DNA of 54,459 nucleotides from Acidobacteriota bacterium (GTDB lineage Bacteria > Acidobacteriota > Terriglobia > 2-12-FULL-54-10). The notes beneath the pieces are model-generated. The model did not search any database and was not told the origin of the DNA. It worked only from the letters and a program-made list of their open reading frames with translations. This document shows, piece after piece, positions 1 through 54,459 of the stretch; position 1 is the first letter of the stretch, and the number at the start of each line of letters is the position of its first letter. The DNA is taken from contig JADFGZ010000001.1 in NCBI GenBank assembly GCA_022567475.1, positions 1 to 54,459 of the forward strand. Reading direction: 5' to 3'. Both the position numbers and the translations under genes were made by a program.

Positions 1-400
1 GAGCGGTATGAGCATTCGGGGCCGCAGGAAGGCCCGATACCGCTCAAGATCGGCACGGGCCGGGAGAAGATACTAGCCGGGCTCGCCGAGATGAACGAGC
101 GGCTCGCAATCGGGGCTAGGAAGCAATAAACAAGCTCTCTTCTATTCCTGATATTCAGAAAAGATTGAGTCGGGCCAGAACGGTTGGCGAGGCAATTCAA
201 GAACCCCATGGCGTCTATCTCGACCTCCGCTGCTCATGAGACACCTAACGGCCTTGGAGCTCAGTGGCCGGAATTGAGCGGCGCGAGCCGCGATTGACGG
301 TCCACTGCAGCGCTGTGTTAGGCGTCACCGACGGTTGGCGGAATGGCTGGGATTCCGGCGCCATCAAAGTTCCCTCCAGCCTAAAGGAGGATTGAGGGAG

Positions 401-820
401 CTATATCCAGCCGAGTTCCTTCATCGCCCACGGAGCATTCCAGACTTTGGTCATTCGCTCGACTTTGTCGTCCTCGTTCATGGTCAGCACATAGACATAG
501 TGCGAGTTCGTTTCCTTGTTGGTCGGAGGGACAGGACCGCCATCGCCAGTATGCTTGGCGTGATATGTCGCGAAGAAAACTGCGTTTCTCGTTGCTTCGT
601 CATAAGAAGACGTGTGTAGCTCGTAGGTCGCGCCGGGAGCTGTAACCTTGCCAAAGCCAGCCATCCACTCGCAGTAGGCTTCGACTGTATGAATATCGAC
701 CAGAGGTTCGCTCTGCGCAGTGAAAGGCGCACCGTCAGCGACGTACTCTTTACATCCCTCCCATCCTGCTGGGGCTTCACAAGCCTCGAAGAACTTCCTG
801 GCGTTGTCGAAAGCGCTCAT
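401..820 (-). CDS. SnoaL/NTF2-like (ester-cyclase-like) small protein
   Basis: 139-aa ORF of the right size for an NTF2-like fold. The tail '...KVERMTKVWNAPWAMKELGW' resembles the conserved C-terminus of SnoaL-like cyclases. Family call is from memory of motifs only. Confidence 0.5.
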   Translation of the reverse strand: MSAFDNARKFFEACEAPAGWEGCKEYVADGAPFTAQSEPLVDIHTVEAYCEWMAGFGKVTAPGATYELHTSSYDEATRNAVFFATYHAKHTGDGGPVPPTNKETNSHYVYVLTMNEDDKVERMTKVWNAPWAMKELGWI

Positions 821-1285
821 CCTCTCCTCCTGTAGGTGTTTGTTCTACTCCTGAATGGACTGCAATTCTTGGTTAGCGGCAGCGCCCGTGTGACCCGCCT
901 TGATGCACATGTGAAGCTCGTATGCTCTAGGACGCTTAACTCTTGTTTATGCTGACCTGGATAAAACCCTTCCCGGTCGGCCTAACGTGAAAGCTCTATC
1001 GCCTCGTCCTGGCCGTAACAGCCTGCTGTGTAACGACTTCCACTGCATTTGGCAATTTGCCTCCGGAATGTTATGCGGACGCCTCGGGATGAATGCGTTC
1101 ATGATACCTACCGCCCAAGTAATCCTCGCGCAGGCAACAGGAATGGCACCATTAGACAGCCACTCAACCCGCAAGTCAAGGGCAAATCATGCTGGAGCAG
1201 GCCGCAAAAAACCGCAGTAGTGAAACCCTTCGGGAAGAGGTATGATACCGACCGCTTTCCAATTAGACGCAAGAAGGGGGAAGTC

Positions 1286-2515
1286 ATGTCGCCGAGAATA
1301 GCGCCGAGAATAGGAAGACCGAGAATAGGAAGAAGAGATGCGATCAAAGCAGGATTGGGCACTTTCTTATTAGCGCCGGGCATGGTGGAGGTAGCCCGCT
1401 CGCAGATTCTGCAGAGAGACGAAGCGGACAAGGTCCTTTTCCCTGCGCGAGGGCTGCCGGGAGGGGGGCAGTTGGAGGTTCGCATGACAATGTCCGGCGA
1501 GCATCCCGACCCGGACGTGCGCGCGGTCGCCCGCCGCGTGAAGCCTTACAACCTGGAAAGCTGGCACGCGGAGTGGACACGGGCAGCGGAGAAAAACCGG
1601 CAACTGGCGGCGGACTTCGAGAACGAGGGACGCAAGGTCACCGCCAACGAGTTTTACCTCCGGGCGACGGATTTCTACCGCAGGGCGCTGGTCTATATGC
1701 CCGACACCGATGCGCGGATGCTTCCGACCTACAATAATCTCCGGGCGATGTTTGACAAAGCATGGAGCCTGGTGAGCCCTCCGTTTGAGCGGGTGGAGAT
1801 TCCTTATGAGGGCCAGGTGCTGGAGGCGCATTTTTATGCGGCGCGGGGCGCAGCCGGCAGCCGTTCCCCGGTGGTCTACAACTACTCCGGGGCGGACGGA
1901 ATCCTGTTGCGGGGGAACCGGGGCAACGCGCCCCAATATACCAGCCGGGGAATGGCCTTCCTCGACGTGGACGGCCCCGGGCACGGAGGCTCGCTGCGCG
2001 TGAAAAAGCTGTTTGCGCCTCCGGATTCCGAGCGGGTGGCCAAGGCGGTGATCGACTATTTGGTCACTCGCCCCGACATCGATCCCAACCGGATCGGGCT
2101 GCATGGCTCCAGCATGGGGGGCTACAGCGGACCCCGCGCGGCGACGGTGGAAAAACGGATTCGGGCGCTGGCGATGTGGAGCGGGGCGTTCAATCTGGTG
2201 GAGGATATCTTTGATTTCTATCCGCCGATTCAGGACCGGCTGCGCTGGCTGATTGGGGCCAAGACGCTGGCCGAGGGGCGCAGCAAGATTGCCGAATTCA
2301 CCCTCGCAGGCAGGGTCAACCAGATTGAGTGCCCCATGTTGATCGGCTACAACGTAGATGACCGCATCATGGACCCGCGCGGCGCGTTACGGCTCTATGA
2401 AGAAGCGACCAATTCCAGGCGGGAAATGCTGGAGGGCGTGGGGCACGGCGAAAGACGCTTCGACCTCAGAACCTATATCGCCGACTGGTTTGCGAAAGAG
2501 CTGGGAACCGCGTAA
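1286..2515 (+). CDS. Exported alpha/beta hydrolase (serine hydrolase, dienelactone-hydrolase/S9-like)
   Basis: Long ORF 1049-2515. Preferred start is ATG 1286, preceded by AAGAAGGGGG. N-terminus 'RIGRRDAIKAGLGTFLLAP' looks like a twin-arginine signal. Nucleophile elbow 'GLHGSSMGGYSG' (G-x-S-x-G) with later D and 'GVGHG' His. Confidence 0.75.
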   Translation: MSPRIAPRIGRPRIGRRDAIKAGLGTFLLAPGMVEVARSQILQRDEADKVLFPARGLPGGGQLEVRMTMSGEHPDPDVRAVARRVKPYNLESWHAEWTRAAEKNRQLAADFENEGRKVTANEFYLRATDFYRRALVYMPDTDARMLPTYNNLRAMFDKAWSLVSPPFERVEIPYEGQVLEAHFYAARGAAGSRSPVVYNYSGADGILLRGNRGNAPQYTSRGMAFLDVDGPGHGGSLRVKKLFAPPDSERVAKAVIDYLVTRPDIDPNRIGLHGSSMGGYSGPRAATVEKRIRALAMWSGAFNLVEDIFDFYPPIQDRLRWLIGAKTLAEGRSKIAEFTLAGRVNQIECPMLIGYNVDDRIMDPRGALRLYEEATNSRREMLEGVGHGERRFDLRTYIADWFAKELGTA

Positions 2516-2671
2516 TCCCCGGCGCCGATGGAGGAAAACTGCTGCGAAATAAGGGTTGAGTGATCTCCCTATGCTGGGCAATAATAGCCCGCGTCATTTG
2601 CAGCGCTTGAATGAAGCGTTGCGCCAAAAGGAAGTGTGTTGAGAAAAAAGTGTATTGAGAAAGGTGGAATC

Positions 2672-3262
2672 ATGACAAAGCTGAGTTGCCACGCGCGAAC
2701 AGTTCGCAGGAGAGCCGTCTGGCTTGCAGGCCTGCTGCTTTGCCTCAGCGGCTTTCTCCACGCACAGTCTGATCCGAATGCCTTGCCGGAAGGCGACGGC
2801 AAAGAGTTGGTGGCGGTGGCCTGCACGCAATGCCATAGCTTGAGCCCCATCCGGATGCTGCGGGACGGCCGCGAGGGGTGGAAAGAGATGGTCCATGAGA
2901 TGGTCCTTCGCGGAGCGCAACTCGGACCGGAAGAAGCCGATACCGTCATTCGGTATCTAGCGCGGAACTTCGGTCCGGGGATGAGCCCGATGCAGACCGG
3001 ACCCCTGCCTCCCGAGACGGCGCTCGGCGGCGGGAGCGGGGCAGAGTCAGGGGACACGGTGTCGCTGCCTCCCGGCGACGGCAAGGATATGGTCGAGGCG
3101 CGCTGCCGGATTTGCCATGATCTCGGAAGGGTCGTCACGGCCCGAAGAACCAGAGCGGAGTGGGAGCAGATCACGAAGAACATGATGGGGCGGGGGCCGA
3201 CGGCCACGCCGGAACAGATACAGACGATGGTCTCTTATCTGACCGCACAGTTTGGCAAATAG
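2672..3262 (+). CDS. Dihaem c-type cytochrome (two repeated haem-binding modules) with signal peptide
   Basis: ATG 2672 is preceded by AAGGTGGA. Signal-like 'RRRAVWLAGLLLCLSGFLHAQ'. Two CxxCH motifs ('CTQCHS', 'CRICHD') sit in two internally repeated ~70-aa halves ('LPEGDGKELVAVACTQCH...IRYLARNFG' and 'LPPGDGKDMVEARCRICH...VSYLTAQFG'). Confidence 0.75.
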   Translation: MTKLSCHARTVRRRAVWLAGLLLCLSGFLHAQSDPNALPEGDGKELVAVACTQCHSLSPIRMLRDGREGWKEMVHEMVLRGAQLGPEEADTVIRYLARNFGPGMSPMQTGPLPPETALGGGSGAESGDTVSLPPGDGKDMVEARCRICHDLGRVVTARRTRAEWEQITKNMMGRGPTATPEQIQTMVSYLTAQFGK

Positions 3263-3282
3263 CCCGGCGCAAATCGCGGGGT

Positions 3283-3356
3283 GTCCGGAAGAGGTTTCCG
3301 GAAAAGGTTTCCGGAAGAAACTTCCGGAAGAGGTTCCCGGAAGCATTTCCCGAAAA
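3283..3356. repeat. Six-copy 13-bp tandem array built on the palindrome TTCCGGAA
   Basis: GTCCGGAA 3283, TTCCGGAA 3296, 3309 and 3322, TTCCCGGAA 3334, degenerate TTTCCCGAAAA 3346. Centres are 13 bp apart. The array starts 21 bp after the cytochrome c stop. Confidence 0.75.
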
Positions 3357-3399
3357 GGGATTGCCCGGTAATGCCAGCCGGGAGCGGGTTACGGGCGGG

Positions 3400-3429
3400 T
3401 TGACTCCTTCGAAAAGTTTTGAATATAAT
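3400..3429 (+). promoter_or_regulatory. Near-consensus sigma70-type promoter (TTGACT-N18-TATAAT)
   Basis: -35 TTGACT at 3400-3405, 18-nt spacer, -10 TATAAT at 3424-3429. It lies in an A/T-richer intergenic stretch about 310 nt upstream of the ABC ATPase gene. Sequence match only. Confidence 0.4.
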
Positions 3430-3739
3430 CTGCTGGCTTTAGAGCCCCGAACGATATTTAGGTTTATCCATCAAGGGTGTCAACACTGAGGGTAACAACA
3501 GATGACGAGGAGTTCCGTGCTGTAGTATTTGTCGATGCATCGGAAGAGCTTTCTGCGTCCTCCTCCCTGGCAGCCGCACGGCAGCACCATTTCAGCAAGA
3601 TCGCAACCGGTGATGAGGTCCGCCTCCGGGACAAGAGGAAAATCCGGAGACGGCGCGGGGCAACCTTTGAGCGAAAAGGTGAATCAAAGGACAATCGGGC
3701 GGGGAATACATTTTTCCGCAGCACGTTCCTGAATCCAGT

Positions 3740-4534
3740 ATGAGTCCTATGCCGGAAGTAAATGGCAAATATATGATTGAGGCCCAAGGCCTCAGTAAGT
3801 TTTACGGCAGCTTCGCGGCGATCCGCGACGTATCGTTCGCCGTGCCCCGCGCCCAGGTGGCGGCTTTCCTCGGACCCAACGGGGCCGGTAAATCCACCAC
3901 CTTAAAGATTCTCACCGGTTTCCTGGCGCCCAGCGACGGCACGGCCCGCATCGCCGGGCTGGACGTGGCCGCCCACCGCATTGAGGCTGCTGCGCGGGTC
4001 GGGTACTTGCCGGAAAACGGGCCGCTCTATCCCGAGATGACGCCGCTCGAGCTGCTGGGGTTCTTCGGCGAGGCTCGCGGGCTGTCCAGCGGCCGGTTGA
4101 AGAGCCGCATCGAGGCCGTGGTCGAGCAGTGCCGCCTGCAGGCGGTGATCGAGAAGAGCATCTTCAAATTGTCGAGAGGATACCGCCAGCGAGTCGGCAT
4201 GGCGCAGGCCTTGCTGCATGAGCCAGACATCCTCATCATGGACGAGCCGACCAGCGGCCTGGACCCCAACCAGATCCGCGAAGTCAGGGAATTGATCCGC
4301 CGTCTCGCGGCCAGCAAAACGATCCTGATTTCCACGCATATTCTGCGAGAGGTGGAAGCCGTGGCCAGCCACGTGATCCTGATTGATGAAGGACGAGTGA
4401 TTTTTGACGGAACACCGGCTGAGATGGCTGCGGGGCAGAGCCTCGACGAAGCCTTCTACCGGCTGACCGGCAAGGTTTCCGGCTCCAAGCCCGGCACTGC
4501 CCCGGCCCAGGCTGCCCCGGAGGTTCAAGGATGA
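3740..4534 (+). CDS. ABC transporter ATP-binding protein (GldA-like, ABC-2 type exporter)
   Basis: Walker A 'GPNGAGKST', signature 'LSRGYRQRVGMAQAL', Walker B 'ILIMDEPTSGLD'. Alternative start ATG 3773 ('MIEAQGLSKFYG'). The stop overlaps the next gene's start (ATGA at 4531-4534). Confidence 0.9.
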   Translation: MSPMPEVNGKYMIEAQGLSKFYGSFAAIRDVSFAVPRAQVAAFLGPNGAGKSTTLKILTGFLAPSDGTARIAGLDVAAHRIEAAARVGYLPENGPLYPEMTPLELLGFFGEARGLSSGRLKSRIEAVVEQCRLQAVIEKSIFKLSRGYRQRVGMAQALLHEPDILIMDEPTSGLDPNQIREVRELIRRLAASKTILISTHILREVEAVASHVILIDEGRVIFDGTPAEMAAGQSLDEAFYRLTGKVSGSKPGTAPAQAAPEVQG

Positions 4535-7293
4535 ACGGCCGCTGGCGAATTCCCAAAGCCATCCTGAAGCGCGAGCTGACCAGCTACTTCAGCAGTCCCA
4601 CCGGCTACGTTTTCATTACGCTGTTTGTTTTTCTCAGCGCGGTAGCCTCCTTTTGGCAGGAGGCTTTTTTTAATAATAATCTGGCCAACCTCGATTCGCT
4701 GAACAGCGTTTTTCCCTACCTGCTCCTGTTTCTGATCCCGGCCATCACCATGACCTTGTGGGCCGAAGAGAAACGCAACGGGACCGATGAGTTGTTGCTG
4801 ACCCTCCCGGCAACCGACCTGGAGATCGTCGCCGGCAAGTACTTGGCGGCCCTGGCGATCTATTCGGTGGCGCTGCTGTTTTCGTTGAGCCATCTGGTCG
4901 TTCTCTGGTGGCTGGGCAGTCCCGACGTGGGCCTGATGTTCTCCACCTATTTCGGGTATTGGCTGATGGGCGCGGCGCTGATGGCCGTGGGCATGCTGGC
5001 CTCTCTGCTTACGTCCAATCTTACCGTGGCGTTTATTCTGGGATCGGTATTCTGCGCGGTGCCGGTGTTTATCATTCATGCAGGCGCCATCTTGAGCGGA
5101 GGGCTGCGGCGGCTGGTTGAGGGGCTGTCGTTTACCGAGCAGTTCCGCGATCTTGCCGCCGGAGTGATTTCGTTTTCCTCGGTGCTCTATTTTGTTTCCT
5201 TCGCCCTGGCGATGCTGTACCTCAACGTGGCCCTGCTGGGGCGGCGTCACTGGCCGAGCCGCCGAAGCGCCGCGGCGCTCGGGCAGCATACCCTGGTTCG
5301 CGGCCTGGCGCTGGTTGTGATCGTCGCCAGCGTCACCATTCTGGCGGGGCGGCTGGGAGGACGCATCGACTCCACCGCCGAGCGGCTCCATTCGCTTTCG
5401 GAGGAAACCGGGAAGCTCATTGACGGGCTCGATTCCGCGCACCCGGTTTTTATTCAGGCCTATCTGAGTCCGGTCGTGCCCCGCCGCTATCTGCAGACTC
5501 GAAACAACATTATCAGCGTGCTGCGGGAATTGGATGCCATGGGAGGCGACCGCATCCACGCCCAAATCCTGGAGACGGAAAAGTACAGCCCCGCTGCGCG
5601 CGAAGCGCAAGACCTCTACAACATCCGGCCGCGGCCCATTGCCGTGTGGGAGCAAACCGCCGGAAGCGACGCCGAGATTTACATGGGAATCGCATTTCGT
5701 TCCGGGGGCGAGGAGTTCGTGATTCCGTTTTTCGATCCGGGCCTGGCCGCCGAGTACGAATTGATGCGCTCCATCCGGTTGGTTGCTCACGCCGAGCGGA
5801 AGAAGGTCGGAATCCTCGAAACCAAAGCCAAGCTCTTCGGCGGTTTTGACTTCCAGACGCGGGTGCCGACGCCCGACTGGTCCATCGTCGAGGAGTTGCG
5901 CAAGCAATACGAAGTGGTGCGGGTCCGTGCCGGGGCGGACTATTCAGGGGACATCGACGTGCTGATTGCGGTCCTGCCGCATACGCTGGAAGCGGATGAG
6001 TTGGTTCGGTTGACCGCATACGCCAGCCAGGGACATCCCTTGCTGCTGCTGGTGGACCCCTTGCCGGCCTTCGATATGCAACTTTCGCCGCAGCCGATTC
6101 CGGCCAGCCCCTTCCCTTTTAACCAGCCTCCGCCTACCCCGCCGACCGACATCAAACCCTTGATGGACGCGATCGGGGTTGCGTGGTCCAAGGAGGAGGT
6201 TGCCTGGGATCAATACAATCCCCATCCGCAGTTCGGCGCCCTGCCGGAAGAGGTGATTTTTGTCGCGGCGGGCAACCAAGCGGCTGACAGTGCCTTCAAC
6301 AGCGAGGAGCCGGTTTCTGCGGGCCTGCAGGAGATGGTGCTGCTTTATCCGGGCCGTTTGCAGCCTGCTGCCGAAGCGGCTGAGGACCAGGCGACTGAGG
6401 GTGAAACGCCAGAGGGTGAAACGACGCCAGAGGGTGAAACGGCGGAAGAGGAAGCGGAAGCGGGTGAGGGCGAAGCCGCGGATGAAACAGCGGCAAGGCA
6501 GACGTTTGAATTTGTCTCTTTGCTCGAAACCGGCAGAGACTCCGGCGTTGTTCCCTGGCGGCTTGTGGTGCAGGCTTCTTTGTTTGGGATGCAGATCAAT
6601 CCGAACCCGCCGCATGAGGCGGATGAGGAAGTCCACATCCTGGCTGCGCGGGTGACCGGCTCGGCAGCGGAGAACCCGGTCCGCGCCATTGTCATCGCCG
6701 ATGTCGATATGATGAGCGAGCAGTTTTTCGAGCTGCGCCGCCAGGGTATTGAGAACCTGAACTTCGACAACGTCACATTCCTGCTGAACGCGGTGGACCA
6801 TCTGGCCGGGGACGAGTCCTTTGTCGCCCTGCGCAAGCACAGGCCACGGCACAGGACGCTCGAGGCCGTTGAGGCCCGCACGCGGGTGTACGAGCAGCGC
6901 CGTCTGGAGGAGACCCAGCAGGCCGAGGCGGACGCGGAGGAACAACTGCAGCAAGCGCAAGCCCGGCTGGATGGCGCCGTGGAAACGCTGCGCCAGCGCA
7001 GCGACCTGGACCAGCAGACCAAACAGATCATGGTCGCCAATCTGCAGCAGGTCGAGAACCGCCGCCTGGCCGTCGCCCGCAGCAACATCGAGGACCGGAG
7101 GCAGCAGCAGATCGAGCGCAGCCGGGCCGACATGGAGACCTCCATCCGCGGCATTCAAAGCACGATCCAGTTGCTGGCCGTTGTGCTGCCGCCCATTCCA
7201 GCCTTGGTGCTTTTTGTGTTTGTTTCCCTCCGGCGGCTGCGGCGGGAAAAGATCGGCATTTCGCCTGACCGTTTGGTCCAGGACCGGAGATAG
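4531..7293 (+). CDS. Fused ABC-2 permease (GldF-like) and GldG-like auxiliary domain, with C-terminal coiled coil and TM anchor
   Basis: 920-aa ORF. The N-terminal ~240 aa are multi-TM ('YFSSPTGYVFITLFVFLS...'). A large soluble domain typical of ABC_transp_aux/GldG follows, with an acidic low-complexity insert. Then a Q/R/E-rich coiled coil and the terminal TM 'LLAVVLPPIPALVLFVFVSL'. Translationally coupled to the ATPase. Confidence 0.8.
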   Translation: MNGRWRIPKAILKRELTSYFSSPTGYVFITLFVFLSAVASFWQEAFFNNNLANLDSLNSVFPYLLLFLIPAITMTLWAEEKRNGTDELLLTLPATDLEIVAGKYLAALAIYSVALLFSLSHLVVLWWLGSPDVGLMFSTYFGYWLMGAALMAVGMLASLLTSNLTVAFILGSVFCAVPVFIIHAGAILSGGLRRLVEGLSFTEQFRDLAAGVISFSSVLYFVSFALAMLYLNVALLGRRHWPSRRSAAALGQHTLVRGLALVVIVASVTILAGRLGGRIDSTAERLHSLSEETGKLIDGLDSAHPVFIQAYLSPVVPRRYLQTRNNIISVLRELDAMGGDRIHAQILETEKYSPAAREAQDLYNIRPRPIAVWEQTAGSDAEIYMGIAFRSGGEEFVIPFFDPGLAAEYELMRSIRLVAHAERKKVGILETKAKLFGGFDFQTRVPTPDWSIVEELRKQYEVVRVRAGADYSGDIDVLIAVLPHTLEADELVRLTAYASQGHPLLLLVDPLPAFDMQLSPQPIPASPFPFNQPPPTPPTDIKPLMDAIGVAWSKEEVAWDQYNPHPQFGALPEEVIFVAAGNQAADSAFNSEEPVSAGLQEMVLLYPGRLQPAAEAAEDQATEGETPEGETTPEGETAEEEAEAGEGEAADETAARQTFEFVSLLETGRDSGVVPWRLVVQASLFGMQINPNPPHEADEEVHILAARVTGSAAENPVRAIVIADVDMMSEQFFELRRQGIENLNFDNVTFLLNAVDHLAGDESFVALRKHRPRHRTLEAVEARTRVYEQRRLEETQQAEADAEEQLQQAQARLDGAVETLRQRSDLDQQTKQIMVANLQQVENRRLAVARSNIEDRRQQQIERSRADMETSIRGIQSTIQLLAVVLPPIPALVLFVFVSLRRLRREKIGISPDRLVQDRR

Positions 7294-7348
7294 CCGTGCC
7301 AGCCTGGCTCCGGCAGGGCAAGGGAACGTCTGCGGAGAGAGCATACCG

Positions 7349-8698
7349 ATGACGGAACTGAAAAAAACGGGGATATTTTGTCTGGCCGCGCTCCTTTTGG
7401 CGGTTGCCGCCTTGGTGTTCGACACGGGAGGAGTCACTCCAGAGATTTTCAGCGACCAGGGTGATCCTTTTTATCCGGATTTCACCGATCCCCAGGCTCC
7501 CAAGGCCATTGAAGTGATCGACTACGACGAAGCCACGGCAACCGCGCGTCCGCTCAAGGTGGAGTTCCGGGACAGCAAGTGGAGCATCCCTTCGCATTAC
7601 AGCTACCCGGCCGACGCGGCAGACCGCCTGCCCAATACCGCCGCTGCCCTGATGGAGCTGCGGAAAGACGCCATTGTCTCGGATCGCGTCGAGGACCACA
7701 GCGTCTATGGAGTCATCGATCCCCTGGACCCGGCTGCTACAACGCTCACCGGGCGGGGCAAGCGGGTCACGCTGCGGGATGAAAACGGCAATGTGCTCGC
7801 CGACTTCATCGTGGGCAAGGAGGTGGAGGACAAGCCGGGCTATCGCTACCTGCGGGTTCCAGACCAGAGGCGGACCTACGCCGTCCAAACCGAAGCCGAG
7901 GTCTCGGCCCGGTTCGTCGATTGGATTGAGACGGATTTGCTAAAGCTTTCTATCGGGGATATCCGGAGGATCGCCGTCAACAGATACTCGATCAATGAGG
8001 CATTCGGGAGGATCGAAAACGTGGAGCGGCTGACGCTCGTCAAAGCGGAAGACAACAAGTGGACGCTCAGCGGCGGCGGCGAGCCCAGCGACGACAAGAT
8101 GAGGGCGCTCACCGGCGCGCTGGACAATCTCCGGATCGTGGACGTGCAGCCGAAACCGCCCAACCTGACCCGCGACCTCAAGACCCGGGAGGGCATTCAG
8201 TTGTCGATGGGCTCGGTGATGTCGCTGCAACAGAAAGGCTTTTTCATCACCCAAGCCGGCCAGCTGTTTTCCAATGAGGGCGAGGTCGTTGTCGATACGG
8301 CCAACGGTTTGCAGTACACGCTCCGCTTCGGAGAGATTGCCTCCGGCGGGCCGTCTGCAACGGGGGAAGCCGGCGGCGAATCGGCGGAGCAAACCGAAAG
8401 CGCCGGGGAAACAGAGGAGCGGCGCTACCTGTTCATCACGGTGGACTACAGCGAAGACCGTGCCCGGCAATACTCCGGCGACGAGGACTCCGGCGAAGGT
8501 TCCGAAAATGGCAACGCGGGCGAGGAGCTGGCGACGGAGCTGCAAAACCGCTTCGCCGACTGGTACTACGTCATCACCGGAGCCGACTTCAACAACCTGC
8601 GGCCGCGTCGGCGGGATCTGTTGAGGAGCGTGCCTGCCTCTCACTACCTCTGTCGCTTCCAACCAGTGAGTGGGCAAATTTTGCCTGCCGTGCTTTAA
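7349..8698 (+). CDS. DUF4340-like membrane-anchored protein (usual partner of GldG-type ABC systems)
   Basis: ATG 7349 begins 'MTELKKTGIFCLAALLLAVAALVF' (signal anchor). Position directly after a GldG-like gene and the motif 'FYPDFTDPQAPKAIEVIDYDE' fit DUF4340. The upstream extension of the ORF (6821-) overlaps the previous gene and looks non-coding. Confidence 0.65.
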   Translation: MTELKKTGIFCLAALLLAVAALVFDTGGVTPEIFSDQGDPFYPDFTDPQAPKAIEVIDYDEATATARPLKVEFRDSKWSIPSHYSYPADAADRLPNTAAALMELRKDAIVSDRVEDHSVYGVIDPLDPAATTLTGRGKRVTLRDENGNVLADFIVGKEVEDKPGYRYLRVPDQRRTYAVQTEAEVSARFVDWIETDLLKLSIGDIRRIAVNRYSINEAFGRIENVERLTLVKAEDNKWTLSGGGEPSDDKMRALTGALDNLRIVDVQPKPPNLTRDLKTREGIQLSMGSVMSLQQKGFFITQAGQLFSNEGEVVVDTANGLQYTLRFGEIASGGPSATGEAGGESAEQTESAGETEERRYLFITVDYSEDRARQYSGDEDSGEGSENGNAGEELATELQNRFADWYYVITGADFNNLRPRRRDLLRSVPASHYLCRFQPVSGQILPAVL

Positions 8699-8897
8699 AT
8701 CATCAGTTTCACAGTTCTTACTAGGGTCAGAGCCGCGCGCGTCAGCAAGCGGTCACAGAACGCCAAGTGGGCATCCAAAGTTGGGTTGACCGCTCCCTCG
8801 CGGCCCGGATGAATTCACCAGCAACACACTTTTCACCAACTTTGAAACTAAAGGCATCTCCAGTATTCGCCGATAAACTGAGTGAGAGGACATTGAG

Positions 8898-9422
8898 ATG
8901 GCGATTAGTATTTCATTCTCGGCGACAAGCCTGGAGTTTTCATTCCTGATTCGCCCGAATACGAAAGCGATCCTGCTCACCGAAGGGCCTGTGAAAGCCG
9001 AGCTTCTCACCGAGGAAGTGGAAGAGAGCGGAGAATCGTCCGGGGAAGCGCCCACGAAAGCAGAAGACCTGGGCGAAGCGCCATTAAGCTTCGCCGAATA
9101 CGTGGCTTCTGCCGGTTTCCGCTCGCCGAGCACCCGCAACGCGCTGTACAAGTTGCACGATCGCCTCACGGACGGTCTGGATGGAGAGGCGCTCGCCGAG
9201 GTGGAAGCCCTGCTCGCCGAGGCCGTGGAGATAGCCGGCGAACTGGCCGCGGCCGATCAGCGCCCGTTCGGCAGGAGCGTCGAGCACCAACTCAAGCAGA
9301 TATTCAACGTGGCCTCCAGGGGCCATCTCGCACTTCCGGAACTCGCTCCTGGCACGGAGCCTTCCTCTGAGCCTGCGCCCGATGACGGCGATCCGGCTCC
9401 CGCCCTGGACGTCTCCGTCTAA
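8898..9422 (+). CDS. Hypothetical acidic protein
   Basis: 174-aa ORF with mostly G/C third positions in its GC-rich part. A strong hairpin with T-tract follows at 9506-9560. No recognisable domain. Confidence 0.4.
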   Translation: MAISISFSATSLEFSFLIRPNTKAILLTEGPVKAELLTEEVEESGESSGEAPTKAEDLGEAPLSFAEYVASAGFRSPSTRNALYKLHDRLTDGLDGEALAEVEALLAEAVEIAGELAAADQRPFGRSVEHQLKQIFNVASRGHLALPELAPGTEPSSEPAPDDGDPAPALDVSV

Positions 9423-9505
9423 GACCGCTTGCCGTCCTTCTTACTTACTCTCTGGCTGAAGCTGTGAACAGAATAGGGACTTGAACTTACCTGTGGCTAG
9501 GCTAT

Positions 9506-9560
9506 GCCAGCAGGGGCCGCGAATTCAGTTGATGCGCGGCCGGCCTGCTGGCTGTTTCTT
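9506..9560 (+). terminator. Putative intrinsic terminator between convergent genes
   Basis: GCCAGCAGG+GGCCGCG (9506-9521) pairs with CGCGGCC(GG)CCTGCTGGC (9535-9552): 9 bp plus 7 bp with a 2-nt bulge and a 13-nt loop. It is followed by TGTTTCTT. Confidence 0.45.
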
Positions 9561-9567
9561 GATTAGA

Positions 9568-10542
9568 TTACTGCTGAATCTTCAGCGGAATGTTCAGCAG
9601 CATGGGTTCGCCCGGCTTGATCTCCAAGCGGTACATGGTTTGCGGAAGAGGCTCATCGTGCGTCAGCAGGCGTGTCCGGTCCGTGGCGGCTTCTTTCTCG
9701 GCTTTCGTGTAGGACTTGCCTATTTGCCCCCGCGCCTCCAGGCGCTGGACTTTGGAGCCCCAGCGATTTTCCCAAGCCACGACCTCGTCCTGTGTAAGCC
9801 GGAGCGGATCGCGCCGAATCCTCAGACCTGGCAGGGGATCGGGCGTTATCAGAATGGTCAACACTTCCGCTGTCTGATCGGGCCGGCTCGGCTGCATGGT
9901 GAAGTAGCGCGGACGGTCGTCCCAGGCGGGAATTTCAACCAGACGGCCAGCCACCACCTCGTTGTTGCCGCCGTGCGTCCGCAGGGTGGGGAAGATCAGG
10001 AAGGGAGTGCCGAAGGAGCCGTCTGCATACTGCTCCCGGTCGATCACATAGAGGTAGCCGGAGCGGGCCGCCTCGATGCTGACCCGTACCTTCTCTCCTT
10101 CCCGCAGCGGGGTCTCGGCCTCGATGCGCTCCGGGGTTAAATCCCCTCCCCCGTCCAGGGAGGAGATGCGCATGTCTTTGTCGTCCTCCGGGAGGGAGGG
10201 ACGCAGGCGCCAGACGGTGATGCCCACCAGCGAATCACCAGGGTCCTCTTCGCCCAACTGTAGCGGCGGGGCCGCCGGGGAGTTCGGCGCCGCCGTGGCC
10301 GTCGAAGTGGAAGTGGAGGCCGGTGTTGGCGCGGCGGGCCGCTTGGCGCGAAACGCCGTGTTCCACAGTTGCCGCGTGCGGTCTTCCGAGGACGTTTGCT
10401 GGGCTGCGGCGGGGGAATGCCCCAATGCCAATAGCAATACGAACGCTGCCGGTCCCAAAGCTCTGAAATCAACAAGGCTTGGTTTGTTTGTCATAATTGT
10501 GCCTCTTATTGGTTTTCCAATCATTGGGGGAATCCAATTCAA
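9568..10542 (-). CDS. Secreted DUF4384-domain protein
   Basis: Signal-like 'AAFVLLLALGHSPAAAQQ'. C-terminal module 'GEKVRVSIEAARSGYLYVIDREQYADGSFGTPFLIFPT...VVAGRLVEIP...EVLTILITPDPL' matches the DUF4384 pattern. The start overlaps the stop of the upstream kinase gene (10539-10542). Alternative start 10494. Confidence 0.7.
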   Translation of the reverse strand: MNWIPPMIGKPIRGTIMTNKPSLVDFRALGPAAFVLLLALGHSPAAAQQTSSEDRTRQLWNTAFRAKRPAAPTPASTSTSTATAAPNSPAAPPLQLGEEDPGDSLVGITVWRLRPSLPEDDKDMRISSLDGGGDLTPERIEAETPLREGEKVRVSIEAARSGYLYVIDREQYADGSFGTPFLIFPTLRTHGGNNEVVAGRLVEIPAWDDRPRYFTMQPSRPDQTAEVLTILITPDPLPGLRIRRDPLRLTQDEVVAWENRWGSKVQRLEARGQIGKSYTKAEKEAATDRTRLLTHDEPLPQTMYRLEIKPGEPMLLNIPLKIQQ

Positions 10543-12908
10543 TGGTGCTCCAAATTCAACAACCTGACCAAAACATCACCGTTTCCCTGGACGTTTGTCT
10601 GTTTGCTTACATCATCTCGTTCCACAACGGGGGGCGATTCGCTATATTTCTCCAGAAACGCCTGGATCGCTCGAGTCAGCTCCGGGTCATCTATAACCCC
10701 CATATGCTCTGCATCGGCAAATTCCTTGACGGCCTCCAGTTCGGCAACGCTTTTAGCGGCCCAGATCATCCACAATTTTTCCGTCCCCGCCTGCTCGTCA
10801 AATTGTATCCAATACTCCTGTTCGGCGGGTATCTGAATCCTCTGATCCGCAGTCAGCAAGGCCGGCTGACCCTCGCTCGGAAACATGACGTTGTAACTGG
10901 GCATTCCGGCTTCCATCACCGGCCCTTCGTTGAGGATGTAGAGATATCCGGCTTGCGGGCTGCTGATGACCAAGCGGATGGCATAGTCGGCCTCAAAGAT
11001 GATTTCGCCCGGCAGCGGGAAGGGCTCCCGGAAGGGCACGCCGTCCCGGTACCGCTGCACGATGATGGAGTAGCTGAACATGCGCTCCGGCACGGAAACT
11101 GCCGCAGGCGGAGCAGGCTCGGAGGGGGCGGGTGGATCGGAGGAGCGGTTGAAAATTCCAATGCCGATTCCCGCCGCGAGCAATACAGCAACGGCGATAG
11201 CAGCCGCAATGAGAGCCGGTTTTTTCTTGCTGGCCTCGGCGGCTCCGCCGGGAAGCTTCCGCCGGGCGGAGGCCCTCCGGCCCGCCGCGCCGGAGCGCAT
11301 CTTCTGCGGTAATTCCCGGTTGCCGGCATCCTCCGTGCAGAGGTTGAAAAGGTGGACCCGCACGCCGTGCTTGACCTCTTGCTCCCCGAGGTCCTCGAGA
11401 TGCGATGACCAATCGCTCAGTTGCGCCAGGACCTCCGCCACGGCGCGGGAGAGGATGATGTGCCCCGCATCGCCTGAGTCCATGACCCGCTGGGCCATAT
11501 TGATCCCGCCGCCGGCCACGTTTCTGTTGGCGTTGATGTCCGCCACGCGGTACACGGGTCCGGTATGGACCCCGATGCGCAGCTTGATGTCCGGGTAGTC
11601 CTTCAAGGAGCGGCTGATCTCGGTGGCGCATTTGACCGGCGAGACTGGATCGCGGAAAAACACCAGCGCCATGCCGTCTCCGGTCGGCAGCTTAATCAGT
11701 TCGTCGTTTTCCTGCGCGCGCTGGAATTCCTCCGAGCTGGAGATCACATCCTGCAGTTGCTGGAGATACTGCGTCTGGCGGTCCATCGGCAGCAGGGAGT
11801 AGCCCACGATATCCGTAAAAAGGATGTGGGCCATCTCCAAGGAGGGCTGTTTTCCCGGTGTCGTCTTCTGGGGCGCGGAACCGGTGAGGGGCGCGGTGCC
11901 GGGATATGCGGAGGTCTCACGCGGGGCGGTTTGCACAGATCCTGCCCCGCTTGCCACGGCGCGGGCGAACTCCTCGCCAAATTCCCGTGCGCGGGCGTGC
12001 CGCTGTTTTGCGTCGAACGAGAGCGCCTTTAAGATGCAGTCCTGCGCCGCCGGAGGCAGGCTGGAGTTGAACTCGCGCGGCATGGCTTTGACCCCTGCCT
12101 GCTGCAGAACGTACAGTTGTGCCGGCGAGTCCGGGTTGTAAGGCCGCCGCCCGGTGACCATCTCGTAGGCGATGACGCCGAGCGAATAGATGTCGCTGGC
12201 GCTGATGGGCTGCCCCAGGAGCTGCTCCGGAGCCATATAGGAGCCCGACCCGGCAACCCGCGTGGCCTCGGACCCGGCTGCCGCCTGCGACTCCATCACT
12301 GTGGCGATTCCAAAGTCGATGATTTTCACCAGCTCCTCGCCGTCCCCCAAATCTTGCAGCATGACGTTTTCCGGCTTCAGGTCGCGATGATAAACGCCGC
12401 GGTCATGAGCGGCGGTGAGCGCATGGCCGATCCCTCGCACGATCTGCGCGATGCGCGGGAGGGGAACCTGCTGGCTCTTCATCACGTCCCGCAGCGTCAG
12501 CCCATCCACGTATTGCATCACCAGAAAGGGTTTCCCGTCCGGCATTTCCCCGGCGTCCAGCACGCCCACAATTCCCGGATGGTCGATGCGGGAGAGGGCT
12601 TCTCTTTCCTGGCGGAATTTCTTGGTGAACCAGGCGCTGTCGGCCGATTGTTTTTCGAGCAGGACCTTAATCACCACCAGCCGGGAGTGCAGTTGCTCGT
12701 CCTTCGCCAGATAGACTATGCCAAACCCCCCGCGCCCCAGTTCCCGCTCAATTCGGTAGCGATCCTTGATCTTGACTCCGGCGTAGGGCAGCTCTTGCGC
12801 CAGGGGGGCGGTATTCACAACCTGGGTGGCCTCGGCGGCTGGGTCGGCGGCAACAGTGAGTTCCTGGTCGCTGGTGGTTTTCTGGTCTGGCTGGCCATCT
12901 GTCGGCAT
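10539..12908 (-). CDS. Ser/Thr protein kinase, class III adenylate/guanylate cyclase, TM segment and extracytoplasmic DUF4384 fusion
   Basis: Kinase motifs 'GRGGFGIVYLA', 'VVIKVL', 'HRDLKPENVML', 'DFGIA', 'APE'. Cyclase motifs 'ILFTDIVGYS', 'GDGMALVF', 'LRIGVHTGPV', 'NVAGGGINMAQRV'. TM 'LIAAAIAVAVLLAAGIGIGIF'. DUF4384-like 'AGYLYILNEG...MFPSEG...IQIPAEQ'. Preferred start ATG 12908; the ORF is open to 13016. Confidence 0.85.
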   Translation of the reverse strand: MPTDGQPDQKTTSDQELTVAADPAAEATQVVNTAPLAQELPYAGVKIKDRYRIERELGRGGFGIVYLAKDEQLHSRLVVIKVLLEKQSADSAWFTKKFRQEREALSRIDHPGIVGVLDAGEMPDGKPFLVMQYVDGLTLRDVMKSQQVPLPRIAQIVRGIGHALTAAHDRGVYHRDLKPENVMLQDLGDGEELVKIIDFGIATVMESQAAAGSEATRVAGSGSYMAPEQLLGQPISASDIYSLGVIAYEMVTGRRPYNPDSPAQLYVLQQAGVKAMPREFNSSLPPAAQDCILKALSFDAKQRHARAREFGEEFARAVASGAGSVQTAPRETSAYPGTAPLTGSAPQKTTPGKQPSLEMAHILFTDIVGYSLLPMDRQTQYLQQLQDVISSSEEFQRAQENDELIKLPTGDGMALVFFRDPVSPVKCATEISRSLKDYPDIKLRIGVHTGPVYRVADINANRNVAGGGINMAQRVMDSGDAGHIILSRAVAEVLAQLSDWSSHLEDLGEQEVKHGVRVHLFNLCTEDAGNRELPQKMRSGAAGRRASARRKLPGGAAEASKKKPALIAAAIAVAVLLAAGIGIGIFNRSSDPPAPSEPAPPAAVSVPERMFSYSIIVQRYRDGVPFREPFPLPGEIIFEADYAIRLVISSPQAGYLYILNEGPVMEAGMPSYNVMFPSEGQPALLTADQRIQIPAEQEYWIQFDEQAGTEKLWMIWAAKSVAELEAVKEFADAEHMGVIDDPELTRAIQAFLEKYSESPPVVERDDVSKQTNVQGNGDVLVRLLNLEHH

Positions 12909-13122
12909 AAAGAACTCCGGCGGTGAACGGCTCTGAATCGACGGCGAAGCCTTCCCCACCCTGGGGGGATATCTACTGATAATAAATCTCTTCAGCGAGC
13001 TTGACAAGAGGGACATTCGCGATCTTCTTTTCGGCGGTGCTCTTTACAGCACGCCGCCGGTCTGCTATTTTGCAGCCTTAGTTCTCGCATCTTGGGTTGT
13101 AGTGGTTGAGGACTGTTTAAAG

Positions 13123-16100
13123 ATGCCACGGTGGCAGATGCATTTATCCGCGCTGATCATGCTACCTCGCCTTAAAATCGCCGGCGGCAACCTCCTGTGC
13201 CGGGCGGTTATTGTCGGACTGGCAGCGCTCCTTTTTCTGGCTGTTCCTTCCTTGTCCCGCGCCCAGGGTGTCATTTCCACTGTGGCGGGCACTACCTGGA
13301 GCTTTTCCGGCGACGGGGGCCCGGCCACGGATGCGCCCTTGGGCTTTCTGCGTGGAGTGGCGGTGGATGCGGCAGGGAACGTCTTCGCGGCCGATAGCGA
13401 CAATCACCTGGTCGTGAAGATTTCCCCTGCCGGTGTTCTCACCGTGGTGGCGGGAAACGGATTCGCCGGCTATTCCGGCGATGGCGGCCCGGCCACCAGC
13501 GCTTCTTTATTTTCACCGTTTGACGTTGCAGTGGATTCAGCCGGCAATTTATTTATTGCCGACCGGGACAATCACCTCATTCGCAAAGTCGGCGCCGATG
13601 GGATGATCACTACAGTAGCCGGCGTTGGATTGCCGGACTTTTTCGGCGATGACGGTCCGGCCCTATTTGCCGCGCTGGATGGCCCCACCGGTGTGGCGGT
13701 GGATGCGGCCGGCAACATTTATATCGCTGACCGGAACAATAACCTTGTCCGCAAAGTCGGCGCCGATGGAATCATCACCACTGTGGTGGGCAACGGGGAT
13801 TTCTCCTTTGCGGGAGACGGCGGCCTAGCCACCGACGCCGCGCTCGATCCCCAAGGCGTGGCGGTCGATGCGGCCGGCAACCTGTATGTTGCCGACAACG
13901 TCAACGCGCGCATCCGCAAGATCGATACCAGCAGCGGGATCATTACCACCGTAGCCGGCACGGGCGAAAAAGGGTTTTCGGGCGATGACGGTCCCGCTAC
14001 CAGCGCCATGCTGAATATTCCAAACGATGTGGCGGTGGATGGGGCCGGAAACCTTTTTATTGCCGACCTCTTAAACGACCGCATCCGCAAGGTGGACTTG
14101 AATGGAATTATTACCACCGTAGCGGGCAACGGAGTGGATTCGTTTGCAGGGGATGGCGGACCGGCTACAGCGGCCTCGTTGAACGAGCCCGACGATATGG
14201 CGGTAGATGCCGCCGGCAACCTCTACATCGCGGACACCATCAACAGCCGCATCCGTAAGGTTGCCTCTGCGGACGGAACGATTGCCACGCTGGCAGGCAA
14301 CAACGAGTTCAAATTTGCCGGGGACGGGGGGCCGGGCACCCTGGCCGCGCTCGATCTTCCCCAGGGCATCGCGGTGGATGCCGCCGGCAACCTGTTTATT
14401 GCCGACCAGGAAAACCACCGCATCCGCAAGCTCAGCCCGGACGGGACCATCACCACCGTGGTCGGCAATGGAGTATTCAGTTTTTCCGGGGACGGCGGAC
14501 AGGCCGTTGACGCCTCCTTGGGCCGTCCCATTGATGTGGCAGTGGATGCGGCCGGCAACCTCTACATCGCCGAAAAATTCAACAACCGAGTCCGAAAGGT
14601 AAATACCACCGGGATCATCACTACTGTGGCTGGGGATGGGAGCTTCGGCTTTTCCGGCGACGGGGGACAGGCCATCAACGCCTCGCTGGATACACCTCTG
14701 GCCGTGGCGGTGGATGGAAGCGGCAACCTGTACATCTCCGACAACGGGAACAATCGCGTCCGCATGGTTGACGCGAATGGCATTATCACAACTGTGGCGG
14801 GCAACGGGGATTTTTTCCTCATCTTTGATGATCCCGTGCCGGCAACCAGCTCCGAGGTGGATCCCTTGGGCTTGGCAATAGATGCGGCCGGAAACCTGTA
14901 TATTGCAGACAACTTCAACGAACTCGTCCGCAAGGTGGACACCGGCGGGATTATCAGCACTGTGGCCGGCGACGGGTTCTTTGGCTTCTCCGGCGACGGC
15001 GGTCCGGCCACCAGCGCATCGCTAAATGAGCCCACGGATGTGGCGGTGGATGCTGCCGGAAACCTGTATATTACAGACAACTTCAACGAGCGCGTCCGCA
15101 TGGTCGACACCGACGGGATCATCAGCACTGTGGCCGGCGACGGGTTCTCCGGCTTTTTTGGGGACGGCGGTTCGGCAACCAGCGCTTCGCTAGCCAGCCC
15201 CACGGGTGTGGCGGTGGATGGGGCCGGGAACCTTTATATCGCCGGTTCTGAGAGCGACCGCATTCGCAAGGTATCGGTCGCTGCGCCTGCCTTTTCGGTT
15301 TCCCCGGCGCAGTTCAGCTTTTCTGCGCCGGCTGGCGCGCCGGTGGGTGCGGCGCAGCAACTGGCCGTAGGCAGCAGCTTGACAGGGCTGGCGTGGAGCG
15401 CGCAGGCAGCGACGCAAAGCGGCGGCAATTGGCTGCTGCTATCGCCCTCGTTGGGCGCAGCGCCCGGCAGCATCGACGTAAGCGTGGATGCCGGAAGCCT
15501 GGCAACGGGGAGCTACACGGGCACGGTGACGGTAACAGCGCCGGGGGCTTCTCCCTCGACGCAAGTTGTGGCAGTGGATCTGACGGTGACGGCGGCAGCG
15601 GCGGCGGAACTGGCCGTGGAGCCTGTGGCGATGACGTTTGAAGCTGCTTCCGGGTTCGGCAACCCCCCGGCGCAGGAGTTGCGCATCGGTAATGCGGGCG
15701 GGGGCACGCTCAATTGGACGGCGCAGGCCGCGACGGTCGCGGGCGGCAGTTGGCTGAGCGTGTCGCCGGTATCGGGGACGGCCTCGGCCATCTCACCGGC
15801 TATGGTAGAGATCAGCGCCAACGTGGCGGGGCTGGCAGCGCCGGCGGTCTATTCGGGCTCGATCGTGGTGGAGGGGGGAAGCAGCGGGACAAAGACGGTG
15901 GCGGTGACATTGCTGCTGACCCAGGCGACGCAGACGATCCAGCTCAGCCAGAGCGGGCTGCTGTTTACAGGGGTGGAAGGCGGGGGAGTGGCGCCGGTGC
16001 AAACCTTCGGGATTGCGAACGCGGAACAGGGCACGATGAGCTGGACGGCGCAAGCGACGACGGTCTCGGGAGGCGGCTGGCTGACGGTGACGCCGGCCAG

Positions 16101-17727
16101 TGGAACCAGCGTGGCGGGGACGGCGGAGGTGCCGCGCGTGGAGGTAACAGCGAACGCCGGCGGGCTGAGCGCGGGGCAGTACGGCGGGCTGATTCAGATC
16201 GACGCGCCGGGAGCGAGCAACTCGCCGCAGTTTGTGAGCGTGACGCTGAACGTGCTGGCGGCGGGAACCAATCCGGGGATTCAGGTGCGGCCGAGGGGCT
16301 TGATCTTCGTGCGGGAGGCGGGGACCTCCTCGCCGGGCTCGCAAACGGTGCAGGTGGCGACGGCGGCTCCGGGCAGCCTGGAAGTGGTGGCGATTCCGGG
16401 AACCTTCCAGGGTGGGAACTGGCTGGAGGCGGTGCCGAGGAACGTGACGTTCTCGGCGGGGGAACCGAGGACGATCACGGTGCAACCGAAACTGGGCACG
16501 CTGGCTGCTGGAGAATACTTCGGGGCGCTGACGCTGCTGTTCAGCGACCGGACGTCGCAGACGGTGAACGTGCTGTTTGTGGTGACACCGGCCGTAAGCC
16601 CGGCATCGGCGACGGTATCGAGCGTGGAACCGTTGCGCTCGCCCGGCGGTGCGGCGCAGCAGCATTGCGTAGCGCAGAAGCTGTTTACCACAGGCCGGAG
16701 TTTGGGAAGCAATTTTGCCTCGCCGGTGGCGTGGCCGAGCCGGATCGAGGCGCAGGTAAAGGATGACTGCGACAACCTGGTGTCGGATGCGGTGGTGGTC
16801 GTCAGTTTCTCCAACGGCGACCCGCCGCTGGCGCTGCTTCCCCTGGGCCGGGGGATCTATGAAGGCACGTGGAGGCCGGTGCAAAGCGGCGCGGTGCGGA
16901 TCACGGTGAGGGCCGAGCGGACGGCTCTGACGGCGGCGGAGGCGGTGCTGGACGGTCAGGTGACGGACAATCCGGCAGCGCCGGCGTTGTTTGCGGGTGG
17001 GATCGTGAACGCGGCGAGTTTTGCTCCGAACGAAGCGCTGGCGCCGGGCAGCATCGTCTCGGTGTTTGGGCGAAACTTGGCCGAGGGGCTGAACCTGGCC
17101 ACGGAGTTGCCGCTGAGCAGGAGGCTGGGCGGGGCGACGCTGGTGGTGGGCGGGATCGAGCAACCGCTGTTTTTCTCGAGCGAGGGACAGATCAACGCGC
17201 AACTGCCGTTTGATCTGCAGCCGAACAGCCGTCCGCAGGTGGTGGTGCGGACGCAGCGGGGAAGCGGGGCGGAAGTGATCGGGGTGCCGGAGCCGATCAC
17301 GATTGCGGCGGCTAGGCCGGGGATCTTTGCGCTGAATGCCGCGGGCACGGGCCAGGGGGCCATACTGATTGCGGCAACGGGAGAGGTGGCGGCGGCGAGC
17401 GGAAGCATTCCCGGGCGGGCGGCGCGGCCCGCCAACAGCGGAGATTTCCTTTCGATCTTCTGCACCGGACTGGGGGCGGTCACGAACCCGCCGGCGAGCG
17501 GAGCCCCGGCGGCAGGCGATCCGCTGTCGATAACGATGGCGACCCCAAGCGTAACGATAGACGGGGTGCCGGCGAGGGTGACGTTCTCCGGGCTGGCGCC
17601 GGGCTTTGTAGGGCTCTATCAGGTGAACGTGGAGGTTCCCCAGGAAGTCTCCCCCGGCGCGGCGGTCCCCCTGATGCTCACCATCAGCGGCGTCCCCTCC
17701 AACACCGTGACCATTGCGGTCGAGTAG
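13123..17727 (+). CDS. Giant secreted NHL-repeat protein: 12 NHL blades, about 4 BACON/Ig-like domains and a TIGR03437-like C-terminal domain
   Basis: Signal-like 'AVIVGLAALLFLAVPSLSRAQG'. Twelve repeats of '..GDGGPAT.A.L..P.GVAVDAAGNLYIAD..N.RIRKV...G.I.TVAG'. Four repeats of the type '...W.AQA.T..GG.WL.V.P..G'. Tail 'GIVNAASF...PGSIVSVFG.NL...GLYQVNVEVP...TISGVPSNTVTIAVE' is typical of the Solibacter-type C-terminal domain. Confidence 0.85.
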   Translation: MPRWQMHLSALIMLPRLKIAGGNLLCRAVIVGLAALLFLAVPSLSRAQGVISTVAGTTWSFSGDGGPATDAPLGFLRGVAVDAAGNVFAADSDNHLVVKISPAGVLTVVAGNGFAGYSGDGGPATSASLFSPFDVAVDSAGNLFIADRDNHLIRKVGADGMITTVAGVGLPDFFGDDGPALFAALDGPTGVAVDAAGNIYIADRNNNLVRKVGADGIITTVVGNGDFSFAGDGGLATDAALDPQGVAVDAAGNLYVADNVNARIRKIDTSSGIITTVAGTGEKGFSGDDGPATSAMLNIPNDVAVDGAGNLFIADLLNDRIRKVDLNGIITTVAGNGVDSFAGDGGPATAASLNEPDDMAVDAAGNLYIADTINSRIRKVASADGTIATLAGNNEFKFAGDGGPGTLAALDLPQGIAVDAAGNLFIADQENHRIRKLSPDGTITTVVGNGVFSFSGDGGQAVDASLGRPIDVAVDAAGNLYIAEKFNNRVRKVNTTGIITTVAGDGSFGFSGDGGQAINASLDTPLAVAVDGSGNLYISDNGNNRVRMVDANGIITTVAGNGDFFLIFDDPVPATSSEVDPLGLAIDAAGNLYIADNFNELVRKVDTGGIISTVAGDGFFGFSGDGGPATSASLNEPTDVAVDAAGNLYITDNFNERVRMVDTDGIISTVAGDGFSGFFGDGGSATSASLASPTGVAVDGAGNLYIAGSESDRIRKVSVAAPAFSVSPAQFSFSAPAGAPVGAAQQLAVGSSLTGLAWSAQAATQSGGNWLLLSPSLGAAPGSIDVSVDAGSLATGSYTGTVTVTAPGASPSTQVVAVDLTVTAAAAAELAVEPVAMTFEAASGFGNPPAQELRIGNAGGGTLNWTAQAATVAGGSWLSVSPVSGTASAISPAMVEISANVAGLAAPAVYSGSIVVEGGSSGTKTVAVTLLLTQATQTIQLSQSGLLFTGVEGGGVAPVQTFGIANAEQGTMSWTAQATTVSGGGWLTVTPASGTSVAGTAEVPRVEVTANAGGLSAGQYGGLIQIDAPGASNSPQFVSVTLNVLAAGTNPGIQVRPRGLIFVREAGTSSPGSQTVQVATAAPGSLEVVAIPGTFQGGNWLEAVPRNVTFSAGEPRTITVQPKLGTLAAGEYFGALTLLFSDRTSQTVNVLFVVTPAVSPASATVSSVEPLRSPGGAAQQHCVAQKLFTTGRSLGSNFASPVAWPSRIEAQVKDDCDNLVSDAVVVVSFSNGDPPLALLPLGRGIYEGTWRPVQSGAVRITVRAERTALTAAEAVLDGQVTDNPAAPALFAGGIVNAASFAPNEALAPGSIVSVFGRNLAEGLNLATELPLSRRLGGATLVVGGIEQPLFFSSEGQINAQLPFDLQPNSRPQVVVRTQRGSGAEVIGVPEPITIAAARPGIFALNAAGTGQGAILIAATGEVAAASGSIPGRAARPANSGDFLSIFCTGLGAVTNPPASGAPAAGDPLSITMATPSVTIDGVPARVTFSGLAPGFVGLYQVNVEVPQEVSPGAAVPLMLTISGVPSNTVTIAVE
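13267..15275 (+). repeat. Twelve tandem ~56-codon NHL repeat units (coding repeats)
   Basis: The core 'AVDAAGN[LI][YF]IAD' recurs 12 times at roughly 170-nt spacing, which would give two six-bladed propellers. Confidence 0.8.
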
Positions 17728-17802
17728 CGCGTGACCACCGCATTAACAACCACCATAGCATCCAACAGCCTCACCACTCTTTTTAGGCGAAGCCTTGCCT
17801 CG

Positions 17803-19293
17803 CTATTGTGGATAGCGAAAGACTACCTGTAATTCCTCTCTCCAATTTTCATTGAGTCCGACGCAAACGGTTTCGACGGAAGGGGAGAAGTAGCGGAGAA
17901 TGGTTTCACAGGCGGAATGAAACTGCAGAGCGGGGCTCACCAACAGCAAAAGCGGAGGTTGCAAACTGACTCCCCGGACGCGGAAGGCTCCCCGGCGCTC
18001 AAATTCTCCGCGCTGCAAATGCCGGCAAACTCTCATCCAGTAATCCAGCGCCTGCAAAGGCAGATGGATGTCCTCAGAAGCTTTCAGTTCCACCACAACC
18101 AGACGCCCCTTCGAATTCACCGCAAGCAAATCAATCAACCCGCGCTCGGTTCCGGAAGCAGCGGGCACCTGCGCATAGGTTTCGACCGGTGTGAGATCAT
18201 GCCCCAGGATGGCGATTTGCTGCGCCAGCAGGCTTTGCATCCACCTCTCTGGCTGGAGCCGGAAGAAGGGATGCAGAAGGTCTTCCGGTCGGCCTTGGCG
18301 ATAGCGGAGGATTTTTGCCACCAGCGCCTGTAATTCGTTCCATGTGCGTTCCTCCAGCACAGTTTCCGAGCGGCCCACCCCAAAGACCATCCCTGCTGGC
18401 GTTGATCTGGCAAAGGGGAGTCCTCGCACAGCCAGCACGCAGTGGCCGTCACGGCCGAGTCGTTCCTCAATTGCCGGGCTCAAAGCTTTGATTTGTTCGG
18501 TCCACCTGTCAAAGGCGTGCGGGAGTGGCGGCCGTTCCGCCGCCACCCGGAGGCTGGTCGTCAAATTACCCACGTCAGCCGGATCGCAGCGGCGGACCTC
18601 CTCTGCGGTTTCATAAACCTCCCATCGGGCCAGTTTGGAGTCCATCCATGCCAATCGTTCCAGTGTTGTCTGGGCTCTTTCGGACGGCACAAAAATTTTT
18701 AGTCCTTCTATCACGAGGGCCGATTTTTGTTGCCGCAGCCAATCGAGCCAAATGAGCCCGTAGGTCAAGATTCCCTCTGCGGCGGAAGAGTCTTCCTGTT
18801 CTCCCGCGCCGATTACCGCCCAGGCCTGCTGCCCTCGCGTGAGGAGCCCGCGGGTATAGCGGCCAGAGAAGGAATGTTCCAGGTCTGTCTCGGAAGTAAG
18901 CTGTGCGATCTTCCAAAGAGGGAAAAGCTGGGCCAAGAATCGCCGAAGCCTTTGGGCATAACGGGTGCGTTCACTCCGCCGGTCCAGTTGTGCCGGCCCC
19001 GCGCGCGATTCGGCAAGAATCAGAGTGCCGGGCGGTCCCTTTCCGAACTTCTGAAACTGAAGCTCCATGCGGCCGGCAGTTTCCTTCTTGATGCTGGTGA
19101 TTTGCCGAACGAGGTTGGTTTGATCGTTCCAAACGTGGCACAGCAGTTTGTTGTACTCCGTAGTGAGCGAATAGTGACTTGCGGAGAGATCGACCACCTC
19201 GCGACCGGGATCGGTCAGGACAGGGTGGTGCAGTGCCAGCAGAAACAGTTCGATCTTTTCCTTTAGGGCTTCCAGTGAACCGCTCGGCTGCAT
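17803..19293 (-). CDS. Hypothetical protein with C-terminal NucS/PD-(D/E)xK-like nuclease motif
   Basis: 496-aa ORF. The C-terminal 'ERGLIDLLAVNSKGRLVVVELKASEDIHLPLQALDYW' matches the D...(E/V)xK core and following helix of NucS/DUF91-type endonucleases. The N-terminal ~380 aa are unrecognised. Confidence 0.6.
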   Translation of the reverse strand: MQPSGSLEALKEKIELFLLALHHPVLTDPGREVVDLSASHYSLTTEYNKLLCHVWNDQTNLVRQITSIKKETAGRMELQFQKFGKGPPGTLILAESRAGPAQLDRRSERTRYAQRLRRFLAQLFPLWKIAQLTSETDLEHSFSGRYTRGLLTRGQQAWAVIGAGEQEDSSAAEGILTYGLIWLDWLRQQKSALVIEGLKIFVPSERAQTTLERLAWMDSKLARWEVYETAEEVRRCDPADVGNLTTSLRVAAERPPLPHAFDRWTEQIKALSPAIEERLGRDGHCVLAVRGLPFARSTPAGMVFGVGRSETVLEERTWNELQALVAKILRYRQGRPEDLLHPFFRLQPERWMQSLLAQQIAILGHDLTPVETYAQVPAASGTERGLIDLLAVNSKGRLVVVELKASEDIHLPLQALDYWMRVCRHLQRGEFERRGAFRVRGVSLQPPLLLLVSPALQFHSACETILRYFSPSVETVCVGLNENWREELQVVFRYPQ

Positions 19294-19443
19294 GGGGGGT
19301 AATTATAACTCTCCCAGCCACCGTTTTGGTTTTTGGCGATTGGCCTGCGCGCGGGATGGATCGGGATGTCCTTTATTTCATGGAGTTGAATTTTGAGGAC
19401 TCCAATGCTAACATCGCAATCAGCGAAGCTTTGAGGAGGTTCG

Positions 19444-19761
19444 ATGGACAACAACGGAGGAGCGAATTTTTTTTACTTTCTCACCGGCGTGGGTATCGGG
19501 GCCCTGATTGGGGTATTATTTGCCCCGAGCTCAGGTGAGCGAACCAGGGAAGTGATTGCCAGCAAAGCGGAGGAAGGCCGCGACTATGTGGTGCGGAAGA
19601 GCCGCGAGGTGCGGGAGCAAGCGACCGGGTACGTCGAGCGCGGGAAAGAAGCGCTGACCGAGCAGCGCGATCACTTGGCCGCCGCCGTCGATGCAGGCAA
19701 ACAGGCATATCGCAGCGAAGCCCCGCCCAGAAACGCTCCGGAGCAGGGAAGCCCGGCATAG
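19444..19761 (+). CDS. YtxH-domain (general stress-like) protein
   Basis: 'FFYFLTGVGIGALIGVLFAPSSGERTREVIASKAEEG' is the typical YtxH N-terminal TM plus 'APxSGxxTR' motif. Confidence 0.75.
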   Translation: MDNNGGANFFYFLTGVGIGALIGVLFAPSSGERTREVIASKAEEGRDYVVRKSREVREQATGYVERGKEALTEQRDHLAAAVDAGKQAYRSEAPPRNAPEQGSPA

Positions 19762-19842
19762 GGTGCATGCGGATTACAGAGGGGAGCGGTTCTGTGAAGG
19801 AAGCAAGAGGCCGCCTTTTGCTCTAAAGAGAGGACTATTCGT

Positions 19843-20358
19843 ATGAATATCGCAATGGAGGAAGTGCTTCCGGTTCTGACGATCGTCATAGCCGTCGCGC
19901 TGCTGGTTCAAATGGGAATTCTGGTGGCGTTGCTGGTGGCCCTTCGGAACTGGTCCAAGCGCACGGAAGCTTTTGTGGATCGGGTGGACCGCAACATCGA
20001 GCCCGTGCTGCAGGCAACGCGCGAGCTGGTGACCGACGGCAAGGAGAAGCTCAACGCGATATCCACCAACTTGGCCGAGATCAGCGACCTGACCAAGAAC
20101 CAAATCGCCCGGCTGGACGGAATCGTGACGGATGCTTCCGACCGGGCCCGTCTGCAGCTCGCCCGCCTGGATCAGCTGGCCTCCGACACGGTGAGCCGCA
20201 TGGAGGAGACCACGCAGGTGATCCAGCGCAGCATCCTGACGCCGGTCCGGGAAATATCGGCCGTATTGGCGGGAGTGCGCAGCGCACTGGATTTTCTCTT
20301 CCGCCGCGACAAAGTGGGTGTAGAGCGAGCGACACAGGACGAAGAGCTTTTCATTTAA
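19843..20358 (+). CDS. DUF948-like membrane-anchored coiled-coil protein
   Basis: N-terminal TM 'VLPVLTIVIAVALLVQMGILVALLVAL' followed by helical repeats. Commonly paired with YtxH genes. Confidence 0.6.
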   Translation: MNIAMEEVLPVLTIVIAVALLVQMGILVALLVALRNWSKRTEAFVDRVDRNIEPVLQATRELVTDGKEKLNAISTNLAEISDLTKNQIARLDGIVTDASDRARLQLARLDQLASDTVSRMEETTQVIQRSILTPVREISAVLAGVRSALDFLFRRDKVGVERATQDEELFI

Positions 20359-20484
20359 CTGTCTTTCGGGTAACTGTCTTTCGGCCATCTGATTTTCAGG
20401 CGACTCCCAAAAAAAGAAAGCCTGCTTCCCGGCGGGTCCGCCAGGCAATTTTTCCCTTCGGGTTGAAAAAGGCGGATTGAAAAA

Positions 20485-21249
20485 GTGTCACCAAGGGCTG
20501 CCGACTTTCCCGCCGATTCTCCCATAGGGGAATCCCTTAGCCTCTGTTCCCGGGGAGAAGACTGTGCCATTCTGTTTGCAAAAAACCCGGTCCCGGGACA
20601 AGTCAAAACCCGCCTGTCACCTCATCTAACCCCTGAACAAGCCTGCCGGCTCCACTGCGCTTCCACCAGCGACGTGGCGGAGTTGTTGTCCCATGCGCTG
20701 CCTCAAGCTCGGAAGTGGATTTTCTGGAGTGAGCGTCCGCCGGTGGAAAAGGACAAGGGTGGCGAGGTTCGGGTGCCTGCCGAATTCCGCTGCGGGGTCC
20801 AGGAAGGCGGGAATTTAGGAGAGCGGATGGGCGCCGCGTTTGCCCGCGCCTTTGCCTCCGGGGCGCGAGGCGTGGTGCTGTTCGGCAGCGACAGCCCGAC
20901 GCTGCCCGCCGCCACCGTGCAGCGGGCCTTTGCAGCCTTGTCGGATTGTGATCTCGTCCTGGGTCCCACCGAAGACGGAGGTTACTATCTAATCGGGTGC
21001 CGCCGTTTCGATGAGCAATTGTTCCGGAAGGTCGAATGGAGCACACGGCGCACCTACGAGCAAACCGTGGCCAATGCGCAGCGGCTCGATTACCGGGTCC
21101 GGGCGCTCGAAAGCTGGTTTGACCTGGATCAATGGGGCGATGTGGAGCGGCTGATCGCTGACGCGCGGCGGGGCCATTCGCTGCCCGCCCACATGGCGGC
21201 TTTCCTGAAGCAACTGGAGACCGAAGGCGCTCCGGCGCGGCCGTGTTGA
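20485..21249 (+). CDS. DUF2064/TIGR04282-family glycosyltransferase-like protein
   Basis: 'AILFAKNPVPGQVKTRL', 'GNLGERM', 'VVLFGSDSPTLP', 'VLGPTEDGGYYLIG' match the DUF2064 signature. GTG start is uncertain. Confidence 0.7.
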   Translation: MSPRAADFPADSPIGESLSLCSRGEDCAILFAKNPVPGQVKTRLSPHLTPEQACRLHCASTSDVAELLSHALPQARKWIFWSERPPVEKDKGGEVRVPAEFRCGVQEGGNLGERMGAAFARAFASGARGVVLFGSDSPTLPAATVQRAFAALSDCDLVLGPTEDGGYYLIGCRRFDEQLFRKVEWSTRRTYEQTVANAQRLDYRVRALESWFDLDQWGDVERLIADARRGHSLPAHMAAFLKQLETEGAPARPC

Positions 21250-21261
21250 CGCTCTCTCCGT

Positions 21262-21897
21262 TCACCGTTTTTCGCAGACGGCAAATCCGTCCCGCACGGG
21301 CAGGATCGTGGTAAACAGGTCCGGCGAGGAGTAGATCAGCCGGTTGAACTCTGCGATGCCCCGCGTGGCGTCATCGCCGGGCGGCTCGGTGACGCGCCCG
21401 CTCCACAGCACATTGTCCGCCAGGAACAACCCGCCGCTGCGAATCCGCGGCACCGCCTTGTGGAATACCTGGGGGTAGTCCTGCTTGTCCACGTCGTTAA
21501 AAATAATATCGAAGATGCCCGGAGTCTGGTCCAGCAGCTCTAGCGCGTCCCCCTGCAAAATCCGAATCTTGTCCTGAACTCCGGCGCGCCGGAAAAACTG
21601 CTTGGCCTGTTCCGCATTGGCCGGGTCACTGTCGGTGTAGTAGACAATAGCGCCCGGCCGAACAGCACGGGCGATCCAGATGGTCGAGTATCCGATGGCC
21701 GAGCCCATCTCAAAGACCCTCTTGGCCCCTGTGAGCCGGACCAACTGATGCAGGATGCGGCCCAGCACGGGTCCGATGATGGGAATGCGGCGCGCTAGCG
21801 CCAGCGCCTCCATCTCCTCGAGCACCGGGTCACGGGCTGGCAATAACTCCTGCAAATATCGGTTCACGGCCGGGTCTGTAATATCCATATGCGCCAC
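21262..21897 (-). CDS. Class I SAM-dependent O-methyltransferase (family 3, caffeoyl-CoA OMT/YrrM-like)
   Basis: 'KRVFEMGSAIGYSTIWIA' (SAM motif I), 'IFNDVDKQDYP', 'GGLFLADNVLWSGRV'. Confidence 0.8.
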   Translation of the reverse strand: MAHMDITDPAVNRYLQELLPARDPVLEEMEALALARRIPIIGPVLGRILHQLVRLTGAKRVFEMGSAIGYSTIWIARAVRPGAIVYYTDSDPANAEQAKQFFRRAGVQDKIRILQGDALELLDQTPGIFDIIFNDVDKQDYPQVFHKAVPRIRSGGLFLADNVLWSGRVTEPPGDDATRGIAEFNRLIYSSPDLFTTILPVRDGFAVCEKR

Positions 21898-21997
21898 CTG
21901 GAAGCGAATTCGTTTGCTTTCGTCTTACCATTTACCATACAGCCGGGGTGGAGCGGAAAATTACATGGGACGCTGCGAAACAATGAACTAGAAGAAC

Positions 21998-22354
21998 TCA
22001 GGCACGGTTGCGTTCCATGCTGGAATCCGGAACTTCGACCGTAACCTCGCTGCGTGCCGCCTTGCTCAAGACCACGGCGCGGCAGGCGAGACGGGAGTGC
22101 AGCGAGAGGTTGCTGGTCCTGTATAGGCGGTCTTCCTCGTCCTTCTCCATCGGGGACAAGCAGTCGTCCCCGTTCTTTACGATCACGTGGCAGGTGATGC
22201 AGGCGCAGATGCCTCCGCAGGAGTGTCTGAGATCGATCCCGTAGTTCAGGGCGATATCGAGAATGGATTCCGCTTTGCCCTCGTTTTGGTAAGCCAGAGC
22301 GCCGGCTTCATACTCGACGGTGGTGTTGGAAGGCTGGAAGATTATCTTAGGCAT
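21998..22354 (-). CDS. fdx: [2Fe-2S] ferredoxin, adrenodoxin/ISC type
   Basis: Cys ligand pattern C-x5-C-x2-C ('SCGGICACITCH') plus a distal 'RLACRA'. Lies immediately downstream of iscS. Four in-frame ATGs at 12-nt spacing (22390, 22378, 22366, 22354); the proximal 'MPKIIFQPS' is preferred. Confidence 0.8.
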   Translation of the reverse strand: MPKIIFQPSNTTVEYEAGALAYQNEGKAESILDIALNYGIDLRHSCGGICACITCHVIVKNGDDCLSPMEKDEEDRLYRTSNLSLHSRLACRAVVLSKAARSEVTVEVPDSSMERNRA

Positions 22355-22475
22355 AGTTGGGGGCATAGTTGGGGGCATAGTAGAGAGCATAGCCGGAGCG
22401 CATCAGGACGATATCTTCCGCATCCGCATCTTCCTCTTCCGCAGACTTTCCTCACCGCGTTTTCCGTCCGCTAAA

Positions 22476-23672
22476 TCATCCTCCCGTCCGCTTTCCGGAG
22501 CCGCTCCCGTGGTAGAGGGGAGAAAGTTCCCGCAGGCGATTCACCGCCTCCACCACCCGGTCCTTCACATAGTCCACCTCTTCCTCCGTATTGAACCGGC
22601 CCAACCCAAAGCGGATGGAGGACTGGATCAGCTCCTCGCTGATCCCTAGCGCCTTCAGGACGTGGCTCGGCTCCACGGCCGCCGACGTGCAGGCCGAGCC
22701 GGTGGAGAGGGCGACGTCATGGACGCCCATCAGCAGGGATTCGGCCTCCACGCAGGCAAAGCTCAGGTTCAGGTTGTGAGGCAGCCGCTTGGTTTCGTCT
22801 CCGTTGAGATAGACCTCATCGAGCCCCGCCAGAATGCCGTTCTTCAGCCGGTCTCGCAGCTTTCGCAAACGCTCTGACTCGGCGTCCATCTGCCCGGCGC
22901 AAATCCGGCAGGCCTCGCCCAGGCCCACAATGCCCGGCACGTTCAGGGTGCCGGAGCGCATGCCGCGCTCGTGGCCGCCGCCCTCGATCATCGGCGGCAA
23001 CGCCACACGGGGGTTTTTCCGCCGGATGTAGAGCCCCCCGATTCCCTTCGGCCCATACATCTTGTGGGCGGTAAACGACAGCAGGTCAATGTTCATCTTC
23101 TCTACGTCCACCGGCACATGGCCCACGGCTTGCGTGGCATCCGTGTGGAACAGGACTCCGTTTTCCCGAGCCAGGCGGCCGATCTCCGCCACGGGATGAA
23201 TCGTGCCGATTTCATTGTTGGCGAACATGACGGTGATCAAGACGGTCTGTGCGCTGATTGCCCGGCGCACATCGTCCGGGTCCACCAGCCCGTTGCGGTC
23301 CACCGGCAAGTAAGTGACACGGCAGCCGGAGCGTTCCAGCCGCTTGCAAGTGTCGAGCACCGCATTGTGTTCGGTGGCAACCGTGATGATGTGATTGCCG
23401 CGCTCATGGTGCAGCTCCGCCACTCCCCGGATGGCCAGATTGTCGGACTCGGTGGCGCCGGAAGTGAAAATGATCTCTTTGGGGCGGGCGCCGATCAGTT
23501 GAGCCGCTTGTTTCCGGGCCAGCTCGACCGCCGCTTCCGCCTCCCATCCGAAGGAGTGCTTGCGGCTGGCTGCGTTGCCGAATTTCTGAAGGAAATAAGG
23601 CGTCATGGCCTCAAAGACCCGAGGGTCCACGGGGGTCGTGGCGTGATGGTCCATATAGATCGGCAGCTTCAT
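22476..23672 (-). CDS. iscS: Cysteine desulfurase (IscS/NifS family, PLP-dependent)
   Basis: '[15 protein letters not shown]', '[13 protein letters not shown]', PLP-Lys '[20 protein letters not shown]', active-site loop 'STGSACTSA', C-terminal '[15 protein letters not shown]'. Confidence 0.9.
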
Positions 23673-23686
23673 CCGAGCACGTGCTC

Positions 23687-24319
23687 CTAGGGACGATCCT
23701 TTAGTTGGGGAGACTCACGGTGAAGCGGGCCTTGGCGCGCCCGTTCCGGACTCCTCATCTCCATCTCGTTGATCTTCCATGTAAATAGCCGCCACAACCG
23801 GCGCGTGTAGAGAAAGCCGGCGGTGCAGAGCAAAATAAAAAGTGTCAGCGGAAAGGCGCAGGCACGCAGCAGGGTGTGGGAAACGTCATCCAGGTTTTCA
23901 CCCCACCGGATGCCGAGGAAGCGGCGCAGAGCCTGCCGGCTTCCCCAGTCCAGCCAGAAGAAGTCAGCGTTCTCGTTGACTACCAAAACCTTGGCAGGGA
24001 GCAGCAGCATGCCCAGCATCTTCCAGCGCCACAGAATGGGCTCCCCCGTGCACAGAATCACCAGGACTTCCCATTTTTTTCTGCGGAACGAATACAGCAA
24101 GCGCAACTTGCTCCAGCCGGAAGGGTAATCCGTAACTCGGTATACGCTGGCAAACGCGCCGGGCGGCGGAGCCGGATGACAGGTGCACAGATGATACCGC
24201 GCGTTGGGAAAGAGTTTGAGAATGCTCTCCAGGGCGCGCCGTTGCACATCCGGCGAACCGCTCTCGATCAGGAGGATGTCTGCGGCTTGTGGCACCTTCC
24301 GTCTAAAAAAATACTTCAT
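23687..24319 (-). CDS. Hypothetical protein with C-terminal TM segment
   Basis: Preferred start is ATG 24319 ('[23 protein letters not shown]...'). TM '[22 protein letters not shown]'. The 5' extension of the ORF to 24658 is R/S-rich and looks non-coding. Ends 15 nt upstream of iscS. Confidence 0.5.
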
Positions 24320-24351
24320 CGCTGGCCGAGACCGGTCCCTTTCCGTTTTTC

Positions 24352-24519
24352 TCAGTAATAGTCGGAGCAAGACAGAAAATAGCCGCAGCGGAGGCAAGCC
24401 AGCTTGCATTGCCGTCCGGTTAGCTTTGCGGAGCAATTGGGGCAGTATTCCAGAGGCACGCCGGCTGATTCCCGGCTCCTCAGCCGCCGAGCGTGTCCCA
24501 CACCTTCGGGCCGGGCCAT
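24352..24519 (-). CDS. Small zinc-ribbon protein (CxxC...CxxC)
   Basis: 'YCPNCSAKLTGRQCKLACLRCGYFLSCSDYY' carries two CxxC pairs. Ends 33 nt upstream of the next gene. Short ORF, tentative. Confidence 0.35.
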   Translation of the reverse strand: MARPEGVGHARRLRSRESAGVPLEYCPNCSAKLTGRQCKLACLRCGYFLSCSDYY

Positions 24520-24684
24520 TTGTAGGGTCTCCCTCACGCTGGGAGATGGCTTCTTTCCTGCATCCATCATCGGAAGAATTATAAACGCTCCACCGGGAAG
24601 GCTTCAATCGAGTTCGTACGGGAACTGACGTCTTCCAAGCGCTGTTGTTATTGCGCACCTTGCCGCCAGACGCCGGGTTACTCG

Positions 24685-25467
24685 CTAGAGGTCGGGTTCG
24701 GCCTTCTGCGGCCCCGGCAGAGGGGCTTCCGGGCGGAGGTAGTATTTCGTCAGCCCTTCCTGCAAGAGCTGGAGAGCCGTTTCGGGGTCGTCGGCAAACT
24801 GAAACAGATCCATGTCGCTTGCGCTGATGGTCCCGTGACGAACCAGAGCCTCAAAGTTGATTACCTCTTTCCAGAACTCGGTGCCGTAGAGCAGAATGAT
24901 GAGCCTCTTGTTCATCTTCTGAGTTTGGACAAGCGTCAGGACCTCCATCATCTCATCCAGCGTTCCGAATCCGCCGGGGAAAAAGACCACGGCTTTGGCC
25001 AGGTAGGCAAACCAGAATTTGCGCATGAAGAAGTAATGGAATTGGAAGGAAAGCTCCGGGGTGATGTAGGGATTGGGGTACTGCTCAAAGGGCAATCCGA
25101 TGTTCAAGCCGACCGTCTTTCCGTTTGCATCCTGTGCTCCCCGGTTTCCGGCCTCCATGATTCCCGGTCCTCCGCCGGTGCAGACGACAAAGCGGCGGTT
25201 GGGGTCCTTCAGCTGGTCGGACCACTCGGTAACCATCCGCGCCAGAGTCCGCGCCTCGCGATAGTAGCGGCCGAGAGAGTCTTTCTCCTCAATGCGGGCG
25301 GAGCCGAAGAAAACGACCGTGTCCCGAATTCTCTCCCGGCGAAAGTGGGAGAAGGGCTCCAAAAATTCCGAAAGAATTCGCAACGCCCGCGCGTCGGGAC
25401 TATCTAGGAATCGCTCGTTCTTGTAAGCCACTGGCCGGTGATGGCCAGGCGGCGGTTGCTCAATCAT
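24685..25467 (-). CDS. LOG-family (TIGR00730) nucleotide N-ribohydrolase-like protein
   Basis: 'VVFFGSARI', 'VVCTGGGPGIMEAGNRGA', 'GLNIGLPFEQ', 'PGGFGTLDEMMEVLTLVQT' (PGGxGTxxE motif). Preferred ATG 25467 overlaps the upstream gene's stop by 8 nt. Confidence 0.8.
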   Translation of the reverse strand: MIEQPPPGHHRPVAYKNERFLDSPDARALRILSEFLEPFSHFRRERIRDTVVFFGSARIEEKDSLGRYYREARTLARMVTEWSDQLKDPNRRFVVCTGGGPGIMEAGNRGAQDANGKTVGLNIGLPFEQYPNPYITPELSFQFHYFFMRKFWFAYLAKAVVFFPGGFGTLDEMMEVLTLVQTQKMNKRLIILLYGTEFWKEVINFEALVRHGTISASDMDLFQFADDPETALQLLQEGLTKYYLRPEAPLPGPQKAEPDL

Positions 25468-26842
25468 GACGATGCTCCCTGAATTTGGCCCGAAAGGAAA
25501 ATGCGGGCCGGGGAAATTCCTCTTCCAGGCGAGAAGAGGATTTAGCTGGAAACCATGGGGGACTTGCCCGTGGCAGACGAAACCCGGAGCTTGTCCCCTC
25601 CGGCTCTGCGGCGTGAATGACAATCGGCAGCGGGACGGAGTTGCCGTCCTTGTCTCGCACGTCCACGGCTTCGGAGGAAAGAGGCGTGATCTTCATGGTC
25701 CGATCCTCGATTTCGACCAGCAGGAAATGGGATTGCGGCGCCCAGCCGGCGATATTTGCATCTTGCATTTTGCCGCGGATATCCTTGCGGCGCAACATGC
25801 CTCCCGCGCCGGTGATCACGTAACGGACATTGCCCGTCTTTTCATTCCGCTCACTGAACTGAAAATTATGCTCGTGGCCGTTGAATACCACCTGCACGCC
25901 GCTTTGGCGAGATAAATCGACCAGAGGGCGCAGGGAATGGAGACTTACTCCGTGCCCCGGCCCTGCATTGAACGGCGGGTGATGGTAGTAGGCAATCTTC
26001 CAGGGCGCTTTGGCAGCCGCCAGTGCTTGCCGCAGCCATTGCATTTGACTGCCAGGGTTGGATCGGTGCAATGCTTTCTCGGTTGTGTCGAGGGCGAAAA
26101 ACTCGGCCAACCCTCCAAAAGAAAATGTGTAGTAGCGGGCCGGCCCCGGGGCGGGGAAGAAAAAGTTGTCCAGATATGCGCCCAGATCACCAGTGGATTC
26201 CGATCCCTTGCTGTCGTGATTTCCGAGCGTCGGGTAAAAGGGAATGCTTTTCAAAAGGGGTTCGTACGGCTGGAAGAATTTCGATTCCCAATGGCTGTCT
26301 TTGTTGCCGCTTTTGGTTGGGATAAAACCCAGTATCCGGTCGGCATAGATATTGTCGCCGGTCGTTAAGACGAAGCGAACCGGATTGTCGGAGCGGCTTC
26401 GCTGCTCGAACTCCCGCCACATCGCCTCTGCAACTTCATATTGCGGGGGCTTGCCCGTGCCGTAGTCGCCGATCACAAAAAAAGCCAGCTTGCGGGATTT
26501 GTCCGGGTAGGTTCGCACCGTGCCGCCGCCGATCCTTTGATTTCCGAGCGGCATTTCATGCAGCGTAACTTCATATGGATACTCGGTGTCTGGCCGGAGG
26601 CCGTCCACGACAACCCAGTTCCGCTCAGAGGCTATTTGCCGATCCCCTAGTTTCACGGTGACTTTTCCGAGAGAGCGGGAGCTTCGTCCAATCGTGTTGC
26701 CACTGCCTTCCGTTGTTCCCCAGGCAAGCAGCACGGAATCGGTTTCGATCCGCCCTACGTAGGTGTATATCTTCTGCGCCTGGGCCGCAAAGGGAAACAG
26801 AAGGAGGAAGCAGAGCGTCCACAACGATCCAGCGCGGTTCAC
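25460..26842 (-). CDS. Secreted metallophosphoesterase (purple-acid-phosphatase-like, with N-terminal Fn3-like domain)
   Basis: 'FFVIGDYGTG', 'LTTGDNIY', 'YPTLGNHD', 'YHHPPF', 'VFNGHEHNFQ'. Signal-like 'SLWTLCFLLLFPFAAQAQ'. Start is GTG 26842 or TTG 26857, just after the upstream stop; the longer ORF to 27070 overlaps the upstream gene. Confidence 0.8.
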   Translation of the reverse strand: MNRAGSLWTLCFLLLFPFAAQAQKIYTYVGRIETDSVLLAWGTTEGSGNTIGRSSRSLGKVTVKLGDRQIASERNWVVVDGLRPDTEYPYEVTLHEMPLGNQRIGGGTVRTYPDKSRKLAFFVIGDYGTGKPPQYEVAEAMWREFEQRSRSDNPVRFVLTTGDNIYADRILGFIPTKSGNKDSHWESKFFQPYEPLLKSIPFYPTLGNHDSKGSESTGDLGAYLDNFFFPAPGPARYYTFSFGGLAEFFALDTTEKALHRSNPGSQMQWLRQALAAAKAPWKIAYYHHPPFNAGPGHGVSLHSLRPLVDLSRQSGVQVVFNGHEHNFQFSERNEKTGNVRYVITGAGGMLRRKDIRGKMQDANIAGWAPQSHFLLVEIEDRTMKITPLSSEAVDVRDKDGNSVPLPIVIHAAEPEGTSSGFRLPRASPPWFPAKSSSRLEEEFPRPAFSFRAKFREHRHD

Positions 26843-26867
26843 GCGAACAGGGTTCAAGGCAACGCTC

Positions 26868-28526
26868 CTACCAAGTGCGGTCCATTCCCACCACCTCCAC
26901 GCGGTCCGGCCTCTTGCCCGGCTTCTTGCGAAGATAGACGGTGATCGTCTTTTTGGGGTCGCCGCCATGAATGTCGGCAGCGAAGTATTCCCCTGCGGCT
27001 GATTCCAGGAGTTGGCTCGGCAAGCGAAAGGTTGTTTCTCCGGGGAGCGGAGATTTTTTCTCCGTATCATTGTTGAATCGCGACCACTGGACTACATAGT
27101 CCCGCGCAGGGGCCAGACGGTGCTTGACGGCCAAGTTCTCAAAGACTATCTGGTCCTCTTGCACGGCAAAGCGGTCCAGCGGCAGCATTTTGGCGAGGAA
27201 AGCCTTGCCGATTTTGTCGCGGCGCTCGATCAAACGATCGGCGATCCATTTCTCGGCCTCCGGGTTGCTGTATTGCCCCGTTTTTACGATGGCGCGAATC
27301 TGCGGGTCGGTGAAAGCCATGACCTGCTTGGCGGCCCAGAAGGCATCGTCCGGGAGGCGGTTGGAAAACGCCGGATTGGGATATTCGGGCACCCAACCCT
27401 CCGCGTCAAACTTCTCCGATTCGAAACGCCCCACGGAGGGAAGATCAGGAAACTTGGCCCTGGCCCATCGGGGCACAATCAGACCAAAGGTGAAGAACTG
27501 GATGGCAGCAGGCTTCCACGCGAACATATATTCGTGGCCGGACCTCGGAGTGTTCGGACCGTTGCTGGCGCTTCCCAGGGTGGAGCCAAAGTCGATCAGA
27601 TGATGCTTGACAAAAAAAACGCCGTTTTCCCGCACCAGCATATCGAGCGTATTAATGGACCGGGAATCATCGTGGCCGAGCCAGGCGCAAAAGACACTGA
27701 GCCCGCGCAGGTCACGCCGGTGCTCGTGAGGAACAATATCGTTCGGGTCGTCCTTTCTCGTGCCGTGATACCGGAACGGACCCACGGGTGTGCCTTCGAG
27801 ATAAAAGCTTGCCACCCCCCGGTATTCCCCCGCTTCGTTGCGGGGAACTTTGAGAAGAATTTCCGTGACGTCCCGCTCCGTCATCTCCCTTTCATTGCCC
27901 ACCGGGTCACGGAGCAGCACCCCCTCGCCCAGCACGAGTTGCTCCCGGTTGAAAAACACCAGGTAGTTCTCCGGCACAGGGTATCCCAAGGCATAGAAAA
28001 ACTTCGACGCGATCATGTCGGCTGCCGTAGCGATTTCCGGATAGTCCAGCGGGTCGAACTTCAGAATGTACCGGAGGCCGCGGGAATCGAGGATCGTAAA
28101 GCCAGGGGTGATTCCTTCCGCCTTGGCGGCAACCACGCGCCAGCGCCCCTCCATGGACGGCGCATTCTCATCGCCGGGACCCCGCACCAGCTCTTCGACC
28201 GTCATTGGGTGGTGATAATGACGGTTCGTGTACCAACTGCTGTCAGGCACCTCTCCCAGGGTGTTGACCGCCTGCGCCGGAATCAGCTTGGTTTTTGTGT
28301 GCCGTTCTCCTGGATGGGACAGGGTGTTGTAAAAAAAATCGTAGTAGTCGCTCAACTTGCGGCTCAACACATTCTCGACGTTCATCGGGGGCGGCACTTT
28401 TGTGATGGGATCGTCCTCGTAAAACTTTTGCGCGCTGAGGTTCAGTGGCAGCAGCAGCAAAAGAAGTGTGCTTCTCAGGAATTGGCCGCTTAGAAGAGAT
28501 TGCGAAGTAATGCGGTCTCCGTTCAT
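26868..28526 (-). CDS. Signal-peptide-bearing protein-kinase-like (PKL/PI3-4K-like) fold protein, paralogue 2
   Basis: Signal-like 'LRSTLLLLLLPLNLSAQ'. Kinase-ordered motifs: 'LRYILKFD' (beta3 Lys), 'AWLGHDDSRSINTLD' (H-x-D-x-R-x-x-N), 'HHLIDFGSTLGS' (DFG). Start 28526 or 28547. Confidence 0.7.
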   Translation of the reverse strand: MNGDRITSQSLLSGQFLRSTLLLLLLPLNLSAQKFYEDDPITKVPPPMNVENVLSRKLSDYYDFFYNTLSHPGERHTKTKLIPAQAVNTLGEVPDSSWYTNRHYHHPMTVEELVRGPGDENAPSMEGRWRVVAAKAEGITPGFTILDSRGLRYILKFDPLDYPEIATAADMIASKFFYALGYPVPENYLVFFNREQLVLGEGVLLRDPVGNEREMTERDVTEILLKVPRNEAGEYRGVASFYLEGTPVGPFRYHGTRKDDPNDIVPHEHRRDLRGLSVFCAWLGHDDSRSINTLDMLVRENGVFFVKHHLIDFGSTLGSASNGPNTPRSGHEYMFAWKPAAIQFFTFGLIVPRWARAKFPDLPSVGRFESEKFDAEGWVPEYPNPAFSNRLPDDAFWAAKQVMAFTDPQIRAIVKTGQYSNPEAEKWIADRLIERRDKIGKAFLAKMLPLDRFAVQEDQIVFENLAVKHRLAPARDYVVQWSRFNNDTEKKSPLPGETTFRLPSQLLESAAGEYFAADIHGGDPKKTITVYLRKKPGKRPDRVEVVGMDRTW

Positions 28527-28551
28527 TAAGAAATTGACTCTGCACATAGGC

Positions 28552-30183
28552 CTACCAAGTGCGATCAATCCCGACCACTTCCACACGATCGGGCTTTTTG
28601 CGAAGATAAACCGTTACCGTTTTTTTTGGGTCGCTGCCATGAATCTCGGCGGCGAAATAATCGCCAGGCGCTAATTCCAGAAGTTGTTTTGGCAGGCGAA
28701 AGGTTGTTTCGCCTGCAATTCGCGTCTTTCGTTCCGTATCATTATCGAACCGCGACCAGTGGACAGCGTAATTCCTCGAGGAAATCAGACGGTGCTTGAC
28801 GGCAAGGTCTTCAAACTTCAGTAGATCGCCCGTGACCTGAAAGTGATCCAGAGGCAAGACCTTTTGAAAGTACGTCCTCCCGATCTTGTCTCTACGGGCA
28901 ATGAGGTGGGATGTGAGCCCATCCTCGGCAGCCGGGTCACTGTAGTCGGCCGTCCGGACAAGGGCCCGAATCTGCCCGTCCGTAAAAGCCATCACCTGCT
29001 TGGCTGCCCAGAACGTGTCGCCGGGCAGCCGGTTTTCAAAAGCGGGAATCGGGTAGTTGGTCTTCCATCTTTCTGGCTCGAAAAGCTGCGATTCGAAGTT
29101 ACCCACCGACGAGAGCCTGGGATAGTGCGCCCTGGCCCAGCGCGGCACATAGAAGCCGAGGGTGAAAGCCTGTAGGGTGGCCGCCTTCCAGGCAAATAGA
29201 TACTCATTGCCCGCCCGAGGACTTTTCGCCGTGAAACTGTCGCTGCCCAGGCTCGCGCCAAAATCGATCAGATAGTGCTTGATATAGCGGACCCCGTTCT
29301 CTTCCACTAATGTGTCGAGCGAGTTGAGCGACTTTGCGTCATTATGGCCCAGCCAGGCAAAGAAAACAAACAGGCCTCGCAGGTCGCGGCGATGCTCGTG
29401 CGGCACTATATCGTTCGGATCGTCACTTCGCGTGCCGTAGTAGCGGAAAGGTCCCAGGATCTTGCCGCTCAGATACAGGCTGGCCACCGCACGGTATCCC
29501 TTATCAGTGTCGCGCGGCACACGCAGAAGAATTTCCCCGATATCCCGGTCGTTCATCTTCCGGTGTTTGCCGTCCGCATCCGTGAGGGTAGCATCGGGCG
29601 CCACTACAAGCTGTTGCCGCTTGAAATACACGACGTAGTTCTCCGGCACATGATAGCCAAGAGCATAAAAGAATTTGGAGGCCATGACATCCGCCGCGGA
29701 CGCCATTTCGGGATAGGTAAGGGGATCGAACTTCAGAATATACCGGCGGCCACGCGCATCCTCGATCGTGAATCCCGGCGTCACTCCTTCCGTTTTCGCC
29801 GCTACCACCTTCCAGAGTCCTTCTCGGCTGGGCGGGTTTTCGTTTCCCGGACCCCGCACCAGCTCTTCGACCGTCATTGGGTGGTGGTAGTGTCGGTTCG
29901 TGTACCAACCGCTGTCGGGAACCTCCCCCAGTGTGTTGATCGCCTGCGCCGGAATGATTTGATTCCTTGTGTGCCGTTCGCCGGGTTCGAATAGTGTGTG
30001 ATGAAAGAAATCGTAGTAGTCGCTCAGCTTGCGGCTCAACACATTTTCTACGTTCATCGGGGGCGGCACTTTTGTGATGGGATCGTCCTCGTAAAACTTT
30101 TGCGCGCTGAGGTTCAGTGGCAGCAGCAAAACTAGCAGTGCGATTCTCACAAATCTGCCGTTCCGAACAATTACTGCCGTCAT
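28552..30183 (-). CDS. Signal-peptide-bearing protein-kinase-like (PKL/PI3-4K-like) fold protein, paralogue 1
   Basis: Signal-like 'FVRIALLVLLLPLNLSAQ'. 'RRYILKFD', 'AWLGHNDAKSLNSLD' (H-x-D-x-K-x-x-N, same spacing as HRDLKPEN), 'HYLIDFGASLGS' (DFG). Tandem paralogue of 26868-28526. Confidence 0.75.
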   Translation of the reverse strand: MTAVIVRNGRFVRIALLVLLLPLNLSAQKFYEDDPITKVPPPMNVENVLSRKLSDYYDFFHHTLFEPGERHTRNQIIPAQAINTLGEVPDSGWYTNRHYHHPMTVEELVRGPGNENPPSREGLWKVVAAKTEGVTPGFTIEDARGRRYILKFDPLTYPEMASAADVMASKFFYALGYHVPENYVVYFKRQQLVVAPDATLTDADGKHRKMNDRDIGEILLRVPRDTDKGYRAVASLYLSGKILGPFRYYGTRSDDPNDIVPHEHRRDLRGLFVFFAWLGHNDAKSLNSLDTLVEENGVRYIKHYLIDFGASLGSDSFTAKSPRAGNEYLFAWKAATLQAFTLGFYVPRWARAHYPRLSSVGNFESQLFEPERWKTNYPIPAFENRLPGDTFWAAKQVMAFTDGQIRALVRTADYSDPAAEDGLTSHLIARRDKIGRTYFQKVLPLDHFQVTGDLLKFEDLAVKHRLISSRNYAVHWSRFDNDTERKTRIAGETTFRLPKQLLELAPGDYFAAEIHGSDPKKTVTVYLRKKPDRVEVVGIDRTW

Positions 30184-30197
30184 GATGACATCGTTCC

Positions 30198-31499
30198 TTA
30201 GAAAACTGACTGCGTGCCTGGGGTCCCCACGGAGCCTTCGCTGAAAATGTTATTGAACTTGACCCAAACCTGGAAACCCTCGTGGCTGAAGCCCACATCC
30301 AGCCGCAAGAACACGTTGTTGCGTACGTTGAATCGCAACCCGAACCCAACTGATCCTTCCATATCCTTAAAGTTCCATTGAGATCGTTTGGAAAAAACCT
30401 TCCCGGCATCCACAAACAGAGCCATATCCAGGCCGCTGAAGGTTTCCCAGCGATATTCGGCGTTGACCACAATCAGGTTGTCATCGTAGAAGCGAAAGGG
30501 GCGGAAGCCGCGCAGATCGTCCGATCCCCCCAGGACCGGCTGGAGATAGAAGGGCACTTTCTGGCCCTCATCTGTAAAGGTCAGGATCGATTTCCCGCGC
30601 AGAGCGATCACTCTGCGCTTGTTGAAAAAAGGGATGTATTGCTGGAAGTGCAACTCCAGGCGCTCGAAATCGTGCTGGCCAAGCGTCCGGTCAAGGTAAC
30701 GGCTGTATTGAACGATGTAGTTGCCGCCGCTCCGGGGCCCGCCCGGATTGTCGCGGGTATCGTATTGGGCGAACGCTCCATGGCGCAGGAAGTCGGCCTG
30801 CCGGTCGATTCCCGGCGTCTCCGCCGGAGGGAAGACCTGATCTGCGGAGACAAACCTGGAGTCTGTTCCGGGTCCGACATTGAGGAGCGTGTATCCTGCG
30901 GTTGCCCCGATTCGCAGGTCACGGGCGGGTTTTACGCCGAAAGTAGCATCGAAAGCTGTGTCCTCCAAGCGGAAGTTGCTTCTGGAATTCTTTTGGGAAT
31001 CGGGACCCGGCCCGTAGTAATTAATTCCGGGGTAGTTGCGATGAGCCGAGTAGAGGTCCAGAAATAAATGATCGGCGGCGAAGCTGGGCAGGCTGAACTG
31101 CAAATCGAACTTCCGGTACCCTTTGAAGGATGACTGGGCTGCGCCGCGAAATATGATTTCGCCGCGTGCCAGGTCGCTCCGCAAGTATTCGGGCCCCAGC
31201 GCAAAACCGGAGCCGCTCACCAAGCCGCCCAGCTTCAGGCGGAAGCCCGCGACCCCGGCGCTGATACGTTCCAGCAGCTTGGCATCTTTGAAATGGATAA
31301 GAGCCCGTTCGGTCCCGCTCATTTCATCGGGTTCAAGACTTTGGGCTTTTCGAGCGCGGGCGGCCTGGATTTCCCCGGCCCGGGAATCCACCTGCGCCGG
31401 CAGAAGCGGGCAAAGCAACAGAAGCGGCGCAATCCAGAACGCAATCTTCAGCACGCGACAAATCCTCTTGGACGTAGATGAGCCCCACATCAGATACAC
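30198..31499 (-). CDS. Omp85/surface-antigen (D15)-type outer-membrane beta-barrel protein
   Basis: Signal-like 'IAFWIAPLLLLCPLLPAQ'. Alternating beta-strand pattern. 'VVNAEYRWETFSGLDMALFVDAGKVF' and 'GFGLRFNVRNNVFLRLDVGFS' resemble Bac_surface_Ag barrels. Terminal residue is Phe. Confidence 0.7.
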   Translation of the reverse strand: MYLMWGSSTSKRICRVLKIAFWIAPLLLLCPLLPAQVDSRAGEIQAARARKAQSLEPDEMSGTERALIHFKDAKLLERISAGVAGFRLKLGGLVSGSGFALGPEYLRSDLARGEIIFRGAAQSSFKGYRKFDLQFSLPSFAADHLFLDLYSAHRNYPGINYYGPGPDSQKNSRSNFRLEDTAFDATFGVKPARDLRIGATAGYTLLNVGPGTDSRFVSADQVFPPAETPGIDRQADFLRHGAFAQYDTRDNPGGPRSGGNYIVQYSRYLDRTLGQHDFERLELHFQQYIPFFNKRRVIALRGKSILTFTDEGQKVPFYLQPVLGGSDDLRGFRPFRFYDDNLIVVNAEYRWETFSGLDMALFVDAGKVFSKRSQWNFKDMEGSVGFGLRFNVRNNVFLRLDVGFSHEGFQVWVKFNNIFSEGSVGTPGTQSVF

Positions 31500-31667
31500 T
31501 CTCCAGCTTCTTCGCTTGCTTCCCGGAGCCTGCTTCGCTCATCTAATAAGTATAATATAAGACGATCGAATGCACGTACGGTTACAGGTTTTTGTGCTGG
31601 CGCATCCCCTGTTGCATTCTGGAAGGTTTAGGATGGATCCGCCCAAGGACAATATTTTAGATATTCT

Positions 31668-33032
31668 GTGCAGGCGAGAGTGATGGTCAACCCACTCCAG
31701 AACGTCATGGACATCCGCAAGGAGGAACTGCCGCTCTCCTTGCTGATGTTCAGCTATTTTTTCTTGGTCATTACCAGCTTCTGGATCCTGAAACCGATCA
31801 AAAAGTCGCTGTTCATCGAATTTTACGATGCCTCGGGATTTGATCTTTTCTCCTGGCACATGCAGGCTTCTCAAGCGGAACTCTTGGCGAAAGTGCTGAA
31901 CATGGTGGTGGCTTTTGTCGCCGTAGTCGTCTTTACATGGCTGGCGCGGCGGTTTCGCCGCCAGCAGTTGAGCGTGATTTTTACAGGCTTCTTCATGGCC
32001 TGCTTTGTCGCCTACACGTTCGTAATCAACACTCCCGGCGATTTCACAGCCTGGACGTTTTACCTTTTCGGGGACCTCTACAGCACGTTGATGGTGGCGA
32101 CATTTTTCGCGTTTCTGAATGATAGTGTCACCCCCGATAAGGCCAAACGGCTTTATGGTCTGGTCGGCCTCGGCGGAGTGACTGGGGGCGCATTCGGATC
32201 CACCTTCGTTGCTGTCTGGGTTGACGATCTCGACACATCCTCCTGGTTGTGGATTTGTTTTGGAATCGCGTTTGCGATTGGAGTTGTAGCGCTGGCAGCC
32301 GGCAGGCTTGTGGATCGAAATCCCCCAGTGGAGGAAACGGAAAAACCCACACCGGATACCGCTCCAGAAGGAAAGAGCAATCCGGCGCTGGAAGGAGCCC
32401 GCTTGGTAATGCGCTCGCCTTACCTGCTGGCGATACTAGGCATCGTGGGGCTCTATGAAATCGTTTCTACTATTATGGATTTCCAGTTTACGAGTACGAT
32501 TGCCCATTACCTGGAGCCACCGGAAATCGGCCAGCAATTTTCAAGGATTTTTGCCATTACCAACATCGTTGCGATGCTCGTTCAGATCTTTCTAACCAGC
32601 CTTGTCATGACCCGGTTCGGATTGACTGTTGCTCTGTTGGTCCTGCCGCTGGCCGTCCTGGTTGGTTCCGGGGGCTTCCTGGCCGTGCCCATTCTGTGGG
32701 TTGGCAGTTTCCTAAACACTGCCGACAATGGCTTCAGCTACTCGATCAACCAGTCCGCGAAGGAGGCACTGTACGTACCTAGGACACGGGATGAAAAGTA
32801 TAAGGCGAAGGCATTCATCGACATGTTTGTGCAGCGGTTCGCCAAGGCTTTGGCCGTGGGGGTAAGCCTTGGTATCACAGCCATCTTTAGCGACTTTTCC
32901 ACCATCCGGTGGTTGTCCGTCTTTACCGTTGTCGTTGTCGTGGTATGGATTTATGCGGCCCGTTACGCGGGACGCCACTTCCAGAAAATGACACAGTCGA
33001 AGGTCGGTTCCGCAACCGAGGTCGCCGTCTGA
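31668..33032 (+). CDS. Npt1/TLC-family (ATP/ADP-translocase-like) MFS transporter
   Basis: 'LPLSLLMFSYFFLVITSFWILKPIKKSLF' and 'ATFFAFLNDSVTPDKAKRLYGLVGLGGVTGGAFGS' match hallmark TLC motifs (compare F-W-x-F-A-N-E...A-K-R-F-Y in Rickettsia/Chlamydia translocases). About 11-12 TM segments. Alternative start ATG 31683. Confidence 0.75.
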   Translation: MQARVMVNPLQNVMDIRKEELPLSLLMFSYFFLVITSFWILKPIKKSLFIEFYDASGFDLFSWHMQASQAELLAKVLNMVVAFVAVVVFTWLARRFRRQQLSVIFTGFFMACFVAYTFVINTPGDFTAWTFYLFGDLYSTLMVATFFAFLNDSVTPDKAKRLYGLVGLGGVTGGAFGSTFVAVWVDDLDTSSWLWICFGIAFAIGVVALAAGRLVDRNPPVEETEKPTPDTAPEGKSNPALEGARLVMRSPYLLAILGIVGLYEIVSTIMDFQFTSTIAHYLEPPEIGQQFSRIFAITNIVAMLVQIFLTSLVMTRFGLTVALLVLPLAVLVGSGGFLAVPILWVGSFLNTADNGFSYSINQSAKEALYVPRTRDEKYKAKAFIDMFVQRFAKALAVGVSLGITAIFSDFSTIRWLSVFTVVVVVVWIYAARYAGRHFQKMTQSKVGSATEVAV

Positions 33033-33330
33033 CCTATATTGACCCGTTTGCCGGGAAATCTCGGGCCGGGCGAAAGTCCTCCAGGCGATTTTACTGTTCT
33101 TCCTGCCGGGCGGTTGGCACCTTTTCTCAATCTTTTGCCCTCCGTGCTTTGCCGCGTTGGCGTCGAGCACTTCCGGAAGTAGTTAGGTTAAAAATAACTC
33201 GCGACGGGCACGCGGCTGCTTCGGGATACTGGTGCCGTCCCAGCCTTTTCTTGCCCGTTGTCTCAAGCAGCGGGGGCTTGCAGAACTGGCTTTATTCCTA
33301 TATGACGGTATTGTGGAGGGAGGAGAATCC

Positions 33331-34767
33331 ATGAGGCGCAAGAAATATCTGTTTGTCTTCGTCCTGACGCTGGTTGTCTGTCTGCTGGCGGGCCGTGGCC
33401 TTCCAGCGCAATCGCCGTCAAAGGAAGAACCCGCGAGTGATCTGAGGAAGTTGAGCATCTCGCTCCAGGCCTTGTCGGAACGGGTGAGCCCGGCGGTGGT
33501 GCAGATTTTCACGACGGGCTTTGCCCCAGTCCAGGATGTTGTGGGGGCCAGCACAGGGCTGGTTTCCAGCCAACGTAGCGGCGGCTCCGGGGTCCTGGTT
33601 GACCCGGAGGGTTATATCGTAACCAACGCCCATGTAGTCGAAGGTGCCCGGCGGGTCCAAGTCTTGCTGGCAGTGCCACCTGATGAGAGAGCCCAGTGGC
33701 GCTCCATTCTAAAGCCCCGCGGGAAGACCGTTTCTGCCAGAATCGTAGGAATCGATCGAGAGACCGATCTCGCCGTATTGAAGGTTGAACAAAAGGGACT
33801 GGCATGGCTCGAACTGGGGGATTCCGACCGGGTACGGCAGGGCCAGTTGGTGCTGGCGTTCGGCAGTCCTCTCGGGTTGGAGAATTCGGTGAGCTTGGGC
33901 GTGGTGAGCTCCGTGGCACGCCAACTGGGCCCCGAGGATCCCATGATCTATATCCAAACGGATGCCACCATCAACCCGGGAAACAGCGGCGGCCCGCTGG
34001 TGGACACCGAGGGCCGCGTGGTTGGGATTAACACATTCATCGTGTCGCAGTCCGGCGGCAGTGAAGGAATTGGCTTCGCAGCCCCCAGCAATATTGTCCG
34101 GAACGTTTTTAGGCAGATCCGCAGGACCGGCCGGGTCCGCCGCGGCCAGATCGGGGTGGCGACCCAAAGCGTGACGCCAACGCTCGCAGCCGGGTTGGGA
34201 CTCACTCAGGATTGGGGTGTGGTCGTCGGAGATGTGTTTCCCGGCGGACCGGCCGAAGCGGCGGGAATCGAGATCGCAGACCTGATCCTGACTCTGGATG
34301 GCAAAGTCATGGAGAATGCGCGTCAGTTTGATGTCAATCTCTACCAGCGTTCCATTGGCGATGCGGTGACCCTGGAGGTGCTCCGCGGTTCGCAGAAGCT
34401 CACGAAGATCGTTTCGTTATGGGAGCGTGCCAACGACCCTGACCTTTTTGCGAACCTGGTCAGCCGCGAGACAAACCTCATTTCAAGGCTTGGCATTCTG
34501 GGCGCCGAGTTGGACGACCGGATCACCAAAATGCTCCCGCCGCTGCGGGAACCCTCCGGCATTCTGGTTGCAGCCCGCGCGGCGGAAGCCCCCTCTCGGG
34601 GCGAAGGATTTCTGCCAGGTGACGTGATCCATTCGATCAACGGGGCGCCGATCCGGGACCTCGCCGGACTCCGAGCCACAGTGGGCAGCCTCAAGGTCGG
34701 TGACCCGGTAGTTATCCAAATCGAGCGGTTTGGTCAATTCCTGTTCCTTGCCTTCGAGATCGAATAG
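33331..34767 (+). CDS. htrA: Periplasmic serine endoprotease HtrA/DegP/DegQ family with two PDZ domains
   Basis: ATG 33331 after GGAGGGAGGAG. Signal 'LFVFVLTLVVCLLAGRGLPAQ'. Triad 'TNAHVV', 'DLAVLKV', 'GNSGGPLVD'. Two PDZ-like segments. Confidence 0.9.
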   Translation: MRRKKYLFVFVLTLVVCLLAGRGLPAQSPSKEEPASDLRKLSISLQALSERVSPAVVQIFTTGFAPVQDVVGASTGLVSSQRSGGSGVLVDPEGYIVTNAHVVEGARRVQVLLAVPPDERAQWRSILKPRGKTVSARIVGIDRETDLAVLKVEQKGLAWLELGDSDRVRQGQLVLAFGSPLGLENSVSLGVVSSVARQLGPEDPMIYIQTDATINPGNSGGPLVDTEGRVVGINTFIVSQSGGSEGIGFAAPSNIVRNVFRQIRRTGRVRRGQIGVATQSVTPTLAAGLGLTQDWGVVVGDVFPGGPAEAAGIEIADLILTLDGKVMENARQFDVNLYQRSIGDAVTLEVLRGSQKLTKIVSLWERANDPDLFANLVSRETNLISRLGILGAELDDRITKMLPPLREPSGILVAARAAEAPSRGEGFLPGDVIHSINGAPIRDLAGLRATVGSLKVGDPVVIQIERFGQFLFLAFEIE

Positions 34768-34804
34768 GAATCGGATAGCCTGAGGTAACAGCCGATCAAA
34801 TATC

Positions 34805-37171
34805 TCACGCGATTCCACTCGACTTCCGGCTGTTTTCAAATTGCTTTCTGATCTCGGTGAGGTTCAGTTCAATGGACTGGTGGGAGCGCATCAGGGTAGC
34901 CAGGATTTCTTCGCGGGAGCGTGCTTCCCGCTTTTTCTTGCGGCGGTCTTCCAGAAAGGGCCACAGCCGCTCGCGGATCGGCGGAGGCAGGATGCTTTCC
35001 ATGTATTCCAGAGCCGTGCCCCGGAGGTGCTCGTCGTTGGTGTGCAATCCCCGAAAGGCGATTTGGAGGGGCTCTTTGGGCAGAACCAGCGAGAGCATCG
35101 TGAACACGTGTTCCAGGCTCCGATTCGCCCGGTCCCGCAGGAAGTCGTCGATAAAAGGCGAATCCTCCAGACCCTCCTCCGGGTCCAGGAGCCGGTGGGT
35201 TCCCCAGACCTTCTTGCCGACGGTTACTTCCCGCTGCACGGCCTCGAAGACCGGCTCCGGGTCGATGTGGATTTCTGGGTTTCTGTCCCGAATCGATGCC
35301 AGCGCGCAGCCGCATTGAAAGCGGACCTCAAAACGCTTGTCGGCCAGACCCAGCAAGAGCCCGTCGGCAGCCCGCTGGGAGGCGGTGAAAGAAAGCACCT
35401 TCGGGATGCGCCGGCGAATGGCGAATTCCTGGCCCGGGTCGAGCAACGCGTCCACCAACTGCCCCGTCATATGGGGGGCTGCCTGGCGCAGAGCCAGCAA
35501 GGCGTCGCCGGAGACCTCATTCCACGCGAGCAGAGGAATGACGTGTGGAAACAGAAGCGGGTCGGAAATTTCCTCCCGCAGGGCCTCCCGGACGCGGCCA
35601 GGATTTCCGGAACGGAAAGCTGAAATTTTCTCCAAAACCGGGTCCTGGGAACCCGGAGCCACTGTGGGCTGCTTTCCCTGTGGAACGTCGCGTGGCATGC
35701 CGGGGGAGGGCAACTCCGAAGCTGACTTCTGGACCAAGAGGTTCTTGCGTTGTGATTGCTCGCCGGAAGCGCGCTGCAAAGAAAGAGGCACCAGGGGGTC
35801 GCTGCTCAGATGCAGGGCTCCGAGAGTCTGCAAAATTGTGGAGCGGGTGGTGCTGTCCTGTACATCTGAAATGTCCAGCTCGACCGCCCGGTTCAGCAAA
35901 TTCTTCTCGAGCGAGGCGATGTAGCCACGGTTCAAACGGCTGGCCACCAGGAGTCCCAAGAACGCCAGGACAATCGACAGGGTCAGGATGGCGGAGTGCG
36001 CTGCGGCCGGTCCCAGCAGCAGCATCAACCGGATGATGCCGCCGCCGAGAGCGTCTCCCAGGCGGTCAAATCCCACATCGACCATGGTTTTGGTTGCGCG
36101 CTTTTCCTGGGCGGGGATCGGCGTATAGAGAATTTCGTACCCGGAACGGAAAAGGGAGCTGCGAACCACCGACTCCGCGCCCCGGGCGATCCCGGCGCTG
36201 ACGAGACCCGGCGCAAGCAGCGCTCCCACGCCTCCGGCAGCCACGATGAGGGGAAGCGTCCCCACTGTTTTCGCGAGGCCCAGCTTTTCCAGCGCGCGGC
36301 GGCTGAGCGAGGTTTGAATGAAGAAGGTGAGCAGGCTGGCGGCGCTGTAGAAGACGGCAAAGAAGCGCATCAGGCTCTCCCCGCCTCCAAAGGTTGCGGC
36401 GGCTTGAGCCTTGAAGACATAGTCAATGCCGGCGCTGCTCACCGTCGCCAGCAGAACCAGCACGGCCAGGTTGCGCAGGTAAGGAGCTTCCCTGAGGATA
36501 TGGAAGACCGAGCGGCCGGGTTCCGGGGCGGAGTCGCCGCTCGAATCTTTTTTCCCCGCCGTCGGCTTTCCTGCCAGCTTCCCCGCCAGCGGGCCTGCCA
36601 CGGCTTGCAGCGGCCTCAGCTTGAGGACCGCCCAGGCGCAAAACAGATGCAGGGCGGCCATCATGGGAAGCATGGCCGCCACCGACAGGGTCGCCCCCAC
36701 GCGTTCGGCCAGAAGGCCGCCGGCGAGTCCTCCGAGAGTGGCTCCGGCGGCAATCTTTCCGATTCGTTTCTTGGCCGTCCGGGGATCGAACCGCTCGTTC
36801 ACCATCGACCAGAACCCCGAGATCAGGACAGCGCCGAGGCCGGCCATGTGGAGATAGACCACAACCGCCCCTGCTCGCGGACTTTGGTGCACCAGTCCCC
36901 ACTCGCCCAGCAGCAACAATCCGCTGACCGCAAAAGCGCCGGGAACCAGCTTGGCCGGGGTGAGCGCGGGCATGGCGCGGGAGGCCGCGAGCACCACGAC
37001 GATAGAGAACAAGGATGCCCCGATCAGCATCAGGGGCAGGGAGGTCACGTCAAAATTGGAAAGGAAGAGAGCGTCGCGGGTCGCCTTCCCTCCCACTTGG
37101 TGGGCGATCATGGCGGCAGCGCTCAGCATGGCGGCGGAGGCAGCCGCATCGGTTTCCGAGCGCCGGGACAT
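34805..37171 (-). CDS. Npt1/TLC-like MFS transporter fused to a C-terminal HEAT-repeat domain
   Basis: Preferred start ATG 37171 ('MSRRSETDAAAS...') after AAGGGAGA, 9 nt after the kinase stop. 'ATRDALFLSNFDVTSLPLM' and 'GFWSMVNERFDPRTAKKRIGKIAAGATLGG' match TLC motifs. The C-terminal ~300 aa show HEAT-like helical repeats ('LLGLADKRFEVRFQCGCALA', 'HLRGTALEYMESILPPPIRERL'). Confidence 0.75.
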   Translation of the reverse strand: MSRRSETDAAASAAMLSAAAMIAHQVGGKATRDALFLSNFDVTSLPLMLIGASLFSIVVVLAASRAMPALTPAKLVPGAFAVSGLLLLGEWGLVHQSPRAGAVVVYLHMAGLGAVLISGFWSMVNERFDPRTAKKRIGKIAAGATLGGLAGGLLAERVGATLSVAAMLPMMAALHLFCAWAVLKLRPLQAVAGPLAGKLAGKPTAGKKDSSGDSAPEPGRSVFHILREAPYLRNLAVLVLLATVSSAGIDYVFKAQAAATFGGGESLMRFFAVFYSAASLLTFFIQTSLSRRALEKLGLAKTVGTLPLIVAAGGVGALLAPGLVSAGIARGAESVVRSSLFRSGYEILYTPIPAQEKRATKTMVDVGFDRLGDALGGGIIRLMLLLGPAAAHSAILTLSIVLAFLGLLVASRLNRGYIASLEKNLLNRAVELDISDVQDSTTRSTILQTLGALHLSSDPLVPLSLQRASGEQSQRKNLLVQKSASELPSPGMPRDVPQGKQPTVAPGSQDPVLEKISAFRSGNPGRVREALREEISDPLLFPHVIPLLAWNEVSGDALLALRQAAPHMTGQLVDALLDPGQEFAIRRRIPKVLSFTASQRAADGLLLGLADKRFEVRFQCGCALASIRDRNPEIHIDPEPVFEAVQREVTVGKKVWGTHRLLDPEEGLEDSPFIDDFLRDRANRSLEHVFTMLSLVLPKEPLQIAFRGLHTNDEHLRGTALEYMESILPPPIRERLWPFLEDRRKKKREARSREEILATLMRSHQSIELNLTEIRKQFENSRKSSGIA

Positions 37172-37179
37172 CACTCTGG

Positions 37180-38823
37180 TTACGTCTCCCTTTCCGCGAC
37201 CAGAGCAGCCTGCGGAGGAGCTTCCGGAGACGGCATGTGGGTGCGCCACCAGCGCTCGGCTCGCTCCGGGCTCCAGGTTTCGGATACCTCGCAAGCAGCC
37301 AGCCGCCGGGAGAGTTCCAGCGCGCTTTGTGGCCGCCTGTCGGGCTCTTTTTCCAGGCAGGACAGGATGACTTGCTCCAGGGATGAGGGAATCTCGACCT
37401 CGGTTCGTTCCGACGGCGGGATGGGAGGGGTTTGGAGGTGGGCCAGCAGCATGGCCATGGGAGTGCTTCCCTCGAACACGAGCTGTCCTGTCAACAGCCA
37501 GTAGCCGACGCATCCCAGAGCGTAAATGTCGGTCCGCGCATCGACGGTTTTGCCCAGCGCCATTTCCGGCGGCATGTAGGCCGGCGTGCCCGTTGTGGTT
37601 CCCTCCACGGTGAGCCGTGTCTGAGCTTCTTCCGATTGCATGTCATCCTTCACCAGGCCGAAATCGAGCACCTTGATGAAGTCATAATTCAGACCCAAAC
37701 GGCAGGAGAAGATGTTCTTGGGCTTGATGTCGCGGTGAATCAATCCGTTGCTGTGCGCCTCGGCCAGGGATTCACAAGCTTGCTGGAGAAAGGAGATGAC
37801 CCGTTCGGGCGGCAGAGGACCGAAACGCTCGACGAGCGAATCCAGATCGAGCCCGTCCAACAGCTCCATCACGTAGTAAAAGCATCCGTCATCGGCGGTG
37901 CCGAAATCGTACACCGCAACCGTATGGGGAGAATGGAGCGCGGCGGTAGCCTGCACTTCCCGCTCGAAACGGCGCGCCACTGTGCCCGCCCGTTTATCTT
38001 TCATCATGCAGACATCGGACCGAATCATTTTGAGAGCTGACGTGCGCGCCAGCATGCGATGTTGCGCTCGCCAGACCTCTCCCATGCCGCCGCTGCCGAG
38101 CGGTTCGAGCAGTTTGTAACTCCCCATCTCCCGCGCCTTGCTGACGTCGCACCCCAGCCGGTAGATGAAGCGGGACAACAACATGGCCCCCGCGGCAAAC
38201 CAGAAGTTCGGGAAGAATAAGCCCAACCACAGGCCAGGCGCAGGAACAGTGCTTTGGTGGAACAAAATCGATACCGCCAGTCCGGCCGGACCCATTGCGG
38301 CGGAGGTCAAAGCCGCCAAAGTTGTCTTTCCAAACGTGCTGGGCACTACAAGGATGAAGAAAGTGATCCAAACGACGATCGAGGAGTTGCCTTGACCCAG
38401 CAGATTCGAAGAAGATGGCGGCACGCTGAATTCGACTAAAGCGATACAGAAAGCGCCGACGACTTCAAAGAGGAGGCCGATGTCCAGCATCAAGCGGTCC
38501 GGCAGCTTCCGGCTCCACGCCAGCGCGCAGACAACCAAACCGGAGACAACGGCGACAATCAGGCCGATGTCGGCAAGAGGAAAAGGCGCCGGAAACAGAG
38601 AATGCTCGGGAACGCCTTCGGGATGGCCGCTGTAATGGCTCACAACGCGAAGAGCGATATGGGAGGTCACGTAAACAAGCGCGAGCCACCCTAATCGGTT
38701 GACCGCCTTTTCCACCAGGTCGGGCGGCAGATCATAGCAATGGATCGTGCTCCGGATTGAGCCGGTTGGCTGCGGGGTTTCCGCCCGGACGACCTGCGCG
38801 GGTTGGTTTTCTGGCTGCTGCAT
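37180..38823 (-). CDS. Membrane Ser/Thr protein kinase (N-terminal multi-TM domain, C-terminal Hanks kinase)
   Basis: About 6 TM segments in the first ~230 aa, then 'GSGGMGEVWRA', 'ALKMI', 'HRDIKPKNIF', 'DFGLV', 'TPAYMPPE'. Confidence 0.85.
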   Translation of the reverse strand: MQQPENQPAQVVRAETPQPTGSIRSTIHCYDLPPDLVEKAVNRLGWLALVYVTSHIALRVVSHYSGHPEGVPEHSLFPAPFPLADIGLIVAVVSGLVVCALAWSRKLPDRLMLDIGLLFEVVGAFCIALVEFSVPPSSSNLLGQGNSSIVVWITFFILVVPSTFGKTTLAALTSAAMGPAGLAVSILFHQSTVPAPGLWLGLFFPNFWFAAGAMLLSRFIYRLGCDVSKAREMGSYKLLEPLGSGGMGEVWRAQHRMLARTSALKMIRSDVCMMKDKRAGTVARRFEREVQATAALHSPHTVAVYDFGTADDGCFYYVMELLDGLDLDSLVERFGPLPPERVISFLQQACESLAEAHSNGLIHRDIKPKNIFSCRLGLNYDFIKVLDFGLVKDDMQSEEAQTRLTVEGTTTGTPAYMPPEMALGKTVDARTDIYALGCVGYWLLTGQLVFEGSTPMAMLLAHLQTPPIPPSERTEVEIPSSLEQVILSCLEKEPDRRPQSALELSRRLAACEVSETWSPERAERWWRTHMPSPEAPPQAALVAERET

Positions 38824-39107
38824 CGGAACCTAATATTAAGCCATGAACAGCGGCATGTAAATGCAAGTTGCCACCGCTTGTCGGGCAGGGACGACGGCTC
38901 CTTATATTCGATTCCGCTCTGCCGGGATCGGTTCATCTTTCTGCTCATCTCCTCTGTAGCCCTCCCCCGCGCCGTGAGATAATTGCTTCCCGTTTTGAAA
39001 TCAGTGGCGCGCTAAGAATCGGAGCGCATCAATAGACCTTTGCGCCGTCCGGGAGTTCCCGATTCCCGGCTGCTGCGGGCGAAAGAAGGAGCGGAAGAGA
39101 AAAAAGG

Positions 39108-41414
39108 ATGCTATTGGCGGTTGCAGTCCTTTCCGGTTTTGTGATGGCGCTCGCTGCGCCGTGGCTGCACCGGATTGCGCGGAGCACTTCCGGGTGGGTG
39201 CTGGCGCTGTTTCCTGTGGCTCTGACTGTCTACTTCGCCGGCCAGGCGGGCAGGGTGGCGGCGGGCGAGGTTTTAGCGGTCAGCATCGATTGGGTGCCCA
39301 GCCTCGGCATCGCTCTGTCGTTCTACCTGGACGGATTGAGCCTGCTGTTCGCGCTGATGATCAGCGGCATTGGCGCGCTGGTGGTGGTCTACGCTGGCGG
39401 ATATCTGGCAGGGCACGCTCACCTGGGCCGGTTCTACGCCTTCCTGTTGATGTTCCTGGCCTCCATGCTGGGGCTGGTTCTCGCAAATAACGTGATCACG
39501 CTGTTCGTATTTTGGGAGCTGACCAGCGTAAGCTCCTATCTGCTGATCGGCTTTGAACACGAGAGGGAAGCGGCGCGGCAGGCGGCTCTGCAGGCGCTGC
39601 TGGTGACGGGGCTCGGCGGGCTGGCGCTGCTGGCCGGGCTGCTTTTGCTGGGGCAAGCCGGAGGAAGCATGGAACTCTCCGAGTTGCTGACCCGCGGAGA
39701 AGCGATCCAGGCGCACCCCTTTTACGCGCCGATTCTGCTGCTGATCCTGGCCGGCGCTTTCACCAAGTCGGCCCAGTTTCCGTTCCACTTCTGGCTGCCG
39801 AGCGCGATGGAAGCGCCCACGCCGGTCAGCGCCTATCTGCATTCGGCGACCATGGTCAAGGCCGGAATCTACTTGCTGGCGCGGTTCAACCCGGTGCTGG
39901 GGGGAACGGAGCTTTGGTTTTATATCGTCACCGCCGCCGGAGCTGCCACGATGCTGATTGGCGCATACCTGGCCTTGCAGCAAAGCGACCTGAAGCGAAT
40001 CCTGGCCTATTCCACCATGAGCGCGCTGGGAATGATGGTGCTGCTGCTTGGGCTCGGCACGGAGCTGGCCGTAAAGGCGGCTATTGTTTCGATACTGGTT
40101 CACGCGTTGTACAAAGGCGCGCTGTTTCTGGTTGCTGGGGCGGTGGACCATGAGACCGGCACGAGAGATGTGGACCGGCTCGGTGGACTGCGGCGCGCCA
40201 TGCCTATCACGGCGGCGGCGGCGGCGCTGGCCGCACTTTCCATGGCCGGGCTTCCGCCTCTGTTCGGCTTCATCGGCAAGGAGATGGTCTATGAGGCGGT
40301 TTTTGAAGCACCAACCGCTGTTGTTCTTTTGACCGGCGTGGTTGTCTTGTCGAGCATGTTCCTTCTGGCCGTGGCCGGCGTCGCAGGATTGCGGCCCTTT
40401 TTCGGAGAACGGGCCTCCACGCCCAAACATCCGCACGAGGCGCCGCTGAGTTTATGGCTCGGTCCATTCTTGCTGGCGGGACTGGGTTTGTTCAGCGGGC
40501 TGTTTCCGGGCGCCGCCGGATGGCTTGTTTCGCCCGCTGTCGCAGCCACCTGGGGGCAATCCACCGGCGTCGAGTTGGCGCTGTTTCATGGATGGAGTCC
40601 CGTGCTGCTTCTCAGCGCTATCACCGTCGCCGGAGGTCTCGGCCTTTTTGCCGGCCGTAGTGCATGCCGCCGGGCGGCGTCCCGACTCGCTATCGGTTCC
40701 CGGTGGGGGGCCACGCGTTGGTATGAACTGGCGCTCGATGGCATCAACAGGCTGGCTCGGGCGCAGACCCGCTTCCTGCAGAGTGGCTACCTGCGGTACT
40801 ACTTGCTGACGATCATCGCGACGATGCTTGGGCTGACCGCCTATACGCTGCTGAGCCGGGCCGGGCTGCCCGTTCCGCAGGGTAGCTTGCAGGTTCCCTT
40901 ATACCAAGCGGTCCTGGCGGGGTTGATCCTGCTGGCAGCCCTGGCGGCGGTGCGCTTGCAAACGCGTTTGGGAGCGGTGGCGGCGCTGGGCGTCGTCGGG
41001 TATGGCGTCGCTTTAATCTTTGTCTTGTTCGGCGCGCCGGACCTGGCGATGACGCAATTCCTGGTGGAGACGCTGACCGTCATTCTGCTGGTGCTGGTGC
41101 TGTATCACCTGCCGCGTTTCGCGACTCTTTCGACCAGGCGCGAGCGGGTTCGGGACATGGCGGTGGCGCTGCTGGCCGGAGGGTTGATGACGGCGCTCGT
41201 ATTGGCCGCTGCCGCGGTCCAACCCCAGCTTGAAGTTTCCTCTTATATGGCCGATCACAGCGCGGCACTGGCGCACGGGCGCAACGTGGTCAATGTCATC
41301 CTGGTGGATTTTCGCGGGCTCGACACGTTTGGCGAGATCACGGTTTTGGCCGTCGTCGGCATTGGAGTTTACTCGCTGCTCAAGCTGCGAATCCGGAAAG
41401 GAGACCGTCCGTGA
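39108..41414 (+). CDS. mrpA: Na+/H+ antiporter subunit A (MrpA/MnhA, NuoL-like with MrpB-like extension)
   Basis: 768-aa polytopic protein with NuoL/ND5-type motifs ('[14 protein letters not shown]', '[37 protein letters not shown]'). First gene of a seven-gene overlapping operon. Confidence 0.9.
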
Positions 41415-41824
41415 GTTCCCTGATCCTGCGCACGGCCACGCGTCTCCTGAAGCCGTTGATGCTGTTTTTTTCTGTTTTCGTGCTGCTGCGCGGCCATAAC
41501 GAGCCCGGCGGCGGTTTCGCGGGCGGGCTGATGGCGGCGGCGGCCTTTGCGCTCTATACCATCACCTTTGACGTGCCCTCGGCGCGCTCTGCGCTGCGGA
41601 TTGACCCGCACAATCTTGTCGGAGCGGGACTGCTGCTGGCTGCCATCAGCGGCGGCATTTCCCTCCTGCAAGGACGGCCCTTTCTGACCGGGCAATGGAT
41701 TGCCTTGCCTGTGCCCGGCGTCGGCGAGGTGGCTCTGGGCACGGTGCTTTTGTTTGATACCGGCGTCTACATGGTGGTGCTGGGCGTGACCTTGCTGATT
41801 ATCTGGTCGCTCGCGGAGGAGTGA
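41411..41824 (+). CDS. mrpB: Na+/H+ antiporter subunit B (MrpB/MnhB)
   Basis: 137-aa, 4-TM protein with '[16 protein letters not shown]'. GTGA overlap with mrpA. Confidence 0.85.
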
Positions 41825-41825
41825 G

Positions 41826-42173
41826 ATGAACACCTGGATGGCATTCGTCATTGGCGGCCTCTATGCCGCGGGTTTGTACATGATGATGCGGCGCAGCATC
41901 GTGAAACTCATCATCGGCCTGGCGCTGCTGAGCCATGCGGCGAACCTGCTGATCTTCACGGTGGGCGGGCTCACGCGCGGGCGGCCTCCTCTGATCGCGG
42001 CGGGGGAAACCAGCCTGGCGGCTCCTTTCGCGGATCCGATCCCCCAGGCGCTGGTTTTGACGGCGATTGTCATCAGCTTTGGAGTCCTGGCGTTCGCGCT
42101 GGTGCTGGTGCATCGCACCCACCAGACGGTCGGCACGGACGACCTCGACAACTTGAAGGCGACCGATACATGA
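41826..42173 (+). CDS. mrpC: Na+/H+ antiporter subunit C (MrpC/MnhC, NuoK-like)
   Basis: 115-aa, 3-TM protein with '[10 protein letters not shown]' and '[16 protein letters not shown]'. Confidence 0.85.
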
Positions 42174-43705
42174 ACGTGTTGTTGGTGCTCCCTATATTAA
42201 TTCCGTTGGTGACGGCAGCCGTCTCGTTGCTGGCCTGGAGGCGTCCGCGCTGGCAACGCTGGCTGGGCATTGGCGGAGCGGCCGCGTTGCTGGCGGCCAG
42301 CTTGGCGCTGCTCGAAAGCGTCCGGAACGGCGGCATCCAGACAGCCCAGATGGGAGACTGGCCTGCTCCTTTCGGCATCACTCTGGTTGCCGACCTGTTT
42401 TCCGCGATCATGGTGGTGATGGCCGGGTTGGTGGGTTTCGCGGTGGTGGTGTACTCTACCGCCACCGTGGATCACCGGCGGGAATCGTTCGGGTACTATC
42501 CGCTGCTGCACATCCTGCTGATGGGCGTCTGTGGCGCCTTCCTGACCGGCGACATTTTCAACCTCTATGTATGGTTTGAAGTCATGCTGATCGCCTCCTT
42601 TGTGCTGCTGGCGCTGGGCGGGGAGCGCGAACAGTTGGAAGGCGCCTTCAAGTACGTCACGCTCAACCTGATGTCCTCGGCGTTGTTTCTGGCGGCGGTG
42701 GGAATCCTCTACGGCGTGGCGGGCACGCTGAACATGGCCGACCTCGCCCGAAAGCTGCCCCAGGTGGAGCAATCCGGTTTGGTGACGACGCTGGCGATGC
42801 TGTTCCTGGTGGCGTTCGGCATCAAGGCGGCGGCCTTCCCCTTGTTCTTTTGGCTTCCGGCTTCCTATCACACCCCGCCGGTTGCCGTGTCGGCCCTCTT
42901 CGCGGGCCTGCTGACCAAAGTCGGCGTGTACGCGCTGATCCGCGTTTTCACGCTGCTCTTCACGCAGGAGGTATCCTATACCCACACGCTGATCCTGGCC
43001 GTGGCCGGCCTGACCATGGTGACGGGTGTTCTGGGGGCGATGGCGCAAAATGAATTCCGGCGCATTTTGTCGTTCCACATCGTCAGCCAGATCGGATATA
43101 TGTTGATGGGTTTGGGGCTGTTCACGGTGGCGGGACTGGCCGGCTCGATTTTCTACATCATGCATCACATCATTGTAAAAACGAATTTGTTCCTGATTAG
43201 CGGTGTGGCGAATCATTTCAGGGGCACGTACCAGTTGAAGGAGCTGGGAGGACTCTACCGCGCCTACCCCGGCTTGGCCGTCTTGTTCCTGATCCCGGCG
43301 CTGTCGCTGGCGGGTGTCCCGCCGCTGTCTGGGTTCTTTGCGAAGCTGGGGCTGCTCCAGGCCGGATTGGCAACCGGGCAGTACGCCATTGTTGCCACGG
43401 CGTTAGGCGTCAGCTTGCTCACTTTGATTTCAATGACCAAGATCTGGGCGGAGGCTTTTTGGAAACCTGCGGCCGCACCGTCCGTAGACCCGCCTGCCGC
43501 CGGGACGGGAACGCCGCAGGATCCGTCCCAACATGATCCGCCCAAAGGGAGTCTCGCTTTGTTCGCGCCCGTGGTCGTATTAGCGGTTTTGACGCTGACC
43601 ATGGGGTTGGTCGCCGAGCCGTTCGTCGGCCTGGCGATCCAAGCCGCCCATCAATTGATGAATCCGGCTGGCTACATCGAGGCTGTTCTGGGAGGCCGGC
43701 CATGA
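42170..43705 (+). CDS. mrpD: Na+/H+ antiporter subunit D (MrpD/MnhD, NuoN/M-like)
   Basis: 511-aa polytopic protein with '[15 protein letters not shown]' and '[40 protein letters not shown]'. ATGA overlap with mrpC. Confidence 0.9.
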
Positions 43706-44187
43706 GCGCGTTTCTGTGGAACCTCCTGCTGGCAATTATCTGGGTTGCCTTGACGGAGCAATTCACTCCGGGGAACCTGATGGTCGGCTTCGGATTAGGC
43801 TACCTGATTTTGGCCTTTGCGCAACTTGTCATGGGGAAGGAGAAGGGGAAGTCGAACTACGTCTCCAAGGTGCGACAGGTTTTCGGATTTGCTCTCTATT
43901 TCCTGTGGGAGCTCGTTCTGGCGAACCTCCGGGTGGCTTACGACGTGGTGACGCCGACTCACCACATGCGGCCGGGGGTGATCGCGATCCCGCTCGACGC
44001 ACGAACCGACGCAGAGATCACTGTGCTGGCCAATTTCATCACGCTTACGCCCGGCACTCTCAGCCTGGACGTGTCGGAGGATCGCAAGGTGCTGTATATC
44101 CACGCCATGTACATTCATGACCGCGAAGCGCTCCGGCGCGAAATTAAGAGCGGGCTGGAACGGCGGGTTTTGGAGGTGATGCGATGA
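43702..44187 (+). CDS. mrpE: Na+/H+ antiporter subunit E (MrpE/MnhE)
   Basis: 161-aa protein with '[13 protein letters not shown]', '[24 protein letters not shown]'. ATGA overlap. Confidence 0.85.
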
Positions 44188-44471
44188 CTCCCGGTGAGCT
44201 GGGACCGCTTTCGACCGCGATTCGTGTGGCGTGGGTCATGCTGAGCGCGGGCCTCGTGCTGGCTTTTTTTCGCCTGGTCCGAGGGCCCAGTCTGCCGGAC
44301 CGTGTGGTCGCGCTGGACCTGACGGCGACCCTGGTGGTGGGAATGATTGCCGTGGATGCCATTGCCAGCCACCAGCCGGTGATCCTGGACGCTGCCATCG
44401 TCGTTTCCTTGGTCGCCTTTGTAGGCACGGTGGCCTTTGCCCATTACGTGGAAAAGAGAGGGTCGGAATGA
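44184..44471 (+). CDS. mrpF: Na+/H+ antiporter subunit F (MrpF/MnhF)
   Basis: 95-aa, 3-TM protein with '[17 protein letters not shown]'. ATGA overlap. Confidence 0.85.
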
Positions 44472-44908
44472 GGGAAGCAATTGCAGCCGTTCTGATCGTC
44501 ATCGGCGCAACCTTTATGCTGCTGGCTGCCATTGGCATCGTTCGCATGCCGGACCTGTTTACCCGAATGCAGACGGCCACCAAGGGAGGCAGTCTGGGCG
44601 TCGTCTGCACATTCCTTTCCGTGGCGGTTTACTTTGGAGAATTTGCCGTCACCTCGCGGGCTCTCCTGATTATTGCTTTTTCCTTCTTGACCGCGCCGGT
44701 AGCGGCCCACATGATTGCGCGGGCGGCATATTTCGTGGGCTACCGGTTGTGGGAGGAGACGGTGATCGACGAGTTGCGCGGCCACTACGACCTGCGCACG
44801 CACGCTTTGGACAGCGGCGCCTATGAGGTCGTCGGACGGAAGCCGAAGACCGAGTTGCCGGACTCCGGCGCAGCGAGCGGTGGAAAAGCGAATGCTGAAA
44901 AAGAGTAA
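44468..44908 (+). CDS. mrpG: Na+/H+ antiporter subunit G (MrpG/MnhG)
   Basis: ATG 44468 overlaps the mrpF stop. 'IGATFMLLAAIGIVRMPDLFTRMQTATK', 'FLTAPVAAHMIARAA'. The longer ORF from 44231 is an out-of-context extension. Confidence 0.85.
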   Translation: MREAIAAVLIVIGATFMLLAAIGIVRMPDLFTRMQTATKGGSLGVVCTFLSVAVYFGEFAVTSRALLIIAFSFLTAPVAAHMIARAAYFVGYRLWEETVIDELRGHYDLRTHALDSGAYEVVGRKPKTELPDSGAASGGKANAEKE

Positions 44909-45566
44909 AGAGTCGGGAGGGCGCGTATTGAGTCAGCGCAGGGAGCAAGCGCATGGAGTATCAGTGCGGAGCGAAACGCGCCATGATTGACGTTCGAGCC
45001 ATGAGCAAGCTTTTCGGGAATGGGCCGCGGCTTTCTGGGAAGCTGCTGAGAATCCGGGGCATCGCCTTGTTCTGCTGATCCTTCTTATCCTTCTTATCCT
45101 TCTTACTTATCCTTACCCAGGGCGGCGGGCTTGCCGTCCGCGCCTTGCAGGAAACTCGAGTTGACCGAGTCCAGACAGACCCCATTCCCGCGTCGGAGTT
45201 TTCCCGCATCATTCGCGATTTTTCCGGACAGGGGGGATTCTTTTCCTCGGACAACTTCATCGATGAGCCAGGTCACTTCCTGGATAGCGGAGGACGGCTA
45301 CAACTTTCTGCGGGACCTGCATCCGGCAGTTCTGCCCGATCATCGCATGACCACCTTTGACCGTCTTCCTCACTGACCACGATCAGGGGCTTTATCCCGA
45401 TTCCTGGGCGCTGGTCACCACGCGCTACATTGCCGGCAATGGACACTGAACATCAGGCTGCGGCTGCGGGCAAAAACCGGGCCAGTAATTGGCATCTCAG
45501 ATTGAATGGAACACAAGGAACCTTGGTTTTTCAGAGCCCATCTGTACTATGCTGAAAGCAAGAGCC

Positions 45567-45605
45567 GGGCGGTTAGCTCAGTTGGTTAGCGCGCCTGCCT
45601 TACAA
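45567..45605 (+). pseudogene. Truncated tRNA-Val(TAC)-like 5' half
   Basis: GGGCGGT-TA-GCTC-AGTTGGTTA-GCGC-G-CCTGC-CTTACAA reproduces the acceptor 5' arm, D-arm (one mismatch: GCGC instead of GAGC), anticodon 5' stem and a loop with anticodon TAC. The next bases (TCCTG...) cannot pair with CCTGC. No T-arm or acceptor 3' strand was found in the following ~200 nt. Confidence 0.6.
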
Positions 45606-45789
45606 TCCTGGTATCTTGCGGTAAATCCTTCATCATCTGTCAAGTCTGTTTATCCTGAGCCCGCAAAGCACGGGGTTTTTAGGGTATTTTGAACAACATT
45701 TTGAACCTAAATTTCGGGTCCGGTCAGTTATGATAGACGCTCACTACGAGTAGCACAAAAAATCGGTCCGTTCAGGAGACAAAACCAAT

Positions 45790-47175
45790 ATGACCCAATC
45801 ATACATTCTGCGACAGAATAGAGGCATTGTTGCGATTCTGGCTGTCGTAACCGCAGTAGCCGCCTGGGTGCTATTTGCCGGGAAAGCGAAACCGCAGGAA
45901 TGGAACCGAGCATCCGAGACCACTGTGCGAAGACCCACTGGTTTTCCGCAACTGGTCTCCCAGGAGCCATTGCCGGGCATGGATGGGATGATGTGCCAGT
46001 GGGAGCCCGTCAGTGCCAGCGCCACTTTGTTGGCTGCTCTTCGGCAGGAGCAAACGGCGGCTGGCACGGCGGCGCCGGCCGGGGATGCTGATCGAGCCCC
46101 TTTGCGGGTCATACGGGATAGTTATCCAACCTATAGCGCCGTAGCAGTCGATACCAATTCCAATGAAGTCTATCTCCAGGATGAAAACCTGTTCGGCTAC
46201 AAGGTCTTCAACCGGCTGGACAATACTCCTCCCTCGGCCAGTTTTACCGAGCCCAAACGTATGGTCGGGGGATTTAATACCAAGCTGGAGTTCAACTGCG
46301 GGCTTTACGTGGACCCGGAGACCGGGGATGTCTATTCGGTTGCCAATGATACGGTCGACACGCTGGTCATCTTTCCTCGCGACGCCAGGGGGAACGTGGC
46401 TCCCAAGAGAGCGCTGCGAACCCCGCACGGCACCTTCGGCATCGCCGTGGATGAGGGGAACCAGGAGTTGTTCCTCACGATCGAGCATGACAATGCGGTG
46501 GTGGTGTATCGCAAGATGGCCGAAGGGGATGAAGCCCCCCTCCGCCTCCTCCAGGGAGACCGGACTCGCCTGGCAGACCCCCACGGGATTGCAGTGGACA
46601 CGAAAAACAATTGGATGTTTGTCAGCAACCACGGCTCGGTTCATCAAGACCGTGCCGGTGGAGGGTCTGTGCCGCCGAACTGGCCGCTGGGGACGGATGT
46701 ACGCGGCTCCGGAAAGTTTTTGCCTCCCTCGATTTCGGTCTATCCCCTCAAAGCGAGCGGGGACACTCCTCCGCTGCGTGTTATCGAAGGCCCCAATACG
46801 CGGTTAAACTGGCCGGCAACGGTGTCCTTGGATCAGGAGCGCGGGGATCTCTACGTTGCGAACGATGCCGATGACTCGGTCCTGGTCTTCCGCACGACCG
46901 ATCACGGCGACGTGGCCCCCAGGCGGGTCATCAAAGGCCCCCAGACAGGCATCAAGAATCCAACGGGCGTGTTTGTCGACCTGAAGAACGAGGAGCTGTG
47001 GGTGTCCAATATGGGCAACCATTCGGCCACGGTCTATCCTCTGTCGGCGAATGGCGATGTCGCGCCGCTGCGGACCATCCGTAGCGCGCCGCTCGGCAAG
47101 CTGGCGCTGGCGATTGGAAATCCCGGAGCGGTAGGCTATGACAGCAAGCGGGAAGAAATTCTAGTGCCGAACTGA
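45790..47175 (+). CDS. Membrane-anchored beta-propeller repeat protein, N-terminal part (7 repeats), ending at in-frame TGA; probably continuous with 47176-48003
   Basis: TM anchor 'GIVAILAVVTAVAAWVLFAG'. Seven repeats of the type 'G[DN]VAP.R.I.GP.T.[LI]..P.G[IV].VD....E[LI][FWY]V.N'. The TGA at 47173-47175 falls mid-repeat. Confidence 0.75.
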   Translation: MTQSYILRQNRGIVAILAVVTAVAAWVLFAGKAKPQEWNRASETTVRRPTGFPQLVSQEPLPGMDGMMCQWEPVSASATLLAALRQEQTAAGTAAPAGDADRAPLRVIRDSYPTYSAVAVDTNSNEVYLQDENLFGYKVFNRLDNTPPSASFTEPKRMVGGFNTKLEFNCGLYVDPETGDVYSVANDTVDTLVIFPRDARGNVAPKRALRTPHGTFGIAVDEGNQELFLTIEHDNAVVVYRKMAEGDEAPLRLLQGDRTRLADPHGIAVDTKNNWMFVSNHGSVHQDRAGGGSVPPNWPLGTDVRGSGKFLPPSISVYPLKASGDTPPLRVIEGPNTRLNWPATVSLDQERGDLYVANDADDSVLVFRTTDHGDVAPRRVIKGPQTGIKNPTGVFVDLKNEELWVSNMGNHSATVYPLSANGDVAPLRTIRSAPLGKLALAIGNPGAVGYDSKREEILVPN

Positions 47176-48003
47176 GTGGCCCACCCGCAGATTGCGGCCT
47201 TCACCAGGCTGGCGAAGGAAAATGAAGCGCCCACGAGGCTGATAGCCGGACAAAAAACTCTGCTGGCCCGCACGATGCACGACATCCGCTACAACGCGAT
47301 CCATGATGAGTTCGTGGTGAACAATCCCTTTGCCCAGGCGATCCTGGTGTTCCGGGGAGGAGCGGATGGGGAGGAAGCGCCGATTCGGGTCATCCAGGGT
47401 CCCAGCACGCAGTTGAGCGGGTCAAGCCGGCTGGAAGTGGATGCTGTGAACGACGAAATCATCGTTCCCGGGGGAGATAGGATTTTGGTTTATCCCAGGG
47501 AGGGGAATGGCGATGTGGCTCCCATTCGAGTGCTCCGTGGTCCCGATACCCAGTTGAGGGGCGCCCAGGCGGTTGCCGTCGATGCAGTCCGCAACTTGCT
47601 TGTGGTAGCGGTCGGCAATCAGCGACGGAGGGGCGAAGGGCCCACGGGGTCTCTGTTGATATTCAACCGTACGGACAGCGGAAACGTCAAGCCGCGTGCT
47701 GTGATCACGGGTCCGAAGACGGGCATCATCCGGTTCAACCAGATTCGCGTTTACCCGCCGAAAGGCTGGATCATCGCGACTCAACCGGGACCCCGTGACG
47801 ATCAGGAGCCGGAAGGCACTTTCGTTGGTGTTTGGAGCATCAACGACAACGGAGACGTTCCGCCCCGCTGGAAGATTGGAGGACCAAAGAGCACGCTGAA
47901 GAAGCCCCGTGGAGTGGCTCTTGACCCCAAGAATAAAGAACTCATTGTTGCGGACATGAGGTTGAACTCCGTGCTGATCTACTATTTCCCGGAAATATTT
48001 TAG
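47176..48003 (+). CDS. Beta-propeller repeat protein, C-terminal part (5 repeats of the same family); same frame as and contiguous with 45790-47175
   Basis: Starts (as GTG) at the codon directly after the TGA, with no obvious Shine-Dalgarno. Repeats 'GEEAPIRVIQGPSTQL', 'GDVAPIRVLRGPDTQL', 'GNVKPRAVITGPKTGI', 'GDVPPRWKIGGPKSTL' continue the upstream series. Confidence 0.7.
   Translation: MAHPQIAAFTRLAKENEAPTRLIAGQKTLLARTMHDIRYNAIHDEFVVNNPFAQAILVFRGGADGEEAPIRVIQGPSTQLSGSSRLEVDAVNDEIIVPGGDRILVYPREGNGDVAPIRVLRGPDTQLRGAQAVAVDAVRNLLVVAVGNQRRRGEGPTGSLLIFNRTDSGNVKPRAVITGPKTGIIRFNQIRVYPPKGWIIATQPGPRDDQEPEGTFVGVWSINDNGDVPPRWKIGGPKSTLKKPRGVALDPKNKELIVADMRLNSVLIYYFPEIF
47185..47217 (+). promoter_or_regulatory. 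Two stem-loops 10-45 nt downstream of the in-frame UGA (SECIS-like/recoding candidate), copy 1
   Basis: Hairpin 1: CCGC-AGAUU-GCGG (47185-47197). Hairpin 2: CUUCACC-AGGCU-GGCGAAG (47199-47217), a 7-position stem with one A/C mismatch. The G-containing apical loop starts 31 nt after the UGA. Folded by eye only. Confidence 0.4.
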
Positions 48004-48093
48004 CCCCCTTGTTTCTGAGGAAGGGAAGAATGATTGAAGTCGTAAATGGTTGGATTGGATGATATCCATCTGGCTGGGCAAGAAGGAGGAGTT

Positions 48094-48484
48094 ATGAAAG
48101 CGTTACCATCCTTTCGAGGGGCGGTGTTTCGCTTGGCCACTGCATTTTGGATTCGTGTCTTTTTTGTGATGCCCACACTCACGTTGGAAGCCCAAAGCGG
48201 ACATCCCCTATTGGGAGGGGCCAGGGGGCTGGTGCGGACTGCCTCAGGCGCCCATCTGCAAGGACCTCTACAAGCGCCCCACGCTGATGTCGGGAAAACC
48301 GGTGAATGATGAAACCGTGGCTGAGAAGATTAGAAATGGCGGGCCGCTCATGCCCGGCTACCGTTACACATTGAGTGACCAAGACATGGCCGATTTACTG
48401 AGTTACCTCCGTGAAGGAGGATGCTGTTGGGAAGACAAAGAAGAGCATGATCCACCCCCGAATCCCCGATACAAAGCGCGGTAA
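48094..48484 (+). pseudogene. Small c-type-cytochrome-like relic (frameshifted, no CxxCH)
   Basis: The signal-like N-terminus 'MKALPSFRGAVFRLATAFWIRVFFVMPTLTLEAQ' is in one frame (from 48094). A class I cytochrome c C-terminal half 'KIRNGGPLMPGYRYTLSDQDMADLLSYLR' is in the +1 frame (to 48484). No CxxCH occurs in any forward frame across 48094-48300. Confidence 0.4.
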
Positions 48485-48528
48485 AACAGGACTGGCCGAG
48501 AGAAAACGTTTGAAGGGAGAAAAAGGAA

Positions 48529-50292
48529 ATGGAGATGGCTAAAAAAATTGCCAGGACTATCCGTATGGGGGCGTTTTGTTGGTTGCTGTCGATCAGTGTT
48601 TCCTACGCGCAACAAGCCTTGGTGGTTCGCGGAGGAACTTTGATAGACGGAAACGGCGGGGCTCCGTTGGAGAACGTGGACATTCTGATCGAGGGGGATC
48701 GGATCAGCGAAATCCGCATTGGCGGATTCAGCCGTGTCCCTCCCAACGCGGAGATCATTGACGCCCGTGGCAAGTTCATCCTGCCGGGCCTGCAAGATTT
48801 TCATCTGCATTACCGGGGTTGGATGCCTCCCTTGTTTATCAATCACGGCATCACCACCATCCATGACATTGGGAATAGCCCTCCGCAGTGGATCCTGGCT
48901 CAGCGCGAGATGCTCCAACAAGAAAGAATTGTAGGGCCCCGACTCTATGCGGCTGTCCTCAATTTATACGGGAGGCCCCGAAGGGATGTTGCCATTGAGA
49001 GCAGACTCCCGGATATGATTTTTTTCGAAACGGTGGCAGAAGCCAGGTCTTGGGCGGAAAAAGCCGTGGAGTTGAAAGCCGACTACATCAAAGTTCACGA
49101 TGGATTTACAGGCGAGATGTTATTAGCCGTGGCGCAAGTGGCCAAACAGCATGGTCTGCCCATTGTGGGGCATGTTGCCCCCGTGCTCGACGCCTTTCAA
49201 GCGGCGGAACTTGGTCAAAATGAATTTGAACACAGTACAGGGGTCGGCCGGGCCATTACACTGGATTTGGATGAGTTGCGCAGCTTGAGGAAGGAATGGG
49301 AGGAGGCTCTGATAGGAAGAGCGCGAACCGTTTTCGAGGCTTTGGCGGTGGATTTTTACAGCGTGGATCCAGTCAAGGAAGAACGGCTCATTCACGTTCT
49401 GGTTGAGAAAGGTATTTTTCTCGAAGCGGATTGGGTGACCCCTTCCCGGAACATCACCCCCCGAAAAAAAGAGTGGGCGTTTCAGGACCTGGTGTTTTTT
49501 TCCAACCCGGAGCTGTCCTTTGTCCCCTTGGGTGACCGGCTTCGCTGGCTGGATTATTCTCCTTGGGAACATTTTTCTGAGGATTTGAAAGCCAAGTTGA
49601 TTCGCAGTTTGGCGAACTGGAAAAATTTCATCGTCAAATTTTCCGCAGCGGGCGGCAAGGTAATCGTAGGGACCGCTTCGCCCAACGCCATCCCTGGAAT
49701 CAGTGTTCACAGGGATATGCAGTTGCTGGTGGATGCGGGACTGCCTCCGATGAAAGCGCTTCAGGCGGCCACCCGGAATATTGCCGAGTTGGCGGGACTG
49801 TTGGATGACCTGGGAACCGTCGAGGCAGGGAAATATGCAGACCTGTTAATCATTGACGGAAATCCGTTGGAAGATATTTCCAACACTCAGAAAATAGCCC
49901 ACGTCATCAAGGGCGGAAAAAAAATTGACCGGCGATATTCTGCCGATTTCAGAAATCCGATTCCCACGCCCGTGATGGTCGATGAAGGCGGCCATAACAA
50001 TCCAAAGCCGGCCATTACCGGGATGGACCCGGCCGTTTTCACTCAGGGCGATCCAGAAACAGTCGCCGAGATCAGGGGGAGAGGGTTCACGATAGGTTCT
50101 GTTGCCTACGTCAATCATCATGCCGTCCGGACGAAATTCAAAAGCCCGGAACTGCTGGAAGTGGTGCTGTCTTCAACCCTCTTATCACAGGTGGGAACCT
50201 ATCCTGTTCAGGTGATTAATCCGCATCCGTTGCCCCCGCTGGAAAATGCAGGGGATTCAAATAAATTGATGGTCATCGTTAAATTCCGATAG
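48529..50292 (+). CDS. Secreted metal-dependent amidohydrolase with C-terminal IPT/TIG-like domain
   Basis: Signal-like 'MGAFCWLLSISVSYAQQ'. 'VVRGGTLIDGNGG', 'LPGLQDFHLH' (HxH metal motif), 'AATRNIAELAGL', 'GTVEAGKYADLLIIDGNPLEDI'. The last ~100 aa resemble an Ig-like IPT domain ('ITGMDPAVFTQGDPETVAEIRGRGF...GTYPVQVINP'). Confidence 0.8.
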   Translation: MEMAKKIARTIRMGAFCWLLSISVSYAQQALVVRGGTLIDGNGGAPLENVDILIEGDRISEIRIGGFSRVPPNAEIIDARGKFILPGLQDFHLHYRGWMPPLFINHGITTIHDIGNSPPQWILAQREMLQQERIVGPRLYAAVLNLYGRPRRDVAIESRLPDMIFFETVAEARSWAEKAVELKADYIKVHDGFTGEMLLAVAQVAKQHGLPIVGHVAPVLDAFQAAELGQNEFEHSTGVGRAITLDLDELRSLRKEWEEALIGRARTVFEALAVDFYSVDPVKEERLIHVLVEKGIFLEADWVTPSRNITPRKKEWAFQDLVFFSNPELSFVPLGDRLRWLDYSPWEHFSEDLKAKLIRSLANWKNFIVKFSAAGGKVIVGTASPNAIPGISVHRDMQLLVDAGLPPMKALQAATRNIAELAGLLDDLGTVEAGKYADLLIIDGNPLEDISNTQKIAHVIKGGKKIDRRYSADFRNPIPTPVMVDEGGHNNPKPAITGMDPAVFTQGDPETVAEIRGRGFTIGSVAYVNHHAVRTKFKSPELLEVVLSSTLLSQVGTYPVQVINPHPLPPLENAGDSNKLMVIVKFR

Positions 50293-50387
50293 GTTTCGAT
50301 CTGATGAGTCGGCAGCAAAGTTCCTTCAAAAAGCGCTAGGCGGCTGATGAGGGTTTTTCATTCCGATCAGGATGGAAAGAGGTCTCT

Positions 50388-51725
50388 ATGCACCGGAGAA
50401 TTTATTTGCGGCCAAGGGTCGCCGTAGTCGTGTTGATGGGCTGGTTGGGCGTCTTCGCCGTTTGGGTGCTCCTCGCCGGGCAGGCGAAACAGCAAGGGTT
50501 CAGCAACGCATCCGAGGCCGCTTTGCGAAGACCCACGGGTTCTCCCCAACTGGTCTCCGTCGAGCCGTTGCCGGTGGCGGACGGACAGATGTGCCAGTGG
50601 GTTCCCGCCAGCGCCAGCACAACCCTGGTGGCTGCGCTTCGGCAGGAGCAACCGGCGGCTGGCGCGGCGTCGTCCGTGGATGCCGACCGAGCCCCTCTGC
50701 GGATCATCCGGGATACCTATCCGACCTACAGCGCCATCGCAGTCGACACCAATACGGATGAGGTCTATCTGCAGGACGAGAATCTGTTTGGCTACAAGGT
50801 CTTCAATCGCCTGGACAATACCCCGCCCAACGCTAGCTTTACTGAACCCAAGCGTATGGTGGGGGGAATCAAGACCAAGCTGGAATTCAATTGCGGCCTG
50901 TACGTGGACCCGAAGACGGGAGACGTTTATTCGGTCAACAACGACACGGTGGACACGATGGTCGTCTTTCCTCGCGACGCCAGGGGGAATGTATTGCCCA
51001 AGCGAGAGCTAAAAACCCCGCACAGGACCTGGGGTATTGCGGTGGATGAGGAGGCCCAAGAGCTTTTTCTCACGGTCGAGGAGCCTCCCCAAGTGGTGGT
51101 CTATCACAAGATGGCTCAGGGAGACGATCAGCCCATCCGCGTCCTGGAGGGGAACCGCACGGAGCTTGAGGATGCCCACGGCATTGCCATTGACACGAAG
51201 AACAATTGGATGTTTGTCAGCAACCACGGCAGTGTCAACGACGGCGGGATTGCCGGTTCCGGCAGGTTTGAACCTCCCTCGATCACGGTCTATCCGCTGA
51301 GGGCGAGCGGGAACACTCCTCCGCTGCGTGTCATCGAAGGTCCCAATACGCGGTTAAACTGGCCGGCAGCGATGTCGCTGGATCAGGAGAACGGGGAACT
51401 CTACTTGGCGAACGATGCCGAGGACTCCATCCTGGTCTTCGGCACGACCGATAGCGGCAACGTGGCCCCCCGGAGAGTCATCAAAGGCCCCAAGACGGGC
51501 ATCAAGAACCCCACAGGCATCTTTCTCGACTCGAAAAACGATGAGGTGTGGGTCTCCAATATGGGTAACCACACGGCTACTGTCTATCGGCGGACGGCGA
51601 GCGGCAACGTCGCGCCGTTGCGCACCATCCGCAGCGCGCCGCTGGGCAAGCGGGCCTTGGCGATTGGGAATCCGGGGGCCGTGGGCTATGACAGCAAACG
51701 GGAAGAGATACTGGTGCCGAACTGA
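50388..51725 (+). CDS. Paralogue of 45790-47175: membrane-anchored beta-propeller protein, N-terminal part, ending at in-frame TGA
   Basis: Collinear with copy 1 (same TM anchor, 'CQW' and 'LEFNCGLYVDP' cysteines, same seven repeats) with a short deletion relative to copy 1. TGA at 51723-51725. Confidence 0.75.
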   Translation: MHRRIYLRPRVAVVVLMGWLGVFAVWVLLAGQAKQQGFSNASEAALRRPTGSPQLVSVEPLPVADGQMCQWVPASASTTLVAALRQEQPAAGAASSVDADRAPLRIIRDTYPTYSAIAVDTNTDEVYLQDENLFGYKVFNRLDNTPPNASFTEPKRMVGGIKTKLEFNCGLYVDPKTGDVYSVNNDTVDTMVVFPRDARGNVLPKRELKTPHRTWGIAVDEEAQELFLTVEEPPQVVVYHKMAQGDDQPIRVLEGNRTELEDAHGIAIDTKNNWMFVSNHGSVNDGGIAGSGRFEPPSITVYPLRASGNTPPLRVIEGPNTRLNWPAAMSLDQENGELYLANDAEDSILVFGTTDSGNVAPRRVIKGPKTGIKNPTGIFLDSKNDEVWVSNMGNHTATVYRRTASGNVAPLRTIRSAPLGKRALAIGNPGAVGYDSKREEILVPN

Positions 51726-52550
51726 GTGGCCCACCCGCAGATTGCGGTCTTCGCCAGGCTGGCGAAGGAGAATTCAGCGCCCACAAGGCTGATTGCGGGA
51801 CAAAAGACGCTGCTCGCCCGCACTATGCACGACATCCGCTATGACGCGATCCATGATGAATTCTTGGTGAACAATCCTTTTGCCCAGGCGGTCCTGGTGT
51901 TCCGGGGAGGAGCCGACGGCGAGGAAGCGCCAATCCGGGTGATCCAGGGTCCCCGCACGCAGTTGGGGTTTTCCGGGCGGCTGGACGTGGATGCGGTGAA
52001 TAACGAAATTTTCGTTCCCGGAGGAGACCGGATTTTAGTCTATCCGCGCGAGGGAAATGGCGATGTGGCTCCCCTCCGCGTGATCCGCGGGCCGGACACG
52101 CTCTTGCGCAGCGCCGGAGCGCTCGCTGTCGATCCTGTCAATCATTTGCTTGTGGTAGGCACCAACAGGGGGTTTGCGAGGGGAGAAGGGAATGGGTCGC
52201 TGTTGATCTACAACCGCACGGACAACGGAAACGTCAAGCCGCGCGGTGTGATCGAAGGCCCCCAGTCGGGCATCATACGGATCAACCAACTCCAAGTGTA
52301 TCCACCCAAGGGCTGGATCGTGGCGAGCCAGCCCGGTGTGGGCTACGAGCAGGAGCCGGAAGGCGCTTTCATCGGCGTGTGGAGCGTGAACGATAATGGC
52401 GACGTGCCGCCGCGCTGGGTGATCGGAGGACCGGAAAGCACCTTGAAAAAACCGCGCGGGGTAGCTTTAAACCCCAAGAATAAAGAGATCATTGTTGCCG
52501 ACATGCGGCTCAACGCCGTGCTGACGTACTATTTTCCGGAAATTTTTTAG
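51726..52550 (+). CDS. Paralogue of 47176-48003: beta-propeller C-terminal part, contiguous and in frame with 50388-51725
   Basis: 274 codons collinear with copy 1. Same first residues 'VAHPQIA.F.RLAKEN.APTRLIAGQKTLLARTMHDIRY' and same C-terminus 'YYFPEIF'. Confidence 0.7.
   Translation: MAHPQIAVFARLAKENSAPTRLIAGQKTLLARTMHDIRYDAIHDEFLVNNPFAQAVLVFRGGADGEEAPIRVIQGPRTQLGFSGRLDVDAVNNEIFVPGGDRILVYPREGNGDVAPLRVIRGPDTLLRSAGALAVDPVNHLLVVGTNRGFARGEGNGSLLIYNRTDNGNVKPRGVIEGPQSGIIRINQLQVYPPKGWIVASQPGVGYEQEPEGAFIGVWSVNDNGDVPPRWVIGGPESTLKKPRGVALNPKNKEIIVADMRLNAVLTYYFPEIF
51735..51767 (+). promoter_or_regulatory. Stem-loops downstream of the in-frame UGA (SECIS-like/recoding candidate), copy 2
   Basis: Hairpin 1: CCGC-AGAUU-GCGG (51735-51747). 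Hairpin 2: CUUCGCC-AGGCU-GGCGAAG (51749-51767), a perfect 7-bp stem with a 5-nt loop containing GG. Confidence 0.45.
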
Positions 52551-52593
52551 TTCCGCTTTCTTTCCTGCGGTTAGGGGGAAGCAGGGGAAGCAA

Positions 52594-52701
52594 ATGATCC
52601 GAAAATTCAGCAGCACGATTGGCGCCTTGCTGTTCTGTGCGCTGACGTCGATGAGCGTCTCTTATGCGCAACAGATGTTGGTCGTTCACGGAGGGACCCT
52701 T
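52594..52701 (+). pseudogene. 5' remnant (about 36 codons) of an amidohydrolase gene like 48529-50292
   Basis: 'MIRKFSSTIGALLFCALTSMSVSYAQQMLVVHGGTL' parallels 'MGAFCWLLSISVSYAQQALVVRGGTL' of the intact copy. Similarity stops at about 52702 and the frame runs into unrelated A/T-richer sequence with a stop at 52774. Confidence 0.6.
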
Positions 52702-52853
52702 AGGGATGCACTAGCGACACTAGATTGCGGAAGCACCATTTTCACTCCCCCTTTGCTAGTCCATTCCAAGCCGTGATCCCAATTTGCCTGCCGGACCAAT
52801 TTTCGGATGCAGGTCCGTCAGACTTAGCTGGTCAAACTAAGACGCAACGCCTT

Positions 52854-54459
52854 CTACTCACTGGGGAAATTGACAATGAAGTATGCCGCGTTGGAGGGGC
52901 TCCCCCCGGAGCCGGGATTCACGGCCGTCACCGCGTAAGTACCCACGTTTCGCAAGAGCGCAGCATCCACCGTTGCCGTCAAGAGGGAATTGCTGACGAA
53001 CGTTGTCGGCAGGTCGGTCGTGTCAAAGCGGATGAAAGACCGCGGGTTAAATCTCTTCCCGGTTACCTGAACGGTCACTGCTGTATCGCCGGCCCGCGCT
53101 ATTCCTGGTGTGATGCGTGAGATTTCCGGCCCCAGATATTCGAGCGGAGTATTTGCATAGGTCGTGCGCGGCAAGGGGTTGCGGAAATTCGGGTCCAAAC
53201 GAGTGTCTAAGACCTTGCCGTCGAGGATCACCGTGCGAATATTCTGAGTGACGCGGATGTCCGCCAACGGATCCCCTTCAATGATAATCAGGTCGGCGAG
53301 CTTTCCGGGCTCCACAGTCCCCAGATCGTTCTCCTGACGCATAAACTCCGCCGACCACTTTGTAGAAGCCAGAATCGCCTGCATCGGAGTCAGGCCCGCA
53401 TTCACCAGGGCCTCCATCTCGACATGCATCGCTAAGCCGGCAATGTTGGTCGCGCTGGACCTGGCGCCGGTGTCCGGACCGGTGAGCACCTTGCCGCCCG
53501 CCTGGACAAACCTCCGGATAAATTCCCGAATCTTTCGGAGAGATTCCGTGCTTTGTTGTATGTCTTCTCCCGTGTCGGCGGCCTTTACCGCATTCAGCCA
53601 GTGCTCGCGTCGGGCCTCAGTAATGAACCGTGCGGAAGGGTCTTCTAATAATTTCACCACCACGTCGTACCACTCGCGGCTCTCTGGCCGGGGCCGGGTC
53701 AGGGTGGGATTGAAATAGACTCCATTTTTTACCATCAGGTCAATGAGAGGGCCGAACAACGTCGTGTCCATCTCCGCCTGCGAGTCCGGGAGTCTTCCTT
53801 CTTCCATAGCCTGAATCTTTGCCGGGTCTCCCAGCGTGGAGTGGACAACCGTCCGCGCGTGCTCAATGAACTTCATGCCAGCCAGTGTGGCTTCCCGCGC
53901 ATCCACCGCGTGGCCGACCACCTCCAACCCGGCTTTGTGTGCTTCCTCAACCACGGCTTTCAGGGATTCGGTGCTTAGGCCTTCGTAAACCTTGATCCCA
54001 TCCACGCCCTGCTGGATCAGCTTCCGGGTGGCCAACCGTGCTTCCTCTACATTCCGTGTATGGATCCGATAGGCTGCCCGCGCCGCGAAAGTAATCGGAT
54101 TGCTGCGTTCCGGCGGTCCATCAATGATCGCTCCAGTCACGAACAGGCGGGGACCTTTAATCTTTCCTCTTTGCAATGCCTCGCGCTGAGCCAGAATCCA
54201 GTCTGTGGGATTAGCCGTATCGAAGATCGTCGTCACACCATAGTGCAGGAAAAGCGGGGGCATGTAGGCCGAAATATGGACGTGGGCATCGATGAGTCCA
54301 GGGAGCACAGTTTTTCCTTCCGCCCGGATCACTCGCGCCCCGGCGGGATAAGATACATTTCCCTTGGTTCCAACCGCTTTGATCCGGGAGCCCTCAATCA
54401 CAATGACCGAATCTTGGATGGGGTCACGACCGGTTCCATCAATTAGGGTCCCTCCCTCG
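52854..54459 (-). CDS. Metal-dependent amidohydrolase with C-terminal IPT/TIG-like domain (5' end beyond window)
   Basis: 'LPGLIDAHVHISAY' (HxH), 'VVGHAVD', 'GTVEPGKLADLIIIEGDPLADI'. C-terminal 'ISRITPGIARAGDTAVTVQVTGKRF...GTYAVTAVNPG'. The reading frame stays open to the window edge (reverse complement of the edge reads '...RGGTLIDGTGRDPIQDSVIVIEGSRI'). Confidence 0.8.
   Translation of the reverse strand, partial: EGGTLIDGTGRDPIQDSVIVIEGSRIKAVGTKGNVSYPAGARVIRAEGKTVLPGLIDAHVHISAYMPPLFLHYGVTTIFDTANPTDWILAQREALQRGKIKGPRLFVTGAIIDGPPERSNPITFAARAAYRIHTRNVEEARLATRKLIQQGVDGIKVYEGLSTESLKAVVEEAHKAGLEVVGHAVDAREATLAGMKFIEHARTVVHSTLGDPAKIQAMEEGRLPDSQAEMDTTLFGPLIDLMVKNGVYFNPTLTRPRPESREWYDVVVKLLEDPSARFITEARREHWLNAVKAADTGEDIQQSTESLRKIREFIRRFVQAGGKVLTGPDTGARSSATNIAGLAMHVEMEALVNAGLTPMQAILASTKWSAEFMRQENDLGTVEPGKLADLIIIEGDPLADIRVTQNIRTVILDGKVLDTRLDPNFRNPLPRTTYANTPLEYLGPEISRITPGIARAGDTAVTVQVTGKRFNPRSFIRFDTTDLPTTFVSNSLLTATVDAALLRNVGTYAVTAVNPGSGGSPSNAAYFIVNFPSE

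Follow-up and report, generated by a model that had tools for sequence, protein, structure and literature searches.

Exported kinase-fold proteins with a conserved catalytic site, encoded beside a POTRA-less Omp85 barrel in Acidobacteriota and other bacteria

Two adjoining minus-strand genes of a soil Acidobacterium, here called A and B, belong to a family of exported kinase-fold proteins with an intact catalytic site, and our analysis supports the interpretation offered in a preliminary description of this DNA. Both genes lie in the window, the whole stretch of 54,459 nucleotides that was analysed. The most informative feature of the locus is new and had been missed in that description: the two genes stand in a neighbourhood of Omp85, metallophosphoesterase and TLC/NTT genes. 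These neighbours recur with the kinase gene, which suggests a module, and we favour as the probable reading a phosphotransferase module of the cell envelope, possibly with a nucleotide supply of its own. The genes concerned are as follows.

31668 to 33032, plus strand: TLC/NTT (ATP/ADP-translocase-like) MFS transporter, divergent from the Omp85 gene (PF03219, 97.4 bits, cutoff 21)
30198 to 31499, minus strand: Omp85-family outer-membrane barrel of 433 aa (Pfam Omp85 and NCBIfam), with its stop 14 nt upstream of the A start
28552 to 30183, minus strand: gene A, kinase-fold protein of 543 aa (open reading frame, AF2 models, Foldseek kinase matches, large homologue family)
26868 to 28547, minus strand: gene B, paralogue of A; a start at the ATG at 28547 would give about 559 aa
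25460 to 26857, minus strand: exported metallophosphoesterase, purple-acid-phosphatase-like (Pfam Metallophos, 61 bits)
24685 to 25467, minus strand: LOG/lysine-decarboxylase-family gene (Pfam), with an ATGA overlap with the metallophosphoesterase gene
34805 to 37513, minus strand: NTT-HEAT-like large TLC-family protein (PF03219, 30.9 bits, cutoff 21)

The listed open reading frame of B spans 26868 to 28586 on the minus strand; translation probably begins at the ATG at 28547, 4 nt past the A stop, in agreement with the orthologue P0013 (N-terminus MHRVDFLMNG...). Compared along their whole length, A and B share 69% identity. Protein A comprises a signal peptide (residues ~1-27), a conserved N-terminal segment (28-100), a protein-kinase-like (PKL) core (~120-440) and a C-terminal beta-sandwich (445-543). 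The kinase motifs previously attributed to these tandem paralogues are all found in both proteins, and in the same order: the leader end LLLPLNLSAQ (residues 19-28 in A, 31-40 in B), RYILKFD (147-153 and 159-165), an acidic helical segment (PEMASAADVMASKFFYALGY at residues 158-177 of A, with PEIATAADMIASKFFYALGY as the B counterpart), the catalytic loop (HNDAKSLN at 280-287 of A, HDDSRSIN at 292-299 of B) and LIDFG (305-309 and 317-321). On the DNA, these and related features lie at the following positions.

30103 to 30183, minus strand: Sec-type leader of A (read from sequence and hydrophobicity; leaders are kept across the family)
29770 to 29796, minus strand: Gly-rich loop of A, K130-x-E-G133-x-T-P-G137-F, between strands beta1 and beta2
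29725 to 29745, minus strand: strand beta3 of A with Lys151 in RYILKFD (AF2 model and conservation)
29653 to 29712, minus strand: alphaC-like helix of A (helix 160-174 in the models)
29374 to 29424, minus strand: DDPNDxxPHEHRRxLRG motif of A, family-specific and invariant, ahead of helix alphaE
29323 to 29346, minus strand: catalytic loop of A, H280-N-D282-A-K-S-L-N287, after helix alphaE
29257 to 29271, minus strand: LIDFG of A with the DFG Asp307 (conservation)
28053 to 28073, minus strand: beta3 Lys motif of B
27651 to 27674, minus strand: catalytic loop of B, HDDSRSIN
27585 to 27599, minus strand: DFG motif of B

In the AF2 model the Lys stands at the end of strand beta3 and the acidic segment opens the next helix, while helix alphaE leads into the H-x-D...N loop and the next beta hairpin into the DFG. 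This fitting context, together with the joint conservation of the K-D-N-D tetrad, argues that the motifs are no chance pattern. Conservation among homologues had been named as a test of the kinase interpretation, and in 373 homologues K151 and D282 are each kept in 93%, N287 in 95% and D307 in 99%, with all four retained jointly in 335. The Gly-rich loop is similarly kept in this set (K130 94%, G133 96%, G137 94%), as are the other two DFG residues (F 90%, G 88%). Of the alphaC acids, E159 is present in 86% and an acid (E or D) occupies position 165 in 92%, and from the sequence E159 and D165 are candidate ion-pair acids for Lys151. Two observations count against the phosphotransferase reading. 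About 10% of the 373 homologues lack at least one catalytic residue, and the strictest conservation falls outside the kinase tetrad, at D255, D258, H262, R266, R269, D389, W392 and R430. The first five of these belong to DDPNDxxPHEHRRxLRG and are identical in 100% of the 373 homologues; to our knowledge no such motif occurs in characterised kinases.

A kinase-like structure was likewise borne out. The AF2 core model (pLDDT 96.1, pTM 0.94) and the full-length model (pLDDT 77.9) both match kinases in a Foldseek search of the PDB, and the 50 matches listed are all kinases or kinase-like proteins except for a few of low probability. The top matches of the core model, at a probability of about 1.0, are Fam20 (Hydra 5xom, E 2.2e-5, and also C. 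elegans Fam20), CtkA (3akk, TM 0.46 on the query and 0.54 on the target), Rio2, PI4KIIalpha and VPS34. Of the features that define the PKL superfamily, the bilobal fold, with an N-lobe rich in beta strands, an alphaC helix and a helical C-lobe, is seen in the model, and the beta3 Lys with an alphaC acid, the catalytic Asp and Asn and the DFG Asp are seen in the model context and the conservation pattern. TM-scores of these predicted models to known kinases reach only 0.4-0.55, which points to a new and distant family of the superfamily and is also compatible with chemistry other than phosphotransfer, as in SelO or SidJ. The preliminary description was right about a kinase fold and kinase motifs, and overstated the case in calling the core canonical, as the nearest structures are the atypical kinases Fam20, CtkA, Rio2 and PI4KII. 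Its view that the family is uncharacterised agrees with our data: searches of Pfam, NCBIfam and PDB sequences gave no match, and the source records call every member a 'hypothetical protein'. The HipA-like resemblance that it noted is faint: among the 55 homologues scanned with Pfam alongside A and B, HipA_2 gave a signal in seven and HipA_C in four, covering the N-lobe and reaching at best E 0.0017 and ~11 bits where the cutoff is 27. We rejected membership of the HipA-like kinases (PF07804, PF20613) on these sub-threshold matches, of Fam20 on the lack of a Pfam match, a TM-score of ~0.4 and 6-12% identity, of the CotH kinases on the absence of CotH from every Pfam scan of A, B and the 55 homologues, and of the Hanks protein kinases on the absence of any PF00069 or PF07714 profile match at E<=1 in the same proteins. 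Two genuine Hanks kinases, at 136-157 bits, are encoded elsewhere in the window.

The export call rests on hydrophobicity and a lipobox heuristic, with cytoplasmic proteins of the window as controls. The leader of A has Arg residues in its n-region, the hydrophobic stretch IALLVLLLPL and a predicted cleavage site between LSA and QK, and its hydrophobicity is 3.1 as against <2 for the controls, all of which fell under the threshold. It had been recognised beforehand that the leader might prove to be a cytoplasmic N-terminus; this does not describe the family, in which 296 of 319 complete homologue N-termini (93%) carry a hydrophobic leader, 120 of them with a lipobox-like L-x-[GAS]-C (~38% of the 319). 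The metallophosphoesterase and Omp85 neighbours likewise have leaders. The family as a whole numbers ~3,300 clusters at 50% identity and is found in Acidobacteriota, Zixibacteria, Latescibacterota, Calditrichia and Krumholzibacteriia; one cultured host that could be used for experiments is Paludibaculum fermentans.

An Omp85 gene lies directly upstream of the kinase gene, on the same strand, at 123 of 127 loci (97%, shared ancestry being ignored), and the two are duplicated as units at four loci (L087, L107, L146, L147). In the window this neighbour scores 70 bits against PF01103 (cutoff 24), its translation contains LRGF and FVDAG motifs, and no POTRA domain was found at E<=1 in a Pfam scan. 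With a barrel, lid-lock motifs and no detectable POTRA, it agrees with the 'noNterm' type of Omp85 protein, to which no function has been assigned (PMC11358297, PMC4104836). Homologues of the barrel at other loci gave Omp85 or ShlB barrel matches only. We rejected a two-partner secretion system for both partners: the TpsB barrel needs two POTRA domains and the neighbour has the Omp85 barrel domain alone (E<=1), and no TPS (haemagglutination-activity) Pfam match was found in A, B or the 55 homologues.

The operon of the window, Omp85-A-B-metallophosphoesterase-LOG, has gaps of 14, 4 and ~10 nt and then the ATGA overlap. The metallophosphoesterase likely starts at a TTG ~10 nt after the B stop, with a leader LWTLCFLLLFPFAAQA that ends before QK; at 32 loci a homologue is the next gene after the kinase gene, with a median gap of 65 bp, and homologues of other phyla carry a lipobox. 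The LOG gene is predicted to be co-transcribed here and is no conserved partner, being beside the cluster only in one near-identical relative (L003). Of 101 loci with flanks of at least 8 kb (up to 8-10 kb a side, shared ancestry being ignored), 53 have TLC or NTT-HEAT genes there, in all four classes of position and orientation, and at 29 loci the kinase gene is followed directly by a TLC gene, with a median gap of 177 bp. The true start of the large TLC-family gene at 34805 to 37513 is uncertain, since the listed open reading frame overlaps an upstream kinase frame; it is homologous to TLC+HEAT genes of clusters at L083-L085. In a Zixibacteria genome the order on one strand is Omp85, kinase, Metallophos, TLC, TLC+HEAT, cNMP-binding and response regulator. 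An unclassified bacterium has the same order minus the single-domain TLC gene, and a Latescibacterota genome lacks both that gene and an adjacent Omp85 gene.

The site is complete (Gly-rich loop, beta3 Lys, alphaC acid, H-x-D-x-[KR]-x-x-N and DFG), and on this ground we read A and B as metal-dependent phosphotransferases that, from sequence and model, are probably active. Phosphotransfer would occur in the cell envelope rather than in the cytoplasm. A physical partnership with the dedicated POTRA-less barrel is about equally probable, and the barrel may dock, surface-expose or translocate its kinase partner, which would probably make contact through its conserved and flexible N-terminal segment. 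That the exported metallophosphoesterase antagonises the kinase, by reversing or processing the phosphorylation, is put forward tentatively. Supply of ATP by the TLC/NTT inner-membrane transporters, which would bring nucleotide to the far side of the inner membrane, is doubtful. The absence of a nearby TLC/NTT gene from about half of the long-flank loci counts against the reading as a whole. Outside the tetrad, Arg, His and Asp residues are invariant at many positions, which suggests as candidate substrate an envelope molecule of strong charge that is probably phosphorylated or acidic. Against the envelope phosphotransferase reading, we know of no ATP available in the periplasm, and periplasmic ATP would leak through porins. 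It also counts against this reading that Cyanobacteria and Chlamydiae, groups in which we have no evidence for this kinase family, have NTT-HEAT genes as well (PMC5381601).

The same objection of an ATP-free periplasm favours exported pseudokinases, or enzymes of other chemistry such as AMPylation, glutamylation or use of a non-ATP phosphoryl donor, or else ligand-binding subunits that regulate or plug the barrel. The strictly invariant residues outside the tetrad and the only distant structural similarity to known kinases would suit such proteins too, and the atypical PKL families SelO and SidJ do catalyse other reactions with a kinase fold. We nevertheless hold this to be quite unlikely, as the joint Lys, Asp, Asn and DFG Asp (335 of 373) and the Gly-rich loop are typical of active nucleotide users, and the linked TLC/NTT transporters fit nucleotide use. 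Those transporters could instead belong to a nucleotide-scavenging module, one that takes up or processes extracellular nucleotides, in which the kinase-fold protein binds or interconverts them in the periplasm, the metallophosphoesterase is a nucleotidase or phosphodiesterase and the NTT proteins import nucleotides as in intracellular parasites. Metallophosphoesterases include periplasmic 5'-nucleotidases and every part of the locus is predicted to be in the envelope; moreover, all characterised NTT/TLC proteins are nucleotide importers (PMC5381601). Such a module is improbable in view of the kinase-Omp85 linkage, which is the tightest (97%, with kinase-NTT at ~52%), because no role as a solute channel is known for Omp85 barrels, and because binding alone needs no kinase fold with an intact catalytic site.

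The barrel-then-cargo order resembles tpsB-tpsA and such pairs duplicate as units, and the secreted kinase CtkA is among the best structural matches; the barrel might thus translocate the kinase as an effector or toxin that acts inside another, ATP-holding cell, like CtkA or HipA-type toxins. This is very improbable for proteins that are highly conserved and in stable synteny over at least five phyla of free-living bacteria, unlike polymorphic toxins. The barrel also has no POTRA and the cargo no TPS domain by Pfam, no immunity-like gene is present, many members are lipoproteins and would thus be membrane-anchored, and an effector role would leave the linkage to NTT and phosphatase genes unexplained. 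It is barely credible that the hydrophobic N-terminus is no export signal and that the kinases are cytoplasmic, or anchored in the inner membrane facing the cytoplasm: heuristic as the export call is, the leader has a textbook n-h-c structure with an A-x-A-type site, replaced by a lipobox Cys in ~38% of homologues, both operon partners are exported, and cytoplasmic controls score low.

The envelope phosphotransferase reading could be widened, in a form that we think rather unlikely, to a dedicated extracytoplasmic phosphorylation system in some diderms (Acidobacteriota, Zixibacteria, Latescibacterota and relatives). ATP would be exported to the periplasm by TLC/NTT exchangers, including NTT-HEAT; a kinase, either exported or anchored by lipid and held or surface-displayed by its own POTRA-less barrel, would phosphorylate an envelope or extracellular target; and the exported metallophosphoesterase would take the phosphate off. 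If true, this would provide the first functions for NTT-HEAT and 'noNterm' Omp85 proteins. In the textbook view the periplasm has no ATP and hence no kinases; the present family is large, multi-phylum and exported, with a conserved kinase active site, and its genes are linked to ATP/ADP translocase homologues. Should the proteins be active, they would open up a so far unexplored level at which abundant bacteria of soil and sediment regulate or modify their envelope; read conservatively, they are still a new family of the kinase superfamily that has no Pfam model.

Among known systems, the CotH spore-coat kinases (Nguyen et al. 2016) are reportedly bacterial atypical kinases that act outside the cytoplasm and often have signal peptides. 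They have mostly been described from Firmicutes spores, with no known link to Omp85, and our family differs in having no Pfam CotH match and no CotH among the listed Foldseek matches. CtkA (JHP940) of H. pylori is a secreted bacterial kinase and gave the highest TM-score on the target (0.53-0.55). The A/B family differs from CtkA and HipA in being about twice as long, with a C-terminal beta-sandwich, and from the HipA-like kinases (HipA_C, HipA_2) in its H-x-D-x-[KR]-x-x-N catalytic loop, which is not the HipA pattern. HipA-type toxins pair with an antitoxin gene, and none of that kind was seen in the A/B gene context. As in two-partner secretion (TpsB/TpsA), an Omp85-superfamily barrel gene directly precedes the gene of its presumed client and the pairs duplicate together; here, in contrast, the barrel has no POTRA, and the client has no TPS domain and is a lipoprotein in many lineages. 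The succession TLC, TLC+HEAT and cNMP-binding gene is the NTT-HEAT(-cNBD) arrangement of Major, Embley and Williams 2017 (PMC5381601). That paper assigns no function to NTT-HEAT, the words 'periplasm' and 'export' were not found in it, and its passages that we read name neither a kinase nor an Omp85 or phosphoesterase protein as partner. The linkage to these genes appears to be new. The Fam20 family (the Golgi casein kinase Fam20C and the xylose kinase Fam20B; 4kqb, 5xom) gave the best Foldseek matches, with E-values of 2e-5 to 3e-4 and a probability of 1.0. It differs from A and B in being eukaryotic, in having no Omp85 partner and no DDPND..H..RR..R motif, and in the low identity and TM-score and lack of a Fam20C Pfam match given above. 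Fam20 proteins are, like A and B, atypical PKL enzymes with a signal sequence, and they work outside the cytosol with ATP transported into their compartment; the wider system proposed here, if it exists, would be a bacterial counterpart of this eukaryotic secretory-pathway system.

The tandem paralogues A and B, encoded on the minus strand, carry export signals and conserved catalytic residues on a predicted kinase-like fold, and their family is tightly coupled to an Omp85-like barrel gene. Coupling to exported phosphoesterase and nucleotide-transporter homologues is looser. In the window the genes for the Omp85 protein, A, B, a metallophosphoesterase and a LOG-family protein show operon-like packing on the minus strand, and this free-living Acidobacterium has two genes of the ATP/ADP-translocase-like (TLC/NTT) family within 6 kb of sequence, one resembling the large NTT-HEAT form that combines TLC and HEAT.

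Genes of the cluster and its surroundings in the window
31499 to 30198, minus strand: Omp85-like barrel, separated from A by 14 nt
28552-30183, minus strand: A, an ORF of 543 aa
26868-28586, minus strand: B, an ORF with a probable start at ATG 28547, ~559 aa
26857 to 25460, minus strand: exported metallophosphoesterase
31668-33032, plus strand: TLC/NTT-family transporter, divergent from the Omp85 gene
33232-34767, plus strand: HtrA/DegP-type periplasmic protease, between the two TLC-family genes
34805-37513, minus strand: NTT-HEAT-like large TLC-family gene, ~900 aa
37180-38823, minus strand: Hanks-type Ser/Thr kinase, extended N-terminally by ~235 aa (Pkinase 136 bits), immediately upstream of the NTT-HEAT-like gene, the ORFs overlapping
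10539-13016, minus strand: 825-aa protein with a Hanks kinase domain and a partial adenylate/guanylate-cyclase catalytic domain
13102-17727, plus strand: 1541-aa NHL/teneurin-NHL beta-propeller repeat protein with a BACON_2 domain, in the window's most GC-rich stretch (GC 0.66)

The probable start of B lies 4 nt past the stop codon of A, which is the whole gap between the two genes, and matches the N-terminus of the orthologous protein P0013 (MHRVDFLMNG...); the 530-aa gene call for B (P0011), which starts inside the hydrophobic leader, is probably wrong. B and the metallophosphoesterase are ~10 nt apart, and the metallophosphoesterase stop overlaps the LOG-family start in an ATGA (window 25460-25467), suggesting that these two genes may be translationally coupled. 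The LOG gene was nevertheless rejected as part of the system, as it stands beside the cluster only in the closest relative, a Terriglobia MAG (L003) whose proteins are 83-95% identical to those of the window. A promoter and terminator scan of 23500-33300 gave no excess over shuffled expectation, and the transcription unit is thus not defined by such predictions; identical terminator-like matches at 28379 and 30051 are the A/B repeat itself. Identity between A and B is 69% along the full length. Both share, without a single difference, the leader end and some 33 residues at the start of the mature protein, QKFYEDDPITKVPPPMNVENVLSRKLSDYYDFF (30004-30130 in A, 28332-28457 in B). Across A residues 31-60, DNA identity between the genes reaches 96%, with 4/30 synonymous differences, and outside this stretch synonymous differences affect about half of the identical codons. 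The pattern resembles local gene conversion, of a segment that we suspect of contacting the shared Omp85 partner.

No Pfam or NCBIfam model matched A or B at E<=1, and nothing beyond noise came back from PDB sequence searches, whether the query was one sequence or a profile of 55. The full-length AlphaFold2 model (pLDDT 77.9, pTM 0.81) has a leader helix, a poorly ordered segment at 28-100 (numbering of A), a mixed alpha/beta core and a C-terminal beta-sandwich at 445-543; a core-only model of residues 95-445, built with 109 diverse homologues, reached pLDDT 96.1 and pTM 0.94. Searched against the PDB with Foldseek, both models returned essentially kinases only, at probability ~1.0, TM-scores of 0.3-0.55 and 6-16% identity, in agreement with the kinase-like fold proposed in the preliminary description. 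Matches include Hydra Fam20 (5xom, E 2.2e-5), H. pylori CtkA (3akk, TM 0.46 by query and 0.54 by target) and the C. elegans Golgi casein kinase (4kqb), as well as Rio2, PI4KIIalpha, VPS34 and an alpha-kinase. Since these matches come with low TM-scores and identities, the models place the family in the protein-kinase-like superfamily, outside all of its described families. Tests at family level found no membership of Pkinase, Fam20, HipA, CotH or TPS: a canonical Hanks kinase was ruled out by the lack of a Pkinase profile match, and Fam20, HipA and CotH by scores below thresholds. Of the HipA-like resemblance noted earlier there persists a faint sequence echo in 7/55 homologues, well below threshold (best E 0.0017).

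The motifs that had been read from the sequence were all found, in order, in both A and B, and the secondary structure of the model puts them where a kinase would have them. K130-x-x-G133-x-x-x-G137 lies between strands beta1 and beta2, K151 ends beta3, E159 and D165 are at or within the following helix, H280-x-D282-x-K-x-x-N287 comes after helix alphaE, and D307-F-G after the next beta hairpin. Among 373 homologues aligned to the family HMM, conservation was 93% for K151, 93% for D282, 95% for N287 and 99% for D307, with all four jointly present in 335; at least one catalytic residue is lost in ~10% of homologues, and members lacking the full set may be pseudoenzymes. Conservation is even stricter (99-100%) at R97, D142, G176, D255, D258, H262, R266, R269, G313, D389, W392 and R430. 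Part of this set falls in the motif DDPNDxxPHEHRRxLRG directly preceding alphaE, which has no counterpart known to us among characterised kinases. The charge of these strictly conserved residues leads us to infer that they bind a strongly charged substrate.

In both leaders a positively charged n-region precedes a Leu-rich core, the site is L-S-A|Q-K, and a simple hydrophobicity test sets A, B and the neighbouring Omp85 and phosphoesterase proteins apart from cytoplasmic controls (all <2.0). Export, which had been proposed from the hydrophobic leader, is thus also predicted by this test, and a leader is present in 296/319 homologues with a complete N-terminus, indicating that export probably dates back to the ancestor of the family. 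Of the 296, 120 have a lipobox-like L-x-[GAS]-C; the acidobacterial clade is of signal-peptidase-I type and many members in other phyla are lipoproteins. A cytoplasmic location fits poorly with lipoboxes being common in the family, and was ruled out because leaders and lipoboxes are conserved.

The family is large: clustering at 90% identity gives ~5,000 clusters with a match at E<=1e-3, and at 50% identity 3,294 representatives match, 951 of them at E<=1e-30. The source names are all 'hypothetical protein', which, with no sequence match in Pfam, NCBIfam or the PDB, bears out the initial view that the family is uncharacterised. All 78 retrieved genome loci are from Acidobacteriota (Bryobacterales, Solibacteraceae, Terriglobia), including the cultured Paludibaculum fermentans, and querying with the lipoprotein-type branch leads to Calditrichia, Zixibacteria, Latescibacterota and Krumholzibacteriia. 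Homologues P0130, P0133 (969 aa), P0195 (1158 aa) and P0170 (742 aa) have C-terminal extensions of 200-600 residues; eight homologues of unusual length (685-1158 aa) showed no extra domains when scanned with Pfam, and BLAST of the extensions against the cluster proteins found no similarity.

We compared 165 related loci by tblastn with cluster proteins from five genomes, and give linkage as raw counts over related genomes. In 123/127 loci whose upstream sequence extends for 1.5 kb or more, an Omp85-like gene directly precedes the kinase gene on the same strand. The gene directly downstream is a metallophosphoesterase in 32 loci (median gap 65 bp) and a TLC gene in 29 (median gap 177 bp); among loci flanked by 8 kb or more, 53/101 have a TLC or NTT-HEAT gene in the flanks, with 23/35 in the distant/metagenome set. 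NTT-HEAT genes occur in all four position and orientation classes, a distribution that favours retained linkage over frozen synteny. Loci L087, L107, L146 and L147 carry Omp85-kinase pairs duplicated as whole units; tandem duplication of such pairs, or of Omp85 alone, is seen in these and in L001/L128, and in several genomes Omp85-kinase loci occur at two separate places (such as L014/L036, L029/L050 and L022/L068). The duplications and double loci suggest that barrel and enzyme form cognate pairs.

In a Zixibacteria genome the genes run on one strand as Omp85, kinase, Metallophos, TLC, TLC+HEAT, cNMP-binding protein and response regulator. An unclassified bacterium has this cluster minus the single-domain TLC gene; in the cluster of a Latescibacterota genome that gene and an adjacent Omp85 gene are both missing, and a 32%-identical homologue has the same gene set split over both strands. 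In the other phyla, the cNMP-binding and response-regulator genes hold the position of the 37180-38823 kinase. An HtrA/DegP homologue is directly downstream of the kinase gene in locus L033 (7163-8536). In the Zixibacteria cluster of L083, a PAP2-family phosphatase (assigned by Pfam family only; 4473-5471) just upstream of Omp85 may point towards a lipid-phosphate substrate.

In the Omp85 partner the barrel domain bears the lid-lock motifs LRGF and FVDAG, and no POTRA domain was detected (Pfam, E<=1), making the protein one of the 'noNterm' barrels, whose function is unknown (PMC11358297). We propose that A/B-type proteins are putative active phosphotransferases of the envelope, that the barrel would dock or surface-expose the kinase via its conserved N-terminal segment, that the exported phosphoesterase would antagonise it, and that NTT proteins might supply its nucleotide. 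Nucleotide supply is the weakest and least certain step, because the NTTs characterised so far either import or exchange, and no NTT gene lies near half of the loci; an energised, free-living cell that consumes ATP in its periplasm could, though, drive an ATP/ADP exchanger outward.

Two readings rival that of an envelope phosphotransferase, namely a non-kinase chemistry or pseudoenzyme role for the proteins themselves, and a nucleotide-scavenging module for the cluster. A secreted effector resembling two-partner secretion (TPS) fits poorly, as POTRA and TPS domains, an immunity gene and toxin-like variability are all absent; the missing domains also ruled out classical two-partner secretion. 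A and B represent a new family within a known superfamily, and their genetic context is new as well. The linkage of kinase, Omp85, phosphoesterase and NTT genes is a new finding, and our literature search, aimed at exported kinases partnered with Omp85 or NTT, found no paper describing the family or the linkage.

The TLC/NTT family is usually discussed for intracellular parasites. The available text of PMC5381601 gives the role of the family in free-living bacteria as unknown, and describes NTT-HEAT(-cNBD) proteins as widespread and functionless there; TLC+HEAT followed by a cNMP-binding gene, as in our clusters, is exactly that arrangement. Neither 'periplasm' nor 'export' occurs in that text, which mentions no kinase, Omp85 or phosphoesterase partner. 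Among characterised kinases, CtkA and Fam20 have the folds closest to the A/B family, and the Fam20 kinases share with it a signal peptide and, on our reading of A and B, action outside the cytosol.

Follow-up and report, generated by a model that had tools for sequence, protein, structure and literature searches.

The window analysed here, a 54,459-nt stretch of Acidobacteriota DNA, carries two paralogous genes that are each interrupted by an in-frame UGA; these genes and all of their features described below lie on the + strand. In copy 1 (45790-48003, 737 codons) an ORF at 45790-47175, whose ATG at 45790 has a Shine–Dalgarno-like AGGAGA upstream (45774-45779, read directly from the sequence), is closed by TGA at codon 462 (47173-47175), and the same frame then runs from GTG 47176 to TAG at 48001-48003. 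The spacer between the TGA and the GTG is 0 nt and no Shine–Dalgarno motif was seen upstream of GTG 47176 when the sequence was read directly, so that the description of this ORF pair in an earlier reading made without database searches (the sequence-only reading) was correct on re-reading. Copy 2 (50388-52550, 720 codons) has its UGA at the homologous position, codon 446 (51723-51725), and the protein context there, EEILVPN-(UGA)-VAHPQIA, is identical to that of copy 1. The two translations are 75-80% identical, and the DNA is unchanged between them from 9 nt 5' of the UGA to 22 nt 3' of it. Comparison of copy 1 with copy 2 gave dN/dS values of 0.24 upstream of the UGA and 0.17 downstream, the latter indicating that purifying selection persists beyond the interruption. 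From the comparisons set out below, each split ORF pair very probably constitutes a single gene, and its product a selenoprotein about 720-740 residues long. The single 737-codon gene with its UGA at codon 462, as proposed in the sequence-only reading, is backed by the homologues, by the conservation of the UGA and by a SECIS-type hairpin.

Relatives of the two genes were compared at the interrupting codon, which is TGA in all 92 copies from the window and from 77 genome loci; in each of these copies the frame stays open for a further 239-294 codons. Among metagenome copies it is TGA in 66 of 77, the remaining 11 having TGC or TGT. TAA or TAG never occurs at this codon in the 158 interrupted copies, though all three stop codons are in use in the window. 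Among 197 aligned full-length sequences, 132 have U at this column, 63 have C and one has W; the 63 full-length Cys homologues are single uninterrupted chains that share the motif ILVPN[C/U]VAHPQ, with Cys exactly at the position of the UGA. The sequence-only reading had asked, as a check, whether homologues form single ORFs, with either Cys or TGA at the codon, and the answer is yes. The sole W belongs to a database protein (P0004) and is probably a TGA translated under an alternative table.

Two small stem-loops follow the UGA at the places where they had been noticed before. Hairpin 1 (47185-47197, CCGCA-GAU-UGCGG) is paired in 89% of cells, three of its pairs change on both sides, and CCGAG..CUCGG variants provide an example of compensation; its spacing from the UGA, 14 nt, is shorter than the SECIS model allows (16-37 nt), and this conserved element may be an accessory component of the SECIS. 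Hairpin 2 (47198-47218), identified as a bacterial SECIS core from pairing, covariation and MFE, has an 8-bp stem and the loop AGGCU (47206-47210; AGGYU, 5 nt, across the family) and lies 30 nt from the UGA. It is paired in 94.6% of cells, with compensatory changes at four pairs. The MFE of hairpin 2 is −8.6 kcal/mol in copy 1, where the stem contains an A·C mismatch, and −12.2 kcal/mol in copy 2, where the MFE fold has eight uninterrupted pairs (51749-51756 with 51760-51767); the family median is −10.5, and 137 of the 143 distinct family sequences reach −7.5 or lower. In copy 2 the two hairpins together occupy 51735-51768, hairpin 2 being 51748-51768 with its loop at 51756-51760. The published bacterial model (bSECIS) specifies a loop of 3-9 nt with G in loop positions 1-2, a stem of 4-16 bp, a spacing of 16-37 nt and an MFE of −7.5 or below (PMC13188914), and hairpin 2 fits it in loop, stem, spacing and MFE.

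Covariation and frozen synonymous sites back the assignment of hairpin 2 as a SECIS element, which the sequence-only reading had suggested from its G-rich loop. Counted over the whole structure, pairing reaches 92.5% of cells and drops to 36-55% when the partners are slid, and seven pairs change on both sides; the observed values were reached by none of 500 shuffles. Pair 27-45, for example, is CG in 29 sequences, AU in 13, GC in 10 and UA in 10, and G35 is unchanged in 147 of 147. Codon choice is correspondingly fixed: in the hairpin region the Pro codon is CCG in 147/147 sequences (48% elsewhere in the same genes) and the Ala codon is GCG in 144/147 (34% elsewhere), and the Arg codon in the hairpin 2 loop is AGG in 139/147 (about 95%, against 7% elsewhere in the same genes). 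This freezing of synonymous sites is confined to the hairpin region. It should be noted that the support for RNA structure comes solely from the comparison of many sequences, as single-sequence folding of 47173-47235 and variants showed no excess stability over shuffled controls (z = −0.3 to −1.0); an Rfam search of the 54-kb window gave no match.

The presence of selenocysteine machinery, named in the sequence-only reading as a check, was found in a related genome and not in the window itself. Profile, Rfam and ARAGORN searches detected none of selA, selB, selD or tRNA-Sec within the 54 kb. At a locus of a related Terriglobia MAG (L076), selB (TIGR00475, 415 bits; cutoff 242) and tRNA-Sec (Rfam RF01852, 72 bits; cutoff 47; ARAGORN agrees) lie 4-6 kb from a copy of the family; selA and selD were not seen at this locus.

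Other readings of the interrupting codon were weighed against this evidence. Gene callers divide the sequence at the UGA, leaving about 60 database proteins with …ILVPN as their C-terminus, and a GTG stands directly after the stop, as would be expected of two real genes, with a genuine UGA stop and a start at GTG 47176, giving translationally coupled fragments of about 50 kDa and about 30 kDa that then assemble. Such a split, two-subunit gene pair is very improbable, as the stop is always TGA in the 158 interrupted copies, the GTG encodes the internal Val of the conserved C/U-V-A-H-P motif, which the uninterrupted Cys forms share, there is neither a spacer nor a Shine–Dalgarno motif, the Cys homologues are single chains, the break would cut a blade, and synonymous sites in the RNA hairpin are under constraint. 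Readthrough of the UGA by a near-cognate tRNA, stimulated by the downstream hairpins and inserting a standard residue (such as Trp or Cys) without selenocysteine, is very improbable for different reasons: the W of P0004 would suit it, but the residue otherwise aligned with the UGA is Cys, in 63 sequences, rather than Trp, the geometry of the hairpin and its G-G loop are of the SelB-binding SECIS type, and selB and tRNA-Sec stand beside a family copy at L076.

An in-frame stop is also the classic sign of a pseudogene, and a nonsense mutation, sequencing artefact or assembly error could produce one; the comparative data effectively rule this out, as TGA occupies the same codon in the two window paralogues and in 156 copies from independent assemblies and the frame downstream is always intact and under purifying selection. 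The chance that the code is reassigned, so that UGA encodes an amino acid (table 4 or 25), is likewise negligible. Only the in-frame UGA itself speaks for it, and against it 10 further long ORFs of the window, among them mrpA and mrpD, have TGA as their terminator (stop totals TAG 13, TGA 12, TAA 7), which indicates that the code is standard and bears out the earlier remark that TGA otherwise acts as a normal stop here; the aligned residue, moreover, is Cys and not Trp or Gly.

On the selenocysteine reading, SelB and Sec-tRNA(Sec) would decode the UGA (codon 462 in copy 1, codon 446 in copy 2) and would be recruited by the in-ORF SECIS hairpin located 23-43 nt 3' of the UGA, with its 8-bp stem and A-G-G-Y-U loop; the small upstream hairpin 1 may help decoding. 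The product would consist of a hydrophobic helix, a flexible arm carrying Cys69 and then 12 propeller units in tandem, and the Sec would lie in a unit-7 loop with the motif N-U-V-A-H-P-Q, where His465 is near in sequence and where Sec, His465 and His497 are nearly invariant. The N-terminal hydrophobic helix, GIVAILAVVTAVAAWVLFAG (45823-45882), was recognized from the sequence and corresponds to a helix at residues 10-32 in the model of a homologue. As the N-terminus is hydrophobic, the helix is probably a signal anchor that would place the protein at the inner membrane with its bulk in the periplasm. Cys69 (codon 45994-45996), picked out in the family alignment as a second conserved cysteine on the flexible N-terminal arm, is Cys in 178 of the 197 full-length members, 14 others having a gap there, and in the same alignment His465, His497 and Gln467 are 94-99% conserved around the Sec.

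The structural description derives from an AlphaFold2 model of P0002, the closest Cys homologue (pLDDT 88, pTM 0.83), in which the helix at residues 10-32 is followed by a low-confidence linker and then by one continuous all-beta tandem propeller of 12 repeat units that runs across the Sec position. The sequence-only reading had counted seven units before the stop and five after it; the total of 12 stands, and the model moves the break to within unit 7 (a division of about 6.5 + 5.5), with the Sec codon after the second long strand of that unit. The stop had also been placed between two strands of one blade, and the model agrees, the Sec position being a loop between strands of unit 7. Given this location in the model, it is plausible that the Sec residue faces the active surface of the propeller, as was first proposed by analogy with NHL-type blades. 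Pfam scores (NHL 35.7 bits, cutoff 20; Lactonase 22.8 bits, cutoff 21.7) and the predicted fold assign the protein to the NHL-repeat/lactonase propeller superfamily. The equivalog models are not reached (6-phosphogluconolactonase 25 against 370 bits, YncE 17 against 400 bits), so the JGI names ‘YncE’ and ‘6-phosphogluconolactonase’ on homologues are only generic labels. NCBIfam and Pfam searches gave no specific family and no NCBIfam model scored above its cutoff. A sequence search of the PDB returned only weak NHL-repeat matches and no solved relative, and Foldseek against the PDB found generic double propellers (Utp/Pwp2, EML-type, LRP) at a TM of about 0.3, with no functional lead.

Selenocysteine generally occupies catalytic redox or metal-ligand positions. 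Together with the conservation of Cys69, His465 and His497 this points to a redox or metal role, and we infer that the Sec is probably the catalytic residue of a redox enzyme of the cell envelope, most simply through selenenyl-sulfide cycling with Cys69. Alternatively, Sec462 might be the ligand of a metal centre with His465, His497 and Gln467 (a C/U-x-x-H-x-Q loop) and not the redox partner of Cys69. The 94-99% conservation of these residues around the Sec would fit such a centre, and there is precedent for Sec as a metal ligand outside the thioredoxin fold in formate dehydrogenase and [NiFeSe] hydrogenase (PMC13188914). Pfam and NCBIfam profile searches detected no metal-binding domain, however, and Cys69, conserved and carried by a flexible arm, looks more like a resolving cysteine, so that we regard metal ligation as rather unlikely beside the preferred thiol redox role.

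The family is expanded in the Terriglobia, with many Sec paralogues per genome: one 3.76-Mb chromosome carries at least 11 copies, and OZ240237.1 is a complete genome with many. The neighbourhoods of 92 copies are variable and revealed no constant partner gene. Genes for outer-membrane proteins resembling TonB-dependent receptors lie within 5 kb of 28 of the 92 copies and amidohydrolase genes are near 14, a weak link in both cases because both gene types are common in Acidobacteria. A small ORF downstream of copy 1 (48046-48309) was considered as a conserved neighbour and rejected, as it is not conserved elsewhere. The most far-reaching interpretation would be that Sec462 is one ligand, beside His465, His497 and the arm bearing Cys69, of a metal or redox centre, that the proteins are periplasmic propeller enzymes of a new class acting on substrates imported by TonB-dependent receptors, and that selenium is a major unrecognized need of the Terriglobia; on the sequence data this is speculative and distinctly unlikely in its entirety. 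If it were true, the Terriglobia would have selenoproteomes that rank with the larger ones of bacteria and are dominated by one non-thioredoxin-like family, and aerobic bacteria that are among the most abundant in soils would have a so far unrecognized requirement for this trace element.

A beta-propeller selenoprotein family is not listed in the sources that were checked. Entries for propeller, NHL, lactonase or YncE are absent from the 119 prokaryotic families and subfamilies of the 2026 catalogue (PMC13188914, Table 1), the same terms are absent from the BSepDB and deep-Sep papers, and a literature search found no description of such a family. The proteins belong to no catalogued prokaryotic selenoprotein family, have a fold unrelated to any of those listed and match no NCBIfam selenoprotein model, and the impression given in the sequence-only reading, of a selenoprotein type not yet described, agrees with both sources. 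The genes resemble the bacterial selenoproteins that depend on SelB and an in-ORF SECIS (E. coli FdhF, the bSECIS consensus) in the in-frame UGA and the Cys homologues, in the downstream in-ORF stem-loop with its small G-G apical loop and 30-nt spacing, and in the occurrence of selB and tRNA-Sec in one genome that carries the family; they differ in having a second small conserved hairpin 5' of the SECIS core. The catalogued families of 2026 are mostly thioredoxin-like or have UxxC/CxxU motifs, whereas here the motif is N-U-V-A-H-P-Q in a propeller loop. The NHL, YncE and lactonase propellers (PF01436, PF10282, PF08450) share the repeat signature and the predicted four-stranded blades but lack the 12 tandem units, the N-terminal anchor and the conserved Cys/Sec. 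NHLRC2 and SOQ1, in which a thioredoxin-like domain is joined to an NHL propeller, likewise combine NHL blades with thiol redox chemistry, but their redox cysteines are in the separate thioredoxin domain and not, as the Sec/Cys here, within the propeller, and the sequence likeness is confined to the repeats (E = 0.09-0.65). The TonB-dependent receptor selenoprotein with an FCYXU motif (deep-Sep, 2025) is another recently predicted selenoprotein of the cell envelope; it is the outer-membrane barrel itself, comes from Desulfobacterota and has a different fold and motif.

If the selenocysteine reading is correct, annotation at present splits or truncates every member of the family, the database entries stopping at …ILVPN; hundreds of genes from soil and groundwater Acidobacteria would be misannotated and the selenoproteomes of these bacteria therefore underestimated. 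A survey in 2006 gave three families and four selenoproteins for the entire phylum Acidobacteria. The family would add a beta-propeller fold to a selenoprotein set dominated by thioredoxin-like proteins and would mean that bacteria which are mostly aerobic heterotrophs have a selenoprotein in their cell envelope. Its 143 distinct, covarying SECIS sequences would also be a good model for SelB recognition beyond Proteobacteria and Firmicutes. The Cys forms serve as a natural control. In Cys-form copies near P0008 the hairpin sequence is kept but is eroding, as 4 of 10 have AGA or CGA in place of the loop codon AGG and 3 of 10 have CCA or CCT in place of the Pro codon CCG, and in one distant Cys form (L160) the hairpin motif is lost. 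The Cys forms with an eroding SECIS are consistent with a recent change from Sec to Cys.

The ORF 45790-47175 is closed by TGA 47173-47175 (codon 462 of copy 1, 45790-48003), and the same frame runs on from GTG 47176 to TAG 48001-48003, confirming the in-frame UGA with continuation at the very next codon that the sequence-only reading had described. AGGAGA (45774-45779) lies upstream of ATG 45790 and no comparable motif precedes GTG 47176. Copy 2 (50388-52550) has TGA 51723-51725 at the homologous codon in an identical context, between EEILVPN and VAHPQIA. The two copies share 94% DNA identity across the 200 nt compared, without any change between 9 nt 5' and 22 nt 3' of the UGA, and their dN/dS is 0.24 5' of the UGA and 0.17 3' of it, the latter indicating that the downstream part is translated and under selection. 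TGA is otherwise an ordinary stop in the window, as had been supposed, the long ORFs ending in TAG (13), TGA (12, with the two in-frame UGAs counted) and TAA (7), and mrpA and mrpD being among the genes with a TGA terminator.

Searching with the conceptually fused protein gave two classes of relative: full-length proteins (620-800 aa, about 42-60% identity) and proteins of 434-490 aa (63-100% identity) that span just the first 56-63% of the query. All of the short relatives terminate at …ILVP[N/T], a sign that gene calling broke off at this codon; NCBI and ENA records hold the truncated form, and of 773 cluster representatives (50% identity) with an N-terminal match at E ≤ 1e-30, many stop exactly at the Sec position. 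Among full-length proteins found by a strict motif search the UGA position is Cys in 38/39 (ILVPN-C-VAHPQIAVF) and Trp in one. This sole Trp homologue (P0004, ILVPNWVAHPQ, from a 2.6-kb contig of JGI sample 3300071358) probably has a TGA that the gene caller translated with an alternative code table, though it may be a real TGG. When metagenomes were scanned with Cys forms as seeds, 66 TGA copies still came back, versus 11 with TGC/TGT.

At the DNA level, 77 loci from GTDB representative genomes (nearly all Terriglobia/Acidobacteria MAGs, with Solibacteraceae, Bryobacteraceae and Ca. Sulfopaludibacter among them) and the window together hold 92 copies. A genuine stop would be expected to drift among TAA, TAG and TGA, whereas TGA is found in all 92 copies; a pseudogene would not retain the frame, yet 239-294 codons (median 275) stay open past the TGA in every one of them. 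Under a reassigned code Cys would not be the aligned residue, but the UGA column of 197 complete proteins reads U 132, C 63 and W 1, so that homologues do occur as single ORFs with Cys or TGA aligned to this codon, the outcome anticipated for a selenoprotein. Even taken jointly, a split gene, readthrough without Sec, a pseudogene and a recoded genome are therefore highly improbable, and the UGA of these copies is very probably read as selenocysteine. Decoding would follow the standard bacterial mechanism of UGA, in-ORF SECIS and SelB.

Counting from the U of UGA (+1), hairpin 1 occupies +13 to +25 (CCGCA-GAU-UGCGG) and hairpin 2 (47198-47218 in copy 1) occupies +26 to +46, with apical loop A34-G35-G36-Y37-U38; the two stem-loops and the G-rich loop of the second, reported from the sequence alone, are thus present. 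The bacterial SECIS model (PMC13188914) has an apical loop of 3-9 nt with a G required in the first two positions, usually then G or U, a stem of 4-16 bp, a spacing from the UGA of 16-37 nt and an MFE of -7.5 kcal/mol or lower. Hairpin 2 satisfies all of these, with a 5-nt loop beginning A-G-G, an 8-bp stem, 30-nt spacing and an MFE of -8.6 kcal/mol in copy 1 and -12.2 in copy 2; across the family the median is -10.5 and 137/143 distinct sequences pass the threshold. The proposed folding check was upheld for the fit to the model; single-sequence folding of the region downstream of the UGA gave no significance. Hairpin 1, at a spacing of 14 nt, is slightly too near the UGA to be the core element, and an Rfam search of the window found no family matching the hairpin region.

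Covariation was assessed over 13 pairs in an alignment of 92 sequences (A4), with partners slid by 1-3 columns and 500 shuffles as controls. Canonical pairs fill 92.5% of cells, compared with 36-55% for slid partners, and 7/13 pairs show both-sided changes, values reached by none of the shuffles. Pair 27-45 occurs as CG (29), AU (13), GC (10) and UA (10), pair 30-42 changes from CG to UA four times, and pair 31-41 changes from GC to CG twice, altering the protein from FAR..A to FPR..G; hairpin 1 has a compensatory variant, CCGCA..UGCGG to CCGAG..CUCGG. Synonymous sites were used to separate RNA constraint from protein constraint, with 157 family genes as the codon-usage baseline. Third codon positions just 5' of the UGA vary freely (entropy 1.2-1.7 bits), and those at +15, +24, +30, +33, +36, +39 and +42 are 95-100% fixed. 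Pro is CCG in 147/147 at +13-15 (48% of Pro codons elsewhere in the same genes), Ala is GCG in 144/147 at +22-24 (34% elsewhere), and AGG, which provides the loop G-G, encodes Arg in 139/147 at +34-36 (6.9% elsewhere).

Cys-form (TGC/TGT) copies resembling the homologue P0008, on metagenome contigs L078-L086, L099, L135 and L157, retain a nearly intact but decaying SECIS, with AGG changed to AGA/CGA in 4/10 and CCG to CCA/CCT in 3/10. Such a pattern fits a Sec that gave way to Cys recently, with constraint relaxed since then, and not a Cys that is ancestral. In one distant Cys-form copy, L160, the hairpin motif is gone.

Neither a tRNA nor a sel gene was found in the 54-kb window. In L076, a Terriglobia MAG contig (CAWJHX010000002.1), tRNA-Sec (4097-4188, minus strand; ARAGORN, anticodon TCA; Rfam RF01852, 72 bits against a threshold of 47) directly adjoins selB (4222-6177, minus strand; TIGR00475, 415 bits, cutoff 242). 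Both genes are 4-6 kb upstream of the contig's own family copy (TGA 11273), so that at least one family-carrying genome is equipped for Sec decoding. The gene after selB (6246-7838, 530 aa) matches no NCBIfam model and cannot be recognised as selA. In the window, 22476-23672 (minus strand) encodes a class-V aminotransferase (Aminotran_5, 297 bits), a fold family to which cysteine desulfurases and selenocysteine lyases also belong, and a link to selenium metabolism is possible.

In mechanism (UGA, in-ORF SECIS, SelB) the family is like known bacterial selenoproteins, whereas the protein family itself is not known as one. Of the 119 prokaryotic selenoprotein families and subfamilies catalogued in 2026 (PMC13188914), none is listed as a propeller, NHL or lactonase protein; no propeller selenoprotein is mentioned in the papers on BSepDB and deep-Sep, and literature searches found no description of such a family. 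It would be novel as a selenoprotein, as the sequence-only reading had suspected, with a decoding mechanism already known. Unusual features are a fold that is not thioredoxin-like, the motif N-U-V-A-H-P-Q, a probable location in the cell envelope and massive paralogue expansion in a phylum for which hardly any selenoproteins had been counted (three families and four proteins for Acidobacteria in a 2006 count; three genes in the single acidobacterial genome that the 2025 deep-Sep paper examined).

Pfam detects just a single NHL repeat and, marginally, Lactonase, and a PDB sequence search found no relative past weak NHL repeats. No NCBIfam model scores above cutoff, in line with this novelty, and the JGI names 'YncE' and '6-phosphogluconolactonase' on homologues are accordingly generic. 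An AlphaFold2 model of P0002, the closest Cys homologue (60% identity with the query), built on an alignment of 61 sequences, is confident (pLDDT 88.3, pTM 0.83). In it an N-terminal helix (residues 10-32) leads into a low-confidence arm of ~65 residues and then an unbroken all-beta region of 12 repeat units, the Cys/Sec position lying immediately past the second long strand of unit 7; Foldseek with this model returned generic tandem propellers only (TM about 0.3). Conserved among the 197 sequences are U/C462, N461, H465 (97%), Q467, R494, T495 and H497 (99%). C69, a further conserved cysteine (178/197), belongs to the flexible arm; C170 lacks such conservation (C135/S48). From these features we infer a membrane-anchored periplasmic enzyme with a catalytic Sec. 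The Sec might cycle with Cys69 via a selenenyl-sulfide, a redox role that we propose only tentatively; it might instead ligate a metal together with the histidines, an option that we hold somewhat less probable.

Relatives are encoded in 365 stretches of GTDB representative genomes, largely soil and groundwater assemblies judging by record names, and the family is highly paralogous. A groundwater Acidobacteria MAG contig (L047, JACPPJ010000045.1) carries five Sec-form copies in 19 kb (TGAs at 392, 6016, 8313, 11417 and 18420), and at least 11 of the TGA copies in the fetched loci lie on the 3.76-Mb Terriglobia chromosome OZ240237.1 (L004, L007, L014, L015, L018, L022, L034, L051 and L073). The sole copy assigned outside Acidobacteriota among the 77 genome loci, on a 4-kb Verrucomicrobiia MAG contig (L058, DASPXM010000025.1), may stem from horizontal transfer or from the binning of so short a contig with the wrong genome.

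Gene context varies among copies. For 28/92 copies a TonB-dependent-receptor-like outer-membrane protein is encoded within 5 kb, in 14 cases as the immediate same-strand neighbour (the P0002 gene is 58 nt downstream of one), and amidohydrolases are near 14/92. In the window, paralogous Xaa-Pro-dipeptidase-like amidohydrolases with a C-terminal choice-of-anchor-Z domain (48529-50292, plus strand; 52854-54401, minus strand) follow copy 1 and copy 2, alternating with them. Directly upstream is an Mrp-type multisubunit cation/proton antiporter operon (39108-44471, plus strand; subunits A, D, E and F identified), with no evident functional tie to the selenoprotein genes. A different propeller protein of 1541 aa (13102-17727, plus strand), without an in-frame stop, has many NHL/teneurin-type repeats and a BACON-like domain. 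Same-strand long-ORF pairs overlapping by 200-470 nt (4531-7293/6821-8698, plus strand; 25460-27070/26868-28586 and 34805-37513/37180-38823, minus strand) probably arise because the mechanical ORF list places some starts too far upstream.

Follow-up and report, generated by a model that had tools for sequence, protein, structure and literature searches.

One gene or two at 50388-52550

In the 54,459-nt window, the whole stretch of DNA analysed here, two open reading frames meet at a stop codon: the first (50388-51725, 445 aa) ends in TGA, and the second (51726-52550, 274 aa) starts directly behind it, in frame, with GTG. Does this locus hold two genes, a decaying gene, or one gene in which UGA is read as an amino acid? 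The identical layout recurs in a paralogue in the same window (copy 1, 45790-47175 followed by 47176-48003). A sequence-only reading, which proposed recoding but named no selenocysteine (Sec), had described this arrangement, and the ORFs bear it out, with both halves open in both copies. That reading judged the copies by eye to be about three-quarters identical, close to the 78.0% nucleotide and 75.3% amino-acid identity computed from a codon-aware alignment. The one short in-frame indel that it described is instead 17 gapped codons in several gaps, 15 of them within one loop region. We propose from the sequence that 50388-52550 is probably (at about 0.87) one gene for an exported tandem beta-propeller selenoprotein of about 720 residues, with the parts listed in Table 1.

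Table 1. Coordinates of the proposed selenoprotein gene (copy 2), its elements and its paralogue (copy 1) in the window.
Feature	Position	Strand	Basis
Copy 2, proposed single recoded gene, 720 sense codons	50388..52550	+	ORFs and translation, dN/dS, full-length Cys homologues
Copy 2, N-terminal part	50388-51722	+	
Copy 2, proposed Sec codon, in-frame UGA, motif ILVPN-U-VAHPQIA	51723..51725	+	Cys in homologues, TGA in related loci
Copy 2, C-terminal part	51726-52547	+	
Copy 2, TAG stop	52548-52550	+	
N-terminal hydrophobic signal/anchor, residues 1-31, MHRRIYLRPRVAVVVLMGWLGVFAVWVLLAG	50388..50480	+	read from translation
Cys69, motif C-x-W, only other conserved Cys of the family	50592..50594	+	homologue alignment
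34-nt block identical between copies, GTGCCGAACTGAGTGGCCCACCCGCAGATTGCGG	starts at 51714	+	
Small 5' hairpin CCGCA-GAU-UGCGG, spacer between UGA and main hairpin	51735..51747	+	
Main hairpin CUUCGCC-AGGCU-GGCGAAG, candidate bSECIS	51749..51767	+	fold energy, bSECIS criteria, covariation
Copy 1 paralogue	45790..48003	+	
Copy 1, UGA	47173-47175	+	
Copy 1, small hairpin	47185-47197	+	
Copy 1, main hairpin, one A.C mismatch	47199-47217	+	

Cysteine counterparts of the UGA

Full-length Cys homologues of 700-770 aa span 93-99% of the read-through protein, and the UGA column itself is occupied by Cys in 44 of 45 full-length homologues (LVPN-C-VAHPQ; variant form LVPN-C-V[AS]HPQ). At the DNA level, related loci, mostly from Terriglobia MAGs, carry TGA at this site in 172 cases and TGC in three, so that the same TGA is indeed kept in relatives. 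The downstream frame of about 275 codons is intact in 143 of 144 complete related loci and ends in the family C-terminus FPE[ILM]F. A scan for promoters and terminators picked up neither a plus-strand promoter-like site between the two halves nor a terminator-like one where they meet. What looks like two genes most likely encodes a single polypeptide, with the UGA inside one gene, and this UGA most likely encodes selenocysteine, judging from its Cys counterparts.

If the halves were two separate genes, translation would terminate at the UGA and re-initiate at the GTG, and propeller fragments of 445 and 274 aa would assemble non-covalently. Such a reading agrees with the GTG that directly follows TGA in 77 of 84 family members, and with gene callers and NCBI, which annotate the halves separately: NCBI records list the N-terminal half as a 'hypothetical protein' of 445-470 aa, and many stand-alone C-terminal ORFs of about 274 aa exist, starting at residue 1 or 34. 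However, the remaining seven of the 84 members have the non-start codons GTA, GTC or GTT, inspection by eye shows nothing Shine-Dalgarno-like in the roughly 18 nt before the GTG, and the Cys-bearing homologues are single polypeptides. The break would moreover fall within a blade of the homologue model, and re-initiation does not account for three features described below: the hairpin 23 nt downstream with its GG loop and covarying stem, the loss of this hairpin where the codon is TGC, and the sel-gene neighbourhood. We consider two re-initiated genes improbable.

Selection on both sides of the UGA

Between the two copies, dN/dS (Nei-Gojobori) upstream of the TGA is 0.24, or 0.17 if the N-terminal leader is set aside; downstream it is 0.174, far from the value near 1 that a drifting downstream half would give. 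Purifying selection is thus equal on both sides, which upholds the earlier argument that a nonsense codon retained together with intact frames speaks against simple pseudogenisation. Taken alone, an in-frame stop would point to pseudogenisation, to an error in sequencing or to TGA being reassigned throughout the genome. These readings were rejected on the downstream dN/dS of 0.17, on the presence of the same TGA in two diverged paralogues and 172 other loci, and on the use of TGA as an ordinary stop by at least 12 other ORFs of the window, several of which carry Pfam domains in keeping with those ends (e.g. MNHE). We regard all three as negligible.

Conservation at the nucleotide level was compared along the gene. 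The 34-nt block around the stop, reported earlier as identical in both copies, is the longest identical run between them, followed by runs of 30, 27, 25 and 22 nt; about 0.1 runs of 34 nt are expected under a uniform identity of 78%. The identity peak at the TGA is therefore real, and judged on the copy pair alone it stands only modestly above other conserved patches. Synonymous divergence reaches its minimum for the gene in the 20 codons that start at the TGA (pS 0.073, where 0.3-0.7 is typical).

A candidate bacterial SECIS element

Two hairpins follow the UGA. In copy 2 the main hairpin has the perfect 7-bp stem noted before, or 8 bp counting the A-U closing pair, with a folding energy of -10.7 kcal/mol, and its apical loop AGGNU (AGGCU in copy 2) begins 30 nt after the UGA. 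Criteria for bacterial SECIS elements (bSECIS) comprise a loop of 3-9 nt, an upper stem of 4-16 bp, 16-37 nt from UGA to loop, a G in the first two loop positions and an MFE of -7.5 kcal/mol or lower (PMC13188914). The copy 2 hairpin lies within every one of these limits. In copy 1 an A.C mismatch (GCC to ACC) raises the energy to -5.3 kcal/mol, so that its hairpin, taken by itself, falls short on energy; -7.5 kcal/mol or lower is reached by 76 of 84 family members. Within the window the main-hairpin pattern occurs at these two sites only, with 0.13 occurrences expected by chance.

Across the family, the stem covaries. Pair 27-45 is CG in 33 members, AU in 12, GC in 10 and UA in six, while pair 30-42 is CG in 80 and UA in four, and pair 31-41 is GC in 79 and CG in two; none of 500 shuffles reached the observed covariation values, and all slid controls were beaten too. 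Codon choice follows the same element. The loop Arg codon (Arg+11) is AGG at 161 of 168 sites, while over these same genes 6.2% of Arg residues are encoded by AGG; the invariant Arg+21 uses all six Arg codons, and synonymous sites are frozen only across the hairpin element. The small 5' hairpin (-5.3 kcal/mol) shows similar freezing, with CCG for Pro at 164 of 172 sites and GCG for Ala at 161 of 172; its pairs are mostly invariant, with only two doubly changed cells, and covariation support for it is weak.

The TGC forms seen in DNA (L059, L080, L137 and L161-L164) encode the same amino acids with other codons, and six of the seven have lost the hairpin; contig L161 has one of each kind, a Cys form that lacks the hairpin and a Sec form in which it is perfect. 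The remaining TGC form, L080, retains the hairpin, which is therefore not strictly tied to the UGA. Taken together, hairpin covariation, codon freezing and loss in TGC forms support the earlier suggestion that the nucleotide island reflects an RNA recoding signal. Searches against Rfam at gathering thresholds left the window without a match, and L050, a related locus, had none at E <= 0.1; this says little because Rfam is not known to hold a model for bacterial SECIS elements.

These features suggest a mechanism of the following kind. When the ribosome arrives at the UGA, SelB with GTP and Sec-tRNA(Sec) would be tethered by the main stem-loop, the GG-containing apical loop of this tether starting 30 nt downstream of the UGA, and the small hairpin probably sets the spacer geometry. 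Selenocysteine would be inserted in place of termination, and translation would run on to the TAG. Both the binding of the main hairpin by SelB and the actual incorporation of selenium are inferred.

Sec machinery and distribution of the family

In L050, a Terriglobia MAG, selB stands on one side of a family gene and selD/selA on the other. These three sel genes all score above their NCBIfam equivalog cut-offs; their identities rest on these scores, the E. coli SelA, SelD and SelB queries having served as leads only. Neither a sel gene nor a tRNA-Sec is present within the 54-kb window: Pfam annotation of 30 other ORFs identified an Mrp antiporter operon, amidohydrolases, an NHL giant protein, kinases and others, with no sel genes among them, and ARAGORN gave no tRNA for the window, nor any tRNA-Sec for 60 related loci. 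No selC was found in any related locus retrieved, L050 included. The source genome of the window would be expected to carry the Sec machinery.

The same neighbourhood bears on a further alternative, in which the downstream structure stimulates programmed read-through of the UGA by a near-cognate tRNA (Trp, Cys or Arg), with no selenium involved. Sequence analysis cannot identify the inserted residue, and one metagenomic protein (P0001) has W recorded at the site; however, this W probably stems from a gene call under an alternative genetic code, and the Cys found there in 44 of 45 full-length relatives is the classic Sec/Cys signature. The hairpin also fits the SelB-type bSECIS model, loop GG and spacing included, and selA, selB and selD flank a family member. 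We give read-through by an ordinary tRNA very little weight, and retain selenocysteine as the preferred reading of the UGA.

The window protein itself has no entry in the contig index that was searched; its best relatives come from Terriglobia MAGs (70-74% identity) and from a metagenome contig, L001, that is 91% identical; a plasmid collection gave no match. Some Terriglobia carry at least 11 predicted Sec-form paralogues per genome. The family is large in soil Acidobacteriota, and gene callers break its genes into two.

Fold and candidate active site

A structure model was made on the Cys homologue P0002, which is 61% identical to the window read-through protein. It shows a tandem propeller of 12 four-stranded blades (pLDDT 86.9), with the N-terminal ~100 residues at low confidence. 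The UGA site lies inside blade 7, in the loop between the second and third strands, and since it falls inside a blade of a confidently modelled fold, the two halves are not independent domains. The propeller pair described earlier would therefore be one polypeptide, the TGA being placed in mid-blade in this Cys-homologue model and not between two propeller domains. The read-through protein scores 32.5 bits against the Pfam NHL model (cut-off 20) and 24 against Lactonase (cut-off 21.7), and NHL/lactonase models are matched by 41-43 of 45 homologues. By repeat scores and modelled fold, the protein belongs to the NHL/lactonase-type beta-propeller superfamily. Foldseek against the PDB returned generic tandem WD40 matches only (TM-scores ~0.3), and a profile search against PDB sequences returned NHL and lactonase matches at the repeat level only; neither gave a functional analogue. 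The fold is not a known redox fold.

The N-terminal hydrophobic segment of copy 2 implies that the protein would be exported. The most conserved stretch of the protein comprises D435, R438, U446, H449, R457, R467, Q472, R478, H481, Y485, D490 and E491, and Sec446 is most likely the residue that a periplasmic enzyme uses for redox catalysis or metal binding. In FdhA and [NiFeSe] hydrogenases, Sec is one of the ligands of the metal cofactor, and the U-x-x-H-P of the propeller family may be compared with the FdhA motif UHxP. A Cys occupies the Cys69 column in 89% of 45 full-length homologues, and 101 of 142 Sec forms have C-x-W in their N-terminal segment; Cys69 may be the resolving partner of Sec.

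Comparison with known selenoproteins

The apical loop of E. coli fdhF reads A-GGUC-U and starts about 18 nt after the UGA, whereas that of the propeller family reads A-GGN-U and starts 30 nt after it. As in E. coli fdhF-type genes (bSECIS model, PMC13188914), an in-frame UGA, matched by Cys in homologues, is followed directly by a stem-loop within the coding sequence, with a small GG apical loop and an A-U closing pair; as in other intragenic-SECIS systems, the spacing is within 16-37 nt and selA, selB and selD are found in a member genome. Unlike fdhF, the propeller genes fill the spacer with a second conserved hairpin of 13 nt, the sequence of their element hardly varies within a very large family of paralogues, and the host protein is a beta-propeller and no Mo/W or thioredoxin-type enzyme. 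With NHL, lactonase and SGL propellers (PF01436, PF10282, PF08450; YbhE 1ri6, TRIM2/3 NHL) it shares repeat-level similarity and four-stranded blades, but it differs from them in its 12 tandem blades, N-terminal signal anchor and conserved Sec/Cys-x-x-His centre, and the search for solved relatives turned up nothing beyond repeat-level similarity.

A 2026 catalogue (Table 1 in PMC13188914) lists 119 prokaryotic selenoprotein families, with which the propeller family shares a single Sec, Cys homologues and conserved residues around the Sec. The family itself is absent from it: the 119 entries include no beta-propeller, NHL or lactonase-type family and no PN-U-VAHPQ motif. NCBIfam likewise gave no match above cut-off for the read-through protein, the only hit being 6-phosphogluconolactonase at 15.8 bits against a cut-off of 370. 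We lean, by a small degree, towards a broader proposal: that the exported 12-blade propeller with its Sec-x-x-His centre represents an uncatalogued selenoprotein family, possibly among the largest, with at least 11-14 Sec paralogues per genome in soil and groundwater Terriglobia and a nearly invariant two-hairpin SECIS, and that its periplasmic redox or metal (possibly copper) site would be served by c-type cytochromes and TonB-dependent uptake.

Several consequences would follow: (i) Database content. With these genes cut in two by gene callers, truncated entries in the databases would number from hundreds to thousands. (ii) Selenium demand. A 2006 survey credited Acidobacteria with only three selenoprotein families and four selenoproteins (PMC1794560); the propeller family alone would add at least 11 selenoproteins per genome in some Terriglobia, which implies that a phylum among the most abundant in soil has a substantial need for selenium that has gone unrecognised. 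If the proposal is true, such bacteria would be among the most selenoprotein-rich known, and the selenium demand of a dominant soil phylum would have been strongly under-estimated. (iii) Chemistry. Most characterised selenoproteins have thioredoxin-like folds (cited review, PMC13188914), and a Sec-His site on an exported beta-propeller would place Sec in a new structural and probably a new chemical context. (iv) Experimental material. The element, being short, nearly invariant and backed by covariation, would be a convenient model SECIS for non-proteobacterial SelB, and the natural Sec, Cys and fossil-SECIS variants offer ready-made comparisons.

Two paralogues retain an in-frame TGA under purifying selection

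Both propeller genes of the window carry a TGA followed directly by an in-frame GTG, with the two halves open in each copy, as a sequence-only reading had described. In a codon-aware alignment, the copies share 78.0% nucleotide and 75.3% amino-acid identity, in line with the three-quarters that had been estimated by eye. The short in-frame indel of that reading stands in so far as gaps exist, but they comprise 17 gapped codons, 15 of them within a single loop. No identical run of the alignment is longer than the 34-nt block around the stop, which begins at 51714 (the next measure 30, 27, 25 and 22 nt); about 0.1 runs of this length are expected at a uniform identity of 78%. Synonymous divergence is lowest in the 20-codon stretch beginning at the TGA (pS 0.073). 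For the downstream half, where a value near 1 had been named as the sign of drift, dN/dS between the copies is 0.174, and upstream of the TGA it is 0.24, or 0.17 without the N-terminal leader (Nei-Gojobori). Neither outcome that the sequence-only reading had named as refuting it was observed.

Coordinates of features in the window and in related locus L050 (Terriglobia MAG MFD03726.bin.1.138, positions 1-12097)
Feature	Coordinates	Strand	Remarks
Copy 2, upstream ORF	50388-51725	+	445 aa; ends at TGA 51723-25
Copy 2, downstream ORF	51726-52550	+	274 aa; GTG start directly after TGA, in frame
Copy 1, both ORFs	45790-47175 and 47176-48003	+	layout same as copy 2
Small hairpin CCGCA-GAU-UGCGG	51735-51747 (copy 2); 47185-47197 (copy 1)		predicted; family positions 13-25
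Main hairpin N-UUCGCC-AGGNU-GGCGRA-N, family			predicted; family positions 27-45
Main hairpin, copy 2 (CUUCGCC-AGGCU-GGCGAAG)	51749-67		perfect; -10.7 kcal/mol
Main hairpin, copy 1	47199-47217		one A.C mismatch (GCC to ACC, Ala to Thr); -5.3 kcal/mol
Amidohydrolase-family genes flanking copy 2	48529-50292; 52854-54401	+; -
Mrp/Mnh-type multisubunit cation/proton antiporter operon (fused MrpA/B-like, D, E, G)	39108-44908	+	directly upstream of copy 1
1541-aa protein, many NHL / teneurin-NHL repeats and BACON domain	13102-17727	+	different propeller family; no in-frame TGA
Ser/Thr protein kinase with cyclase-like region and DUF4384	9568-13016	-	adjoins second DUF4384 protein
L050, family gene	4527-6275 plus 6276-7100		TGA-type
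L050, selB, N-terminal part	2-1177	-	SelB 360 bits, cut-off 242
L050, selD/selA, divergent pair	9292-10587 and 10367-11836		SelD 511 bits, cut-off 299; SelA 577.5, cut-off 268

Cysteine occupies the TGA position in full-length homologues

A search with the read-through protein, in which both halves of copy 2 are joined across the UGA, returned 3481 relatives in two populations: short proteins of 445-470 aa that match the first 60% of the query only, at 65-91% identity, and long ones of 700-770 aa, about 50-63% identical, which span 93-99% of the query. The short proteins are gene-caller products of the kind expected from a halt at a selenocysteine (Sec) codon. At the position of the window's TGA, 44 of 45 full-length proteins align a Cys in the motif ILVPN-C-V[AS]HPQIA, which, at the level of sequence, is the classic Sec/Cys signature; the remaining protein (P0001, from JGI 3300071358, a 2.6-kb contig) is recorded with a Trp, probably because TGA was translated as Trp when the gene was called.

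The same TGA, which the earlier reading had proposed seeking in related genomes, is widespread. Across the window and 159 related loci, obtained from scans of one-genome-per-species contigs and JGI metagenomes, 172 sites have TGA as the motif codon and 3 have TGC. Where both ends lie inside the locus, the downstream frame is open at 143 of 144 sites (median 275 codons), and these frames terminate in the family's C-terminal FPE[ILM]F. TGA is also the ordinary stop of at least 12 other ORFs in the window, which excludes code reassignment; together with the low downstream dN/dS and the recurrence of the TGA, this refutes a pseudogene, a sequencing error or a code change. With the C-terminal half as query, the whole library yielded 4388 cluster representatives at E <= 1e-3, 290 of them at E <= 1e-30. 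Many of the matches are stand-alone ORFs of ~274 aa whose start corresponds to residue 1 or 34 of the query; these are split annotations.

Hosts are nearly all Terriglobia/Acidobacteriota MAGs (Solibacteraceae, Bryobacteraceae, Ca. Sulfopaludibacter), and by bin assignment the family also occurs in a few Binatia bins (L039, L058, L061) and one Verrucomicrobiia bin (L042), reflecting either horizontal transfer or mis-binning. The members in these bins are TGA-type and have the same candidate SECIS, the stem-loop proposed to direct Sec insertion, as the rest of the family. Paralogy, both tandem and dispersed, is extreme: counted from the best 80 loci, and therefore as lower bounds, the 3.76-Mb chromosome OZ240237.1 has 11 or more Sec-type copies and MAG JACPPJ01 has 14 or more, and one locus (L033) contains four inside 12 kb.

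A SECIS-like element is constrained as RNA

From the UGA on, the family consensus reads UGA GUG GCN CAY CCG CAG AUU GCG GNN UUC GCC AGG NUG GCG RAN. The published bSECIS model requires a loop of 3-9 nt, a stem of 4-16 bp, a G among the first two loop bases, a UGA-to-loop distance of 16-37 nt and an MFE of -7.5 kcal/mol or lower (PMC13188914). The main hairpin, whose perfect form in copy 2 the sequence-only reading had recognised correctly, agrees with the model in every respect, with a UGA-to-loop distance of 30 nt; the energy is -7.5 or lower in 76 of 84 family members. Within the window, the hairpin pattern is found at the two UGA sites only. Decoding may be less efficient in copy 1, whose hairpin is weaker, than in copy 2. 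The small hairpin fills the gap that separates the UGA from the main hairpin, and its codons are frozen family-wide with little covariation.

Three independent lines, namely covariation, codon freezing and coupling to the UGA, place the constraint on the RNA and not on the protein alone. Among 84 distinct sequences, 92.9% of cells are paired, and the observed values were reached by none of 500 shuffles and by no slid control. Pair 27-45 is C-G in 33, A-U in 12, G-C in 10 and U-A in 6 sequences; pair 30-42 changes from C-G to U-A in 4 sequences by two synonymous changes (TTC to TTT and GCG to GCA), and pair 31-41 from G-C to C-G in 2 sequences by two amino-acid changes. AGG encodes the loop Arg at 161 of 168 sites but makes up just 6.2% of the Arg codons across these genes (Fisher p about 1e-171), and all six codons occur at an invariant Arg ten codons further along. 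Similarly, Pro+4 is CCG (164/172 sites), Ala+7 GCG (161/172), Ala+10 GCC (162/172) and Ala+13 GCG (162/172), while the same amino acids elsewhere in these genes have mixed codons.

Coupling to the UGA is apparent from the Cys forms, whose median hairpin energy is -3.5 kcal/mol versus -9.05 for Sec forms. Of seven TGC forms, five use CGC, CGG or AGA for the Arg of the F-A/S-R-L-A peptide, and the other two use AGG. The element has been lost from Cys forms at loci L059, L137 and L161-L164, and contig L161 carries one gene of each type: its Cys form lacks the hairpin, and in its Sec form the hairpin is perfect. The exception, L080:9375 (ENA contig_6349; protein P0008), has TGC and preserves the two hairpins (-8.4 and -5.3 kcal/mol), most simply a fossil SECIS left by a recent Sec-to-Cys change.

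Selenocysteine machinery adjoins a family gene in a related locus

Acidobacteria are known Sec users (PMC1794560; deep-Sep Table 2). In L050, a TGA-type family gene lies between selB and selD/selA, whose products were identified by NCBIfam equivalog cut-offs and score far above all three; this 12-kb region is possibly a selenium island linking the family to Sec machinery. Its SelD is of the Cys type (HGGGCGCK). No tRNA or sel gene was found in the 54-kb window and no tRNA-Sec in any related locus retrieved, so that evidence for the machinery exists for the family, through L050, and not for the window's own genome. Read-through of the UGA without Sec would be compatible with the sequence evidence taken alone, but three things disfavour it: Cys at the matching position in homologues, a loop of the SelB type and the neighbouring sel genes. 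The most probable mechanism is Sec insertion as already known from bacteria.

The proposed Sec residue lies within a propeller blade

From its translation, the read-through protein begins with a hydrophobic signal anchor. The Cys homologue P0002, 61% identical to it, was modelled (pLDDT 86.9, pTM 0.83; confident save for the first ~100 residues) as 12 blades of four strands each. The Sec/Cys falls between strands 443-448 and 454-459 of blade seven, right after strand EILVPN, and the TGA is therefore no boundary between two domains. This position bears on whether the halves are split genes, the second re-initiated at UGA-GUG: the break falls within a blade, Cys homologues are contiguous, the codon after the UGA is a non-start in 7 of 84 members, no Shine-Dalgarno-like sequence is seen by eye, and this reading is further contradicted by the SECIS evidence. 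The densest invariant cluster surrounds the Sec/Cys (D435, R438, H449, R457, R467, Q472, R478, H481, Y485, D490, E491), and apart from it Cys is conserved only within an N-terminal C-x-W motif (89% of Cys forms, 101 of 142 Sec forms).

The family resembles NHL, lactonase and SGL propellers at the repeat level only, and a structure search gave generic tandem WD40 matches only. NCBIfam models did not match the read-through protein, the 2026 catalogue of 119 families has no propeller, NHL or lactonase entry and no PN-U-VAHPQ motif, and the BSepDB and deep-Sep papers do not mention the family, whose NCBI entries are truncated hypothetical proteins. Full-text searches of open-access papers found nothing relevant, and an earlier description elsewhere is possible; the propeller family thus appears unrecorded as a selenoprotein family. 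We regard the feature as real; how large the family is, where it occurs taxonomically and how unusual its fold is raise its interest above the average.

Genomic neighbours and possible function

Recurrent neighbours are TonB-dependent-type outer-membrane barrels (32 loci), amidohydrolases (about 20), small c-type cytochromes (13), a DASS-type symporter (10) and a sulfite-oxidase-like Moco enzyme (4). At L163:278-7202, the locus of Cys form P0108, a TonB-dependent receptor, cytochrome c, PCuAC-like protein (PF04314), SCO1/SenC, a 162-aa ORF and the propeller gene, with an overlapping start, form an apparent operon in that order. PCuAC and SCO1 are copper chaperones, and this single case is a hint of a function involving copper or redox chemistry. 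In what is the weakest part of our account, we infer that the family is a periplasmic enzyme with a Sec/Cys-His centre that acts as a redox-active nucleophile or metal ligand and may cycle with either the N-terminal Cys or c-type cytochromes. At related locus L001, an amidohydrolase precedes the propeller gene, the same order as at copy 2.
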